Of a stretch of DNA of 41,119 bases, positions 1 through 41,119 are shown piece by piece. Below the pieces are notes generated by a model, which was not told where the DNA came from, made no database searches, and worked only from the letters and a program-made list of their open reading frames with translations. Source of the stretch: a virus (Duplodnaviria > Heunggongvirae > Uroviricota > Caudoviricetes). Location of the stretch: IMG/VR virus record IMGVR_UViG_3300043410_001642, positions 1-41,119 of that record. One strand, 5' to 3'. Numbering within the stretch: position 1 is the stretch's first letter; every line of letters begins with the position of its first letter. Made by a program: the position numbers and the translations under genes.

Positions 1-162
1 CATAGTTATTCTGAAAATCTAACTCTATGGGAGGAATTGTATGAAAACCATATGGATGGTTATTGGACATTAGCGAAAATCAATGAACAAAAGAGAATCG
101 CTGATAATTACAAAGAAGTAAAATCCAATAGAACCTCTCCTAAAAAAATTCTACAAAAATAG
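1..162 (+). CDS. 3' end of hypothetical protein (runs off window start)
   Basis: Frame 1 open from base 1 (HSYSENLTLWEELYENHMDGYW...KKILQK) to TAG at 160-162. Confidence 0.7.
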   Translation, partial: HSYSENLTLWEELYENHMDGYWTLAKINEQKRIADNYKEVKSNRTSPKKILQK

Positions 163-168
163 AGTTAA

Positions 169-232
169 AAATATTTGGAACTTAAAGAATTATTTCATAT
201 ATTTGTTTTAAGTTTTTGAGTTCCAAATATTT
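169..232. repeat. 14-bp perfect inverted repeat overlapping the SSB promoter
   Basis: AAATATTTGGAACT (169-182) is the exact reverse complement of AGTTCCAAATATTT (219-232). Confidence 0.85.
174..205 (+). promoter_or_regulatory. Bacteroidota-type housekeeping sigma promoter upstream of SSB
   Basis: TTTG 174-177, 20-nt spacer, TATATTTG 198-205 (consensus TTTG-N19/21-TAnnTTTG); second TATATTTG at 232-239. Confidence 0.75.
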
Positions 233-282
233 ATATTTGTAAAGCTTAAACTTTAATTTTTTAAAACTTAAATACATAAAAC

Positions 283-1164
283 ATGGCGACAAATTTAGAC
301 GCAATCAGAGCCCGTCTTAACAAATTGCAGGGCACACAAAAGACATCCGATTCTCTTTGGAAACCAACAGTCGGAAAACATCAACTTCGTTTAGTACCTT
401 ACAAATTCAACAAAGAAATTCCTTTCATTGAATTGTATTTCCACTACAACATCAACAACAAATCTTATTTATCTCCAGCTTCTTTCGGAAGACCTGACCC
501 TATTGTAGAGTTTGCTGACAAACTTAAAAGAATGGGGGGAAAGGAAGATTACCGCGAGGCTAAGAAAATGGAGCCAAAATTAAGAACATTTGTTCCAGTA
601 TTGGTTAGAGGATTGGAACACGAAGGTGTTAAATTTTGGGGATTCGGTAAGACCGTTTACCAAGAATTATTAGGTTATTTTGCAGACCCTGATTATGGTG
701 ATTTATCTCATCCGTTAAATGGTAGAGATATCGTAGTAGAATATACTGCACCAGAAGGTGGGGCTTCTTATCCAACAACAGGCATCAGAGTAAAACCTAA
801 CTCTACTAAATTGCACGATGAAGATGCTAAAATCAAAGATTTGTTGGAAAATCAAAAAGATATTACATCTATCTATTCTGAATTATCTTACGATGAGTTG
901 AAGAAGATTTTAGAGAATTGGTTAAGTGGTAACACAACCGAAGATACTGCAACTTCTGCGACACAAGAAACAATTGTTGCTAAATCTGAACAATCAGTAG
1001 CTGATTCTTTCGATTTTGATTCTAAACCACATCAATTAGATGATGTTGTAGAACAACCAGCGGCAAAACAACCAACATCTGAATTACCTTGGGATGATGA
1101 AAAACCAGCGGTAGCTAAAACTACTCAACAAGTAGCAGATGCATTCGAAGATTTATTCAAATAA
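283..1164 (+). CDS. single-stranded DNA-binding protein, T4 gp32-like
   Basis: LWKP..GK..LRLVP, FGK.VY..L, D.S.P..GRDI motifs; acidic low-complexity tail ending FEDLFK; first gene of replication block. Confidence 0.85.
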   Translation: MATNLDAIRARLNKLQGTQKTSDSLWKPTVGKHQLRLVPYKFNKEIPFIELYFHYNINNKSYLSPASFGRPDPIVEFADKLKRMGGKEDYREAKKMEPKLRTFVPVLVRGLEHEGVKFWGFGKTVYQELLGYFADPDYGDLSHPLNGRDIVVEYTAPEGGASYPTTGIRVKPNSTKLHDEDAKIKDLLENQKDITSIYSELSYDELKKILENWLSGNTTEDTATSATQETIVAKSEQSVADSFDFDSKPHQLDDVVEQPAAKQPTSELPWDDEKPAVAKTTQQVADAFEDLFK

Positions 1165-1172
1165 TATAGATT

Positions 1173-2291
1173 ATGGCAAAAAATGATTTAGCAGACATTT
1201 TGGTTGATAGTCTGAATAAGAAACAAAAAGACCAAAAAATCGCCTTCTATTTAGATGATGATTCGGAAGGAGCACCAACCAATGTAAATGGATGGATTTC
1301 AACCGGAGCAGCGATGTTAGATGTTGCTATTTCTAACCGACCATATGGTGGTATTCCAGTAGGAAGAATTACCGAACTAACGGGTTTAGAGCAGAGTGGT
1401 AAATCATTACTATCTGCTCACCTTTTAGCGGAAACTCAAAAGCAAGGTGGTATTGCAGTATTAATTGATACTGAAACTGCGGTGAGTAGAGAATTCTTTG
1501 ATGCAATCGGAGTAGATGTATCTAAACTATTGTATGTAAGTGTTGATACAGTAGAAGATATCTTTGAAACAATTGAAACCATTATTGAAAAGGTTAGAGA
1601 AAAGGATGCACAAAAATTGGTAACAATCGTAGTGGATTCGGTAGCAGCAGCATCTACTAAGAAAGAGATGGAGGCTGATTATGATAAAGATGGTTATGCA
1701 ACTGATAAGGCAATCATCATATCAAAGGCAATGAGAAAAATTACCAACACAATTGGTAGACAAAAAATTGCAGTTATTTTCACAAACCAACTTCGTCAAA
1801 AATTAGGTGTGATGTTCGGTGACCCTTGGACAACAAGTGGTGGTAAAGCATTAGCATTCCACGCTTCAGTTCGCTTAAGATTAAAGAATGTTGGGCAAAT
1901 CAAAATGAAGGTTGGTGGAAGTGATAAAGTAGTAGGTATTTCAGTAAGAGCACAAGTTGTTAAAAACCGATTAGGGCCACCATTGCGTTCAGCGGATTTC
2001 GATATCTTCTTTGATAGGGGTATTGATAATTACGGAAGTTGGTTGACGGTAATGAAGGAAAACAAATTGGTTAAACAAGGTGGTGCATGGTATGAATATA
2101 CCGATACCGATACCGGTGAAGTAATCAAATTCCAATCTAAAGATTTCATTAAGATGATGATGGATAATGAGGAATTAAGAGAGCAAATTTACAAAAGAAT
2201 TTGTGAACTAACAATTCTTCAATATAAGAAAGATACTTATGATATCGACAATATGGAAGTTGATAGTGCATTACCAAATGAGGTAGAATAA
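1173..2291 (+). CDS. uvsX: RecA/UvsX recombinase
   Basis: ISTG...LD, GRITELTGLEQSGKS (Walker A), IVVDSVAA (Walker B), IFTNQLR, TTSGGKALAFHASVRL, VVKNRLGPP. Confidence 0.95.
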   Translation: MAKNDLADILVDSLNKKQKDQKIAFYLDDDSEGAPTNVNGWISTGAAMLDVAISNRPYGGIPVGRITELTGLEQSGKSLLSAHLLAETQKQGGIAVLIDTETAVSREFFDAIGVDVSKLLYVSVDTVEDIFETIETIIEKVREKDAQKLVTIVVDSVAAASTKKEMEADYDKDGYATDKAIIISKAMRKITNTIGRQKIAVIFTNQLRQKLGVMFGDPWTTSGGKALAFHASVRLRLKNVGQIKMKVGGSDKVVGISVRAQVVKNRLGPPLRSADFDIFFDRGIDNYGSWLTVMKENKLVKQGGAWYEYTDTDTGEVIKFQSKDFIKMMMDNEELREQIYKRICELTILQYKKDTYDIDNMEVDSALPNEVE

Positions 2292-3019
2292 TGAATAAAC
2301 TATGGATATTTGGTGATTCATATTCAACATATAATAGAGAGAGGCAGGCTGATGGAGTTTGCCTCTCCATTTATAGTGAAGTTGCTAATCACTTAAATTT
2401 ACAAGAAGAAAATCACGCTATATCAGGAGTTGGTTCTCATGATATATTCACTAATATATTAAAGAAATTGCCTGAATATAAATCGGGTGATGTTATTATA
2501 TTTCAATTATCGTTTTTGAATAGGGTTTCTTATTTGGATAAATTGGAATATAGAACATTGAATGAACATGAGAATAAATTATTTTCTCATGGTAAATCTT
2601 TATTTCTACACCCTCAATTTTATCATAGCACTAAAAGAAAATTGGATGATTTTGAAGTTGAAAAACTATCAAAATTCATGAGAGATATTGATGATAATAT
2701 GTTGGATTATTATTTTAAATTCTTAATTCAAGTAAAGTATATCATTTCATTTTTGGAATCAATTGGGGTGGATATGAGAATTATTTTATTAGAAGATAAA
2801 AATTTAAAATACAATTCTTCTATTGATATGACGGTTTTAAACTTAATTGATGATTTAGATATAGGTCATAAACTTATTAAATTCAATGGTAAGTATGATT
2901 TAATGGCATCTCCTAATTACAAAGAAGAAGGAGAATATGAATACCATCATTTCAGTTTAGAAACAATTTTAAAATATTCGGAAGATATAAAAACAAACTT
3001 TAATGAACGACAAGTATAA
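2291..3019 (+). CDS. SGNH/GDSL-hydrolase-like hypothetical protein
   Basis: N-terminal LWIFGDSYS and NHAISGVGS blocks, C-terminal HHFS. Confidence 0.5.
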   Translation: MNKLWIFGDSYSTYNRERQADGVCLSIYSEVANHLNLQEENHAISGVGSHDIFTNILKKLPEYKSGDVIIFQLSFLNRVSYLDKLEYRTLNEHENKLFSHGKSLFLHPQFYHSTKRKLDDFEVEKLSKFMRDIDDNMLDYYFKFLIQVKYIISFLESIGVDMRIILLEDKNLKYNSSIDMTVLNLIDDLDIGHKLIKFNGKYDLMASPNYKEEGEYEYHHFSLETILKYSEDIKTNFNERQV

Positions 3020-4037
3020 AAGTTTACTGAAAGAGATGGATAAAGAACATTCTATTGTTAGAACCAGAAATTCAAAGGTTCTATTCATAGATGGACTTAA
3101 TACATTTTTTAGATGTTGGAGCACAAATCCAACGATGAATGAAGATGGGGATCATGTAGGAGGAGTTGTTGGATTTCTAAAGTCAATAGGAATGGTTATA
3201 CGACAAGAGAACCCAACAAGAGTAGTTGTTATATTTGATGGAAAGGGTGGTTCTCAAAAGAGAAGACAAACTTTTTCAAATTACAAAGCAGATAGAAAAG
3301 TTAAGTTCAGAGTAAATCGTCAATATGATGATATGATGAGTGAAGAAGATGAACAACTTTCATTAAAAAGACAAATAAGTTGGTTGGGTAATATATTAAG
3401 TATTTTGCCAGTAACCACTATGGTATATGATAATATTGAAGCAGATGATGTTATTGGTTATTTATCTAAACAAGTAATAACTGAAGATGAAAATGCTTTA
3501 ATACTTTCATCTGATAAAGATTTTTTACAATTAGTATCAGATAATGTAAATGTTTGGAATCCTCTTAAAAAGGAAAAGATTACAAAAGAAAGATTGGTAG
3601 AATTATATGGAATTCATCCTGAAAACTTTATTTGGTATAGAGTATTAGATGGTGATAAATCTGATAATATTGATGGAGTAAAAGGATGCGGATTAAAAAC
3701 TTTACAAAAAAGATTACCTTTATTCGAAGGAGATAAAAGAGTTACGATAGAGGAACTATTACAGGCAGCGGAAGCTGAAAAAGATAAATACAAAGTTTTT
3801 CAAACTATTATAGATAGTAAAAAAATTATTGAAAGAAATTTTGATTTAATGCAATTGGATAATCCTGATATAAGTGGAACTACTAAATTAAAAATAATTG
3901 ACAAATTTAGAGAGCAGGTAGAACCAATGGATAAGATGAAATTTATTGGTATGGGTATGAAGTATAAGATATTACAAAATTGGACTGATGTAAATGATTG
4001 GTTACGAAGTTCATTTGGTAATTTAATCTTAAAATAA
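3003..4037 (+). CDS. 5'-3' exonuclease / flap endonuclease (T4 RNase H, PolA-N-like)
   Basis: IDGLNTFFR, VVIFDG, YKADR, EADDVIG, LSSDKDFLQL, GDKSDNIDGVKGCGLKT. Confidence 0.93.
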   Translation: MNDKYKSLLKEMDKEHSIVRTRNSKVLFIDGLNTFFRCWSTNPTMNEDGDHVGGVVGFLKSIGMVIRQENPTRVVVIFDGKGGSQKRRQTFSNYKADRKVKFRVNRQYDDMMSEEDEQLSLKRQISWLGNILSILPVTTMVYDNIEADDVIGYLSKQVITEDENALILSSDKDFLQLVSDNVNVWNPLKKEKITKERLVELYGIHPENFIWYRVLDGDKSDNIDGVKGCGLKTLQKRLPLFEGDKRVTIEELLQAAEAEKDKYKVFQTIIDSKKIIERNFDLMQLDNPDISGTTKLKIIDKFREQVEPMDKMKFIGMGMKYKILQNWTDVNDWLRSSFGNLILK

Positions 4038-4069
4038 TTTGGAAATTAATAAATAATATTTTATATTTG
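4038..4069 (+). promoter_or_regulatory. Bacteroidota-type promoter upstream of helicase
   Basis: TTTG 4038-4041, 20-nt spacer, TATATTTG 4062-4069. Confidence 0.75.
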
Positions 4070-4073
4070 AGGT

Positions 4074-5435
4074 ATGAGTGAAAATGTAGATAATTTATCA
4101 AAATACGGGCAGAGTTATCAAACGAAGGTTGTATCTAATTTGGTCGTTGATAGACCATTCTTAGAGCAGGTATCTGATATTTTGGAAACAAAGTATTTCG
4201 AATCTGATACTAATAAATGGATTGTTGATGTAACTAAACGATATTTTCACAAATACAAAAATATTCCAACTACCGATTATTTTAAAACTGAAGTTCAAAC
4301 CATATCTGATAATACATTACAACAAAATGTATTACAACAATTAAAAGCGGTATATCAAAACACTGCTCACTCTGATAGAGAATGGGTTAAATCTGAATTC
4401 GTAACTTTTTGTAAAAATCAAAACTTTAAAAATGTAATTCTTAATTCAGTAGAGTTATTAAAAACCGGTCAATTTGAGAAGATTGAAAAGATGGTTAAGG
4501 ATGCGGTTAAAGTTGGTCAAACTAATGATTTAGGTTTGGATTACAAAGAAGAAATTGAAGTTCGCTTTGAAGAAGTAAATAGAAGAACAGTTGGAACGAG
4601 TTGGGAGGTAATTGATGAATTGATGGATGGTGGCTTAGGGCCAGGTGAATTGGGAGTAGTTGTTGCACCATCTGGAATTGGTAAAACTTGGGTATTGGCA
4701 TCATTAGGTGCAGCAGCGGTTAAAGCAGGAAAGAATGTATTACACTATACTTTAGAACTTACACAAAACTATGTAGGTCAAAGATATGATACTATATTTA
4801 CTTCAATTCCATCTGCTGATTTGAAAGAGAATAAAGAAGAAATCAAAGAAAAGGTTGGTAGATTAAAAGGTGGATTGATGATTAAATATTACCCACCAAA
4901 AGGTATCACTGCTAATACAATTGCAGCACATGTTGATATGGTTAGACAGACTAAATTCCAACCCGATTTAATTATTATAGATTATGCGGATTTATTAGTT
5001 TCTACTAATTCAAAGAACAATTCTGATTATGCAGAGCAAGGTGGTATCTATATTGATTTAAGAGCTTTGAGTGGTGAATATCAAATTCCAATTTGGACAG
5101 CATCTCAAACAAATAGAAGTGCAATTGATTCGGAAGTAATTCAGGCAGATAAGATTGCAGATTCATATGCAAAAGTTATGAATGCCGATTTCATTATATC
5201 AGTTAGTAGAAAAGATGCGGATAAATTAAACAACACTGCTCGATTCCATGTTATGAAGAATAGATTTGGGCAAGATGGTTTAACATTCCCTGCAAAGATG
5301 GATACTAACAAAGGTATTATTGAGGTTTACTCTTCTACATCTCCGAATGGTATAATTACACAAAAAGAATCTAAGAACGGAGAGTTATTACAAAAACAAT
5401 TACTTCATAAGAAGTATGTAGAAAATATGGGATAA
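4074..5435 (+). CDS. replicative DNA helicase, DnaB/T4 gp41 family
   Basis: GELGVVVAPSGIGKT Walker A, HYTLEL, IIIDYADLL Walker B, WTASQTNR, KNRFG. Confidence 0.93.
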   Translation: MSENVDNLSKYGQSYQTKVVSNLVVDRPFLEQVSDILETKYFESDTNKWIVDVTKRYFHKYKNIPTTDYFKTEVQTISDNTLQQNVLQQLKAVYQNTAHSDREWVKSEFVTFCKNQNFKNVILNSVELLKTGQFEKIEKMVKDAVKVGQTNDLGLDYKEEIEVRFEEVNRRTVGTSWEVIDELMDGGLGPGELGVVVAPSGIGKTWVLASLGAAAVKAGKNVLHYTLELTQNYVGQRYDTIFTSIPSADLKENKEEIKEKVGRLKGGLMIKYYPPKGITANTIAAHVDMVRQTKFQPDLIIIDYADLLVSTNSKNNSDYAEQGGIYIDLRALSGEYQIPIWTASQTNRSAIDSEVIQADKIADSYAKVMNADFIISVSRKDADKLNNTARFHVMKNRFGQDGLTFPAKMDTNKGIIEVYSSTSPNGIITQKESKNGELLQKQLLHKKYVENMG

Positions 5436-5436
5436 T

Positions 5437-5712
5437 ATGAATAAATTAGAAATAGTAGATGAGGTATGTGCTGGTATGGCAATATTAGATTATTTTGATG
5501 ATGCTATTATTGGATATGATGTATCTACTAAAAGAATTGTATATGATTGGAAAATGATGGTTGATATTTTAATCAAAGACCATAGTTTGAACATTCAGGA
5601 AGCGGAAGAATATATCGAATATAATATTCTATCATTACACCTAACAAATGATAATGGTGATAATATAACTCCTATTATTTTTGATAAATTTTATTATGAT
5701 GATAAACTATAA
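5437..5712 (+). CDS. small acidic hypothetical protein
   Basis: 91-aa ORF tightly packed between helicase and methyltransferase; DDAIIG..IVYD..EA.EYIEYNI pattern. Confidence 0.65.
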   Translation: MNKLEIVDEVCAGMAILDYFDDAIIGYDVSTKRIVYDWKMMVDILIKDHSLNIQEAEEYIEYNILSLHLTNDNGDNITPIIFDKFYYDDKL

Positions 5713-6757
5713 TACTTTTGCAAAGTTTATAGAATGGGATGAATTGGATTTAGAATACGAAAGAGTTACTCAAAATATAAAAGATATAGAAAATGTTACA
5801 GAAGCATTGGATATAATCTTTAGATATCATAGAAGAAAAGGATTTCCACATTACCATTCTACAACCGATAGTAAGGTTAGTGATATGAAAGCACTATCCG
5901 AATTCGATGAATCTGGTATATTCAGAGATGGATATATTGACCAAACTATGCATTGCTTAGGTTTAGCATGGAGTTATTTTCCACATTGGGTAGATGTTCA
6001 ATGTGGTAATAGTAAAATGAGACCAATTGATTATTGGAATGATGATACTAAATTAAAAGAGATTATACGAAAGACTTGGAATTGGCATCTTAAGCATAGT
6101 GATGGTAAATTTACTTTAAATCGTTTAAGACAAAATTTTAAAATATACGGAGGTAATCAGACGGTTAGTAATTTCAGACCATCTGCTGCCAAATGGATTT
6201 ACAATACATATGGTGGAGAAACTATATGGGATATGAGTTGTGGATGGGGAGGAAGATTGATTGGATTCTTAACAAGTAATTGTAAAACATATATAGGAAC
6301 TGACCCATCGGAAAAAACTTACGAAGGGTTGTTACGATTAAATAAAGAATTGAATTTTTACGGAAAAAATGTCATACTCCATAAAATGGGTTCTGAAGTA
6401 TTTGTTCCGGAAAAAGAATCATTAGATTTATGTTTTACATCTCCTCCTTATTTTGATACTGAAAAGTATAGTGAAGAGGATACACAATCGTATAAAAAGT
6501 TTCCTACTCCTCATTTATGGGTAGAGGGATTCTTAAAACAAACTATGGCAAATTGTCATATTGGGTTGAAGAAAGAAGGAAAATTATTATTGAATATAGC
6601 AAATACGCCTAAGCATAAAGAAATAGAAACTGAAACTATTAGAGTAGCAAACGAAGTTGGATTTACTTTGGATAAAACTATAAAACTTGCACTATCTTCT
6701 ATTGCTGGAAAGGGTATTAAATATGAACCAATATTCATTTTTAGCAAGAAAAACTAA
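5696..6757 (+). CDS. amino (N4-C/N6-A) DNA methyltransferase-like protein 1
   Basis: DMSCGWGGRL (motif I), YIGTDP, FTSPPYFDTEKY (motif IV); start moved from TTG 5681 to ATG 5696. Confidence 0.8.
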   Translation: MMINYNTFAKFIEWDELDLEYERVTQNIKDIENVTEALDIIFRYHRRKGFPHYHSTTDSKVSDMKALSEFDESGIFRDGYIDQTMHCLGLAWSYFPHWVDVQCGNSKMRPIDYWNDDTKLKEIIRKTWNWHLKHSDGKFTLNRLRQNFKIYGGNQTVSNFRPSAAKWIYNTYGGETIWDMSCGWGGRLIGFLTSNCKTYIGTDPSEKTYEGLLRLNKELNFYGKNVILHKMGSEVFVPEKESLDLCFTSPPYFDTEKYSEEDTQSYKKFPTPHLWVEGFLKQTMANCHIGLKKEGKLLLNIANTPKHKEIETETIRVANEVGFTLDKTIKLALSSIAGKGIKYEPIFIFSKKN

Positions 6758-6859
6758 AGAAAAAATAGGGTAAAAAAATTTCTAAAGAACCACAAATTTT
6801 TTACAATATATATCCTATTTATTCTTACCTATTAAGAAACAAAAAGTGAAGTTTTAGAA

Positions 6860-7873
6860 ATGAGCAAATTATTTACAGAAAGAATTCCATTTAAGCCGTT
6901 TGAATATCCAGAGTATTATACGGAGGGATGGTTAAAGCAAATGCAGGCGTTTTGGTTACATACCGAAATTCCGATGCAGATGGATGTTAAGGATTGGAAT
7001 GAGAATTTAAGTGAATCAGAAAAGCATTTAGTGGGAAATATCCTTTTAGGATTTGCACAAACTGAATGTGCGGTTTCTGATTATTGGACAGGAATGGTTA
7101 CTAAATGGTTTCCAAAGCATGAGATTAAACAAATGGCAATGGCATTTGGTTCTCAGGAAACAATCCATTCAATTGCATATTCGTATTTAAACGAAACATT
7201 AGGATTAGAAGATTTTGAAGGATTCTTGCACGATGAGGCAATGAAGGAAAGATTTGAATTATTAACTAATACAACTGCTGATTGGACTCCAATTGATTTG
7301 ATGAAGAACAAAAAAGCAAGAATTGAAGTTGCTCGTTCATTAGCAATCTTTTCGGCGTTTGCTGAAGGTGTTGCATTATATTCATCATTTGCTGTATTAT
7401 ATTCTTTCCAAATGAGAAACTTATTGAAGGGAATTGGTCAACAAATGAAATGGAGTGTTAGAGATGAATCCTTACACTCAAAGATGGGTTGTCAATTATT
7501 CAGACATATGTGTGTAGAATATCCAGAATTATTGGAAGAAGCAAAAGAGGATATTTACAAAGCAGCGAAAATCATCATTGATTTAGAACATAAATTCATT
7601 GATAAGATTTTTGAAATGGGTGATTTAGAAAATTTGAAAAAAGAAGATTTAAAACATTTCATCTCCAAAAGAGTTAATGAAAAATTGGGAGAATTAGGAT
7701 ATAACCCAATACCTGGCGGTGATGATTATTTTGAATTTAATGATAAAAAAGCATCTCAATTAGATTGGTTCTACCATTTGACTGGTGGAGTAACTCATAC
7801 CGATTTCTTTGCAATCAGACCTACTGATTATTCAAAAGCGGGAGAGGGTGAGAATTGGGATGATATATTTTAA
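6860..7873 (+). CDS. nrdB: ribonucleotide reductase class I beta subunit
   Basis: KPFEYP, FW...E, ETIHSIAY, EGVALYSSF, RDESLH, TDFF..RPTDY. Confidence 0.95.
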   Translation: MSKLFTERIPFKPFEYPEYYTEGWLKQMQAFWLHTEIPMQMDVKDWNENLSESEKHLVGNILLGFAQTECAVSDYWTGMVTKWFPKHEIKQMAMAFGSQETIHSIAYSYLNETLGLEDFEGFLHDEAMKERFELLTNTTADWTPIDLMKNKKARIEVARSLAIFSAFAEGVALYSSFAVLYSFQMRNLLKGIGQQMKWSVRDESLHSKMGCQLFRHMCVEYPELLEEAKEDIYKAAKIIIDLEHKFIDKIFEMGDLENLKKEDLKHFISKRVNEKLGELGYNPIPGGDDYFEFNDKKASQLDWFYHLTGGVTHTDFFAIRPTDYSKAGEGENWDDIF

Positions 7874-7894
7874 TAACAACGAACTTATAGAATT

Positions 7895-9676
7895 ATGAAG
7901 AACTACGGCGAAGATTTCGGGTGGGAGGTAGATGTGGATTTCCCATCATGGGGAAACAATGAGATATATGTGAAAACTATATCTAAAACTTATTTGCAAG
8001 CAGGTGAGAAACCGAAAGATGCGTATTGGAGAGTTGCTACGGCAGTTGCTAAAAGATTGGATAAACCACAATTGGCAACGAAATTTTTTGATTACATTTG
8101 GAAAGGATGGTTGTGTTTAGCAACTCCGGTATTATCAAACACAGGAACGGATAGAGGATTACCTATCAGTTGTTTTGGAATTGATGTAGGTGATAGTATC
8201 TATGAAATTGGTAATAAGAACTTAGAATTGATGTTATTGGCAAAGCATGGCGGTGGTGTTGGTATTGGAATCAATATGATACGACCTGCGGGCTCTAAAA
8301 TTACAGGTAATGGAACAAGTGATGGTATTATACCATTTGCTAAGATATACGATTCTACGATACTCGCAACGAATCAGGGCAGTGTTAGAAGAGGTGCAGC
8401 ATCGGTGAACATTAAAATTGAACACAAAGACTTTGATGATTTCTTAGAGATTAGAGAACCAAAGGGTGATGTGAATAGACAATCTCTAAACCTACATCAG
8501 TGTGTAGTGGTTAGTGATAGATTTATGAAGAAGTTGGAAGAAGGTGATAGTGAAGCAAGAAGAAAGTGGGGTAAATTATTACAAAAGAGAAAAGCAACCG
8601 GAGAACCATATATTATGTATAAGGGTAATGTAAACAAACAAAACCCTGAAATGTATAAGAAAAACGGATTGAAAGTGCATATGACTAACATTTGTTCTGA
8701 AATCGTTTTACATACCGATGAGCAACATTCATTCGTTTGTTGTTTATCTTCTTTAAACTTAGCTAAATACGATGAGTGGAAAGATACGGATTTAGTTTAT
8801 ACATCAACAATATTCTTAGATGGTGTATTAGAAGAATTCATCCAAAGAGCTAAGAACTTAAAGGGATTTGAGAATTCAGTTCGTTCAGCAGAAAGAGGTA
8901 GAGCATTAGGATTGGGTGTATTAGGATGGCATACTTACTTACAACAAAAAGGATTACCATTTGAAGGTTTACAAGCTCAATTTGAAACTCGTAAGATTTT
9001 CTCTGGAATTAAGATTGAATCTGAAAGAGCAAGTAGAGATTTGGCAAACGAATATGGAGAACCATTATGGTGTAGAGAAAGTGGTTTGAGAAATACTCAC
9101 TTAAGAGCAGTAGCACCAACAGTATCTAACTCTAAATTGAGTGGTAATGTTAGTAGTGGTATTGAACCATGGGCAGCAAATGTATTTACGGAACAAACTT
9201 CAAAAGGAACATTCATTAGAAAGAATCCTGAATTAGAAAGAGTGTTAAGAAAAATCGGAAAGAACAATAAAGAAGTTTGGGATAAGATTTTAGAAGACGG
9301 TGGTTCGGTGCAAGGATTAGAGTTCTTAGATGAGTGGTGTTTTTTAGATGGTAAATTAGTTGAGTGTTCTGAAGTAACTGAAGAATCTCACAAAGGTAGA
9401 TGTAATTCAGTTAAGGATGTATTTAAAACATTCAAAGAAATTAACCAATTGGATTTAGTAAGACAAGCAGGTGTAAGACAACAATATATTGACCAGGCAG
9501 TTTCTCTTAATTTGGCATTTCCTGCAACGGCAGAACCAAAATGGATTAATCAAGTTCATATGGAAGCGTGGAAGCAAGGTGTTAAAACACTTTATTATAT
9601 GAGAACTGAATCGGTATTAAGAGGAGATATTGCACAAAAGGCAATGGATCCAGAATGTGTAAGTTGTGAAGGATAA
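7895..9676 (+). CDS. nrdA: ribonucleotide reductase class I alpha subunit, short form with no evident ATP cone
   Basis: ATPVLSN, PISCF, TNICSEI (N-x-C-x-E), CCLSSLNL, AVAPT, LYY, C-terminal CVSCEG. Confidence 0.95.
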   Translation: MKNYGEDFGWEVDVDFPSWGNNEIYVKTISKTYLQAGEKPKDAYWRVATAVAKRLDKPQLATKFFDYIWKGWLCLATPVLSNTGTDRGLPISCFGIDVGDSIYEIGNKNLELMLLAKHGGGVGIGINMIRPAGSKITGNGTSDGIIPFAKIYDSTILATNQGSVRRGAASVNIKIEHKDFDDFLEIREPKGDVNRQSLNLHQCVVVSDRFMKKLEEGDSEARRKWGKLLQKRKATGEPYIMYKGNVNKQNPEMYKKNGLKVHMTNICSEIVLHTDEQHSFVCCLSSLNLAKYDEWKDTDLVYTSTIFLDGVLEEFIQRAKNLKGFENSVRSAERGRALGLGVLGWHTYLQQKGLPFEGLQAQFETRKIFSGIKIESERASRDLANEYGEPLWCRESGLRNTHLRAVAPTVSNSKLSGNVSSGIEPWAANVFTEQTSKGTFIRKNPELERVLRKIGKNNKEVWDKILEDGGSVQGLEFLDEWCFLDGKLVECSEVTEESHKGRCNSVKDVFKTFKEINQLDLVRQAGVRQQYIDQAVSLNLAFPATAEPKWINQVHMEAWKQGVKTLYYMRTESVLRGDIAQKAMDPECVSCEG

Positions 9677-9699
9677 TAATTAAAATAAAAGAAAAAGAT

Positions 9700-9960
9700 A
9701 TGGTAACAGTTAAAAAATTTAGTGCAAGTTGGTGTGGCCCTTGCAAAACTCTTAAACCAATGTTTGAAGAGGTAAAAGCCGGATTTACAAATGTAGTATT
9801 TGAAGATGTGGATGTTGATGAGAATTTTGAATTAGCATCTAAATACGGAGTTCGTTCAGTTCCGACTGTTGTAATTGAAAATAATGGGGTTGAAGTAGGT
9901 AGATTTACCGGTGTTCAATCTAAGATGGCTTATACTAACGCTATTAACGAAAATCTTTAA
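9700..9960 (+). CDS. trxA: thioredoxin
   Basis: FSASWCGPCK active site, VRSVPT; follows nrdA. Confidence 0.92.
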   Translation: MVTVKKFSASWCGPCKTLKPMFEEVKAGFTNVVFEDVDVDENFELASKYGVRSVPTVVIENNGVEVGRFTGVQSKMAYTNAINENL

Positions 9961-9966
9961 TTTTTA

Positions 9967-9998
9967 GTTGGAAATATCAGAAAAAAGTCGTATATTTG
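9967..9998 (+). promoter_or_regulatory. Bacteroidota-type promoter upstream of glycosyltransferase-polymerase pair
   Basis: GTTG(GAA) 9967-9970, 20-nt spacer, TATATTTG 9991-9998. Confidence 0.7.
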
Positions 9999-10021
9999 TT
10001 CCAACAAAAATTATAGAAAAA

Positions 10022-11128
10022 ATGGTGTTTTGGGAAGGTGCTAATAGTAGTTCAGCTAGAAAGGTATTAATTATACCTAACATAACAAACCTAAAGAATT
10101 TAGAAAAAGATTCATTCATAGATGTAATCTATAATCATATAATCTCCCTCAATAAGGAGGGGGATTATTTTTTTCACTTAATCCTACCAAAAGCAGTAGG
10201 TAAATTAAATTTACCAAATGTTCAACAACATTTAGTTGATATTTCTGGAAACATTCTTGCAATGAGAGTTGTGTTTCCAATTGAAATAATGAAACTATTA
10301 AAGAATTTGGAATATGATGTAGTTTATTCTCATATGCCAGATTGGTTTCAGGTAGCAAGATTCACACAAAAAGACATAGTTGGGTATTCTCATTGGTTTG
10401 AAATGAGAAGTTGTAATGCCGAAGACCGTTTGGCTAATTTTAGAAATATGGTTGTGGCTTTGTATCAAGTTACCCGAATGAAATGTTGTTATCTTAATAC
10501 AAAAGAACAAAAAGATAGAATCATTGAAGAGGCAAAAGAATGGTTTAATGATAATGTTATTAATACATTAGAAGAGAAATTAGTAGTTTGGAATTTAGGA
10601 GTTCCTTCTGATAAAATATTAGATAAACCTTCAGAGGAAAAAGAAAATGTAATTGTATTCAATCATAGATGTATTGCAAATAAAAACTATTCTGGATTTA
10701 TTAAATTGATGAAAGAATATAGAGAAAGAAGACAGGATTTCGTTGTATGGCTTCCTCAATTAAGTGATACTCCGGAAGAGAGTTGGATGGATAATTCTAA
10801 ATTGGATAAAGAAGAATACTATAAGAAACTACAAAAATGTAAAGTAGGGGTTCAGATGAGACAAACACATTATGGTTGGAGTGTAGCTGCAACTGATTGT
10901 ATGATGAACGGAACTCCTATGATATTTCAAGAATCTGATTGTTACAAAGAGATAGACCCAACGGCACATTTCTTCAAATACAAAAAGGATTTCTTTGATA
11001 TGTTGGATAAATTCTTAGATGATGAAAGTTATAGAAAGGAATATGAATTAAAGGCGTTAGAGAGAAGCATTCAACTTTCTAACAACGATGATAAAATGAT
11101 TAAAGAACTACATAAACAATTGAATTAG
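10022..11128 (+). CDS. GT-B fold glycosyltransferase (candidate DNA-modifying enzyme)
   Basis: C-terminal IVFNHR...KNY..F, YYKKLQKCKVG, GWSVAATDCMMNGTP resembles the GT-B donor-binding domain; start set to ATG 10022 because the TTG 9968 extension spans the promoter. Confidence 0.65.
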   Translation: MVFWEGANSSSARKVLIIPNITNLKNLEKDSFIDVIYNHIISLNKEGDYFFHLILPKAVGKLNLPNVQQHLVDISGNILAMRVVFPIEIMKLLKNLEYDVVYSHMPDWFQVARFTQKDIVGYSHWFEMRSCNAEDRLANFRNMVVALYQVTRMKCCYLNTKEQKDRIIEEAKEWFNDNVINTLEEKLVVWNLGVPSDKILDKPSEEKENVIVFNHRCIANKNYSGFIKLMKEYRERRQDFVVWLPQLSDTPEESWMDNSKLDKEEYYKKLQKCKVGVQMRQTHYGWSVAATDCMMNGTPMIFQESDCYKEIDPTAHFFKYKKDFFDMLDKFLDDESYRKEYELKALERSIQLSNNDDKMIKELHKQLN

Positions 11129-13662
11129 TGTATCAAAACATATATTTTCAGAGAAACAATAATACTATCCACATTTGGGATGATGTAAAGGGATATTTCA
11201 CAATGCCGTATCAACGATATGCATTCAAACCTGCACTCAATGGAGAATGGGAAAGTATTTACGGAGATAGATTAACAAAAGTTTTTAAGTATTCAAAAGA
11301 TGATGAAGGTTTATTTGAAACGGATGTGCCGGAAGTAACCCGAACATTAGTTGATTTATATACCAATTCGGATATTCCATCAAAGGGACATAAAATCTTA
11401 ACATTTGACATTGAGGTTGAAATGGAAACTGGAATGCCCGATACTGAAAAGGCATTGAATGAAATCACTTCTATTGCGATGCATGATTCGGTAGATGGTT
11501 CTCAATATGTTTTGATTTTAGATAAAGATAGAAAAGTTAGTAAAAGAGAAAAGGATAATATTTCAATTTTACCATTTGATACCGAACAAGAATTATTACA
11601 AAAATTTTTAACAATATATGAAAGTATTGCTCCAACGATTTTAACAGGTTGGAACATTGACTTCTTTGATATTCCTTATTTATATAATCGTTTGAAAAAT
11701 GTTGTAGGTGAAAGAAATGCAAAAAGATTATCACCTATTAAAGAAATGTTTTTCTCTCCATATAGAAAGAGATGGTTTATCGGAGGAGTATCTGCATTAG
11801 ACTACTTAACCCTTTATCAGAAATACAACTACAAAGAATTAGATAACTATCGTTTAGATACTGTCGCAAGAATTGAGTTGGGTAGAGGTAAAGTAGAATA
11901 TACCGGTAACTTAGATGAGTTATTCAAAAACGATATTGAAAAGTTTATTGAGTATAACTTAGAAGACGTTAGATTGATTGTAGATATGGATAAGAAACTA
12001 CAATTTATTGAATTAGTTAGAGGTATCTGTCATGCCGGTCATATTGCTTATGATGATTTTATCTTTGCAGGTAGAATTATGGAAGGAGCACTTTTATGTT
12101 TCTTAAGACAAAGAGGATTGGTAGCATCTAATAAAATGAAGAAAGAAGATTCAGATGCACGAATTGATGCGATGAGAGAAAGTGGAGGCATTGATGAAGG
12201 TGCAAAAGATGAGAAGTTTATCGGAGCATATGTAAAAGACCCGATTGTTGGAAAGCACGATTGGATTTATGACTTGGATTTAACATCACTATATCCATCA
12301 ATTATTATGAGTTTGAATATTTCACCGGAAACAAAGATGACAAAGGTGGAAGATTGGGATATTGAAAGATATATTAAAGGATTGGATGAAACATATACTA
12401 TTATGGGTAAGACCGTTAGTAGAGAAAGATTTCAACAATTCATAAAAGATAATGATTATGCTATTTCATCAAATGGTGTAATTTATAGAAGAGATAAAAA
12501 AGGATGTATTCCATCAATCTTAGAAGAGTGGTTTCAAAAGCGTGTGGAGTATCGTAAGTTGGAAAAGAAATATGGTGAGGAGGGTGATAAAGAACAATAT
12601 GCATTCTATGGTAAAAGACAATTGGTGCAAAAAATCTTATTAAACTCATTATATGGTGTATTGGGATTACCTTCATTCCGTTTCTATGATATTGATAATG
12701 CGGAAGCAGTAACTACAACAGGCCAGACAGTAATTAAAAATACTGCTAATATGTTGAATATCAAATACAATAAAGAATTGGGAACAAAGGATATAGATTA
12801 CAATATCTACATTGATACGGATTCAGTATTCTTTTCATCAGTTCCTTTATTAGACCATAGATTTCCTAATTGGAGAAATGAAGATGATGAAGAAATTGCC
12901 TTAAAAGTGGATGCTATTGCAGGTGAGAGCCAAAACTTCTTAAATAACTTCTATGATATGTTAGCATCAAAAGCATTTAACATTGATACACATAGATTGC
13001 AAATTAAAAAAGAGTTTGTTTCTAAGGCAGGATTTTGGGTAGCAAAGAAAAGATATGCACAATGGATTATTGCGGAGAATGGTATTAAATGTGACCAACT
13101 GCAAGTAAAAGGATTGGATGTGGTTCGTTCATCATTTCCTCAATCGTTCAAAGATTTTATGAAACAAACTTTGATTGATATTCTAAGAGGTGAGCAAAAG
13201 GAAACTATGGATGAAAAAATCATAACATTTAAATCATCTCTACCATTAGTAAAGCCGTATAACATTGCAAAGAGTAGTTCAGTTAAAGAATTATCTAAAT
13301 ATACACCTGCTAAAGGAGCAATGTTCCAATTTATGAAAGGAACTCCTGCCCATGTTAAAGCAGCATGGACTTACAATCAATTATTAAAACACTTTAATTG
13401 TGGTTTCAAATATTCACCTATGAAGAATGGTGATAAAATGAAATGGGTATATCTTAAACAAAACCCATTAGGATTGGAAACTATTGCATTTAAGGGTGCA
13501 GATGACCCGGAAGAAATTGAATCATTCGTAAAGAATTACATAGATTACGATATGATTTTTGAAAGAGAAATGCAGAATAAATTAGAGGATTTTTATAGAG
13601 CATTAAGTTGGGGAAATTTACAATTGAAAATCACTAAATCTGATAAATTTTTCTCATTTTAA
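11128..13662 (+). CDS. family B DNA polymerase (T4 gp43-like)
   Basis: Exo motifs FDIEVE, GWNIDFFDIPY, YNLEDV; pol motifs DLTSLYPS, KILLNSLYG, YIDTDS, KKRYA; GTG start overlaps upstream TAG. Confidence 0.96.
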   Translation: MYQNIYFQRNNNTIHIWDDVKGYFTMPYQRYAFKPALNGEWESIYGDRLTKVFKYSKDDEGLFETDVPEVTRTLVDLYTNSDIPSKGHKILTFDIEVEMETGMPDTEKALNEITSIAMHDSVDGSQYVLILDKDRKVSKREKDNISILPFDTEQELLQKFLTIYESIAPTILTGWNIDFFDIPYLYNRLKNVVGERNAKRLSPIKEMFFSPYRKRWFIGGVSALDYLTLYQKYNYKELDNYRLDTVARIELGRGKVEYTGNLDELFKNDIEKFIEYNLEDVRLIVDMDKKLQFIELVRGICHAGHIAYDDFIFAGRIMEGALLCFLRQRGLVASNKMKKEDSDARIDAMRESGGIDEGAKDEKFIGAYVKDPIVGKHDWIYDLDLTSLYPSIIMSLNISPETKMTKVEDWDIERYIKGLDETYTIMGKTVSRERFQQFIKDNDYAISSNGVIYRRDKKGCIPSILEEWFQKRVEYRKLEKKYGEEGDKEQYAFYGKRQLVQKILLNSLYGVLGLPSFRFYDIDNAEAVTTTGQTVIKNTANMLNIKYNKELGTKDIDYNIYIDTDSVFFSSVPLLDHRFPNWRNEDDEEIALKVDAIAGESQNFLNNFYDMLASKAFNIDTHRLQIKKEFVSKAGFWVAKKRYAQWIIAENGIKCDQLQVKGLDVVRSSFPQSFKDFMKQTLIDILRGEQKETMDEKIITFKSSLPLVKPYNIAKSSSVKELSKYTPAKGAMFQFMKGTPAHVKAAWTYNQLLKHFNCGFKYSPMKNGDKMKWVYLKQNPLGLETIAFKGADDPEEIESFVKNYIDYDMIFEREMQNKLEDFYRALSWGNLQLKITKSDKFFSF

Positions 13663-13694
13663 TTTGGAAAATCAAAATAAAACAACTATATTTA
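13663..13694 (+). promoter_or_regulatory. Bacteroidota-type promoter upstream of sliding clamp
   Basis: TTTG(GAA) 13663-13666, 20-nt spacer, TATATTTA 13687-13694. Confidence 0.6.
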
Positions 13695-13727
13695 CAAAAA
13701 TAAAAAATAAAAATTAAAACAATCGTT

Positions 13728-14444
13728 ATGGACAAAAATCGTTTAAATCGTTTCATTTCTAAGTATAACTTAGCTGGGTTAGTAGAATCAGTATCTTGGA
13801 AATCAGAAGGAAACACATTAACCACAAAATTCATTTCAGATGATAAGACCGTATTAGGTTCAGTATCAGTAAGTGAATTTGAATTTGAAGATTCTACTAT
13901 TGGTGTGTATAACACAAACACATTAAAAAGTTTGTTAGGTGTATTAGGAAATGACATCAACATTACATTAAAGAAAGCTGATGAAAAACCTATTTCATTA
14001 TCTTTAACATCGGATTCAACTACTATTCAGTATCAATTAGCTGATTTGGCGGTTATTCCAAATGTACCAGATTTGAAACAATTACCTGAATTCGGTATCT
14101 CAATTGATATGGATGGTAATTTTATTGAGAAATTCATCAAAGCTAAATCAGCATTGAGTGATATTGATAACTTTACAGTTTTATCTGAAAAAGGTAAATT
14201 GAAAATTGTAATTGGTTATTCTAATATCAATACAAATAGAGTTGAATTGGTAGTAAATGATGCATTTGATGGTGAAGTTAAACCAATTTCATTCTCTGCT
14301 AAATACTTTAAGGAAATCCTTTCTGCTAACAAAGAAGCTAACAAAGCAACTTTAAAAGTATCTAAAGAAGGTTTAGCAAATGTAGATTTTTCAGTTGATG
14401 GATTTACTTCATCTTATTATTTAGTAGAAGTACAATTATCATAA
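13728..14444 (+). CDS. sliding clamp (gp45/PCNA-like)
   Basis: 238 aa beta-rich protein, IGVYNT..L..LL, ISFSAKYFKEIL, SSYYLV; directly upstream of clamp loader. Confidence 0.8.
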   Translation: MDKNRLNRFISKYNLAGLVESVSWKSEGNTLTTKFISDDKTVLGSVSVSEFEFEDSTIGVYNTNTLKSLLGVLGNDINITLKKADEKPISLSLTSDSTTIQYQLADLAVIPNVPDLKQLPEFGISIDMDGNFIEKFIKAKSALSDIDNFTVLSEKGKLKIVIGYSNINTNRVELVVNDAFDGEVKPISFSAKYFKEILSANKEANKATLKVSKEGLANVDFSVDGFTSSYYLVEVQLS

Positions 14445-14461
14445 TTTAACCCAATCAAAGT

Positions 14462-15409
14462 ATGAGTTTTTTTGAACAACAAGAAGAAGTAGTTCATTCA
14501 CTTTGGGTAGAAAAATATAGACCTACAAAGTTGGATGATTATGTAGGTAATGAAAATCTTAAAGCAAAGGTAAAGGGATATTTACAAAGTGGTGATATCC
14601 CTCACCTATTGTTTTATGGAAAAGCGGGAACGGGAAAAACAACATTGGCTAAACTGATTGTTAAAAACATTGAATGTGATGTTATGACAATCAATGCATC
14701 AGATGAAAATAATGTTGATACAGTTCGTAATAAAGTGAAAAACTTTGCAAGTGGTGTAGGATTTAAACCATATAAGGTTGTTATCTTAGATGAGTTTGAT
14801 TATATGACACCAAATGCACAGGCATTGTTAAGAAACTTAATGGAAACATTTTCTAAACATTGTAGATTCATTTTGACTTGTAATTACATTGAGAAAATCA
14901 TTTTACCGATTCAAAGTAGATGTCAATCTTTCCAAATCGTTCCACCTACTAAAAAAGATGTAGCGGTTCAAATCGCATCAATCTTAAAGAAAGAAGATAT
15001 ACAGTTTAATCCATCTGATTTAGTTCCTATTGTAGATGCTTATTATCCGGATATTCGCAAAATTATCAATACTTGCCAATTGGCTTGTGTAGATGGTGTT
15101 CTTAAAACGGATAGTGCTACAATTGTAGATACTGATTTTAGATTAAAGTTAGTTGAACTTTTAAAATCAAAAGACCAAATCAGAAATAAGTTTATGAACA
15201 TTAGACAATTGGTAGCTGATAATAGAGTTACTGATTTCACCGATACATATTCTTATTTATATGATAAGTTAGATGAGTATGCGACTGGAAATGTAGCACC
15301 TGTTATTCAGGCATTAGCTGAAGCAACTGCAAAAGATGCTTTAGTAGTTGATAAAGAAATTCAATTTATGGCTGGAATAATTGCGGTATTACAAATATTA
15401 AATAAGTAA
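14462..15409 (+). CDS. clamp loader AAA+ subunit (gp44/RFC small subunit-like)
   Basis: LWVEKYRP, PHLLFYGKAGTGKTT, INASDE, ILDEFD, RFILTCNY, IQSRC. Confidence 0.95.
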   Translation: MSFFEQQEEVVHSLWVEKYRPTKLDDYVGNENLKAKVKGYLQSGDIPHLLFYGKAGTGKTTLAKLIVKNIECDVMTINASDENNVDTVRNKVKNFASGVGFKPYKVVILDEFDYMTPNAQALLRNLMETFSKHCRFILTCNYIEKIILPIQSRCQSFQIVPPTKKDVAVQIASILKKEDIQFNPSDLVPIVDAYYPDIRKIINTCQLACVDGVLKTDSATIVDTDFRLKLVELLKSKDQIRNKFMNIRQLVADNRVTDFTDTYSYLYDKLDEYATGNVAPVIQALAEATAKDALVVDKEIQFMAGIIAVLQILNK

Positions 15410-15681
15410 TGAAACAATTATTAGTATATTTTTTTGTAATACTTTCACAATTAGCATTAGCTGTTTTTAAAGTATTAGAAATCAAATGGGTTGTTGAAAA
15501 TAATATTACAAAATCGGTTATACTATTTAATATACAAACATTATTTTGGATTGCTTCTACTGCATGGTCAGTTGATAGTTTTCTTAAAGGAGATTGGATT
15601 ACTATAATATTATTCTTATTATCAGGATCAATTGGTAAAATTGTTATTCTGAAATACTTCAAACGAAGAGAAACAATATGA
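15409..15681 (+). CDS. small multi-pass membrane protein
   Basis: 90 aa, about three hydrophobic segments; start overlaps upstream stop and stop overlaps downstream start. Confidence 0.6.
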   Translation: MKQLLVYFFVILSQLALAVFKVLEIKWVVENNITKSVILFNIQTLFWIASTAWSVDSFLKGDWITIILFLLSGSIGKIVILKYFKRRETI

Positions 15682-16445
15682 AAGAATTAGAATTTTTTGA
15701 TTTTGGTTATGAACAATTAGATGGTGATGTAAACTTACCTCCAATTGTAATTGAAGAAATTGAAGGAATATATGTAGTAAGAGAAGACCTTTTACCAGGA
15801 GGAACTAAAAGAAGAGCAGCATACAATTATGTTCTTCGTTATCCAAATATAAATAATTGGGTATATGCTTCACCAAGACAAGGATATGCACAATTAGCAT
15901 TGGCATATGTTTGTAGAGATTTAGGAAAGAAAGCAATTATATATGTTCCAGATAGTGATGAGAAAACTGATTTAACATTGGAAGCAGAAGCAGTGGGAGC
16001 AGAAGTAAATCAAGTTCCTAATGGTATGTTGACAGTAATTCAAAGAAGAGCAAAAGACAGAGTTAAAGGAAGCGAAGATACAACTGCTTTAATTCCATTT
16101 GGATTAGACCATCCAATTATTATTCAAACTATTGCAAACTTTGCTAAACAATTGCCCATAACACCAACTGAAGTGTGGAGTGTTATGAGTAGTGGAACTT
16201 TGAGTAGAGGATTACAAACTGCTTGGCCTGAAGCTAAGGTGTATGGTGTTCAGATTGGACATGGAACAACGGAAAGAGAAATGGGTAGAGCAATAACAAT
16301 TCCAAAAAGAATGCCTTTCCAAAAAGATTGTCCCATAAATGAAAGACCTCCGTTTCCTTCATCTTTGACTTATGATAGTAAAGCGTGGAAACATATTAAA
16401 GAAATGGCTTCACCCGGAGCTTTATTTTGGAATGTTGGGGCATAA
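15678..16445 (+). CDS. PLP-dependent fold type II enzyme (cysteine synthase/ACC deaminase/Trp synthase beta superfamily)
   Basis: VVREDLLPGGTKRR (Schiff-base Lys44), ASPRQGYAQLALA, SVMSSGTLSRG phosphate loop, LTYDSKAW, LFWNVG. Confidence 0.8.
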   Translation: MKELEFFDFGYEQLDGDVNLPPIVIEEIEGIYVVREDLLPGGTKRRAAYNYVLRYPNINNWVYASPRQGYAQLALAYVCRDLGKKAIIYVPDSDEKTDLTLEAEAVGAEVNQVPNGMLTVIQRRAKDRVKGSEDTTALIPFGLDHPIIIQTIANFAKQLPITPTEVWSVMSSGTLSRGLQTAWPEAKVYGVQIGHGTTEREMGRAITIPKRMPFQKDCPINERPPFPSSLTYDSKAWKHIKEMASPGALFWNVGA

Positions 16446-16457
16446 AAAAGATATAAA

Positions 16458-17687
16458 ATGTATTTAGATTATTTCGACAAATTTAAGGGAATGACTCCCT
16501 ATCTCCATATCGGTAAAGAAGAATGGACTTATATAAAAAGCACATTTGATATAAATGATGTTAAGGAAACATTAGCTGATATTCTAATGGAGTATCCTAT
16601 TCCTTATGCTGATATTAAAGAATCAGAAGCATTGGATGCATATAAGAGATTAAAAGGAACATGGTGGGCTGATATCCTTAAAGAAGGAGAATGGTTTCCG
16701 AGAAAAGCATCAGAAAGTAATTACCCTTTAACATTCAGAGGTAAACAACAATACTTCAGTAGAAATAATGTTGGTAATGAAGCATCTAATTTTTTTCAAC
16801 AAGCAAATCGTTGGAGTGTAGACGGAACAGTTTCTCCTGGGCCAAAAAGAACTTGGGAAACGAGAGAGTTTATGATTTCACTTATGGGTGGGTTATATAC
16901 TCTTAAGTTTGATGAAATTGATAGAAACTCATTGAGAACTTGTTTAGGGTTGAGAAAATACATTTGTGCACAATTTAAACCAAATGTGGCAAAAGCGTTA
17001 TATGATTATTTAAAAGTTGAAAATGTATTAGATTTTTCAGCAGGTTGGGGAGATAGAGTAGCAGGATTTTATGCAAGTGAATATGGAAAACATTATGTGG
17101 GGATTGACCCGAGAAAAGAAAATCATCCGATATACAACCAACAGGCTGAATGGTATGAAAAACATCGCACATTCTTTGAGGTTGATAAGAAAGCAGAATT
17201 CCATTGTTCTCCTGCGGAAGACTTTGATTTCACTCCATTCGAAAATCACTTTGATATTGTTTTCACATCACCCCCGTATTTCAATGTGGAGAGATATTCT
17301 TACGATGATACTCAAAGCTGGGTTAGGTATAAATCCATAGATGCTTGGAATGAAATGTTTTTACATAAAGTAATTCATAACCTATGGCCAACGATACGCA
17401 AAGGGGGTTATTTGGCAGTTAATATTGCGGATGTATATGCTAAATCAAATGATAGAGAAAAGGGATATGTGGAGATTACAAACCCAATGAATGATTATAT
17501 CAAAACATTAGGTGCTGAATATGAAGGATGTTTGGGCATGGAAATGGCCAAAAGACCTGGTTCTGCAGGAGCAGGTGCAATCATTGAAGGTGATGAAGGA
17601 AGATATACCGAAGAAGCAATTGCAAAAGCGGAAGAAGCAAAAGGTAAAAGATTTTGTGAACCAATTTGGATATGGAAAAAGCTATAA
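16458..17687 (+). CDS. amino (N4-C/N6-A) DNA methyltransferase-like protein 2
   Basis: QFKPNVAK, DFSAGWGDRV (motif I), YVGIDP, FTSPPYFNVERY (motif IV); paralog of 5696-6757. Confidence 0.8.
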   Translation: MYLDYFDKFKGMTPYLHIGKEEWTYIKSTFDINDVKETLADILMEYPIPYADIKESEALDAYKRLKGTWWADILKEGEWFPRKASESNYPLTFRGKQQYFSRNNVGNEASNFFQQANRWSVDGTVSPGPKRTWETREFMISLMGGLYTLKFDEIDRNSLRTCLGLRKYICAQFKPNVAKALYDYLKVENVLDFSAGWGDRVAGFYASEYGKHYVGIDPRKENHPIYNQQAEWYEKHRTFFEVDKKAEFHCSPAEDFDFTPFENHFDIVFTSPPYFNVERYSYDDTQSWVRYKSIDAWNEMFLHKVIHNLWPTIRKGGYLAVNIADVYAKSNDREKGYVEITNPMNDYIKTLGAEYEGCLGMEMAKRPGSAGAGAIIEGDEGRYTEEAIAKAEEAKGKRFCEPIWIWKKL

Positions 17688-18580
17688 AAAAAGTAATACT
17701 ATGGGGGTGTTCAATCGGATATGGGTTGAACGCTGATAAAGATAAAATATTTGGGCAACGAATAGCCGATTGGCTAGAAGTTCCTTTTGAAAATATATCC
17801 ATATCAGGAGCAGGAAACATTGTAGGAGCAAATGTGATATTGAATAAACCAATTGATTTTTTCAAAGATAGTTTAGTTTTATTTCAAACTACATACTTTG
17901 AAAGACAGATTGATAAGGATATGATACCAAATCCGTTCTTTGATAATCGTTTCTATAAAGAAGTATTTACAAATACATTTCAAATAGACGAATTTGAAAA
18001 GGAATATAAAACAAAAGCCGATATTTTACGAATAGATGATTGGGTTGGTTATTGGACTGATTACAAACCATTTTATGATAGAAAGTATTGGAACTATAAA
18101 CAAGATTTTGACCATAACAAATGGGTATCATATTTAAGAGAATTGTTCAAACAAAACTCTTATCATTTATATTTGGTTCATCAATGGTTTAAGAAAAATA
18201 ATATACAACATTTATTCTTTGATATTCCTGTTCCAATGATGGGATATAAATTAAAATATAGAGATTACCAATTATCGGATTGTGAATTTTATTCAAAAGC
18301 AACAATTAGATTTTTGACAGAAAGAAGTGATGAAAAAAATTCATTTTATGATAAATTCAAAGATGAAGATTTCTTTTTCATAGATGAAATAGATGAAAAG
18401 AATAAAGTTTCAGATATTCTTATAGAACCAATTTATAGCGGAACTGATACAACAATATGGAAAGAATTCCTATTGCCGGATAGACCATATGGAACACCGG
18501 ATAATTCACATCCAAATGAAGAGGGTCATAGAAAAGTATTTGAGATATTACAACAAAATATAAAACAAAAAATAAATTAA
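17666..18580 (+). CDS. SGNH-hydrolase-like hypothetical protein
   Basis: ILWGCSIGYG, NISISGAGN, C-terminal DNSHPNEEGH; start could be 17672. Confidence 0.55.
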   Translation: MDMEKAIKKVILWGCSIGYGLNADKDKIFGQRIADWLEVPFENISISGAGNIVGANVILNKPIDFFKDSLVLFQTTYFERQIDKDMIPNPFFDNRFYKEVFTNTFQIDEFEKEYKTKADILRIDDWVGYWTDYKPFYDRKYWNYKQDFDHNKWVSYLRELFKQNSYHLYLVHQWFKKNNIQHLFFDIPVPMMGYKLKYRDYQLSDCEFYSKATIRFLTERSDEKNSFYDKFKDEDFFFIDEIDEKNKVSDILIEPIYSGTDTTIWKEFLLPDRPYGTPDNSHPNEEGHRKVFEILQQNIKQKIN

Positions 18581-18585
18581 AAGTT

Positions 18586-18927
18586 ATGGCACAAATTTTA
18601 GGAAACCAACAACAACCTCAACAACCAAAATTAGATTGGTCACAGGCACAAGATTTTACTTGTTCTCATTGTGGGAGTGAATATTTCATTAATGCAGTTA
18701 TGGTAAAGAAATTTTCAAAGTTCGTTACCGGAACATCTAATGATGCGGTAATTCCAGTTGATATTTTATTATGTGGAAATTGTGGTAAACCAGTAGATGA
18801 ATTAATTCCACATCAATTAAGAAAGAAGCCTGAAGAGCAACCACAAACTGAAACAACTTTACAAACTGAAGCTCCACAAACTGAAGGAGGAGATGTTCAG
18901 AAATCTTCATTGACATTAGACCTATAA
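18586..18927 (+). CDS. zinc-ribbon-like hypothetical protein
   Basis: CSHC...CGNC pairs flanked by Q/P-rich and QTE-repeat tails. Confidence 0.65.
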   Translation: MAQILGNQQQPQQPKLDWSQAQDFTCSHCGSEYFINAVMVKKFSKFVTGTSNDAVIPVDILLCGNCGKPVDELIPHQLRKKPEEQPQTETTLQTEAPQTEGGDVQKSSLTLDL

Positions 18928-18938
18928 ATTATTGGAAT

Positions 18939-19511
18939 ATGAAAGTAATGTTTGTTTGTGCGTTAAAAGAGGAATCGGAAGGATATGATACATTATTTGA
19001 TTTCCCAATAGTTCACACAGGTGTTGGTAAGATAAATGCAGGATATAAAACCGCTTTGGGTATTATTCAACATAAACCCGATTTAGTATGTAACTTTGGA
19101 AGTTGTGGTAGTTTCACAATGGAAAAGGGTATGTTATTAAAGGTTAAAGATGTATATAATGGGGATATGGATGCGGAGCCGTTAGTTCCGTATTCTATCA
19201 CTCCGTTTGATACCGATGGTGATTACTTAACCATTGAGAATGAAGGAGTTAGCTGCTTTACGACGGAAACCTTTATTAGTAAGGAAAAGGTTCAAAATTT
19301 CTCCCCTAAAAAGTTGGAATTATTAAATAAATGTAGTATATTTGAAATGGAATTATACTCAATAACAAGAGTTTGTAAAGAGTTTAAGATACCTATTGTT
19401 TCTTACAAATGGGTTTCAGATGATGGTAACTTAAACGATTGGCAAGATAATTGTAAAATAGGGTATAGTAAATTTAAATTAGAATTCTATAACAATTATA
19501 TCGCATCTTAA
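18939..19511 (+). CDS. MTA/SAH nucleosidase-like (PNP/UDP phosphorylase superfamily)
   Basis: ALKEE, TGVGKINA, NFGSCG, FEME, KWVSD match MTAN motifs (AMxEE, GIGKVNA, NxGxAG, EME, RxxSD). Confidence 0.8.
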   Translation: MKVMFVCALKEESEGYDTLFDFPIVHTGVGKINAGYKTALGIIQHKPDLVCNFGSCGSFTMEKGMLLKVKDVYNGDMDAEPLVPYSITPFDTDGDYLTIENEGVSCFTTETFISKEKVQNFSPKKLELLNKCSIFEMELYSITRVCKEFKIPIVSYKWVSDDGNLNDWQDNCKIGYSKFKLEFYNNYIAS

Positions 19512-19975
19512 TGGCTAAGACACTATTTGATCACTTAAACGCAATTACGAAAGACCAAGATCCTAAGTATTTTGATAAGTTATCAGAAGAAGATAAAAAG
19601 ACTTGGAGTAATTATATGGTTCATAGGTTTTTATCTATGGATTATGATTTCGTAGAAGCTATTGCAGATTTACAACCATTGACACAAACAATGGAGCCTA
19701 AATTGTTTTATCTTTTATTGTTAGGAGTTATTCCTCCTGGCAAAAGATACTTACGATATGTAAAGGGTAAATCAGAAGAAACTACAAATGAAAAATTAGT
19801 AGAACTATTACAAATAGAATATAATTGTTCTAAGAATACTGCAATAGATTACTATAATATTCTGAATGCTATAAAAGAAGGTCCAGAATATTTTGAATAC
19901 CTTAAAGGAAAATATGGAGAGGTAGAAAAAGAAAAAGGTAAAAAAAGTTCTAAACCAAAAACAAAAAAGAAATAA
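19511..19975 (+). CDS. clamp loader small subunit (T4 gp62-like)
   Basis: LFDHLNAI, WSNYMVHRFLSM, FYLLLL..IP.GKRYLRYVK, LQIEYNCS...A.DY pattern typical of gp62-like proteins. Confidence 0.65.
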   Translation: MAKTLFDHLNAITKDQDPKYFDKLSEEDKKTWSNYMVHRFLSMDYDFVEAIADLQPLTQTMEPKLFYLLLLGVIPPGKRYLRYVKGKSEETTNEKLVELLQIEYNCSKNTAIDYYNILNAIKEGPEYFEYLKGKYGEVEKEKGKKSSKPKTKKK

Positions 19976-20835
19976 TGGCAAGAGTATCATTTTCACAATA
20001 TTCAATGTGGAATTCTTGCCCTCAACAATATAAGTTATCTTATATAGATGGGTTATCAATTTCAAATGCGAATATTCATTTAATTTTCGGAACTGCGATG
20101 CACGAAACATTACAAAAGTTTTTAGATGTAATGTATAATGCTACTAAATCCTCTGCAATGGCAATGGATTTGGATATGTTGTTAAAGGATAGATTAGTTG
20201 AAAACTTTAATAAGGAGAGAGAGAAATTAGGAGAAAATGAATTTCCTTGCACTAAAGAAGAGTTGGAAGAATTCTTTGGGGATGGTAGAAAAATATTACA
20301 ATACTTTAAAAGTAAGTTAGTATTATTCTTCTCTAAAAAAGGTTATGAGTTAGTTGCAATAGAATTACCATTGAATATGCAGATTAAAGATAATGTGCAT
20401 TTTATTGGATTTGTGGATATCATAATCAAAGAGATTGCAACTAAGAAAATAACAATCATTGACTTTAAAACATCAACAGCTGGATGGAGTAAATATCAGA
20501 AATCAGACCCTATTAAAAACGCACAAATTCTTTTATATAAGAAGTTCTATGCGGAAAAATATAAGATTGATGAAGATAAAGTAAATGTAGAATTTCATAT
20601 TCTTAAGAGAAAGGTTAAAGAAGATGCTGATTATCCTATTCCTCGTATTTCTAAGCATGTACCAGCAAGTGGTAAACCATCTATTAACAAAGCATGGAAA
20701 GGATTTATGGAATTCGTAGATAGTGTGTTTGATGTGGATGGAAAATATAAAGAAATAGATTACCCTGCAAAGAAAGGAAAGCAGTGTGATTGGTGTGAAT
20801 TTAAAGAAAGAAAACTTTGTTCAGTATGGAGTTAA
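19975..20835 (+). CDS. PD-(D/E)XK exonuclease, Cas4/RecB-like with probable Fe-S cluster
   Basis: SFSQ...CP..Y, FGTAMH, GFVDIII, IIDFKT, Q..LY, C-terminal CDWCEFKERKLC. Confidence 0.85.
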   Translation: MARVSFSQYSMWNSCPQQYKLSYIDGLSISNANIHLIFGTAMHETLQKFLDVMYNATKSSAMAMDLDMLLKDRLVENFNKEREKLGENEFPCTKEELEEFFGDGRKILQYFKSKLVLFFSKKGYELVAIELPLNMQIKDNVHFIGFVDIIIKEIATKKITIIDFKTSTAGWSKYQKSDPIKNAQILLYKKFYAEKYKIDEDKVNVEFHILKRKVKEDADYPIPRISKHVPASGKPSINKAWKGFMEFVDSVFDVDGKYKEIDYPAKKGKQCDWCEFKERKLCSVWS

Positions 20836-21164
20836 TAAAAGGGATACTATGGGGAATAGCGGGGCAGATATCATCCTTTATGCAACTTCAGGGTAGTATA
20901 AAATTCGGATGGTTTGATAAGTATCCTATTATTATCATAATGAGTGCAATGCCAGGAATGTGGTTTTATTTAAAATCAGTAAATCATTTGGTTAATGCAT
21001 TTGGAGGAGCATTATGGCCTTCTCGTTTAATTGGGTTTGGTATTGGAATAATGGTATTTGTTACAATGAGTATCATTATGTTTAAAGAACCTATTACCCT
21101 AAAAACCTTAATTTGTTTAATATTAGCAGCCAGTATATTAGGAGTTCAAATATTTTGGAAATAA
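20826..21164 (+). CDS. small 4-TM membrane protein, DMT/SMR-like
   Basis: Four hydrophobic helices, FKEPITLK loop before last helix; start set to ATG 20826. Confidence 0.55.
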   Translation: MELIKGILWGIAGQISSFMQLQGSIKFGWFDKYPIIIIMSAMPGMWFYLKSVNHLVNAFGGALWPSRLIGFGIGIMVFVTMSIIMFKEPITLKTLICLILAASILGVQIFWK

Positions 21165-21219
21165 TTATCGTTTTCTAAAAAATAAATATATATATTTATA
21201 TATACAAATAGAAAATGAT

Positions 21220-21411
21220 ATGGATGTTAAATTAACAAGTGTGAAAATCTTAAAAGATTTATATACACAATTCAAAAGGGTTACAATAGATGACAAAATG
21301 AGTTTACAAAAATTAGTAAATCGTTCTTTAACTCTATATGTAGAAGACCCTAACTTCAAAGAAAAAATTGATTCATTTGCAGAACTACAAATTTCAGGTT
21401 CTCAATTTTAA
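21220..21411 (+). CDS. ribbon-helix-helix DNA-binding protein
   Basis: LTSVKI beta strand followed by KDLYTQFK and SLQKLVNRSLTLY helices, 63 aa, own upstream AT-rich promoter-like gap. Confidence 0.6.
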   Translation: MDVKLTSVKILKDLYTQFKRVTIDDKMSLQKLVNRSLTLYVEDPNFKEKIDSFAELQISGSQF

Positions 21412-21418
21412 TTAAGTT

Positions 21419-22807
21419 ATGAGTAATAAGAAAAAAACAATCTTACTTTTATCGGATGATTTAAGAATGCATAGTGGTATTGCTACTATGTCAAAAGAAA
21501 TAGTTTTAGGAACGCTTGATAAATACAATTGGATTCAAGTGGGAGCAGCAGTTCAACATCCTGAAGCTGGAAAAATAATTGATGTATCGGAAGATGCGAG
21601 AAAAGTAAGCGGGGTAGAAGATGGTAGTGTAATAATTTATCCTTACAATGGATATGGAGATGCTGATTTAATTAGAACATTGTTGAATAAACATGAAATT
21701 GATGCAATCCTACACTTTACTGACCCTAGATATTGGATTTGGTTATATGATATCGAACATGAAATCAGACAAACTACTCCGATATTCTTCTATCACATTT
21801 GGGACGATTTACCAGACCCTTGGTATAATAGAGATTACTATGAAAGTTGTGATTGGATTGGTTGTATTTCTAAACAAACTTATGGTATTACCAAAAGAGT
21901 TGGCCAATTGGATAACAACAAAACATGGCAACCTAGAGAGGATTGGCAAGTAAGTTATGTTCCTCATGGTGTATCTGATTTATACAAACCATTGGATACG
22001 ATTAATTTAGATTTGAAACAAAAATTATTTGGTTCAAACAATTATGAATATATCTTATTCTGGTCTAATAGAAATATCAGAAGAAAACAACCTGCTGATG
22101 TAATATGGGCTTTTCAAAAATTCATTGATGGATTGCCAGAAGAAAAGAAAAAGAAAGTAATGTTGTTAATGCACACTCAACCCGTAGATGAAAATGGAAC
22201 GGATTTGATTGCAGTAGCAGGTAGAATAGCACCTAATGCGGAGATAAAATTCTCTACTAATAAATTATCAACCGAACAATTGAATGAGTTGATGAGTTTG
22301 TGTGATGTATCGGTTAATATTTCAGGTAACGAAGGATTTGGTTTAACAACTGCCGAAGGAATTATGGCAGGTATGCCTTCTATACTTTTAGTAACCGGTG
22401 GATTGCAAGACCAATGTGGATTCAAATTAAATGGAAAATATTTAACTGCTGAAGATTATGTTAAGATTGGTTCTTTGCATGATTGGAGAGAATGGGAAGG
22501 AAAAGTAGAACATGGTGAATGGGTTAAACCTTTATGGGCAAAAGCTCAATCAATGAATGGTTCAGTTCCTACTCCATATATTATTGATGATAAAGTGGAT
22601 GTGGTTGAATTAGCAGAAGCTATGAGATATTGGTATGATATCCCAAAAGAAAAAAGAAAAGAAATGGGTTTAAAAGGTAGAGAATATTTCTTATCAGAAA
22701 ACGGATTCTATGCAAAAAGAATGTGTGATACAATGGCAGAAGGAATGGAAACTGCATTTAAAAATTGGAAACCTAAAGAAAGATTTGACGTATATAAAAT
22801 TAAATAA
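21419..22807 (+). CDS. GT-B (GT4-like) glycosyltransferase
   Basis: LLLSDD....SG, VPHG, FWSNRNIRRKQP, NEGFGL..AEG. Confidence 0.85.
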   Translation: MSNKKKTILLLSDDLRMHSGIATMSKEIVLGTLDKYNWIQVGAAVQHPEAGKIIDVSEDARKVSGVEDGSVIIYPYNGYGDADLIRTLLNKHEIDAILHFTDPRYWIWLYDIEHEIRQTTPIFFYHIWDDLPDPWYNRDYYESCDWIGCISKQTYGITKRVGQLDNNKTWQPREDWQVSYVPHGVSDLYKPLDTINLDLKQKLFGSNNYEYILFWSNRNIRRKQPADVIWAFQKFIDGLPEEKKKKVMLLMHTQPVDENGTDLIAVAGRIAPNAEIKFSTNKLSTEQLNELMSLCDVSVNISGNEGFGLTTAEGIMAGMPSILLVTGGLQDQCGFKLNGKYLTAEDYVKIGSLHDWREWEGKVEHGEWVKPLWAKAQSMNGSVPTPYIIDDKVDVVELAEAMRYWYDIPKEKRKEMGLKGREYFLSENGFYAKRMCDTMAEGMETAFKNWKPKERFDVYKIK

Positions 22808-22809
22808 TT

Positions 22810-23109
22810 ATGAGTTTTGATGAATTAATTGAAAATGTATCAGGATGGGCAGCTGATAAAGATATTTTAAAAAAAGAAAATGCCCCTAAACAATTATTAA
22901 AGGTTTTAGAAGAAGTAGGTGAAACTGCGGGAGCATTATTAAAATCTAAAGATGAAGAAATTAAAGATGGTATTGGTGATTCATTTGTAACACTTATCAT
23001 TTTGGCTAAACAATTAGGTTTAGAACCTGCGGATTGTTTAGAAGCAGCATGGAATGAAATTAAAGATAGAACAGGTAAGACTGTTAATGGTGTATTTGTA
23101 AAAAACTAA
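22810..23109 (+). CDS. MazG-like nucleotide pyrophosphohydrolase
   Basis: QLLKVLEEVGE, IKDGIGD..VTLIILA, AWNEIKDR. Confidence 0.85.
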   Translation: MSFDELIENVSGWAADKDILKKENAPKQLLKVLEEVGETAGALLKSKDEEIKDGIGDSFVTLIILAKQLGLEPADCLEAAWNEIKDRTGKTVNGVFVKN

Positions 23110-23111
23110 TT

Positions 23112-24347
23112 ATGAGCAAACCCTTTTTATTATATCAAGCACCTATTTCTACCAGAAGTGGTTATGGGGATCATGCTAGAGATTTGTTATTCTCATTAAG
23201 AGAATTGAACATATATGATATTAAAATAGTTTCAACTCGTTGGGGAAATACTCCAATGGATCAGTTAAATCCTGAAAATGAATTTGATAAATGGGCAATT
23301 GATAATATAGTATCTGAAATTCATCAACAACCCGATGTGTATATTCAAATGACAGTGCCAAATGAATTTAGAAAAGTTGGTAAATATAACATAGGTGTTA
23401 CTGCGGGTATCGAAACGACCGTTATCCCTAAAGATTGGGTAGATGGTTGTAATAGAATGGATTTAGTAATTGCAACATCCGAACATTCTAAGGAAGGAAT
23501 ATTAGGGACAGTATATACTGAAAAAAATAGAGAAACCCAACAAATTATTGCAGAACATAGAGTTACAACTCCGGTTGAAGTTTTATTTGAAGGAGCTGAT
23601 TACAATGAAATAAAAGGAATTGATAAATTAGATAAAGTAAAAGAAAATTTTGCATTTCTATTTGTAGGGCATTGGTTGCAAGGTGATACATATCATGATA
23701 GAAAAGATGTTGGTGGTATGATTCAAACTTTCTTATCAGCATTTGCTAAAACAAAAGGTGAAAAACCTGCATTGATTTTGAAAACATCTTCTGCTGGATT
23801 TAGTATTAGAGATAGAGAAGAAATGTTAAGAAAGATTGATAGAATTGCTTCGACTGTAAGAAGTGATGCTTCAATATATCTTTTACATGGTGATTTATCA
23901 AACGAAGATATGTGGAAATTATACAATGATGATAAAATCATAGCTATGATTTCGTTTACCCATGGTGAGGGATTTGGTAGACCTTTATTAGAGTTCAGTT
24001 TGACAGGAAAACCTGTAATTGCATCTAATTGGAGTGGACATACAGATTTCTTAACACAAAAGGGTTCAGTATTATTAGATGGTGAGTTAAAGAATGTTCA
24101 TGATTCTGCGGCAAATCAATTTTTAATGAAAGAATCTCAATGGTTTTATGTAAATTATTCTAATGCGGCTATTAAATTAACTGAAGTATTTAATAATTAT
24201 GATAAATACCTTTCTGAATCTACAAAAATGGGAAATGAAAATAAAATTAAATTTTCTCATAAAAAAATGACTGAAGAATTAGGTAAGTTGTGTAGTAAAT
24301 ACATTAAGGTTGCAAAGCATGTTGATTTAGTATTACCTGAATTTTAA
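23112..24347 (+). CDS. GT-B (GT4-like) glycosyltransferase
   Basis: TRSGYG, FLFVGHW, RKDVG, LILKT, GEGFGRPLLE..LTGKPVIASNWSGH. Confidence 0.85.
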   Translation: MSKPFLLYQAPISTRSGYGDHARDLLFSLRELNIYDIKIVSTRWGNTPMDQLNPENEFDKWAIDNIVSEIHQQPDVYIQMTVPNEFRKVGKYNIGVTAGIETTVIPKDWVDGCNRMDLVIATSEHSKEGILGTVYTEKNRETQQIIAEHRVTTPVEVLFEGADYNEIKGIDKLDKVKENFAFLFVGHWLQGDTYHDRKDVGGMIQTFLSAFAKTKGEKPALILKTSSAGFSIRDREEMLRKIDRIASTVRSDASIYLLHGDLSNEDMWKLYNDDKIIAMISFTHGEGFGRPLLEFSLTGKPVIASNWSGHTDFLTQKGSVLLDGELKNVHDSAANQFLMKESQWFYVNYSNAAIKLTEVFNNYDKYLSESTKMGNENKIKFSHKKMTEELGKLCSKYIKVAKHVDLVLPEF

Positions 24348-24354
24348 ATAACAA

Positions 24355-24948
24355 ATGGGAGCACATCAATTATATACACCTAAATGGACTAATTTAATTA
24401 CCGGTTTCAATGAGATTCCTCATGGAATGATGAAGCCTGGTAATTTTTACAAAATATCCGTATATCGTTATGCTGACCCAGAGAAAACAAAAGTATTGTC
24501 AGGTGTGGATACTGCTTACATATTTTTCATAGGTAGATATATCACAAATGGTAAAGTTCACTTCTCTGCTTTAAAATTAAAGCATGTTAGTCCAGAGAAA
24601 TTCTTTGATTCAATAAGAACGGCTATGGATAGAATTGATGAGAAAAAAATTGATGAGAGTATTGAATTTAGATTGTTATTAAAACATTTTCCAAAAGATG
24701 GAAGACCTTTATTTAATTTAATAAAGAGAGTTCCGATTATATACCATGATAATTATAGAGAATATTTAATGACTTCCATTAAAAATGTTTCACTTATTGA
24801 TATAGATAAGCAATATTTGAAAAGTAAATTTTTACCTGGATATAATAAGAATAAAAGAGTATTGGAAAGAAAAGAAGATTTGAATATAAAACAACCTGTT
24901 GTTAAAAAGAATCCACCTCCATCTGATAAAAAAATTAAAGATAAATAG
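24355..24948 (+). CDS. hypothetical protein, basic
   Basis: 197-aa ORF in operon context, no family confidently recognised. Confidence 0.6.
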   Translation: MGAHQLYTPKWTNLITGFNEIPHGMMKPGNFYKISVYRYADPEKTKVLSGVDTAYIFFIGRYITNGKVHFSALKLKHVSPEKFFDSIRTAMDRIDEKKIDESIEFRLLLKHFPKDGRPLFNLIKRVPIIYHDNYREYLMTSIKNVSLIDIDKQYLKSKFLPGYNKNKRVLERKEDLNIKQPVVKKNPPPSDKKIKDK

Positions 24949-24950
24949 TT

Positions 24951-25178
24951 ATGACATCAAAAGAATTTGTTATTTGGACTAAAGGTTTTGTTGCCGGTTC
25001 TAATAATTTCAATTTAACACCTGCTGGGTGGCAAGAATTAAAAGATAAATTGGGGGAAGTAAATGATGAAGACCCTAATAAATTATTAAAAGATTATGTA
25101 AATCCATATGGAGGTAAATATACAACTACTTCTACTATACCACCCTATACAACCGGTGGAAATGATATAAAAGATTAA
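24951..25178 (+). CDS. hypothetical protein
   Basis: 75-aa ORF with 1-2 nt gaps to neighbours; FVIWTKGFV..W..LKDKL pattern. Confidence 0.6.
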   Translation: MTSKEFVIWTKGFVAGSNNFNLTPAGWQELKDKLGEVNDEDPNKLLKDYVNPYGGKYTTTSTIPPYTTGGNDIKD

Positions 25179-25179
25179 G

Positions 25180-25803
25180 ATGAAAATAAGTTACGCAATA
25201 ACAGTTTGCAATGAGTTAAATGAGATAACTTCTCTTATTAACTTTTTGTTACCAAGAATAGATAAAGAGGATGAGGTTGTAATCCAATATGATTCCGAAT
25301 CCGTTACAAAAGAAGTAAAGGATTATTTGAATGTAATAGGAGATTTACAAAAGCAAATAAATGTAATAACATTTCCTCTAAACAAAGATTTTGCATCATT
25401 TAAGAATAACTTAAAAGGAAATTGTAATGGCGATTATATTTTCCAAATTGATGCAGATGAAGAACCTTCCGAGATTTTATTAGAAAGATTAAAAAGAATA
25501 TTAGAAGCAAACAATGTGGATATTGTGTTTGTTCCTAGAGTAAATACTGTCAATGGTTTAACATCCGACCATATTCAAAAATGGGGATGGAACTTAAATG
25601 ATAAAGGTTGGGTGAATTGGCCTGATTATCAAACAAGAATTTATAGAAATACTCCTGAAGTAGAATGGTATGGGAAGGTTCATGAAAGAATAACTGGATA
25701 TAATACATTTAGTAACTTTCCTGCCGAAGAATCATACTCTTTATATCACCACAAAGAAATAGAGAGACAAGAAAAACAAAACAATTTTTACAATAATATA
25801 TGA
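25180..25803 (+). CDS. GT2 family glycosyltransferase
   Basis: ISYAITVCNE, FASFKN, IFQIDADE (DxD), WPDYQ.RIY, GKVHE. Confidence 0.85.
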   Translation: MKISYAITVCNELNEITSLINFLLPRIDKEDEVVIQYDSESVTKEVKDYLNVIGDLQKQINVITFPLNKDFASFKNNLKGNCNGDYIFQIDADEEPSEILLERLKRILEANNVDIVFVPRVNTVNGLTSDHIQKWGWNLNDKGWVNWPDYQTRIYRNTPEVEWYGKVHERITGYNTFSNFPAEESYSLYHHKEIERQEKQNNFYNNI

Positions 25804-26771
25804 AAAAGAAAAGAGCACTTATCACCGGTATAAACGGAATGGATGGTTCGCATTTAGCAGACTTCCTTTTGGAAAGAGGTGATTACGAAGTATTTGGTAT
25901 TGAAAGAAGAAAGGCGAATTATTATTCACCTAATATAGAACACTTAAATGGTAAGATATCTCTAATAAAAGGAGATTTATCAGACCAAAACTCTTTGTTA
26001 AGAGCTATTAAAGACTGTGAACCACATGAAGTATATAACTTAGGGGCACAATCATTTGTAGGTGAAAGCTGGACAATGCCAGAACAAACATCTGATATCA
26101 CAGGTTTAGGAGCATTAAGAGTGTTGGAAGCCATTAGAGAATATGGTAATAAGAATACTAAATTCTATCAGGCATCTTCTTCTGAAATGTTTGGTAAGAA
26201 AGGTGGTGTAGCAAACGAAGATACTACATTCTATCCTTGTTCTCCATATGGTGTATCTAAATTATATGCACATTGGATTACTAAAAATTATAGAGAATCT
26301 CATGGTATGTTTGCAGTAAGTGGTATCTTATTTAATCATGAATCTGAAAGAAGAGGGCATGAATTTGTAACTCGTAAGATTTCAGATGGTGTTGCAAGAA
26401 TTCATTTAGGATTAGCAGACCATATCTCATTGGGTAATTTAGAATCTAAAAGAGATTGGGGTTATGCACCTGATTATGTTGAAGGTATGTGGTTAATGAT
26501 GCAACAAGAGAAATCTGATGATTATGTATTAGCAACCGGTGAAACACATTCAATTAGAGAATTCTTAGATGAAGCGTTCAAACATATTGGAATTGATAAT
26601 TGGTCTAAATATATTAAGGTAGACCCTAGATTTATCAGACCGGTTGAGGTTAGTTACTTATTGGGAGATGCGAGTAAAGCTAAAGAAAAATTAGGATGGC
26701 AACCAAAAACATCCTTTAAGGATTTAGTGAAAATTATGGTTCAAAATGATATCAAATTATTAAAGAAATAA
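25800..26771 (+). CDS. gmd: GDP-mannose 4,6-dehydratase
   Basis: ALITGINGMDGSHL, YNLGAQSFV, FYQASSSEMFG, SPYGVSK (YxxxK), GILFNHESERRG, RDWG, RPVEV..LLGD. Confidence 0.93.
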   Translation: MKKKRALITGINGMDGSHLADFLLERGDYEVFGIERRKANYYSPNIEHLNGKISLIKGDLSDQNSLLRAIKDCEPHEVYNLGAQSFVGESWTMPEQTSDITGLGALRVLEAIREYGNKNTKFYQASSSEMFGKKGGVANEDTTFYPCSPYGVSKLYAHWITKNYRESHGMFAVSGILFNHESERRGHEFVTRKISDGVARIHLGLADHISLGNLESKRDWGYAPDYVEGMWLMMQQEKSDDYVLATGETHSIREFLDEAFKHIGIDNWSKYIKVDPRFIRPVEVSYLLGDASKAKEKLGWQPKTSFKDLVKIMVQNDIKLLKK

Positions 26772-26773
26772 TT

Positions 26774-27715
26774 GTGAAGAAAAAGATATTATTCATAAGT
26801 AGAAAGGCTGAAAGATGTGGAGTAGCGGATTACGGAGGAAGAGTAAACGCTGCTTTACAAAAATCTGAATTGTTTGAAACTCATTGGGCAGAAATAGAAA
26901 CTGGGGAAGAGTATATAAATTGGTTTAATAAAGTAAAACCTGATTTGGTATTATACAATTATTATCCAGTCATATTACCTTTTGTAACCGATGAGTTTTT
27001 AAAACCATTTAGACATGTTCCTCATGTTGCTGTATATCATGAAGTTGGATTCTATTTCACACCAACTGCAATTATTGATATAGATTCAACTTTGAGTGAT
27101 AATGTTGATAATAAAGTATTCATTTCTCCTAGACCACTTTTTGAAGATATTGAATTCAAAGATTTTCCTCCAAATGAAGTTCCAACGATAGGAAGTTTTG
27201 GATTTGGATTTCCAGATAAAAACTTTCCTAAGATTGCTGAATTGGTATGTTCACAATTTGATAAAGCTAAAATTAGATTAAATACTCCATTTGCTACATT
27301 TGGAGATTGTGATGGTGCGAGAGCAAAAGCTGAAGTTGAAAAGATGAGGCAGATAATTGATAATAGTGGTAAGGATATTGAATTGGAAGTGAATCATGAT
27401 TTTTTAGAACATATAGATTTATTAAACTTTTTAAGACAAAATGATATAAATGTTTTTTTATACGACCCGCATACAACGAGAAGTTTAAGTGGAAGTATGG
27501 ATTATGCATTATCAGTTAGAAAGCCAATCGGAATAAGTAGAAGTTGGATGTTCAGACATGTAAATTGGGTTAAACCTTCGATATATGTAGATGAACGACC
27601 ATTGAGGGATATAATAGCAGATGGTATAGAACCATTGAAACCAATTTATGAAAAACATTCAAACAAAGCGTTATTGGAGAAATACGAATACGCATTAACA
27701 ACAATATTAAATTAA
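26774..27715 (+). CDS. GT-B-like glycosyltransferase
   Basis: CGVADYG, HE, IGSFGFG, NDINVF.Y, SGSMDYALS..KPI. Confidence 0.7.
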   Translation: MKKKILFISRKAERCGVADYGGRVNAALQKSELFETHWAEIETGEEYINWFNKVKPDLVLYNYYPVILPFVTDEFLKPFRHVPHVAVYHEVGFYFTPTAIIDIDSTLSDNVDNKVFISPRPLFEDIEFKDFPPNEVPTIGSFGFGFPDKNFPKIAELVCSQFDKAKIRLNTPFATFGDCDGARAKAEVEKMRQIIDNSGKDIELEVNHDFLEHIDLLNFLRQNDINVFLYDPHTTRSLSGSMDYALSVRKPIGISRSWMFRHVNWVKPSIYVDERPLRDIIADGIEPLKPIYEKHSNKALLEKYEYALTTILN

Positions 27716-27723
27716 GAAATAAT

Positions 27724-28956
27724 ATGAGTAAATTTACGAAAAAGTTGTTCAGTTTAGGAGAACTTTATGTTTCAGATTTTATCAATGTAGATTCTGATGC
27801 AAGAGCAGGGAAACATGATATGACCCTTGTTATTGATGAGAGATATGGTGCAGCTCGTTTAGATAAGTGCACTCCAATACATTCTATGTTTGGAAAGTAT
27901 TGGTATAGAAGTGGAATTAACACAACTATGAGAAACGAATTAAAAGGTATCGTAGAAAGTGTTGAATCCGTTCACAAATTAAACGATGGTGATTTGTGGT
28001 TAGATATTGCATGTAACGATGGAACACTTTTAAGTTATGTTCCCTCTAATGTTAAGAAGTTGGGTATTGACCCTGCTGAAGATTCGTTCAAAGCAGAATC
28101 ATCTAAAATTGCTGATGAAGTAATTCAAGATTATTTTTCATTAGAAAGTTTTAAGCGTTCTAAGTTTAAGAAAAAGAAAGCAAGTGTAGTAACTTGTATT
28201 GCTATGTTCTATGATTTAGATGAACCTATCGGTTTCTTAAAGGATGTATCTAAAGTAATGGAAGATGATGGATTGTTTATTATTCAAATGAGTTATACTC
28301 CATTGATGATTAAACAATTGGCTTTTGATAACATTTGTCATGAGCATGTTTACTATTGGGGATTAACTTCTATGCAAAAGTTATTAAACAAAGCAGGATT
28401 AAAAGTAGTTGATGCTCAAGTAAATGATGTTAATGGCGGAAGTTTCAGATTATACATCAAAAAGAAGAAATCAAATGTAACTTCATTTGCAACTGCACCA
28501 TATAGAGATGTATGTGATGTAAGAGTTGAATCTTTGGCTAAATGGGAAAAAGGATTGAAATTGGATAAAGAAGATATTTGGGTAGATTTCTTTGCCAGAA
28601 TTGAAGCGTTAAAAGAACAGACTGTTAATTTCATAAAAGCGGAGAAAGCTAAAGGTAAAGTTATTTGTGGTTATGGTGCTTCTACAAAAGGAAATACCTT
28701 ATTACAATACTTTGGTTTAGATAATACTTTGATTGATGCAATTGCAGAAAGAAGTGAGTATAAATTTGGTTTGAAAACAATTGGAACTAATATCCCAATC
28801 AAATCAGAAGAAGAAGTAAGAGCAATGAACCCAGATTATATGTTAGTATTACCTTGGCACTTCATTTCAGAATTTATTAAAAGAGAAGATGAATTTTTAT
28901 CTAAAGGTGGTAAATTCATCGTTCCTTGTCCAACCTTTGAAATAATCGGAAAATAA
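27724..28956 (+). CDS. NDP-hexose 3-C-methyltransferase (NovU/TcaB9/EryBIII-type)
   Basis: Y.YRSG, LDIACNDG.LL, IAMFYD, FDNICHEH, GYGASTKGNTLL, LVLPWHF, GGKFIVPCP. Confidence 0.88.
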   Translation: MSKFTKKLFSLGELYVSDFINVDSDARAGKHDMTLVIDERYGAARLDKCTPIHSMFGKYWYRSGINTTMRNELKGIVESVESVHKLNDGDLWLDIACNDGTLLSYVPSNVKKLGIDPAEDSFKAESSKIADEVIQDYFSLESFKRSKFKKKKASVVTCIAMFYDLDEPIGFLKDVSKVMEDDGLFIIQMSYTPLMIKQLAFDNICHEHVYYWGLTSMQKLLNKAGLKVVDAQVNDVNGGSFRLYIKKKKSNVTSFATAPYRDVCDVRVESLAKWEKGLKLDKEDIWVDFFARIEALKEQTVNFIKAEKAKGKVICGYGASTKGNTLLQYFGLDNTLIDAIAERSEYKFGLKTIGTNIPIKSEEEVRAMNPDYMLVLPWHFISEFIKREDEFLSKGGKFIVPCPTFEIIGK

Positions 28957-28957
28957 T

Positions 28958-29581
28958 ATGAACAAACTATTAAATCAAAAAGAACATCAAAATTATCAAT
29001 CTGCTTTGCAATTGATGAAAGAACATTCTCCTGAAATGTTAGCAAGAAAAATTCCAGAAGCGTGTATTCAACAGGCATTTACATTGCAAACTGCTTTGGA
29101 TTTAACTCCAAAGGGAGGATTAGTATTATCTGCTGGAAGCTGGGAAGATACTGCTACTGAAAGTTTGAAAAAATTAGGATATGTTGTAACGGATGTAGAC
29201 CCGATGATTAATTCGGATCTTAAAACTTATTTTGATAACAACCCACAGCTACATAATAAAATTGATTCAGTAGTATCAACATCAGTTATAGAGCATGTTC
29301 AAAATGACGAAGAATTTATAGATTGTATTTGTAAATTATTAAAGAAGGGTGGATATGGAATTGTAACAATGGATTACAACAATGATTATTTAAATGGTAA
29401 TGTAACCAAACCAAACGAAGATGTTAGGTTATATACTGAATATGATTTGAGAGTGAGATTGAATTCGGTATTAGAACAAAATGGTTGTGAATTATTGAAC
29501 GCAGATTATAGTGGAACAAATGATTTCTGCTATGCTGGTCATTGGTACACATTTGCTACATTTGTATTTAAGAAAAAATAA
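28958..29581 (+). CDS. class I SAM-dependent methyltransferase
   Basis: VLSAGSWED motif I-like, STSVIEHV, LLKKGGYGIVT. Confidence 0.75.
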   Translation: MNKLLNQKEHQNYQSALQLMKEHSPEMLARKIPEACIQQAFTLQTALDLTPKGGLVLSAGSWEDTATESLKKLGYVVTDVDPMINSDLKTYFDNNPQLHNKIDSVVSTSVIEHVQNDEEFIDCICKLLKKGGYGIVTMDYNNDYLNGNVTKPNEDVRLYTEYDLRVRLNSVLEQNGCELLNADYSGTNDFCYAGHWYTFATFVFKKK

Positions 29582-29584
29582 TAA

Positions 29585-30247
29585 ATGAACGAGATATATA
29601 AATCGGAAACTGGTCTAGATAAGTGGATAAGAGAAAATGTATTCACTGATTATGAATATAAAGGTATTATGATAGAAGTAGGAGCGGCAACGCCGGAAAC
29701 TATTTCAAACTCATACCATTATAGAATAAATGGATGGAGAACGATTTGTATTGAACCAAATCCTTATTTCATAGAATTGCATAAAAAATCAAATTCTGAA
29801 GCTTATCAATATGCCTGTTCAGATGTTGATAAAAATGAAGTTGATTTTATAGTAGTAGGTAACGAAACGAATGATAGTGACTTAAATTATCATTCGTTTT
29901 CACACCTTGACACTACTGATATTTTAATAAATGGTGAAATAGCAGAAGATTGGAAGAATGTATATCATTCATCTGATAAGAAAACAATAAAAGTTAATGT
30001 TAGAAAACTTGATACTATTTTAACCGAATTAAATGTTGATAGGATAGATATATTAACAATTGATGTGGAAGGTAATGAAATGAATGTATTAAAAGGATTT
30101 GATATAGTAAAATATAATCCATCTATAATCGTAATAGAAAACATATCTAGACTTGATATTTTTAGAGAATTATTGAAGGAATATGGATATACTAATATTA
30201 TTACATTAGGGGGATATGATGAGATTTATGTAAATGATAAAAAATAG
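29585..30247 (+). CDS. FkbM-family methyltransferase
   Basis: IEVGAA, GWRTICIEPNP, V.VRKLDTIL, IDILTIDVEGNEMNVLKG, P.IIVIE. Confidence 0.88.
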   Translation: MNEIYKSETGLDKWIRENVFTDYEYKGIMIEVGAATPETISNSYHYRINGWRTICIEPNPYFIELHKKSNSEAYQYACSDVDKNEVDFIVVGNETNDSDLNYHSFSHLDTTDILINGEIAEDWKNVYHSSDKKTIKVNVRKLDTILTELNVDRIDILTIDVEGNEMNVLKGFDIVKYNPSIIVIENISRLDIFRELLKEYGYTNIITLGGYDEIYVNDKK

Positions 30248-30250
30248 TTT

Positions 30251-30601
30251 ATGATTAAGATAAGTTTAGACGAAGCATATGTGTTTGATTTATTATCCAT
30301 TTATTCGGTTAAAATAGATAATAGCGATGGTGATAAAAGAGAACAAAGTTTTAAAAACTATAATTTATTGTGTAAAGAAATACAAAATCAAATAGGTGTA
30401 GCTAAATTTACTCAAATTATTAATAGTAATGAATATAATAATTTAAAAATTGCTAACCAATTAGTTTTTAATTTAGTTGATAGAGCAAATGAAAATGAAT
30501 TGGCAAAAGAAACGGCTGGTGCTAATTATGAAAGATATCTTAAAAAAATAGAATTACAAAAGAAATTTTTTAACACTAATGTAACTGAAATTAAACTATG
30601 A
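30251..30601 (+). CDS. helical hypothetical protein (DUF6165-like, tentative)
   Basis: ISLDE...D.LSI..VK pattern, coiled-coil character, precedes GT9-like gene. Confidence 0.45.
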   Translation: MIKISLDEAYVFDLLSIYSVKIDNSDGDKREQSFKNYNLLCKEIQNQIGVAKFTQIINSNEYNNLKIANQLVFNLVDRANENELAKETAGANYERYLKKIELQKKFFNTNVTEIKL

Positions 30602-31338
30602 GTGAAATCAAATCATATTTGCAAGGAGGTAAATTAGGAGATTTAATTCATAGTTTAGTTGTATGTAAATTCAACTATGAATTCTTTAATTACAAAGCTG
30701 ATTTATATATCGGTAATATAGGTGATAATTTTGAAAAGGGATTGGAATATACCTATAATGATTTAAAGCCGGTATTGGAACAACAAGAGTGGTTAAATTC
30801 ATTTGGTATATACACTGACCAACATATTGATATCAACTTAACAAAGTTTAGAGATAGTGGTTATCTATACACCACAAATTGGATTGAAATATATTTTGGT
30901 GAATTTTTTAACGGAATGCCTGCACCAAAGGAATATAGTTGGATTACTTTACCAAAAGATGAAAACTTACAAAATACTTTATTGATAAATCGTTCTATGA
31001 AACCAATGACCGAAAAGGTCACTGAATTCTATAAACAAGTAATAGATGAAAATAAAGATTTAGATAAAGCGTTTATATGTTTTGATGAAAATCAATATAA
31101 TAATTTTACACTTAGAAATGAATGTAGAATGATTAAAGTAAATAGTTTATATGATTTCTTTCAAAAAATAAATAGCTGTAAATTATTCTTAGGTAATCAA
31201 TCCGGTCCAATGGCTTGGGCTACATCTATGAATGTACCAAGAATAATAGAATTATTAGCAAGAACGGATAATGTTCATTATATAAAGGATACCGAATATT
31301 ATTCAAATTTTAAATGGTTTCAAGGAGATACTGCATAA
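30598..31338 (+). CDS. GT9 (heptosyltransferase)-like glycosyltransferase
   Basis: GGKLGDLIHSL N-terminal motif and INSCKLFLGNQSGPMAWA..MNVP C-terminal motif. Confidence 0.7.
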   Translation: MSEIKSYLQGGKLGDLIHSLVVCKFNYEFFNYKADLYIGNIGDNFEKGLEYTYNDLKPVLEQQEWLNSFGIYTDQHIDINLTKFRDSGYLYTTNWIEIYFGEFFNGMPAPKEYSWITLPKDENLQNTLLINRSMKPMTEKVTEFYKQVIDENKDLDKAFICFDENQYNNFTLRNECRMIKVNSLYDFFQKINSCKLFLGNQSGPMAWATSMNVPRIIELLARTDNVHYIKDTEYYSNFKWFQGDTA

Positions 31339-32501
31339 TGAGTAACATATCAACACTAGTAGGATTAAAAAACAATTTAGAATATTCTAAAAAGTTTTAT
31401 ACAAGATTTAGGGAAGTTTACCCAACGGAAGAATTGTGTTTTGCCAGTTATGGTTCTGATGATGGAACTAATGAATGGTTGGATTCTTTGACTGATGAAA
31501 ATTTAAAATATTACTATTCAAAAGATAAGAAAACATTTTCAGATACATTCAACAAATGTGCCGAAATAGCAACCAAAGAATATATAGTGTTTTGTCATAA
31601 CGATATTGTTATGTTAGAAGGCTGGTTGGAGAACATAGAAAAACATTTAAACAAATCAACCGCGGTAACATATACTACCATAGAACCTCCTATATTTTCC
31701 GATCATGAAAGGCCTGGAAAAATAATAAGAGATTTTGGTTTAGAATTTGAAGATGTAAATTATGAAGAATTAGAAAAGTTTGGGAAGGAAACACAAGAAA
31801 AATATAAAAACCAAACAACGGAAGGAAATGCATTTTTTATAGCACAACATAGAGGTATGTATTTGGCAATTGGTGGTATGGATAATTTGTATTCCCCAAT
31901 GTTTTGTGAAGATGATGATATTCTTTTTAGATTAAAACTATTGGGTATTCGTACAATAGTTAGTTTGGATAGTATAGTATATCATTTCGTATCAAAAACA
32001 TCTCGTTTCTCTGAAGAACATAAAACTAATACTCAAGAAATAGAACGAAAATCTAATTTGAACAAAGTTAGAAAATGGGGTAGAATAGGTTTAACCACTG
32101 ATTTACACACTTATGATATTGGTTTAATTATACCAAATTGTAATGAAGATATATTGAGAGCATTAGAGCCATTTGTATCGACTATATTTGTAGATTGTGA
32201 TTTTATTAATTATATAAATTCAGAGCAACCTAATACTAAAATAAATCTATCAAGAAAGATAAAACCAATCAATAGTGTTAGGGATAATGATATTATACTT
32301 AGATGTAATGATGTATCTAAATTTACAAATGATGATTTTGGGTTGATTGCGAATCTTTCTAACTTTATATCAAATGAACAGGTTAAGCCTAATACAACAT
32401 TTGATTTTCAAAATTTCACTTTTAATGTGAAATCTAAGAATACATACGAACACAAATTAGTAAGTCTTAAATCAGATTATTATTTAGACAAATGTATTTA
32501 A
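31338..32501 (+). CDS. GT2 family glycosyltransferase with C-terminal extension
   Basis: GSDDGT, FCHNDI, GGMD..Y.P.FCEDDDI..RL, VYHFVSKTSR; start set to ATG 31338 overlapping upstream TAA. Confidence 0.85.
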   Translation: MSNISTLVGLKNNLEYSKKFYTRFREVYPTEELCFASYGSDDGTNEWLDSLTDENLKYYYSKDKKTFSDTFNKCAEIATKEYIVFCHNDIVMLEGWLENIEKHLNKSTAVTYTTIEPPIFSDHERPGKIIRDFGLEFEDVNYEELEKFGKETQEKYKNQTTEGNAFFIAQHRGMYLAIGGMDNLYSPMFCEDDDILFRLKLLGIRTIVSLDSIVYHFVSKTSRFSEEHKTNTQEIERKSNLNKVRKWGRIGLTTDLHTYDIGLIIPNCNEDILRALEPFVSTIFVDCDFINYINSEQPNTKINLSRKIKPINSVRDNDIILRCNDVSKFTNDDFGLIANLSNFISNEQVKPNTTFDFQNFTFNVKSKNTYEHKLVSLKSDYYLDKCI

Positions 32502-32923
32502 TATCCTTAAGAGGAAACATATTAGGAGTAGACGAAAAGAAAGAAAATAAACCCTATCAGATACAAGAAGTTATCAGGATGGGGTTTCATTGCTGGGTAG
32601 ATGTATGGTGGCATAATGACCAATTTTATTTAGGAACTAATGAACCATATTATCCAATTAAACCATCATTCCTTAACATCTTTGCTCTTTGGTGTAATGC
32701 AATGAATTTTGATACCCTTATTAAATTAAAAGAACAAAGAGCTCCTCATTATTTTCAATGGCAAGGAGACCCGTTGCTTACAAATACCGAACATATTATT
32801 ACCGATATTCCTTTGGAAATTGAAATTGATAATACTATTTTAATTACTGATGAATATCAATATAGTGAAATAGGATTAAAAGGTATAATTTCGGAGAATA
32901 TTGCTTCCTTTCAAATAGGTTAA
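32492..32923 (+). CDS. GDPD/PLC-like phosphodiesterase-fold protein, catalytic residues substituted
   Basis: ISLRGN..G....EN...I...GF....DVW....YLG.NEP aligns by eye with ISHRGN/DVEIDVW/LGHDEP family. Confidence 0.55.
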   Translation: MYLISLRGNILGVDEKKENKPYQIQEVIRMGFHCWVDVWWHNDQFYLGTNEPYYPIKPSFLNIFALWCNAMNFDTLIKLKEQRAPHYFQWQGDPLLTNTEHIITDIPLEIEIDNTILITDEYQYSEIGLKGIISENIASFQIG

Positions 32924-32934
32924 ATATCACTTTC

Positions 32935-32983
32935 ATATATTTATCATTGTAGTTATGTCTAACCTAAAAAAGATATATTTATA
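32935..32983 (+). promoter_or_regulatory. two ATATATTTAT motifs, candidate phage late promoter
   Basis: Copies at 32935-32944 and 32973-32982 in the intergenic gap at the boundary between glycan cluster and modular-protein region. Confidence 0.45.
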
Positions 32984-32989
32984 TACACT

Positions 32990-33730
32990 ATGGATATAAA
33001 AGAACAAATTAACCTATTTTTAGAACAAAACACCCCATCTGATACCGAATCATGGAATCAGATTGTTTCTGAAGCAAAAAATAAATTTGATGTTTACCCA
33101 TCTGCATATGCAAATGGATGGATTATTAGAGAATATATCAACGCTGGTGGTGCATTTGTAAACGAAGATGAAGACCCTCAACATGTAGCACAGGCTCTAC
33201 CTCAAACAAAAGAACTTAAAGGTAAATTAATTGGTGAAAAGTTAATGCAATATTTCAGTGAAATTGGATTAAAGCATGCTTGTTATCAAAATGAGGGTGG
33301 AGAAGTAAAGGTAATCGGATTAAATAAAGACCAGGTTAAGGAAGCAATTGATAAAATTGTGAAAGAATGGGTTAGTAATAAAATGCAAGAAATTGGATTA
33401 CCAGCAGGAGTTGGATTAAACCTTCCAGGTGGTTCAATCAATGGAGCACCATCGGAAGATGATGTTGATTCAATGAAAGATAAGTTAGGTAGAAATGAAT
33501 CAATTGATGGTAGAGGGCAAGCGTTATTAATGACGTTTAAAGATATAGTAAAAAATCATTCTTCATTAAAAGTAAAAGATTATGGAAAAACAACTTTAGT
33601 AGATGTTCAATCTGCTAATGTGGTTTTGAAGTTATATGATGCATTATCGGATAAGAATAAAGAATCATTGTTTAAAATGCCAGTTCCAAAGATGATACAA
33701 ATGGCTTGGCATGTAATGGGTAAAAAATAA
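32990..33730 (+). CDS. modular hypothetical protein, putative internal head protein
   Basis: AKNKFDVYPSAYANGW..Y..AGG module (DUF5872-like, tentative) flanked by FLE/VSE/VNE junctions. Confidence 0.6.
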   Translation: MDIKEQINLFLEQNTPSDTESWNQIVSEAKNKFDVYPSAYANGWIIREYINAGGAFVNEDEDPQHVAQALPQTKELKGKLIGEKLMQYFSEIGLKHACYQNEGGEVKVIGLNKDQVKEAIDKIVKEWVSNKMQEIGLPAGVGLNLPGGSINGAPSEDDVDSMKDKLGRNESIDGRGQALLMTFKDIVKNHSSLKVKDYGKTTLVDVQSANVVLKLYDALSDKNKESLFKMPVPKMIQMAWHVMGKK

Positions 33731-33744
33731 AATAAGATAGTAAG

Positions 33745-34938
33745 ATGAATATGAATTTAAAAGGAATTATGAATAGTTTAGGTGCACAACCTGGACAAGT
33801 AGTATCTGACCCGTTTGCAAGAGCATTTGCACCTGCGCCGGTTGTTAAAGAAGAAACAATAAATGAAGAGGATCATGAAGTATCTATGGCTCAGAAAACA
33901 TTAGATGATATAATCAAAAATGCAACTGAATTAAAAGCTAAAATAGGTGAAGCTGAAACGGATTTACCAGCTTGGATTCAGGATCATATCAGTAATTCTG
34001 CAAACTATATTGACCAAGCAGCAAGTGGATTCTATAAAAATGAATCAATAAACGAAGAGGAAATTAAATGGAATGCAGTTGAAAATGCAATCATTAATTT
34101 TCTAAAAATGAATACAAAGATTTTAGATAAAAGAGTTAAAGATAGAGATACTGCAGGAGTTAAAGGTGGGTTAAAATCTATTATTAGTGGTTTAACTAAT
34201 GCACAGAGAAGTTTGAAATTAGAATCAATAAACGAAGTATCATATACTGTCAAAGCAAAAAATGCGTATGAATTTGTAAATGGTGCATATTCAGTTTTAG
34301 GTGCTTATTTAAGAGATGAAAAATTAGATAGTAGTGCAAAAGCTGCTCTTCAAAGAGTGGTAAAAGATTTAGAAGGATTGAGAAAGTATTTTTTCTCTAT
34401 GAAAGATGAATCAATAAACGAAGCATTCAAACATATTATATCAGTAGAAACTCCAACTCAAGTAGTTTCTAAACCAATAGCGGCACAAATTGAAAAATTA
34501 GCTAGACAAGGTGTTAGAGCATCTGAAATTGGTTTGAAAATGGGATTTGTAGGAAACCAAAAAGCAGCAACCGATGCTTTCCAAAAAGTAAAAAATCAAA
34601 TTTATTTTAAATTAAATAAATCTGAATCAGTAAACGAAGCAAGATTAACTGATATTGTTAATTCTATCATTGAAACTCCTGTAATTGGTAAAATGGTAGT
34701 TAATGCTCCTTCAACTACTCAACAAGTATCTGAAGCAAAAAAATATGATGTTGGAGCAGGGTTTATGGGAAATGGTTTAACTATTTGGAATAGAGCTGAA
34801 GAAGAACATGGAGATTATAGAATCATTGCACACATTGACCCATATGGTAAAATTAGTATTAGAGATAAAGAAATCCCATCTAATGTTATGAATATGATTA
34901 AAGATTGGGCTGAGGCAATTAAAAAAGGCGATAAATAA
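33745..34938 (+). CDS. modular polyprotein with five E[ST][IV]NE junctions, putative internal head protein
   Basis: ETINE, ESINE x3, ESVNE separate unrelated 60-72 aa segments; first module DHEVSMA...LPAWIQ. Confidence 0.7.
   Translation: MNMNLKGIMNSLGAQPGQVVSDPFARAFAPAPVVKEETINEEDHEVSMAQKTLDDIIKNATELKAKIGEAETDLPAWIQDHISNSANYIDQAASGFYKNESINEEEIKWNAVENAIINFLKMNTKILDKRVKDRDTAGVKGGLKSIISGLTNAQRSLKLESINEVSYTVKAKNAYEFVNGAYSVLGAYLRDEKLDSSAKAALQRVVKDLEGLRKYFFSMKDESINEAFKHIISVETPTQVVSKPIAAQIEKLARQGVRASEIGLKMGFVGNQKAATDAFQKVKNQIYFKLNKSESVNEARLTDIVNSIIETPVIGKMVVNAPSTTQQVSEAKKYDVGAGFMGNGLTIWNRAEEEHGDYRIIAHIDPYGKISIRDKEIPSNVMNMIKDWAEAIKKGDK
33853..34639 (+). repeat. five in-frame 16-bp direct repeats GAA(T/A)CA(A/G)TAAA(C/T)GAAG
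   Basis: Copies start at 33853, 34042, 34222, 34408, 34624; three are identical GAATCAATAAACGAAG; periods 189/180/186/216 nt. Confidence 0.9.
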
Positions 34939-35258
34939 TGGATACACAAAACATTTATACCGTCTTAGTAACAATAGTGACTGTTTTAGGAGGTGCATCT
35001 GCGTGGAGATTCTATGAGAAAAGAGCAATGCATAAGGAAAGAGATGAAGATTTCATCAGACACGATTGTAAAGACCGAATTTCTAAATTAGAAGCCCTTT
35101 TAGAAGCATCTGCAAAAGAAAAAGATGACTTAAGAGTAATGGTATTAAACCTTACTAAAGAAGTAGCGGCGTTAAGTGTAAAGGTTGAATTCCTTACAAA
35201 AGAAAACGAAGATCTTCATAAAAAAACTAAAACATCAAGAAAAGTAATAAACGGATAA
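34938..35258 (+). CDS. single N-terminal TM plus coiled-coil protein (holin/antiholin-like architecture, unproven)
   Basis: IYTVLVTIVTVLGGASAW hydrophobic helix followed by heptad-rich region. Confidence 0.5.
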   Translation: MDTQNIYTVLVTIVTVLGGASAWRFYEKRAMHKERDEDFIRHDCKDRISKLEALLEASAKEKDDLRVMVLNLTKEVAALSVKVEFLTKENEDLHKKTKTSRKVING

Positions 35259-35259
35259 G

Positions 35260-35805
35260 GTGATAAAACTTACTGAAATAATTTCTAGAAGTTTATTCTT
35301 AGAGGATAAAAAGTTAAGAGTATTTGATTTTGATGATACTCTTGTTAAAACTACATCCTTTATTTATATTACTCATAAAGGAGGAGGAAAATCTAAATTA
35401 ACTCCTGGACAATATGCAGTATATAAAGAAAAGCCGGGAGACCAATTTGATTTTAGAGATTTTAATGCAGTTAATAATCCAAAGGTAATCAAAGGTTATT
35501 TTGAATTATTAAAAAGAATGGCAGCCGATTCAAGTAAAGCAGTATATATCTTAACTGCTAGAGCTGCATATCAACCCGTATATAATTTTATTAGAGATAG
35601 TGGTATTAAAGATGTTTTCGTTGTTGCGTTGGGTGATAATAACCCAGAATCAAAAGCTGATTGGATAGAGAAGGAAATTCAAAGAAATGGGTATGATAAT
35701 ATTTATTTCGTAGATGATTCTGCTAAAAATGTAGATGCGGTAAAGAGAAGATTAAACAAATACCCTACTATTAGAAAGAAAGTCCAATTGGTTAAACATG
35801 GTTAA
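35260..35805 (+). CDS. HAD-superfamily phosphatase
   Basis: RVFDFDDTLV (DxDxT), YILTAR, K...IE, IYFVDDS..NV; GTG start. Confidence 0.85.
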   Translation: MIKLTEIISRSLFLEDKKLRVFDFDDTLVKTTSFIYITHKGGGKSKLTPGQYAVYKEKPGDQFDFRDFNAVNNPKVIKGYFELLKRMAADSSKAVYILTARAAYQPVYNFIRDSGIKDVFVVALGDNNPESKADWIEKEIQRNGYDNIYFVDDSAKNVDAVKRRLNKYPTIRKKVQLVKHG

Positions 35806-36496
35806 GAAAGAGATATTAGAAAACGGATGTTATACTGGCAATTTAGCCGAAATCAATCCTTCCTTATTAGATACATTAGAAACCTTAAGCGAATTAAGGA
35901 ATCATGAATTATACACAAGAGTAACCCATTCATATAGTAAAGCGGTAGATTCTGAATCCACTTTTAATAAAACATTTGAAGAAGCGGATGCGGTTAGAGA
36001 ACATCACTTAAACTTAAAGAAAAAAGGAGAACCTATTTGGCAAGTATTCTACACATATAATAATGAAAATGAAAAGAGTTCAAAGCTATTACATAAATAC
36101 ATACCTACTATAAGGGATTTGTTTATGGAGATAGTTCGTTATTGTTATGGAGAGGATATTGCAAGTAAAGTGTGGGAGGTTAATGGTAGTAATATAAACC
36201 TTACAAATTTTAGAAAGGGATGTTTTATTGAGAATCATGCCGATGGAGGAGGTAAGAGAATGGTGTGTAATATTCTAATATACACTAATCATGATTGGGA
36301 AGAAGGATTCGGAGGAGAGTTGGTATTGGAGGAAAAATTCAAACAACAACCCAAATTTGGTAATTTTGCAGTGTTGGATTTTATGACACATAACCCATTT
36401 CACTTAGTTACACCAATTGAAAAGGAGGGAATCAATAGATTTGCTCTACTTACAGGAATTTTATACGAAGAAAATTACTTTAATTCAATCATTTAA
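35798..36496 (+). CDS. 2OG-Fe(II) oxygenase (prolyl-hydroxylase-like)
   Basis: ENHADG (HxD), GGEL, FHLVTP (distal His), RFAL (2OG Arg). Confidence 0.85.
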   Translation: MVKKEILENGCYTGNLAEINPSLLDTLETLSELRNHELYTRVTHSYSKAVDSESTFNKTFEEADAVREHHLNLKKKGEPIWQVFYTYNNENEKSSKLLHKYIPTIRDLFMEIVRYCYGEDIASKVWEVNGSNINLTNFRKGCFIENHADGGGKRMVCNILIYTNHDWEEGFGGELVLEEKFKQQPKFGNFAVLDFMTHNPFHLVTPIEKEGINRFALLTGILYEENYFNSII

Positions 36497-36525
36497 TATT
36501 TATATATACTTAAAATAACATAACA

Positions 36526-36783
36526 ATGACAGTTTCTGAATTCAAATTAGAAAATCACAAAAGTATCACCGCAGAAGTGGCTGAGAATCAAGCATTATAC
36601 GATGGAACACACGCTGAAGAGGGTGATAAGTTGATAGATTGCTTTTTAGTATCAGAAGACGGTGAAGAAAAATTAATATACATAATCCCATCTCAATTAG
36701 CAGATTTTGAAATAGTTGAAGATTTGGAGTATGATGTATTCATTCCGTTATCAGACCAAAAATTCAAAGTTAAACTTAAATAA
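36526..36783 (+). CDS. acidic hypothetical protein, paralog A
   Basis: 85 aa; aligns end to end with next ORF; TATTTATA upstream at 36497. Confidence 0.7.
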   Translation: MTVSEFKLENHKSITAEVAENQALYDGTHAEEGDKLIDCFLVSEDGEEKLIYIIPSQLADFEIVEDLEYDVFIPLSDQKFKVKLK

Positions 36784-36785
36784 GA

Positions 36786-37061
36786 ATGACAGTATTAGAA
36801 TGGAAATTAGAAAATTCAGTAGTAGTAACCGATGATAACTATGAGATGTTAAACACAACACAAATGTTATATAGTGGTGCTGAAATAACAAAAGGTTCTA
36901 AATTTATGGATGCAATATGCGAAACCGAAGAATTTGGACCTAAGACAGTTTACTTTTTAGATAGTGAATTGTATGAATTATTTGATATCGTAGATAATCC
37001 TGAATGGGATGATATGACTCCAGTAGCTACTCAAAAATTCACAGTAAAACCAAAAGCATAA
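36786..37061 (+). CDS. acidic hypothetical protein, paralog B
   Basis: 91 aa; shared MTV.E.KLEN, LY.G, G.K..D, F.IV...E.D...P...QKF.VK. Confidence 0.7.
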   Translation: MTVLEWKLENSVVVTDDNYEMLNTTQMLYSGAEITKGSKFMDAICETEEFGPKTVYFLDSELYELFDIVDNPEWDDMTPVATQKFTVKPKA

Positions 37062-37064
37062 GAA

Positions 37065-38114
37065 ATGCCAGCAGTAAGTAAAGCACAACAAAGATTTATG
37101 GGTATGGTGCATGCAGCCGATAAAGGCGAAACACCAGCATCCCCTGAAGTAGCAAAGGTATCAGCTTCTATGAAAGATTCAGATGCGAAAGATTTTGCTT
37201 CTACTAAACACAAAGGATTGCCTGATCATGTTAAAGAAGCAGTTAAGGAAATCGTAAGAGGTGTATTAAGAGGAGAAGGAGCATTTGGTTCAGTAGGTGG
37301 TGGAGCAGAAGATGCTAGAAACCTAATGGAGATGAGCCCTAATGATGTTCACTTTAAAACTATTATTAAATTATATGATAGAGGTGGTTCATTTACTAAA
37401 AAGAAAGTAGGAGTAGTGGTATCTAGAAATCCTAGAGCATCAAGAAATACAATTATTGATGACTTGAAAGATATGGATTATCATGAAATTCTTAATGCTG
37501 AAGATGAATTAGGTATAAAAGAAATAGTTGAAAAACGAATCGCAGAACAATCGGTAAACGAAGCTAAATATCCAACTGACTTAAAAGTGGGTTCGGTAAT
37601 TTTGGGGCAAGGATTCACAATGTTAAAAGGAATTGAAGGCGGAAAATACTACAAAGTTGTTGCAATAGATGATTATTCGGCAACATTAGTTCCATCTGAT
37701 AAGAATGGTAATGTAAAAGGTTCATCAAAAGTTAGACATAAATTAGATTCAATTGAAGGTGGTATTAGAACTGCTAAGAGAGGTGATGAAAACGGAATTG
37801 TTGTAATAAAAGAATCAGTAACCGAAGAACATGATTGTGGATGTAATGAAGATTATGATTGTGGATGTGGTGGATTACATGAACACCATATCAATGAAGA
37901 TATAAATGCGGATGCAAATGGTATAGCAGGTTTAACTGCTTCTAGAGCAAATGCGGTTAAAGATTTCATAGAAAAGCATAAATTAGATTCAAACAAATTA
38001 TATCAGTTCTTAAAAAAGGGTGGATTGAAAGATAAAATGGATTTCGTAACTGCATTAGTTGGGAAGCCGGGTAATTCTATTCAAACAAAACTAATAAAGC
38101 AATTTAGTAAATAA
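37065..38114 (+). CDS. modular polyprotein with N-terminal DUF3008-like domain
   Basis: MPAVSKAQQRFMG...DFASTKHKGLP N-terminus; junctions QSVNE, ESVTE, HINE; DLKVG..KYYK module. Confidence 0.7.
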   Translation: MPAVSKAQQRFMGMVHAADKGETPASPEVAKVSASMKDSDAKDFASTKHKGLPDHVKEAVKEIVRGVLRGEGAFGSVGGGAEDARNLMEMSPNDVHFKTIIKLYDRGGSFTKKKVGVVVSRNPRASRNTIIDDLKDMDYHEILNAEDELGIKEIVEKRIAEQSVNEAKYPTDLKVGSVILGQGFTMLKGIEGGKYYKVVAIDDYSATLVPSDKNGNVKGSSKVRHKLDSIEGGIRTAKRGDENGIVVIKESVTEEHDCGCNEDYDCGCGGLHEHHINEDINADANGIAGLTASRANAVKDFIEKHKLDSNKLYQFLKKGGLKDKMDFVTALVGKPGNSIQTKLIKQFSK

Positions 38115-38115
38115 G

Positions 38116-38394
38116 ATGAAATTAAAAAATTTAATAGAAGTAAAATACTTAAACGAAGCATCATCAGTAGACCTTACGGAAATACCCGTAACGCAAGCTA
38201 AACAAGTATTGGCATTTGAAAAGGTATTAGGAGGAAAACATACCGATTTATGGGATGGTATTCACGGATATATTGTTTCAATTAAAGTACCTAATGGAAA
38301 AGAAAGATTGATGAGTGATGATTTAAAGAAATTACTTTCTTTAAAAATTCGTTGGATTGAGATAACTGGACAAGACATATATTTAGGATTCTAA
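38116..38394 (+). CDS. hypothetical protein with MKLKNL...LNE leader
   Basis: 92 aa, N-terminus shared with neighbours. Confidence 0.65.
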   Translation: MKLKNLIEVKYLNEASSVDLTEIPVTQAKQVLAFEKVLGGKHTDLWDGIHGYIVSIKVPNGKERLMSDDLKKLLSLKIRWIEITGQDIYLGF

Positions 38395-38405
38395 TAAACA
38401 TTACA

Positions 38406-39683
38406 ATGAAATTAAAACATATACTTAATCCATCTCCTATTGTAGAATCTGACCTTAAGGTTGGAAATATGTATATGGTGCATGGGTATCCTCTTCTAAA
38501 AGGATTATTCCCAAACAAATACTATAAAATTCATTCTATTGATGGAGATGATGTAACTCTTCAACAAGTTAATCAATTTGGTAAAATAACCAATTTATCA
38601 AATGCTCCAGTAACACATAAATTATCTTCAATTAAGGCATCAGTTCAAAGTATTGGAAATGGTGATGCAAATGGTTTAGAATTAACAAACGAAGCAACTG
38701 CATCTGAAATTGTGAAAGATTTGGATAAAGTTAGAAATGATTTAATTAAAAAAGTAGATGTATTAATTGCTAAAAAGAAGAAACTTTATTCTAATGTAGA
38801 TATTGAATCACCAATGAGTGCTGATGAGAAACAATTAGATAAAGATATACAATCTATATTTTCACAAATTCAACAAATAATTCAACAAAAAAGAAGTTTG
38901 AAAAGTGAATCCGTAAAAGAAAATAAAATGATGAAATTAAAAGATGTCTTAAAAGAATCTGCTGGGTTTAACAAAAAGATAAAGAGTGATTTGGATTCAT
39001 ATTTAAAAGATTTTAAAAGTGGTACTCCTACACATCAATGGGCTGTTAAAGAAATATTAAAAAGTGCATTAACTGATGCAAATTTTCATAGTGCAGCTAA
39101 GAAAGTAGATTCATTATTTTCTAGAGCTAAATACGAAGAAGATTCTGCTAAAGAAAAATCATATCAAAACGCGGTAGAAAGAAAAGGTAGAGAAATTGCT
39201 AATAAAGCAAAATGGGATGGATATGAAATCATAGATGCTATATCATTTTATACATCAATGACAATAGGTCATCCACTTGGACAAAAAATAAATTCATTAA
39301 AGGAAGGAACAATTCCTCAACATATTAATAAAGTTGAATCTAAATTATCACTTAAAACTCTTATGAACGAAGCAAAGTTTCCGGTATATCACAAAACATA
39401 TACATCTGCTATTAGTTCAGCATTAGACTGGGTTGAAAAAATGGGGTATGAATATGATGAAGAAGAAACTGCGAGAGAAATAGGAATGGGGCCAAAAAAA
39501 CCATCCGAAGGTAAAACAAATAGATTTTCTATTTCATTAACTAAAAAAGGTAAGCCGGTAAAACAACATTTACAAATACAGGTTTACAATATGGGAACAT
39601 TCAAAAGAAACTCTGATGGTTCTAAGACTAGAAGTATGTGGGGTGGACAAAATGAATATGAATTAAATTGTTATATAGGGTAG
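38406..39683 (+). CDS. modular polyprotein, putative internal head protein
   Basis: MKLKHIL..IVE leader; junctions LTNE, ESVKE, VLKE, LMNE; first module homologous to one in 37065-38114; ends YELNCYIG. Confidence 0.7.
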   Translation: MKLKHILNPSPIVESDLKVGNMYMVHGYPLLKGLFPNKYYKIHSIDGDDVTLQQVNQFGKITNLSNAPVTHKLSSIKASVQSIGNGDANGLELTNEATASEIVKDLDKVRNDLIKKVDVLIAKKKKLYSNVDIESPMSADEKQLDKDIQSIFSQIQQIIQQKRSLKSESVKENKMMKLKDVLKESAGFNKKIKSDLDSYLKDFKSGTPTHQWAVKEILKSALTDANFHSAAKKVDSLFSRAKYEEDSAKEKSYQNAVERKGREIANKAKWDGYEIIDAISFYTSMTIGHPLGQKINSLKEGTIPQHINKVESKLSLKTLMNEAKFPVYHKTYTSAISSALDWVEKMGYEYDEEETAREIGMGPKKPSEGKTNRFSISLTKKGKPVKQHLQIQVYNMGTFKRNSDGSKTRSMWGGQNEYELNCYIG

Positions 39684-39730
39684 GTAATAAAGGTTATGCT
39701 AGATTGTAACATTAAAAAAGTTTTAACAAA

Positions 39731-39859
39731 ATGGCAAAAGCAAAAGGTTCAGCATCATCTCAAAAAGTTACATTTGGTAAAAGAGGAAAGGGTAAATACA
39801 AAAAAAGTTATGGCCCTAAAGCTCAAAAACCAAAAAGATATCGTGGTCAAGGAAGATAA
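39731..39859 (+). CDS. 42-aa highly basic small protein (not in ORF track)
   Basis: MAKAKGSASSQKVTFGKRGKGKYKKSYGPKAQKPKRYRGQGR, A-rich start context, followed by terminator. Confidence 0.7.
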   Translation: MAKAKGSASSQKVTFGKRGKGKYKKSYGPKAQKPKRYRGQGR

Positions 39860-39890
39860 CAATATATTAGAGAGATAGACAAATTCCGAA

Positions 39891-39920
39891 GGGGGGCGGG
39901 GGGTATCCTCTTCCCCTTTT
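39891..39920 (+). terminator. intrinsic terminator-like hairpin
   Basis: GGGGGGCGGGGGG-TAT-CCTCTTCCCC can pair with G-U wobble and one bulge, followed by TTTT; conspicuous G/C patch in an AT-rich window. Confidence 0.6.
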
Positions 39921-39964
39921 CCCTTTGTCCTCCAACCTAAATTTTTTTGATAGTATTTATAGAT

Positions 39965-40414
39965 ATGATAAAATTAACACAATTATTAAAAGAAGCACAT
40001 GAGCACGATAGAGATATGGTCGTTGGTGTAGCGGAGATTCTTCGTATGGTAGATGATATTGATAATAGAGATGATATCGCCGATGAGATGATGGATAAAT
40101 TTGATAGAGAGGGAGTTGATTACGATGTTGATGAATTTCTTCAAATGTGTGGGTTGAGTTCATTGGAAGAGGCCGCTCCGATGTTAAATAAACCTAAAGT
40201 ATCAAAAGCACCAAAAGGTGTTAAGAAACAACCTCTACCTCAAAGTGAAAAACCAACGGATGTAACGGATAAGATTAAGAATGCACAAACTCGTTTGAGT
40301 ATAATTCGAAAGCAATTAACTCTCCCACATACATCGGATGCAAAGACGAAATTACAAAAGAGAATCATCAAAACACAGGATACAATAAAGAACCTAAACG
40401 CAAAGAAAGGGTAA
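39965..40414 (+). CDS. two-module (acidic then basic) protein with MIKLTQLLKE leader
   Basis: Start set to ATG 39965 just after TATTTATA 39954-39961; LEE junction between modules. Confidence 0.7.
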   Translation: MIKLTQLLKEAHEHDRDMVVGVAEILRMVDDIDNRDDIADEMMDKFDREGVDYDVDEFLQMCGLSSLEEAAPMLNKPKVSKAPKGVKKQPLPQSEKPTDVTDKIKNAQTRLSIIRKQLTLPHTSDAKTKLQKRIIKTQDTIKNLNAKKG

Positions 40415-40471
40415 AAAATTTATCGTTTTTTACACCCATTAGATATATATAATAGAACAAACACTATTAAA

Positions 40472-41119
40472 ATGGGTGAAAATGAAAATGAAGATAAGCC
40501 GGTAGAAAAGGTATATGTCTTCAATAGGAATTACAAAGAATATTACGAAAAGAAAGCAAGAGAAGAATCGGAAAAGAATTGGAGACCGCCGGCTCAAGGT
40601 GGGATTCTTCGTAGAGGTAAATTATCTCGTCCCCTATTACAATCGGAAATAGAAGATATGCAAAAACAAGCACAATCGGCAAAACATTGTGCCCGTTTGT
40701 TAGGAGTATCATATCCAACCTATAAGAAGTATGCCAAAATGTATGGTATATTTGATAATTGTAAGAACGAAGCGGGAGTTGGAATTAAGAAGTTAAATAA
40801 GGGTAGAAAGAGTTGGGCTTTGGAAAACATCTTAGAAGGGAACAACCCATCATATCCTAATTGGAAATTAAAAAGAAGGTTACTTCAAACGGGTTATATG
40901 CCCCAAGTATGTGCGAATTGTGGATACGATGAATGTAGAGTAACTGATAACAAAGTTCCACTTCTTTTGGATTATATGGATGGAAATCGTAAAAACCACA
41001 AATGGGATAACCTCCGTATGTTGTGTTACAATTGTTGGTTTCAGATAAATGGGGATTTGTTTGGAAGAGCAATGAGAAATGTGAAGAAGGATGCGTGGGA
41101 TTATCAATACATACATAAA
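40472..41119 (+). CDS. HTH plus HNH-like zinc-binding protein, partial (runs off window end)
   Basis: Own translation: SAKHCARLLGVSYPTYKKYAKMYG (HTH), CANCG...LLLDYMDGNRKNHKWDNLRMLCYNC (HNH-like); open for 216 codons to window end. Confidence 0.8.
   Translation, partial: MGENENEDKPVEKVYVFNRNYKEYYEKKAREESEKNWRPPAQGGILRRGKLSRPLLQSEIEDMQKQAQSAKHCARLLGVSYPTYKKYAKMYGIFDNCKNEAGVGIKKLNKGRKSWALENILEGNNPSYPNWKLKRRLLQTGYMPQVCANCGYDECRVTDNKVPLLLDYMDGNRKNHKWDNLRMLCYNCWFQINGDLFGRAMRNVKKDAWDYQYIHK

Follow-up and report, generated by a model that had tools for sequence, protein, structure and literature searches.

In the thymidine hypermodification pathways of phages M6 (gp51-54) and ViI (gp226), PLP enzymes decarboxylate amino acid:base conjugates. 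This activity is proven for M6 gp52, which requires a free primary amine, and ViI gp226 is a decarboxylase of the same kind (PMC8989533). In Synechococcus phage S-B43, the CmoA/CmoX/CmoY system makes carboxymethylcytosine: a protein with a DNA methyltransferase fold adds a non-methyl carboxylate group, and an asparagine-synthetase-like ligase amidates it (PMC12783734). In wybutosine synthesis, TYW2, which has a class I fold, transfers the 3-amino-3-carboxypropyl (acp) group from SAM; TYW4 then acts, and both ends of the acp group are capped (PMC3386263).

We compared these systems with a locus from an uncultured aquatic phage. The window (the whole stretch of DNA that was analyzed, 41,119 nucleotides) comes from a contig that is about 74% complete. 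A sequence-only reading had proposed that a PLP fold-type II gene, an SPPY methyltransferase-like gene (MT1), and an MTA/SAH nucleosidase could together make a non-methyl modification derived from SAM, with ordinary methylation and SAH removal as the plainer option.

The locus and its genes

The coordinates given for these three genes all hold. All three are on the plus strand within a T4-like replication block, bounded by the two clamp-loader subunits (Table 1). We also found the same 12-nt gap between the PLP gene and MT1, and the reported 1.25 kb to the nucleosidase is 1,251 nt from the end of MT1. That interval holds two unrelated genes. The SGNH-like protein is one of many paralogs in the genome and is probably outside the modification module; the zinc-ribbon protein is outside it. 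A promoter scan of the sequence was at chance level (82 vs. 71 ± 9). Two features had gone unremarked: paralogs of MT1 (MT2 and another at genome positions 102991-104001), and a glycosyltransferase that co-segregates with the PLP gene.

Table 1. Features of the locus (window coordinates).
Feature	Coordinates	Strand	Remarks
MT2, second paralog of the MT1 family	5681..6757	+	30% identical to MT1 over the core; alternative PLP partner
GT-B (GT4-like) glycosyltransferase	9968..11128	+	overlaps the polymerase start
Family B DNA polymerase	11128..13662	+	over residues 65-638, grouping follows cassette type (PLP vs. AsnB+GNAT), not lineage
Clamp-loader large subunit	14462-15409
PLP fold-type II enzyme, M6 gp52 family, 255 aa	15678..16445	+	PALP and phrog_7093 matches; Schiff-base lysine K44
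MT1, class I SAM-dependent amino-methyltransferase fold, 409 aa	16458..17687	+	motif I DFSAGWGDR, motif IV TSPPYF, then ExY
SGNH-like protein	17666..18580	+	sequence motifs; between MT1 and nucleosidase; present with both cassette types
Zinc-ribbon protein	18586..18927	+	conserved next to the clamp loader across the phage group
MTA/SAH nucleosidase-like protein, 190 aa	18939..19511	+	E12, M137-E138, D161 kept
Clamp-loader small subunit	19511-19975

The PLP protein matches PALP (PF00291, E = 1.4e-9) and phrog_7093 (E = 8e-42). M6 gp52 belongs to the same PHROG and aligns to it with 27% identity (hhalign 98%, E = 1.9e-13). K44 is invariant and aligns with K36 of gp52. The protein is thus a homolog of gp52 and gp226 that keeps the Schiff-base lysine, and we predict that it decarboxylates a base-bound amino acid, in a slot that can be swapped.

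In MT1, motifs I through IV are canonical, intact, and in the order I then IV, as in class I amino-methyltransferases with a (D/N/S)PPY motif IV. Motif IV extends to SPPYFxxExY, and the N-terminal region (170 residues) is MT1's own. The profile matches are N6_N4_Mtase (PF01555, E = 1.5e-5, slightly under the cut-off) and phrog_12517. The arginine that follows motif I, R200, is invariant across the motif matches (43 of 43) and could be the basic residue with which an acp transferase would bind the SAM carboxylate close to the acceptor. It does not single out the tailored members, since stand-alone members of the family with the same motifs also have it (Bacteroides DAC16, Vibrio 2.058.O, Mammaliicoccus PMS2, Listeria B054, and HCTV-2). 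Tailoring partners are missing from the neighborhood of many family members, including a marine clade of 32 MT1 sequences (mostly from short contigs), and we found no residue that separates partner-linked from unlinked members. Known acp transferases (TYW2, Tsr3, TapT) were absent from the fold matches listed, which leaves room for kinship. The polyamine aminopropyltransferase BpsA was at rank 49 (Z 13.2), inside the tie of class I folds. Searches of PDB sequences with MT1 gave nothing useful. MT1 is a candidate acp transferase.

The nucleosidase matches PNP_UDP_1 (PF01048, E = 7e-10) and has the expected fold with the Glu, Met-Glu, and Asp residues that we take to be catalytic (Table 1). It scores below the cut-off of every NCBIfam nucleosidase and MTA/SAH nucleosidase model (35.7 bits vs. 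73.8 for TIGR01704). It looks intact, judging by its sequence, and may clear a by-product as an accessory that is not specific to the PLP cassette. The sequence-only reading took it as a pointer to MTA release, and we abandoned that argument. MTA/SAH nucleosidases accept both MTA and SAH. Linkage is loose (10 of 28 PLP loci; in four complete relatives, 13-69 kb separate the nucleosidase gene from the transferase), so the nucleosidase is uninformative. It is also present with both cassettes, and is about 97% identical between relatives with and without the PLP gene.

Linkage and exchange of tailoring genes

A gene-neighborhood check, which the sequence-only reading had suggested, found the PLP-methyltransferase linkage to be conserved. 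It covered 28 distinct PLP sequences whose flanks reach 3.5 kb or more in both directions; a transferase of the MT1 family lies within 3.5 kb in 25 of them and within 50 nt in 13. A glycosyltransferase is near the PLP gene in 12. The coupling takes three forms: adjacent genes, C-terminal fusion of the PLP domain to the transferase (P0121, P0134-36, P0139, and P0140), and insertion of the PLP domain between transferase motifs I and IV (P0123-type, and Erythrobacter phages R6L and ZS04; the R6L paper calls the fused gene merely a methylase). Because of these counts, the fusions, and the insertions, the link is beyond chance. Cultured phages with related pairs include mycobacteriophage Vincenzo (gp1-gp2), Erythrobacter R6L, and Microcystis Mae-JY30. 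In the marine relatives, the transferase next to the PLP gene is another paralog.

Complex prediction lends weak support to an MT1-PLP complex, with a score of 0.58 against 0.00 for the best control. (Of 80 solved complexes, 58 reached the mark, as did 2 of 110 mismatches; scores that reached it yet were at most 0.60 came from 7 of the 80 solved complexes and both mismatches.) At least 89% of contacts agree between runs, and partner pLDDT is at least 86.

In close relatives, the PLP gene has repeatedly been replaced by an AsnB-like amide ligase and a GNAT, and MT1 is 99-100% identical across cassette types within one lineage. The alternation occurs in two different genomic slots. Among 40 records, 11 have the PLP gene, 16 have the close AsnB, and none has both. 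On the MT1 tree, all five informative independent pairs had opposite cassettes (p = 0.0625, with rows chosen for having one cassette; p = 0.125 once unlabeled rows are added). Similarly, of 48 long MT1 homologs (those with such domains are probably giant-virus fusions), 7 have a clear PLP domain, 10 have GNAT and/or ATP-grasp, and none has both. These swap partners would all act on amines or carboxylates, groups that a methylated base would not provide. The swap for AsnB and GNAT gives independent support for an adduct that bears an amine as well as a carboxylate.

The catalytic core is retained in the AsnB-like protein, but it has changes at the positions of E. coli D384 and R387, residues with a role in aspartate binding. 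Its nearest cultured homolog is within a CmoA/CmoX/CmoY-type cluster. We rejected a place for it in a Cmo system, as the genomes tested lack CmoA and the C5 methylase: among 22 records, C5-cytosine methylase (PF00145) had no match (MT1 has SPPY, not PC), and CmoA (TIGR00740) had only a marginal match of 15 bits in G012. Streptomyces phage TurkishDelight was also set aside as a cultured AsnB-type example; it has CmoX/CmoY/CmoA-like genes instead.

In 5 records, a third cassette holds another PLP subfamily (278 aa) together with a distant AsnB, plus a TS-like gene where this could be seen. PLP and AsnB are therefore not invariably alternatives, which refutes the idea that they are always exclusive. 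Exclusivity holds only for the gp52-type PLP subfamily found here against AsnB+GNAT.

The glycosyltransferase is probably a further part of the modification pathway. Among the closest relatives, only PLP-type phages have it, and it adjoins the PLP gene in marine relatives.

A tblastn search of the contig, and of upstream DNA from two relatives, gave no match to M6 gp51, gp53, or gp54. Nor did the contig or the upstream DNA of close relatives yield an amino acid:DNA transferase of the M6 type, a kinase, a radical SAM enzyme, or a thymidylate-synthase-like gene. The TS fold (PF00303, for dUMP hydroxymethylase) is absent from the contig and from two complete relatives (G001 and G002); controls were detected. 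Pfam searches for the amino acid:DNA transferase and the 5-hmdU kinase were empty, with positive controls equally silent; both enzymes are probably absent. No amino-acid donor enzyme besides the candidate acp transferase was found. TAGT was not found in the contig, and an asparagine-synthetase-like ligase is absent from it; the ligase is found in relatives that lack the PLP gene.

A tentative pathway and its alternatives

We tentatively propose, with some doubt, a two-step, post-replicative base hypermodification of phage DNA, in which a base amine would receive acp from SAM and the PLP enzyme would then decarboxylate the adduct to an aminopropyl base. MT1 or MT2 would flip out a base, with the SPPY motif holding its exocyclic amine, and would transfer the acp arm of SAM rather than its methyl group, releasing MTA. 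The PLP enzyme, by homology to M6 gp52, would then link to the free alpha-amine of the acp on the DNA through a Schiff base and remove CO2. This would leave an N-(3-aminopropyl) base, which the co-inherited glycosyltransferase may decorate further. In the relatives, the AsnB-like ligase would amidate the carboxylate of the same intermediate and the GNAT would acylate its amine. The nucleosidase would merely clear MTA or SAH. The likely purpose is protection against host nucleases. More generally, it seems quite possible that this widespread viral "methylase" family transfers acp to nucleobase amines, with interchangeable finishing by a PLP decarboxylase, AsnB+GNAT, or GNAT+ATP-grasp, and with the polymerase and glycosyltransferase matched to the PLP version here. 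As for the original proposal of a non-methyl modification, it gains circumstantial support from the conserved PLP-transferase linkage and from the homology of the PLP gene to M6 gp52; the part that relied on the nucleosidase falls away.

Against the acp scheme stand the stand-alone family members, the third cassette, the Trm11 fold match, the different transferase paralog beside the PLP gene in marine relatives, the incompleteness of the contig, and the pattern in the closest relatives, where the glycosyltransferase and polymerase, but not MT1, co-segregate with the PLP gene. Several of these points would suit an ordinary amino-methylase (m4C, m6A, or m2G), with PLP+glycosyltransferase or AsnB+GNAT forming a separate pathway in a shared replication-linked island, its precursor enzyme not yet recognized, and with the nucleosidase removing SAH. 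MT1 is indifferent to the cassette and has intact canonical motifs, stand-alone members are common, marine phages have GT-B and TAGT genes after the PLP gene, and a cassette of TS-like, AsnB, and PLP genes exists. But the searches turned up no enzyme to make the precursor, the PLP gene has a transferase nearby about twice as often as it has a glycosyltransferase (25 vs. 12 of 28), and this explanation accounts neither for the PLP insertions and C-terminal fusions nor for the pairs in siphoviruses and bacterial loci, where no glycosyltransferase is seen. We consider it somewhat unlikely. The PLP enzyme could instead be metabolic (an ACC deaminase, D-cysteine desulfhydrase, or serine/threonine dehydratase acting on free amino acids) and a chance neighbor of a plain methylase. 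Among solved structures, its fold comes nearest to ACC deaminase and D-Cys desulfhydrase (Z 23.5), and its database label is "threonine dehydratase", but the DNA decarboxylases gp52 and gp226 get the same label and fold match. Given that NCBIfam metabolic models score far under cut-off, that the protein is at least 70 residues shorter, and that it is repeatedly fused to the transferase, a metabolic role is very improbable.

Other alternatives keep the unusual chemistry and change its order or its target. The PLP enzyme might decarboxylate or otherwise alter free SAM, so that MT1 transfers aminopropyl as spermidine synthase does, and AsnB+GNAT would make a different SAM analog. CmoA and CmoX provide a precedent for such a cofactor-first route (PMC12783734), a PLP domain inserted beside the SAM-binding motif suits channeling, and the complex prediction gives weak support. 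Also, pyruvoyl SAM decarboxylase was found neither in the contig nor in any of 5 records. However, the characterized PLP homologs work on DNA-bound adducts, and nearly identical MT1 proteins would need quite different SAM analogs for each cassette type, which makes this route unlikely. The target of the same or similar chemistry might also be RNA (phage or host tRNA, or transcripts), where acp is known so far. The best fold match of MT1 is the tRNA methylase Trm11, the nearest folds are Trm11, TrmN, and Trm14 (Z ~15), METTL5 is among the top matches, and there is no DNA methylase in the top 50. Some long homologs are also fused to FtsJ, mRNA-capping, or PCIF1 domains. But the fold scores are tied with those of unrelated O-methyltransferases, MT1 has no THUMP-like RNA-binding match, the genes sit between clamp-loader subunits, ParB fusions adjoin terminase genes, and the polymerase co-segregates with the cassette. 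An RNA target thus seems quite unlikely.

If the acp scheme is true, then viral genes that now carry an m4C/m6A methylase annotation, in their hundreds, would write a bulky mark derived from an amino acid, SAM acp chemistry would extend from RNA to DNA as a new class of anti-restriction modification, and DNA would have its first known acp or aminopropyl base. The literature consulted, chiefly outside subscription papers, has no acp or aminopropyl bases in phage DNA and no such gene pair, although an earlier prediction is possible. The natural swap, with one near-identical transferase and two tailoring sets, gives predicted shifts of +101, +57, +100, and +142 Da. If the scheme is false, these abundant aquatic phages still probably have an unrecognized modification pathway that uses a PLP enzyme and a glycosyltransferase.

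Comparison with known systems

The phage nucleosidase shares its fold family and catalytic residues with Pfs, but it is shorter and scores under all curated cut-offs. With the M6 and ViI pathways, the locus shares a homologous PLP enzyme and the presumed decarboxylation of an alpha-amino acid on a base. It differs in that we found no 5-hmdU kinase, amino acid:DNA transferase, radical SAM isomerase, or dU hydroxymethylase; the partner of the PLP enzyme is instead a SAM-dependent amino-methyltransferase fold. Like the Cmo system of S-B43, relatives of this phage carry an AsnB homolog (of the glutamine type), beside MT1. In contrast, CmoX is a C5 methylase that needs Cx-SAM from CmoA, neither of which was found here, and no PLP or GNAT step is described for the Cmo system.

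The proposed likeness to TYW2/TYW4, TapT, and Tsr3 is the class I Rossmann fold and SAM as the acp donor, with later capping at both ends of the acp. TYW2 acts on tRNA, has a C7 acceptor, and lacks the SPPY motif, and we saw no sequence similarity or preferential structural similarity of these enzymes to MT1. With the orphan phage m4C/m6A methylases and the tRNA m2G methylases Trm11/TrmN/Trm14, MT1 shares the order of motifs I-IV and the fold. What sets it apart from other (D/N/S)PPY amino-methyltransferases is the invariant arginine after motif I, the extended motif IV, its own N-terminal region, and a family with recurrent PLP, GNAT, AsnB, and ATP-grasp partners.

Conserved pairing of the PLP enzyme and the transferase

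The PLP gene (a fold-type II enzyme) and MT1 (an SPPY methyltransferase-fold protein) lie in the first 41 kb of a linear record of 141,368 bases that is ~74% complete. The plus strand of the window carries a T4-like replication block (ssb, recA, helicase, RNR, polymerase B, clamp, and clamp loader). The sequence-only reading put the PLP gene 12 nt before MT1 and an MTA/SAH nucleosidase-like gene about 1.25 kb beyond it, and these spacings hold (12 nt and 1251 nt). The genome has two further transferase paralogs. (In relatives, a small gene lies 5' of ssb, at a position just past the contig start of this phage.) The window also has a sugar-modification cluster, with a GT4 pair, a GT2 gene, and GDP-mannose dehydratase-like, NDP-sugar methyltransferase-like, and FkbM-like genes.

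Coordinates of the features discussed, in this record or in loci fetched from other genomes
Feature	Source	Coordinates	Strand	Annotation or position
Transferase paralog (MT2)	this record	5681-6757
GT-B gene	this record	9968-11128		overlaps polymerase start
Polymerase	this record	11128-13662
PLP gene	this record	15678-16445	+	PALP / phrog_7093; start overlaps stop of preceding gene
MT1	this record	16458-17687	+	N6_N4_Mtase (weak) / phrog_12517
Nucleosidase	this record	18939-19511	+	PNP_UDP_1; abuts small clamp-loader gene
Sugar-modification cluster	this record	21419-32923
Transferase paralog	this record	102991-104001
Small gene 5' of ssb	L301	8087-8458
Second MT1 copy	L086	11209-12438
HD phosphohydrolase	L053	14682-15425
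Third cassette	L329	6206-12205
Transferase-PLP fusion	L319	7340-11000
TurkishDelight genes	L350	3127-8155

Gene neighborhoods bear out the linkage between PLP and transferase genes. For 28 distinct PLP sequences flanked on either side by 3.5 kb, the transferase family is within 3.5 kb of the PLP gene in 25 and within 50 nt in 13; at the former distance, 12 have a glycosyltransferase and 10 a nucleosidase. (The phages share ancestry, which means that these counts cannot be treated as independent.) Among 20 longer PLP homologs, 12 have the PLP domain as an insertion inside a ParB-type transferase, between motifs I and IV, and six are transferase-PLP fusions from the GWGxR subfamily, to which MT1 belongs. 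In bacterial assemblies, the two are adjacent or fused in 11 of 18 loci, and in mycobacteriophage Vincenzo, gp1 (ParB-transferase) overlaps gp2 (PALP). A predicted complex of MT1 and the PLP enzyme scored 0.58 (best control, 0.00; contact agreement at least 89%; partner pLDDT at least 86), which is weak support. Unless the interaction was already likely, most passes at this score are wrong. Overall, the PLP-transferase pair is real and conserved; we found no characterization of it in the literature searched.

Adjacent transferase and PLP genes also occur in cultured Comamonas denitrificans CCUG 44425 and Acidovorax sp. Leaf78 (L334 and L339). A 680-aa fusion on a cellular contig is flanked by two unknown genes, with an integrase and a Type ISP restriction enzyme nearby; here the module may serve in a defence island. 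The commonest non-transferase neighbor of the PLP gene is an HD phosphohydrolase (54 of 88 loci), which was not found in this phage's contig.

Alternative partners of the transferase

In close relatives whose MT1 is 88-96% identical, the slot between a 90-aa membrane gene and MT1 lacks the PLP gene and instead encodes a 485-aa asparagine-synthetase-like protein (AsnB) and a GNAT. The same alternation is seen in another lineage at a second slot, 3' of thioredoxin (L003 and L103 versus L101-L113). Across 40 whole records, this PLP gene is in 11, a close AsnB in 16, and a distant AsnB in five, and the PLP gene never occurs together with any AsnB (0/40). A second PLP subfamily is absent from all 16 close-AsnB records. 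The one complete relative that has neither the PLP gene nor an AsnB, G012, is also without the nucleosidase and any member of the transferase family. The cassette states interleave on the MT1 tree, and MT1 is 99-100% identical across cassette types within one lineage. All five informative independent pairs on this tree go in opposite directions (p = 0.0625, rising to 0.125 once unlabelled rows are included).

The AsnB-like protein retains the N-terminal Cys, SGGxDS, E348(D), D351, E352, Y357, K376, and K449, but with D384N and R387T. These two changes suggest that it acts on something other than aspartate. A third cassette adjoining MT1 encodes a TS-like protein (232 aa), a distant AsnB-like protein (501 aa), and a PLP enzyme (278 aa) that is 27% identical to M6 gp52; the last two are paired in five records. 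Many relatives have a tandem second copy of MT1 (~53% identical), which the window lacks.

Similar partners are found in long homologs of MT1. Many of these 48 proteins have FtsJ, capping, or PCIF1 domains, so they are probably from giant viruses. Seven have a clear C-terminal PLP domain and 10 have GNAT and/or ATP-grasp, with no overlap. Full-length structural matches of MT1 in BFVD come from pithoviruses, Satyrvirus, and Salmon gill poxvirus; the Satyrvirus protein (699 aa, annotated as glutathione synthase) is probably an ATP-grasp fusion.

Glycosyltransferase, polymerase, and the target

Among the closest relatives, the GT-B gene is found in all PLP-type loci that span its position and is missing from all AsnB-type loci. 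By co-segregation, the PLP enzyme is linked to the glycosyltransferase no less than to MT1. The same GT-B also occurs without PLP and transferase genes, in G012 and another relative, G016. (In both, a 406-aa gene of phrog_19197 sits between the clamp gene and the clamp-loader genes.) In marine relatives, the gene order is transferase (a different paralog), PLP, GT-B, TAGT.

The polymerase groups by cassette, in one clade with support 100 (43 cassette-diagnostic versus 3 lineage-diagnostic columns), although this rests on two lineages. Such grouping is rejected by the clamp (p-AU 0.028) and by MT1 (p-AU 1e-5). All 43 positions fall in residues 65-638. (Residues 309-318 are DFIFAGRIME; at this place, (F)xYSSKYLE is conserved in distant relatives.) Because the polymerase groups by cassette, a DNA target is favored, but the polymerase may be hitchhiking with the adjacent glycosyltransferase gene. 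The same or similar chemistry on RNA, which is less likely, would suit the MT1 model (pLDDT 90), whose best matches are the tRNA m2G methylases Trm11 and TrmN (Z 15.6, rmsd 2.6-2.9, ~180 aligned), tied in fold score with O-methyltransferases.

Proposed chemistry and known systems

The best cultured-phage matches of the PLP enzyme (41-45%) are PLP domains from Erythrobacter phages R6L and ZS04 and Microcystis phage Mae-JY30 that are part of a "DNA methylase" or lie next to one; the M6/YuA gp52 family comes next (27%). Profiles of the PLP enzyme and gp52 align end to end, and the invariant K44, the Schiff-base lysine, falls on K36. Gp52 and ViI gp226 are decarboxylases of amino acids on thymine in DNA and require a free primary amine (PMC8989533). 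The PLP enzyme model is nearest to ACC deaminase and D-cysteine desulfhydrase (Z 23.5, rmsd 2.9, 248 aligned), as was reported for gp226. Decarboxylation is thus the best-supported chemistry for it, by homology only.

The recurring pattern is a PLP enzyme, or else an acylase for amines together with a ligase that activates carboxylates. Such partners would suit an adduct bearing an alpha-amine and an alpha-carboxylate. If plain SAM is the donor, the transferable group with both would be acp, its 3-amino-3-carboxypropyl arm. The cassette swap and the parallel in the long fusions raised our estimate that acp is transferred to DNA and then decarboxylated there, a reading that we still hold tentatively, at somewhat under an even chance. 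Combined with its cofactor-first and RNA variants, some non-methyl SAM-derived modification is moderately favored. Less probable is plain methylation by MT1 beside a separate modification pathway, which would fit the co-segregation of the PLP gene with the GT-B gene and the many transferase-family members that have identical motifs and no partner in view. (In a marine clade, none of 32 MT1 sequences has a partner within the fetched loci.) Those members could leave acp untrimmed or could merely methylate. A metabolic role for the PLP enzyme seems very unlikely.

The nucleosidase had been read as possibly clearing MTA, but as evidence it does not discriminate MTA from SAH release, and it is ~97% identical across cassette types. 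Its catalytic residues are conserved, and it is present in five of six near-complete relatives, at 7-69 kb from MT1; the same five have the transferase, and the sixth does not. This fits heavy SAM use.

There are precedents for such steps: TYW2 then TYW4 in tRNA, for acp transfer with later capping (PMC3386263), and CmoX then CmoY, in which the product of a DNA methylase fold goes to an AsnB homolog (PMC12783734). Streptomyces phage TurkishDelight is a cultured representative of the group with glutamine-dependent CmoY, which could not be expressed in that study; it has two ParB genes, a C5 methylase, a glutamine-type AsnB, and a CmoA-like gene. Looking for other origins of such an adduct, we found no C5 methylase in 22 records, and no CmoA except for a marginal 15-bit match in G012. 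Nor did we find an M6-type amino acid:DNA transferase, kinase, or radical SAM gene (in the contig and the upstream DNA of close relatives) or a TS-fold gene (in the contig and two complete relatives, G001 and G002). The module would work much as M6/ViI tailoring and the Cmo system do, yet it is a member of neither.

Follow-up and report, generated by a model that had tools for sequence, protein, structure and literature searches.

The window, the whole stretch of 41,119 nucleotides analysed here, comes from an uncultured, T4-like phage with hosts of the flavobacteria type, and it lies on a 141-kb contig that is 74% complete according to CheckV. The G+C content of the genome is about 30%. From position 32,990 to 40,414, the window carries a run of ORFs in which short leaders, small modules and a recurrent five-residue linker are combined (Table 1), and the ORFs and their N-terminal sequences all read as given in the original prediction.

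Table 1. ORFs, linker repeats and leaders of the cluster (a slash marks a predicted cut)
Feature	Position	Strand	Description
ORF A	32990..33730	+	246 aa; DUF5872-like module (residues 13-59) between LFLE/Q and FVNE/D (nt 33155-33166, GTA AAC GAA); then 187-aa tail
ORF B	33745..34938	+	397-aa putative polyprotein: conserved N-terminal module, three variable cassettes (60-72 aa), conserved C-terminal module; predicted cuts after residues 41, 104, 164, 226, 298
Linker repeat 1	34042..34056	+	ESINE, GAATCAATAAACGAA; ORF B
Linker repeat 2	34222..34236	+	ESINE, 15-mer identical to repeat 1; ORF B
Linker repeat 3	34408..34422	+	ESINE, 15-mer identical to repeat 1; ORF B
Linker repeat 4	34624..34638	+	ESVNE, GAATCAGTAAACGAA; ORF B
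ORF C	34938..35258	+	106 aa; hydrophobic N-terminus, coiled coil, "hol-like" PHROG 2658; conserved neighbour
ORF D	35260..35805	+	15-residue leader ending LFLE (nt 35260-35304), then intact HAD phosphatase domain
ORFs E, F, G	35798..37061	+	2OG-Fe(II) oxygenase and two small paralogues (85, 91 aa); conserved inside cluster
ORF H	37065..38114	+	349-aa putative polyprotein, DUF3008 at head; predicted cuts after 166 (SVNE, nt 37551-37562), 254 (SVTE, nt 37815-37826), 278 (HINE, nt 37887-37898)
ORF I	38116..38394	+	92 aa; 14-residue leader (nt 38116-38157) ending LNE/A, then one module
ORF J	38406..39683	+	425-aa putative polyprotein; leader nt 38406-38447; predicted cuts after 14, 96 (nt 38682-38693), 172 (nt 38910-38921), 184, 300 (nt 39294-39305), 322 (nt 39360-39371)
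Internal leader	38922..38957	+	NKMMKLKDVLKE/S; within ORF J
ORF K	39731..39859	+	42 aa, strongly basic (pI 11.3); position shared with four related clusters
ORF L	39965..40414	+	149 aa; leader MIKLTQLLKE/A (nt 39965-39994), acidic half (net -15), SLEE/A site (nt 40160-40171), basic half (net +15)

T4-like leaders (MIKLTQLLKE/A, or the MKLK...NE/A type) head four of the ORFs, namely D, I, J and L, and no further ORF of the contig starts with MIKLT or MKLK. The N-termini of D (which starts with GTG), I and J are MIKLTEIISRSLFLE, MKLKNLIEVKYLNE and MKLKHILNPSPIVE, respectively, and that of L is read from the ATG at 39965, the called ORF running upstream to a TTG at 39947. In the capsid targeting sequence of T4, which is about 10 residues long, positions 4 and 7 are hydrophobic, position 8 is L or I and position 10 is Glu (PMC9026906). 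The leader of ORF L follows this rule position by position and is the sole match in the contig to the strict leader pattern; those of I, J and D are longer variants with an [LIV]-x-E end. The start of ORF A (MDIKEQINLFLE) had been regarded as a looser match. In relatives it is also found within larger proteins, immediately ahead of this module, and it may thus belong to the DUF5872-like domain, whose Pfam match is below the cut-off. In the relative G001, the ORF A module lies between ESINE and ESVNE within an 825-aa polyprotein. The HAD phosphatase bears its leader in the lineage of the window, and close relatives of ORF D retain a leader ending in SLFVE or SLFTE, whereas the G001 orthologue (57% identity) is leaderless and starts two residues before the domain. 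The DNA of the internal leader of ORF J repeats the leader sequences at 38116 and 38406, and at the related locus L026 the part downstream of this leader is a separate ORF of 232 aa starting MKLKNILTE/S.

The pentapeptide ES[IV]NE occurs four times in the 229 plus-strand ORF calls of the contig (42,632 aa), and all four occurrences are in ORF B, at residues 100, 160, 222 and 294; about 0.1 would be expected over all ORF calls, as estimated from rough residue frequencies. The shorter S[IV]NE occurs six times in the ORF calls of the contig, five of them in the polyprotein region. This pattern of linkers and leaders is real and far above chance. By itself, [ILV]-x-E (731 occurrences in the plus-strand ORF calls of the contig) is little proof, because the motif is short and common.

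The 24 unique polyproteins of the relatives yielded 79 distinct linker contexts, with many different modules on both sides; the S-x-N/Q-E core of these contexts is invariant by search design, and Glu is at P5 in 70 of the 79. A set of 141 unique proteins was resolved into 101 module families and 77 architectures, a single family having up to eight left and 13 right neighbour families. As judged by sequence comparison, relatives gain, lose and reorder modules exactly at the linker, and the module content is hypervariable even among close relatives. The segments between the junctions, which had been described as unrelated, are separate BLAST families with one exception, a beta-rich module common to ORFs H and J. 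Polyproteins of the ORF B type have 802 database relatives, and no Pfam domain was found among the 120 matches listed. Three to seven fragments per chain are predicted in the window, counting leaders and short spacers; up to ten linkers exist in one polyprotein of the relatives.

Junctions were also located by means of a flanking module, so that the motif itself was not selected on. At the junctions of module B4, P1 is Glu and P3 is L, I or V in all 24 cases, and at those of module B5, P1 is Glu in 30 of 33 and P3 is V, I or L in 30 of 33, with a variable P2 (N, S, A, K or H). The module of ORF I begins directly after [LI]-[NT]-E in all six instances (five relatives and the copy in the window), behind leaders otherwise unrelated in length and sequence. 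The rule for cleavage by T4 gp21 is L/I-x-E (PMC9026906), and as putative cleavage sites these module-anchored junctions, with V, I or L at P3, Glu at P1 and a free P2, agree with it. Some junctions have Glu or Val at P1', which none of the T4 N-termini compared shows.

No head module is present in the window's own contig: no protease, portal, scaffold or capsid gene was found in its 141 kb, and we therefore infer the protease of this phage from its relatives. The gp21-like enzyme called for by the original prediction was found there, since a Peptidase_S77 prohead protease is encoded in every related contig of sufficient length to reveal it, six in all (G001, G002, G003, G011, G012 and G013), with homologous polyprotein genes within about 2 kb of it in all six, although it is absent from seven related fragments and from the window's own contig. 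Where the ORFs were read (L014, L022 and L038), the polyprotein genes are located between the portal and the scaffold/capsid genes; the order in L014 is TerL, Portal_T4, two ORFs, Peptidase_S77, two polyproteins, a ribosomal-S21-like ORF, an acidic scaffold and the Gp23 capsid protein. The capsid protein, the scaffold and the C-terminus of the protease in L014 and L022 bear this leader or site as well, and in G001 the corresponding sequences are MKINNILNE/S, MKSDLLKE/A and GVINE/S. Only three proteins of G001 have at least two linker motifs, and all are in its first 27 kb, together with the terminase, portal, protease and capsid genes. G001 and the window's contig have a syntenic replication module in common (38-82% aa identity). 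In the lineage of the window, no head gene is near the polyprotein cluster, which comes after replication and glycosyltransferase genes; T4-type late promoters are not enriched at it, and its earlier description as a late region lacks support.

In AlphaFold2 models of ORFs B and J, whose mean pLDDT is low (53 and 66), five of the five junctions of B are in low-pLDDT stretches beside better-modelled modules, and so are five of the six sites of J; the remaining one, after residue 300, is at a helix end, two residues short of such a stretch. As modelled, the junctions of both proteins are between folded domains, at domain edges, and not inside them. Many of the modules are small and helical, and no function could be recognised for them in Pfam, PHROGs or the models. 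Pfam matches were limited to DUF3008, HAD and the sub-threshold DUF5872, the T4 internal-protein and Alt families had no match in Pfam or PHROGs, and no module function was obtained from Pfam, PHROGs, two Foldseek libraries (model of ORF J) or the ESM Atlas (two modules).

Taken as a whole, the analysis favours, with a probability of roughly 0.65, the reading that the chains are head cargo, targeted to the prohead and cut by an S77 (gp21-type) protease into many small proteins. By analogy with T4, a chain would enter the assembling prohead by a T4-type leader, hydrophobic at positions 4, 7 and 8 and with Glu at 10 (MIKLTQLLKE, for example), and Peptidase_S77 would cut after the Glu of every [V/I/L]-x-E junction, the preferred site being E-S-V/I-N-E followed by A, S, G or E. 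The products would be folded modules of about 50-190 residues, the HAD phosphatase among them. The original prediction of capsid-targeted polyproteins cut by gp21 thus gains from the sequence rule, the protease of the relatives and the domain-edge junctions, but it does not extend in its simple form to ORFs B and H, from which the 10-residue leader is missing. In these two, a dedicated N-terminal module may serve as the address instead, namely the MNLKGIM... module in B and DUF3008 in H.

It is rather unlikely that the chains are instead processed core or scaffold filler of the prohead, likewise targeted and cut, whose fragments exit or serve assembly only (size control or charge balance) and do nothing in the next host. 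In T4, gp21 cleaves gp22, gp67 and gp68 to several fragments each (PMC9026906), and the genes in relatives do sit among protease, scaffold and capsid genes; however, a separate acidic gp22-like scaffold gene exists in the three relatives whose head modules were read. Small, helical modules with no recognisable function would suit such a filler, but their hypervariability among close relatives is unexpected in a structural core, and the leader is also borne by enzymes, in the window by the HAD phosphatase and in other phages by NMNAT-like proteins.

Lower still we place the idea that the linker is a recombination joint and flexible spacer only, so that uncut multidomain proteins work in the infected cell and the likeness to a protease site is incidental. 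The 15-mer is conserved at silent sites and modules are exchanged exactly at it, as would suit a joint; yet at junctions that have departed from the DNA consensus, P3 is still aliphatic and P1 still Glu in the protein, with P2 free, and in relatives the capsid protein and the scaffold have leaders that terminate in this site. The position of the cluster outside the head module in the window's lineage also speaks for this idea, but the polyprotein genes adjoin the protease in six of the six contigs carrying it, and one homologue is virion-associated (PMC9602691). A chance or low-complexity origin in an AT-rich genome, where short Glu-containing motifs are frequent, was rejected as barely credible in view of the motif clustering (four of four pentapeptides in one ORF), the 79 linker contexts and 802 database relatives, and the module-anchored test.

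In the DNA, the linker forms a direct repeat of 22 nt in six copies, and 10 of the 30 plus-strand occurrences of its core AACGAAG in the contig fall within these 7.4 kb. The silent positions are conserved across relatives (GAA TCR RTA AAC GAA): the Val codon is GTA in 57 of 57 cases (background 38%), the Asn codon is AAC in 59 of 71 (35%) and the Ser codon is TCA or TCG in 64 of 71 (44%), these junction instances being phylogenetically related, so that binomial P values exaggerate their independence. Conservation at silent codon positions formed no part of the original prediction. It is not accounted for by a protease site and suggests a second, DNA-level role; on the most economical reading of the sequences, the 15 nt of the linker also supply a short stretch of homology for in-frame recombination, by which new module combinations would remain translatable and cuttable. 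We tentatively go further and consider it possible that, for the head cargo favoured above, the linker is a dual code, both a recombination joint for module swaps between co-infecting phages and a capsid cutting site, and that it acts as a combinatorial, population-level generator of diversity for small DNA-delivered proteins, such as counter-defence factors.

That T4 loads proteins into its head by means of a short address label, and that the head protease then frees these proteins, is textbook knowledge, and each gene there encodes one protein. The T4 proteins IPI, IPII, IPIII and Alt (PMC9026906, PMC3012670) resemble the chains in having a leader of about 10 residues, hydrophobic at 4 and 7 with the processing site at 8 and 10, in being cut after the Glu of L/I-x-E (predicted here), in carrying diverse cargo behind a conserved leader, and in the Peptidase_S77 family of the protease (here present in relatives). 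However, there is no sequence similarity, many modules are concatenated in-frame here with a nearly invariant, extended linker of five residues between them, the DNA of which is fixed at silent sites, some chains have a folded N-terminal module in place of the leader, and the genes in the window's lineage are away from head genes. We could not find any account of such linker-joined phage polyproteins in the searchable literature.

The polyvalent proteins (Iyer et al. 2017, PMC5512222) likewise have many unrelated domains per polypeptide in combinatorial architectures, and are predicted to travel in the capsid with the DNA and to be processed into separate products; they comprise 2-15 unrelated domains per polypeptide, in phages with portal-terminase packaging, and the chains agree with this in their three to seven predicted fragments (portal and terminase seen in relatives). 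They are defined, however, by large domains with enzymatic and anti-restriction functions, in many cases along with a metallopeptidase of their own (PMC5512222), whereas the present modules are mostly 50-130 residues long, and the prohead protease would act in trans on the fixed linker between them. Their signature domains (MuF, metallopeptidase, ArdC-N, helicases, methylases and others) had no Pfam match here, and fold matches to them in BFVD were not significant (E >= 0.03). In the giant phages phiKZ, 201phi2-1 and SPN3US (PMC9026906, PMC10052503), a gp21-related protease also cuts after Glu, at several sites per protein, and the DNA is packaged together with abundant ejection proteins; but the motif published for phiKZ has a small P3 (S/A-x-E), where V, I or L is found in nearly all junctions here, the multiple cuts mostly remove propeptides and do not release a series of folded modules, and neither a conserved linker nor module shuffling is reported in those two papers.

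Virion data exist for the T4-like cyanophage S-SCSM1, in which both ORF93 and an NMNAT were detected in virions by mass spectrometry (PMC9602691). The first 68 residues of ORF H, its DUF3008 head, are 68% identical to ORF93, and the NMNAT starts MKSFLQFLKE/A. A DUF3008 protein and an enzyme bearing a leader of the T4 type are thus common to both phages, those of the cyanophage having been found in virions, and ORF90-97 of S-SCSM1, including NMNAT, also cluster away from the head module and next to replication genes. In contrast to the present chains, the cyanophage lacks the ESVNE linker and encodes most of its units as individual genes; the leader is not mentioned in the passages of the paper that were read.

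If the head-cargo reading is true, a single reading frame would give rise to up to about ten different small proteins, with modules reshuffled among relatives at a fixed joint, and a polyprotein strategy would exist in tailed phages. Through the conservation of silent sites in the linker, the processing of proteins would be linked to a mechanism of recombination, and the leader and linker might be used as a ready-made packaging system for foreign proteins in these phages. Together they would also provide a simple sequence rule from which the capsid cargo of uncultured T4-like phages of aquatic habitats could be predicted, and would explain a published puzzle, the presence of enzymes such as NMNAT in the virions of cyanophages.

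In the region 32990-40414, the ORFs and their N-termini lie where the original prediction placed them, and the clustering there of leaders (short N-terminal stretches resembling the T4 capsid targeting sequence) and linkers (ES[IV]NE between modules) is confirmed. Among the 229 plus-strand ORF calls of the whole contig (42,632 aa), ES[IV]NE occurs four times, always in the 397-aa polyprotein ORF 33745 (33745-34938; residues 100, 160, 222 and 294), five of the six S[IV]NE are within the region, and no ORF outside the region starts with MIKLT or MKLK. At the DNA level, a direct repeat of 22 nt is present in six copies and leader DNA in three repeats, and 10 of the contig's 30 plus-strand copies of the heptamer AACGAAG fall inside these 7.4 kb. 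A leader on ORF 35798 (oxygenase) was dismissed because x-E is not retained there in its relatives. A pair of tandem paralogues (see table) is retained within the cluster by three relatives (L023, L024 and L026), with a single copy in L010, and gave no family match; a small, extremely basic ORF has neither a leader nor a known family.

Features in and around the polyprotein clusters of the window and its relatives
Feature	Location	Characteristics
Cytidylyltransferase-/NMNAT-like enzymes of three distant aquatic T4-like phages	G001 contig 27911-30910 (minus strand); L007:821-2773; L058:194-1423	T4-type leader ending x-E before S or A
Ribosomal protein S21 homologue	L014:12256-12537	Pfam E = 1e-12; between polyprotein genes and scaffold gene
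Tandem paralogues, 85 + 91 aa	window 36526-37061 (starts 36526, 36786)	starts MT(V/I)SEFK(L/I)EN and MKVSEWKLEN; K-[LI]-E-N kept
Extremely basic ORF, 42 residues, pI 11.3	window 39731-39859	68-70% identical at same place in four related clusters

When modules were located by BLAST and the residues upstream of them read without selecting on the motif, the junctions were found to follow a simple rule. Before module B4 of ORF 33745, P1 was Glu and P3 was L, I or V in all 24 instances, including variants such as ETITE, ETIME and RKINE, and before module B5 of the same ORF, P1 was Glu in 30 of 33 and P3 was V, I or L in 30 of 33, with N, S, A, K or H at P2. The module of ORF 38116 directly follows [LI]-[NT]-E in all six instances (five relatives and the window copy), behind leaders that vary in length and sequence. 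Judged by sequence, a junction with P3 and P1 fixed and P2 free matches the specificity published for the T4 prohead protease gp21, L/I-x-E (PMC9026906). In the leader MIKLTQLLKE of ORF 39965, positions 4 and 7 are hydrophobic and positions 8 and 10 are L and E; work on the capsid targeting sequence of T4 IPIII showed a role of 4 and 7 in targeting and of 8 and 10 in processing (PMC9026906).

The parent contig (141,368 bp, IMG/VR) is 74% complete, the window being its first 41 kb, and almost all of its genes are on the plus strand. Its left 21 kb holds a T4-type replication set (gp32-like SSB, UvsX, DnaB-like helicase, NrdA/B, family-B DNA polymerase, sliding clamp, clamp loader and exonucleases), followed in the window by a glycosyltransferase block and then by the polyprotein region. 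By polymerase, the closest cultured phage shares only 49% identity, and many ORFs downstream on the contig start with Bacteroidota-style signal peptides. The T4 late promoter TATAAATA has nine matches versus 10.7 expected; a single match is on the coding strand, and it lies outside the region. The label 'late region' of the original prediction gains no support from this. No Rfam family was detected in 32000-41119, and no tRNA in the window. The ORF directly after the cluster (40472-41119), which has a 39%-identical relative elsewhere in the related contig G001, contains paired Cys-x-x-Cys motifs and by eye looks like an HNH-type endonuclease.

The original prediction called for a gp21-type protease elsewhere in the genome. 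On this contig there is none: neither the PF03420 profile nor tblastn with T4 gp18 to gp24 found portal, prohead protease, scaffold or capsid genes in the 141,368 bp. The head module presumably sits in the missing quarter of the genome, and the protease gap probably reflects the incomplete contig rather than an absence from the phage. Among relatives, Peptidase_S77, the family of gp21, scored above the Pfam cut-off in three near-complete ones (G001, G002 and G003; 92-98% complete) and was present in three further related fragments; in each of these six contigs the protease gene has homologous polyprotein genes no more than about 2 kb away. Seven related fragments were tested and no protease was found in them; in the window's own lineage the polyprotein cluster is located elsewhere, away from the head module. 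G001, whose replication module is syntenic with that of the window's contig (38-82% amino acid identity), is by these measures a true relative of this phage.

In the head module of G001 (L014), terminase and Portal_T4 are followed by two ORFs, Peptidase_S77 (L014:9106-9756), two polyproteins of 289 and 467 aa, a ribosomal-S21-like ORF, an acidic scaffold and then a Gp23-family capsid protein. The capsid protein starts with MKINNILNE↓S and the scaffold with MKSDLLKE↓A (arrows, predicted cuts), and the protease carries GVINE↓S close to its C-terminus. The internal leader of the 425-aa polyprotein ORF 38406 in the window runs on as ...LKE↓SAGFNKK, as compared with ...LNE↓SAGFNKR in the G001 capsid protein. 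Only three G001 proteins have at least two linker motifs, all in the first 27 kb of the contig alongside the terminase, portal, protease and capsid genes, and five of the seven proteins matching the strict leader pattern are in the same 27 kb. An internal VSE↓A at residue 60 of the capsid protein stays a guess at a candidate site, because the alignment with T4 gp23 stopped short of the N-terminal propeptide.

Leaders are also found on enzymes. ORF 35260 is an HAD phosphatase with its DxDxT strand from about residue 22; its G001 orthologue (57% identical) is without a leader, since the alignment starts at residue 3 of that protein and residue 17 of the window's, and the close relatives of the window retain a leader ending SLFVE or SLFTE. 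This distribution suggests that the phosphatase gained a leader. A cytidylyltransferase-like protein of G001 has a similar leader, a similar protein of methylophage Melnitz starts with MKKFSEIIE↓A, and the NMNAT of cyanophage S-SCSM1 starts with MKSFLQFLKE↓A. The N-terminal 68 residues of ORF 37065, the DUF3008-headed polyprotein, are 68% identical to S-SCSM1 ORF93, the gene of which is in a cluster annotated as virion proteins and adjoining a holin-like gene, primase and nrdA. Mass spectrometry of CsCl-purified S-SCSM1 virions detected 45 proteins, and the NMNAT-like protein was found in virions by this method, to the puzzlement of the authors, who remark that such proteins recur unexplained in cyanophage virion proteomes (PMC9602691). 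The T4-type leader offers a possible explanation for the NMNAT of S-SCSM1.

A scan of viral contigs with ORF 33745 yielded 36 loci, whose matched query ranges start or stop at 98-102, 160 and 224-226, that is, at linker positions. From 24 unique polyproteins in these loci, the pattern S-[IVLM]-[NQ]-E retrieved 79 distinct linker contexts, with a preceding Glu in 70 and A, E, S or G after the linker in 62; in these contexts one upstream module joins many different downstream modules, and vice versa. When 141 unique proteins were split at the linker and the pieces grouped at 80% mutual coverage (a loose coverage chained most modules into one component and was replaced), 101 module families in 77 architectures were obtained, and single families had up to eight different left and 13 different right neighbours. 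At E <= 1e-5 the ORF 33745 family comprises 802 database relatives, and for the 120 matches listed no Pfam domain is given; the modules at the N- and C-terminal ends are conserved among its members, whereas the cassettes between them vary. In two close relatives (L009:10700-10800 and L010:10700-10800), the homologue's last module is encoded by an ORF of its own; the upstream ORF has the ending ...ESVN(T/K)SLRLTKLK, after which come a stop, a short spacer and ATG. Because endings of the type ...LRL[KT][KN][LIV]K terminate five different module families, a conserved stop-and-restart connector seems to exist beside the in-frame linker. In L026, a separate gene encodes what is the downstream part of ORF 38406 and starts with the leader that is internal in the window.

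The linker is also conserved at silent sites. The 71 ES[IV]NE junctions have the codon consensus GAA TCR RTA AAC GAA: Val is GTA in 57 of 57 (38% in the rest of the same genes), Asn is AAC in 59 of 71 (35% elsewhere), Ser is TCA or TCG in 64 of 71 (44%) and Ile is ATA in 11 of 14 (22%), although nominal P values for this bias are too small because the junctions are related by descent. The bias is seen whichever modules flank the linker, and in phages with only about 50% identity between their core proteins; a protease site leaves it unexplained. As modules exchange exactly at the linker, the simplest reading is that the 15-mer would also act as a short stretch of homology for recombining in frame. 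Two junctions of ORF 33745 have Ile where relatives have Val (one checked against the closest relative, L009) and are both identical in DNA to the first junction; these two cases hint at gene conversion within the gene.

AlphaFold2 models of ORFs 33745 and 38406, built with alignments of relatives, are of low overall confidence (mean pLDDT 53 and 66, respectively), and the better-modelled stretches in both are individual modules. Ten of the 11 predicted cuts, namely all five in ORF 33745 (after residues 41, 104, 164, 226 and 298) and those after 14, 96, 172, 184 and 322 in ORF 38406, are in stretches with pLDDT < 50, and the other, after residue 300 of ORF 38406, is two residues before such a stretch, at a helix end. 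Because the predicted cuts fall in or beside low-pLDDT stretches, the models do not place the junction motifs inside folded domains, an outcome that the original prediction had named as refuting. A 115-residue domain of ORF 38406 (block-mean pLDDT about 81-95) begins shortly after the internal leader site. The predicted fragments range from acidic to basic; after its leader, ORF 39965-40414 has SLEE↓A between an acidic half of net charge -15 and a basic half of +15, and a cut there would release two oppositely charged pieces. As to module function, Pfam and PHROGs yielded no families other than DUF3008, DUF5872 (below cut-off), HAD and 2OG oxygenase, the ESM Atlas showed that one module also occurs as stand-alone phage proteins of 97-110 aa and nothing further on function, and Foldseek with the ORF 38406 model had no match at E <= 0.001 in PDB and BFVD. 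Flanked by two predicted cut sites, an acidic spacer of 25 residues (window 37827-37901) carries a tandem duplicated HDCGC / YDCGC and may bind metal; Melnitz gp20 has a similar Cys-rich stretch.

The proposed working principle is like that of the T4 internal proteins and Alt, but the present system is not homologous to them, and here the modules are concatenated behind an extended fixed linker. The concept is shared with polyvalent proteins (PMC5512222), whose signature domains and built-in peptidase are absent here, and phiKZ-type substrates differ in their P3 preference (PMC9026906, PMC10052503). In the searchable literature DUF3008 had no match and, apart from a T4 review, no paper connected capsid targeting sequences with cyanophages. 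Nor did that literature contain a phage polyprotein processed by a prohead protease, or a description of linker-joined polyproteins of this kind or of capsid targeting leaders in aquatic T4-like phages. In short, the original idea of capsid-targeted polyproteins cut by a gp21-type protease lacks its protease on the window's contig and is partly supported, by the P3/P1 rule, by the protease close to polyprotein genes in six related contigs and by modelled cuts at module edges. With a probability of roughly two in three, the best explanation is that these genes encode predicted head-targeted, protease-cut cargo polyproteins whose modules are shuffled.
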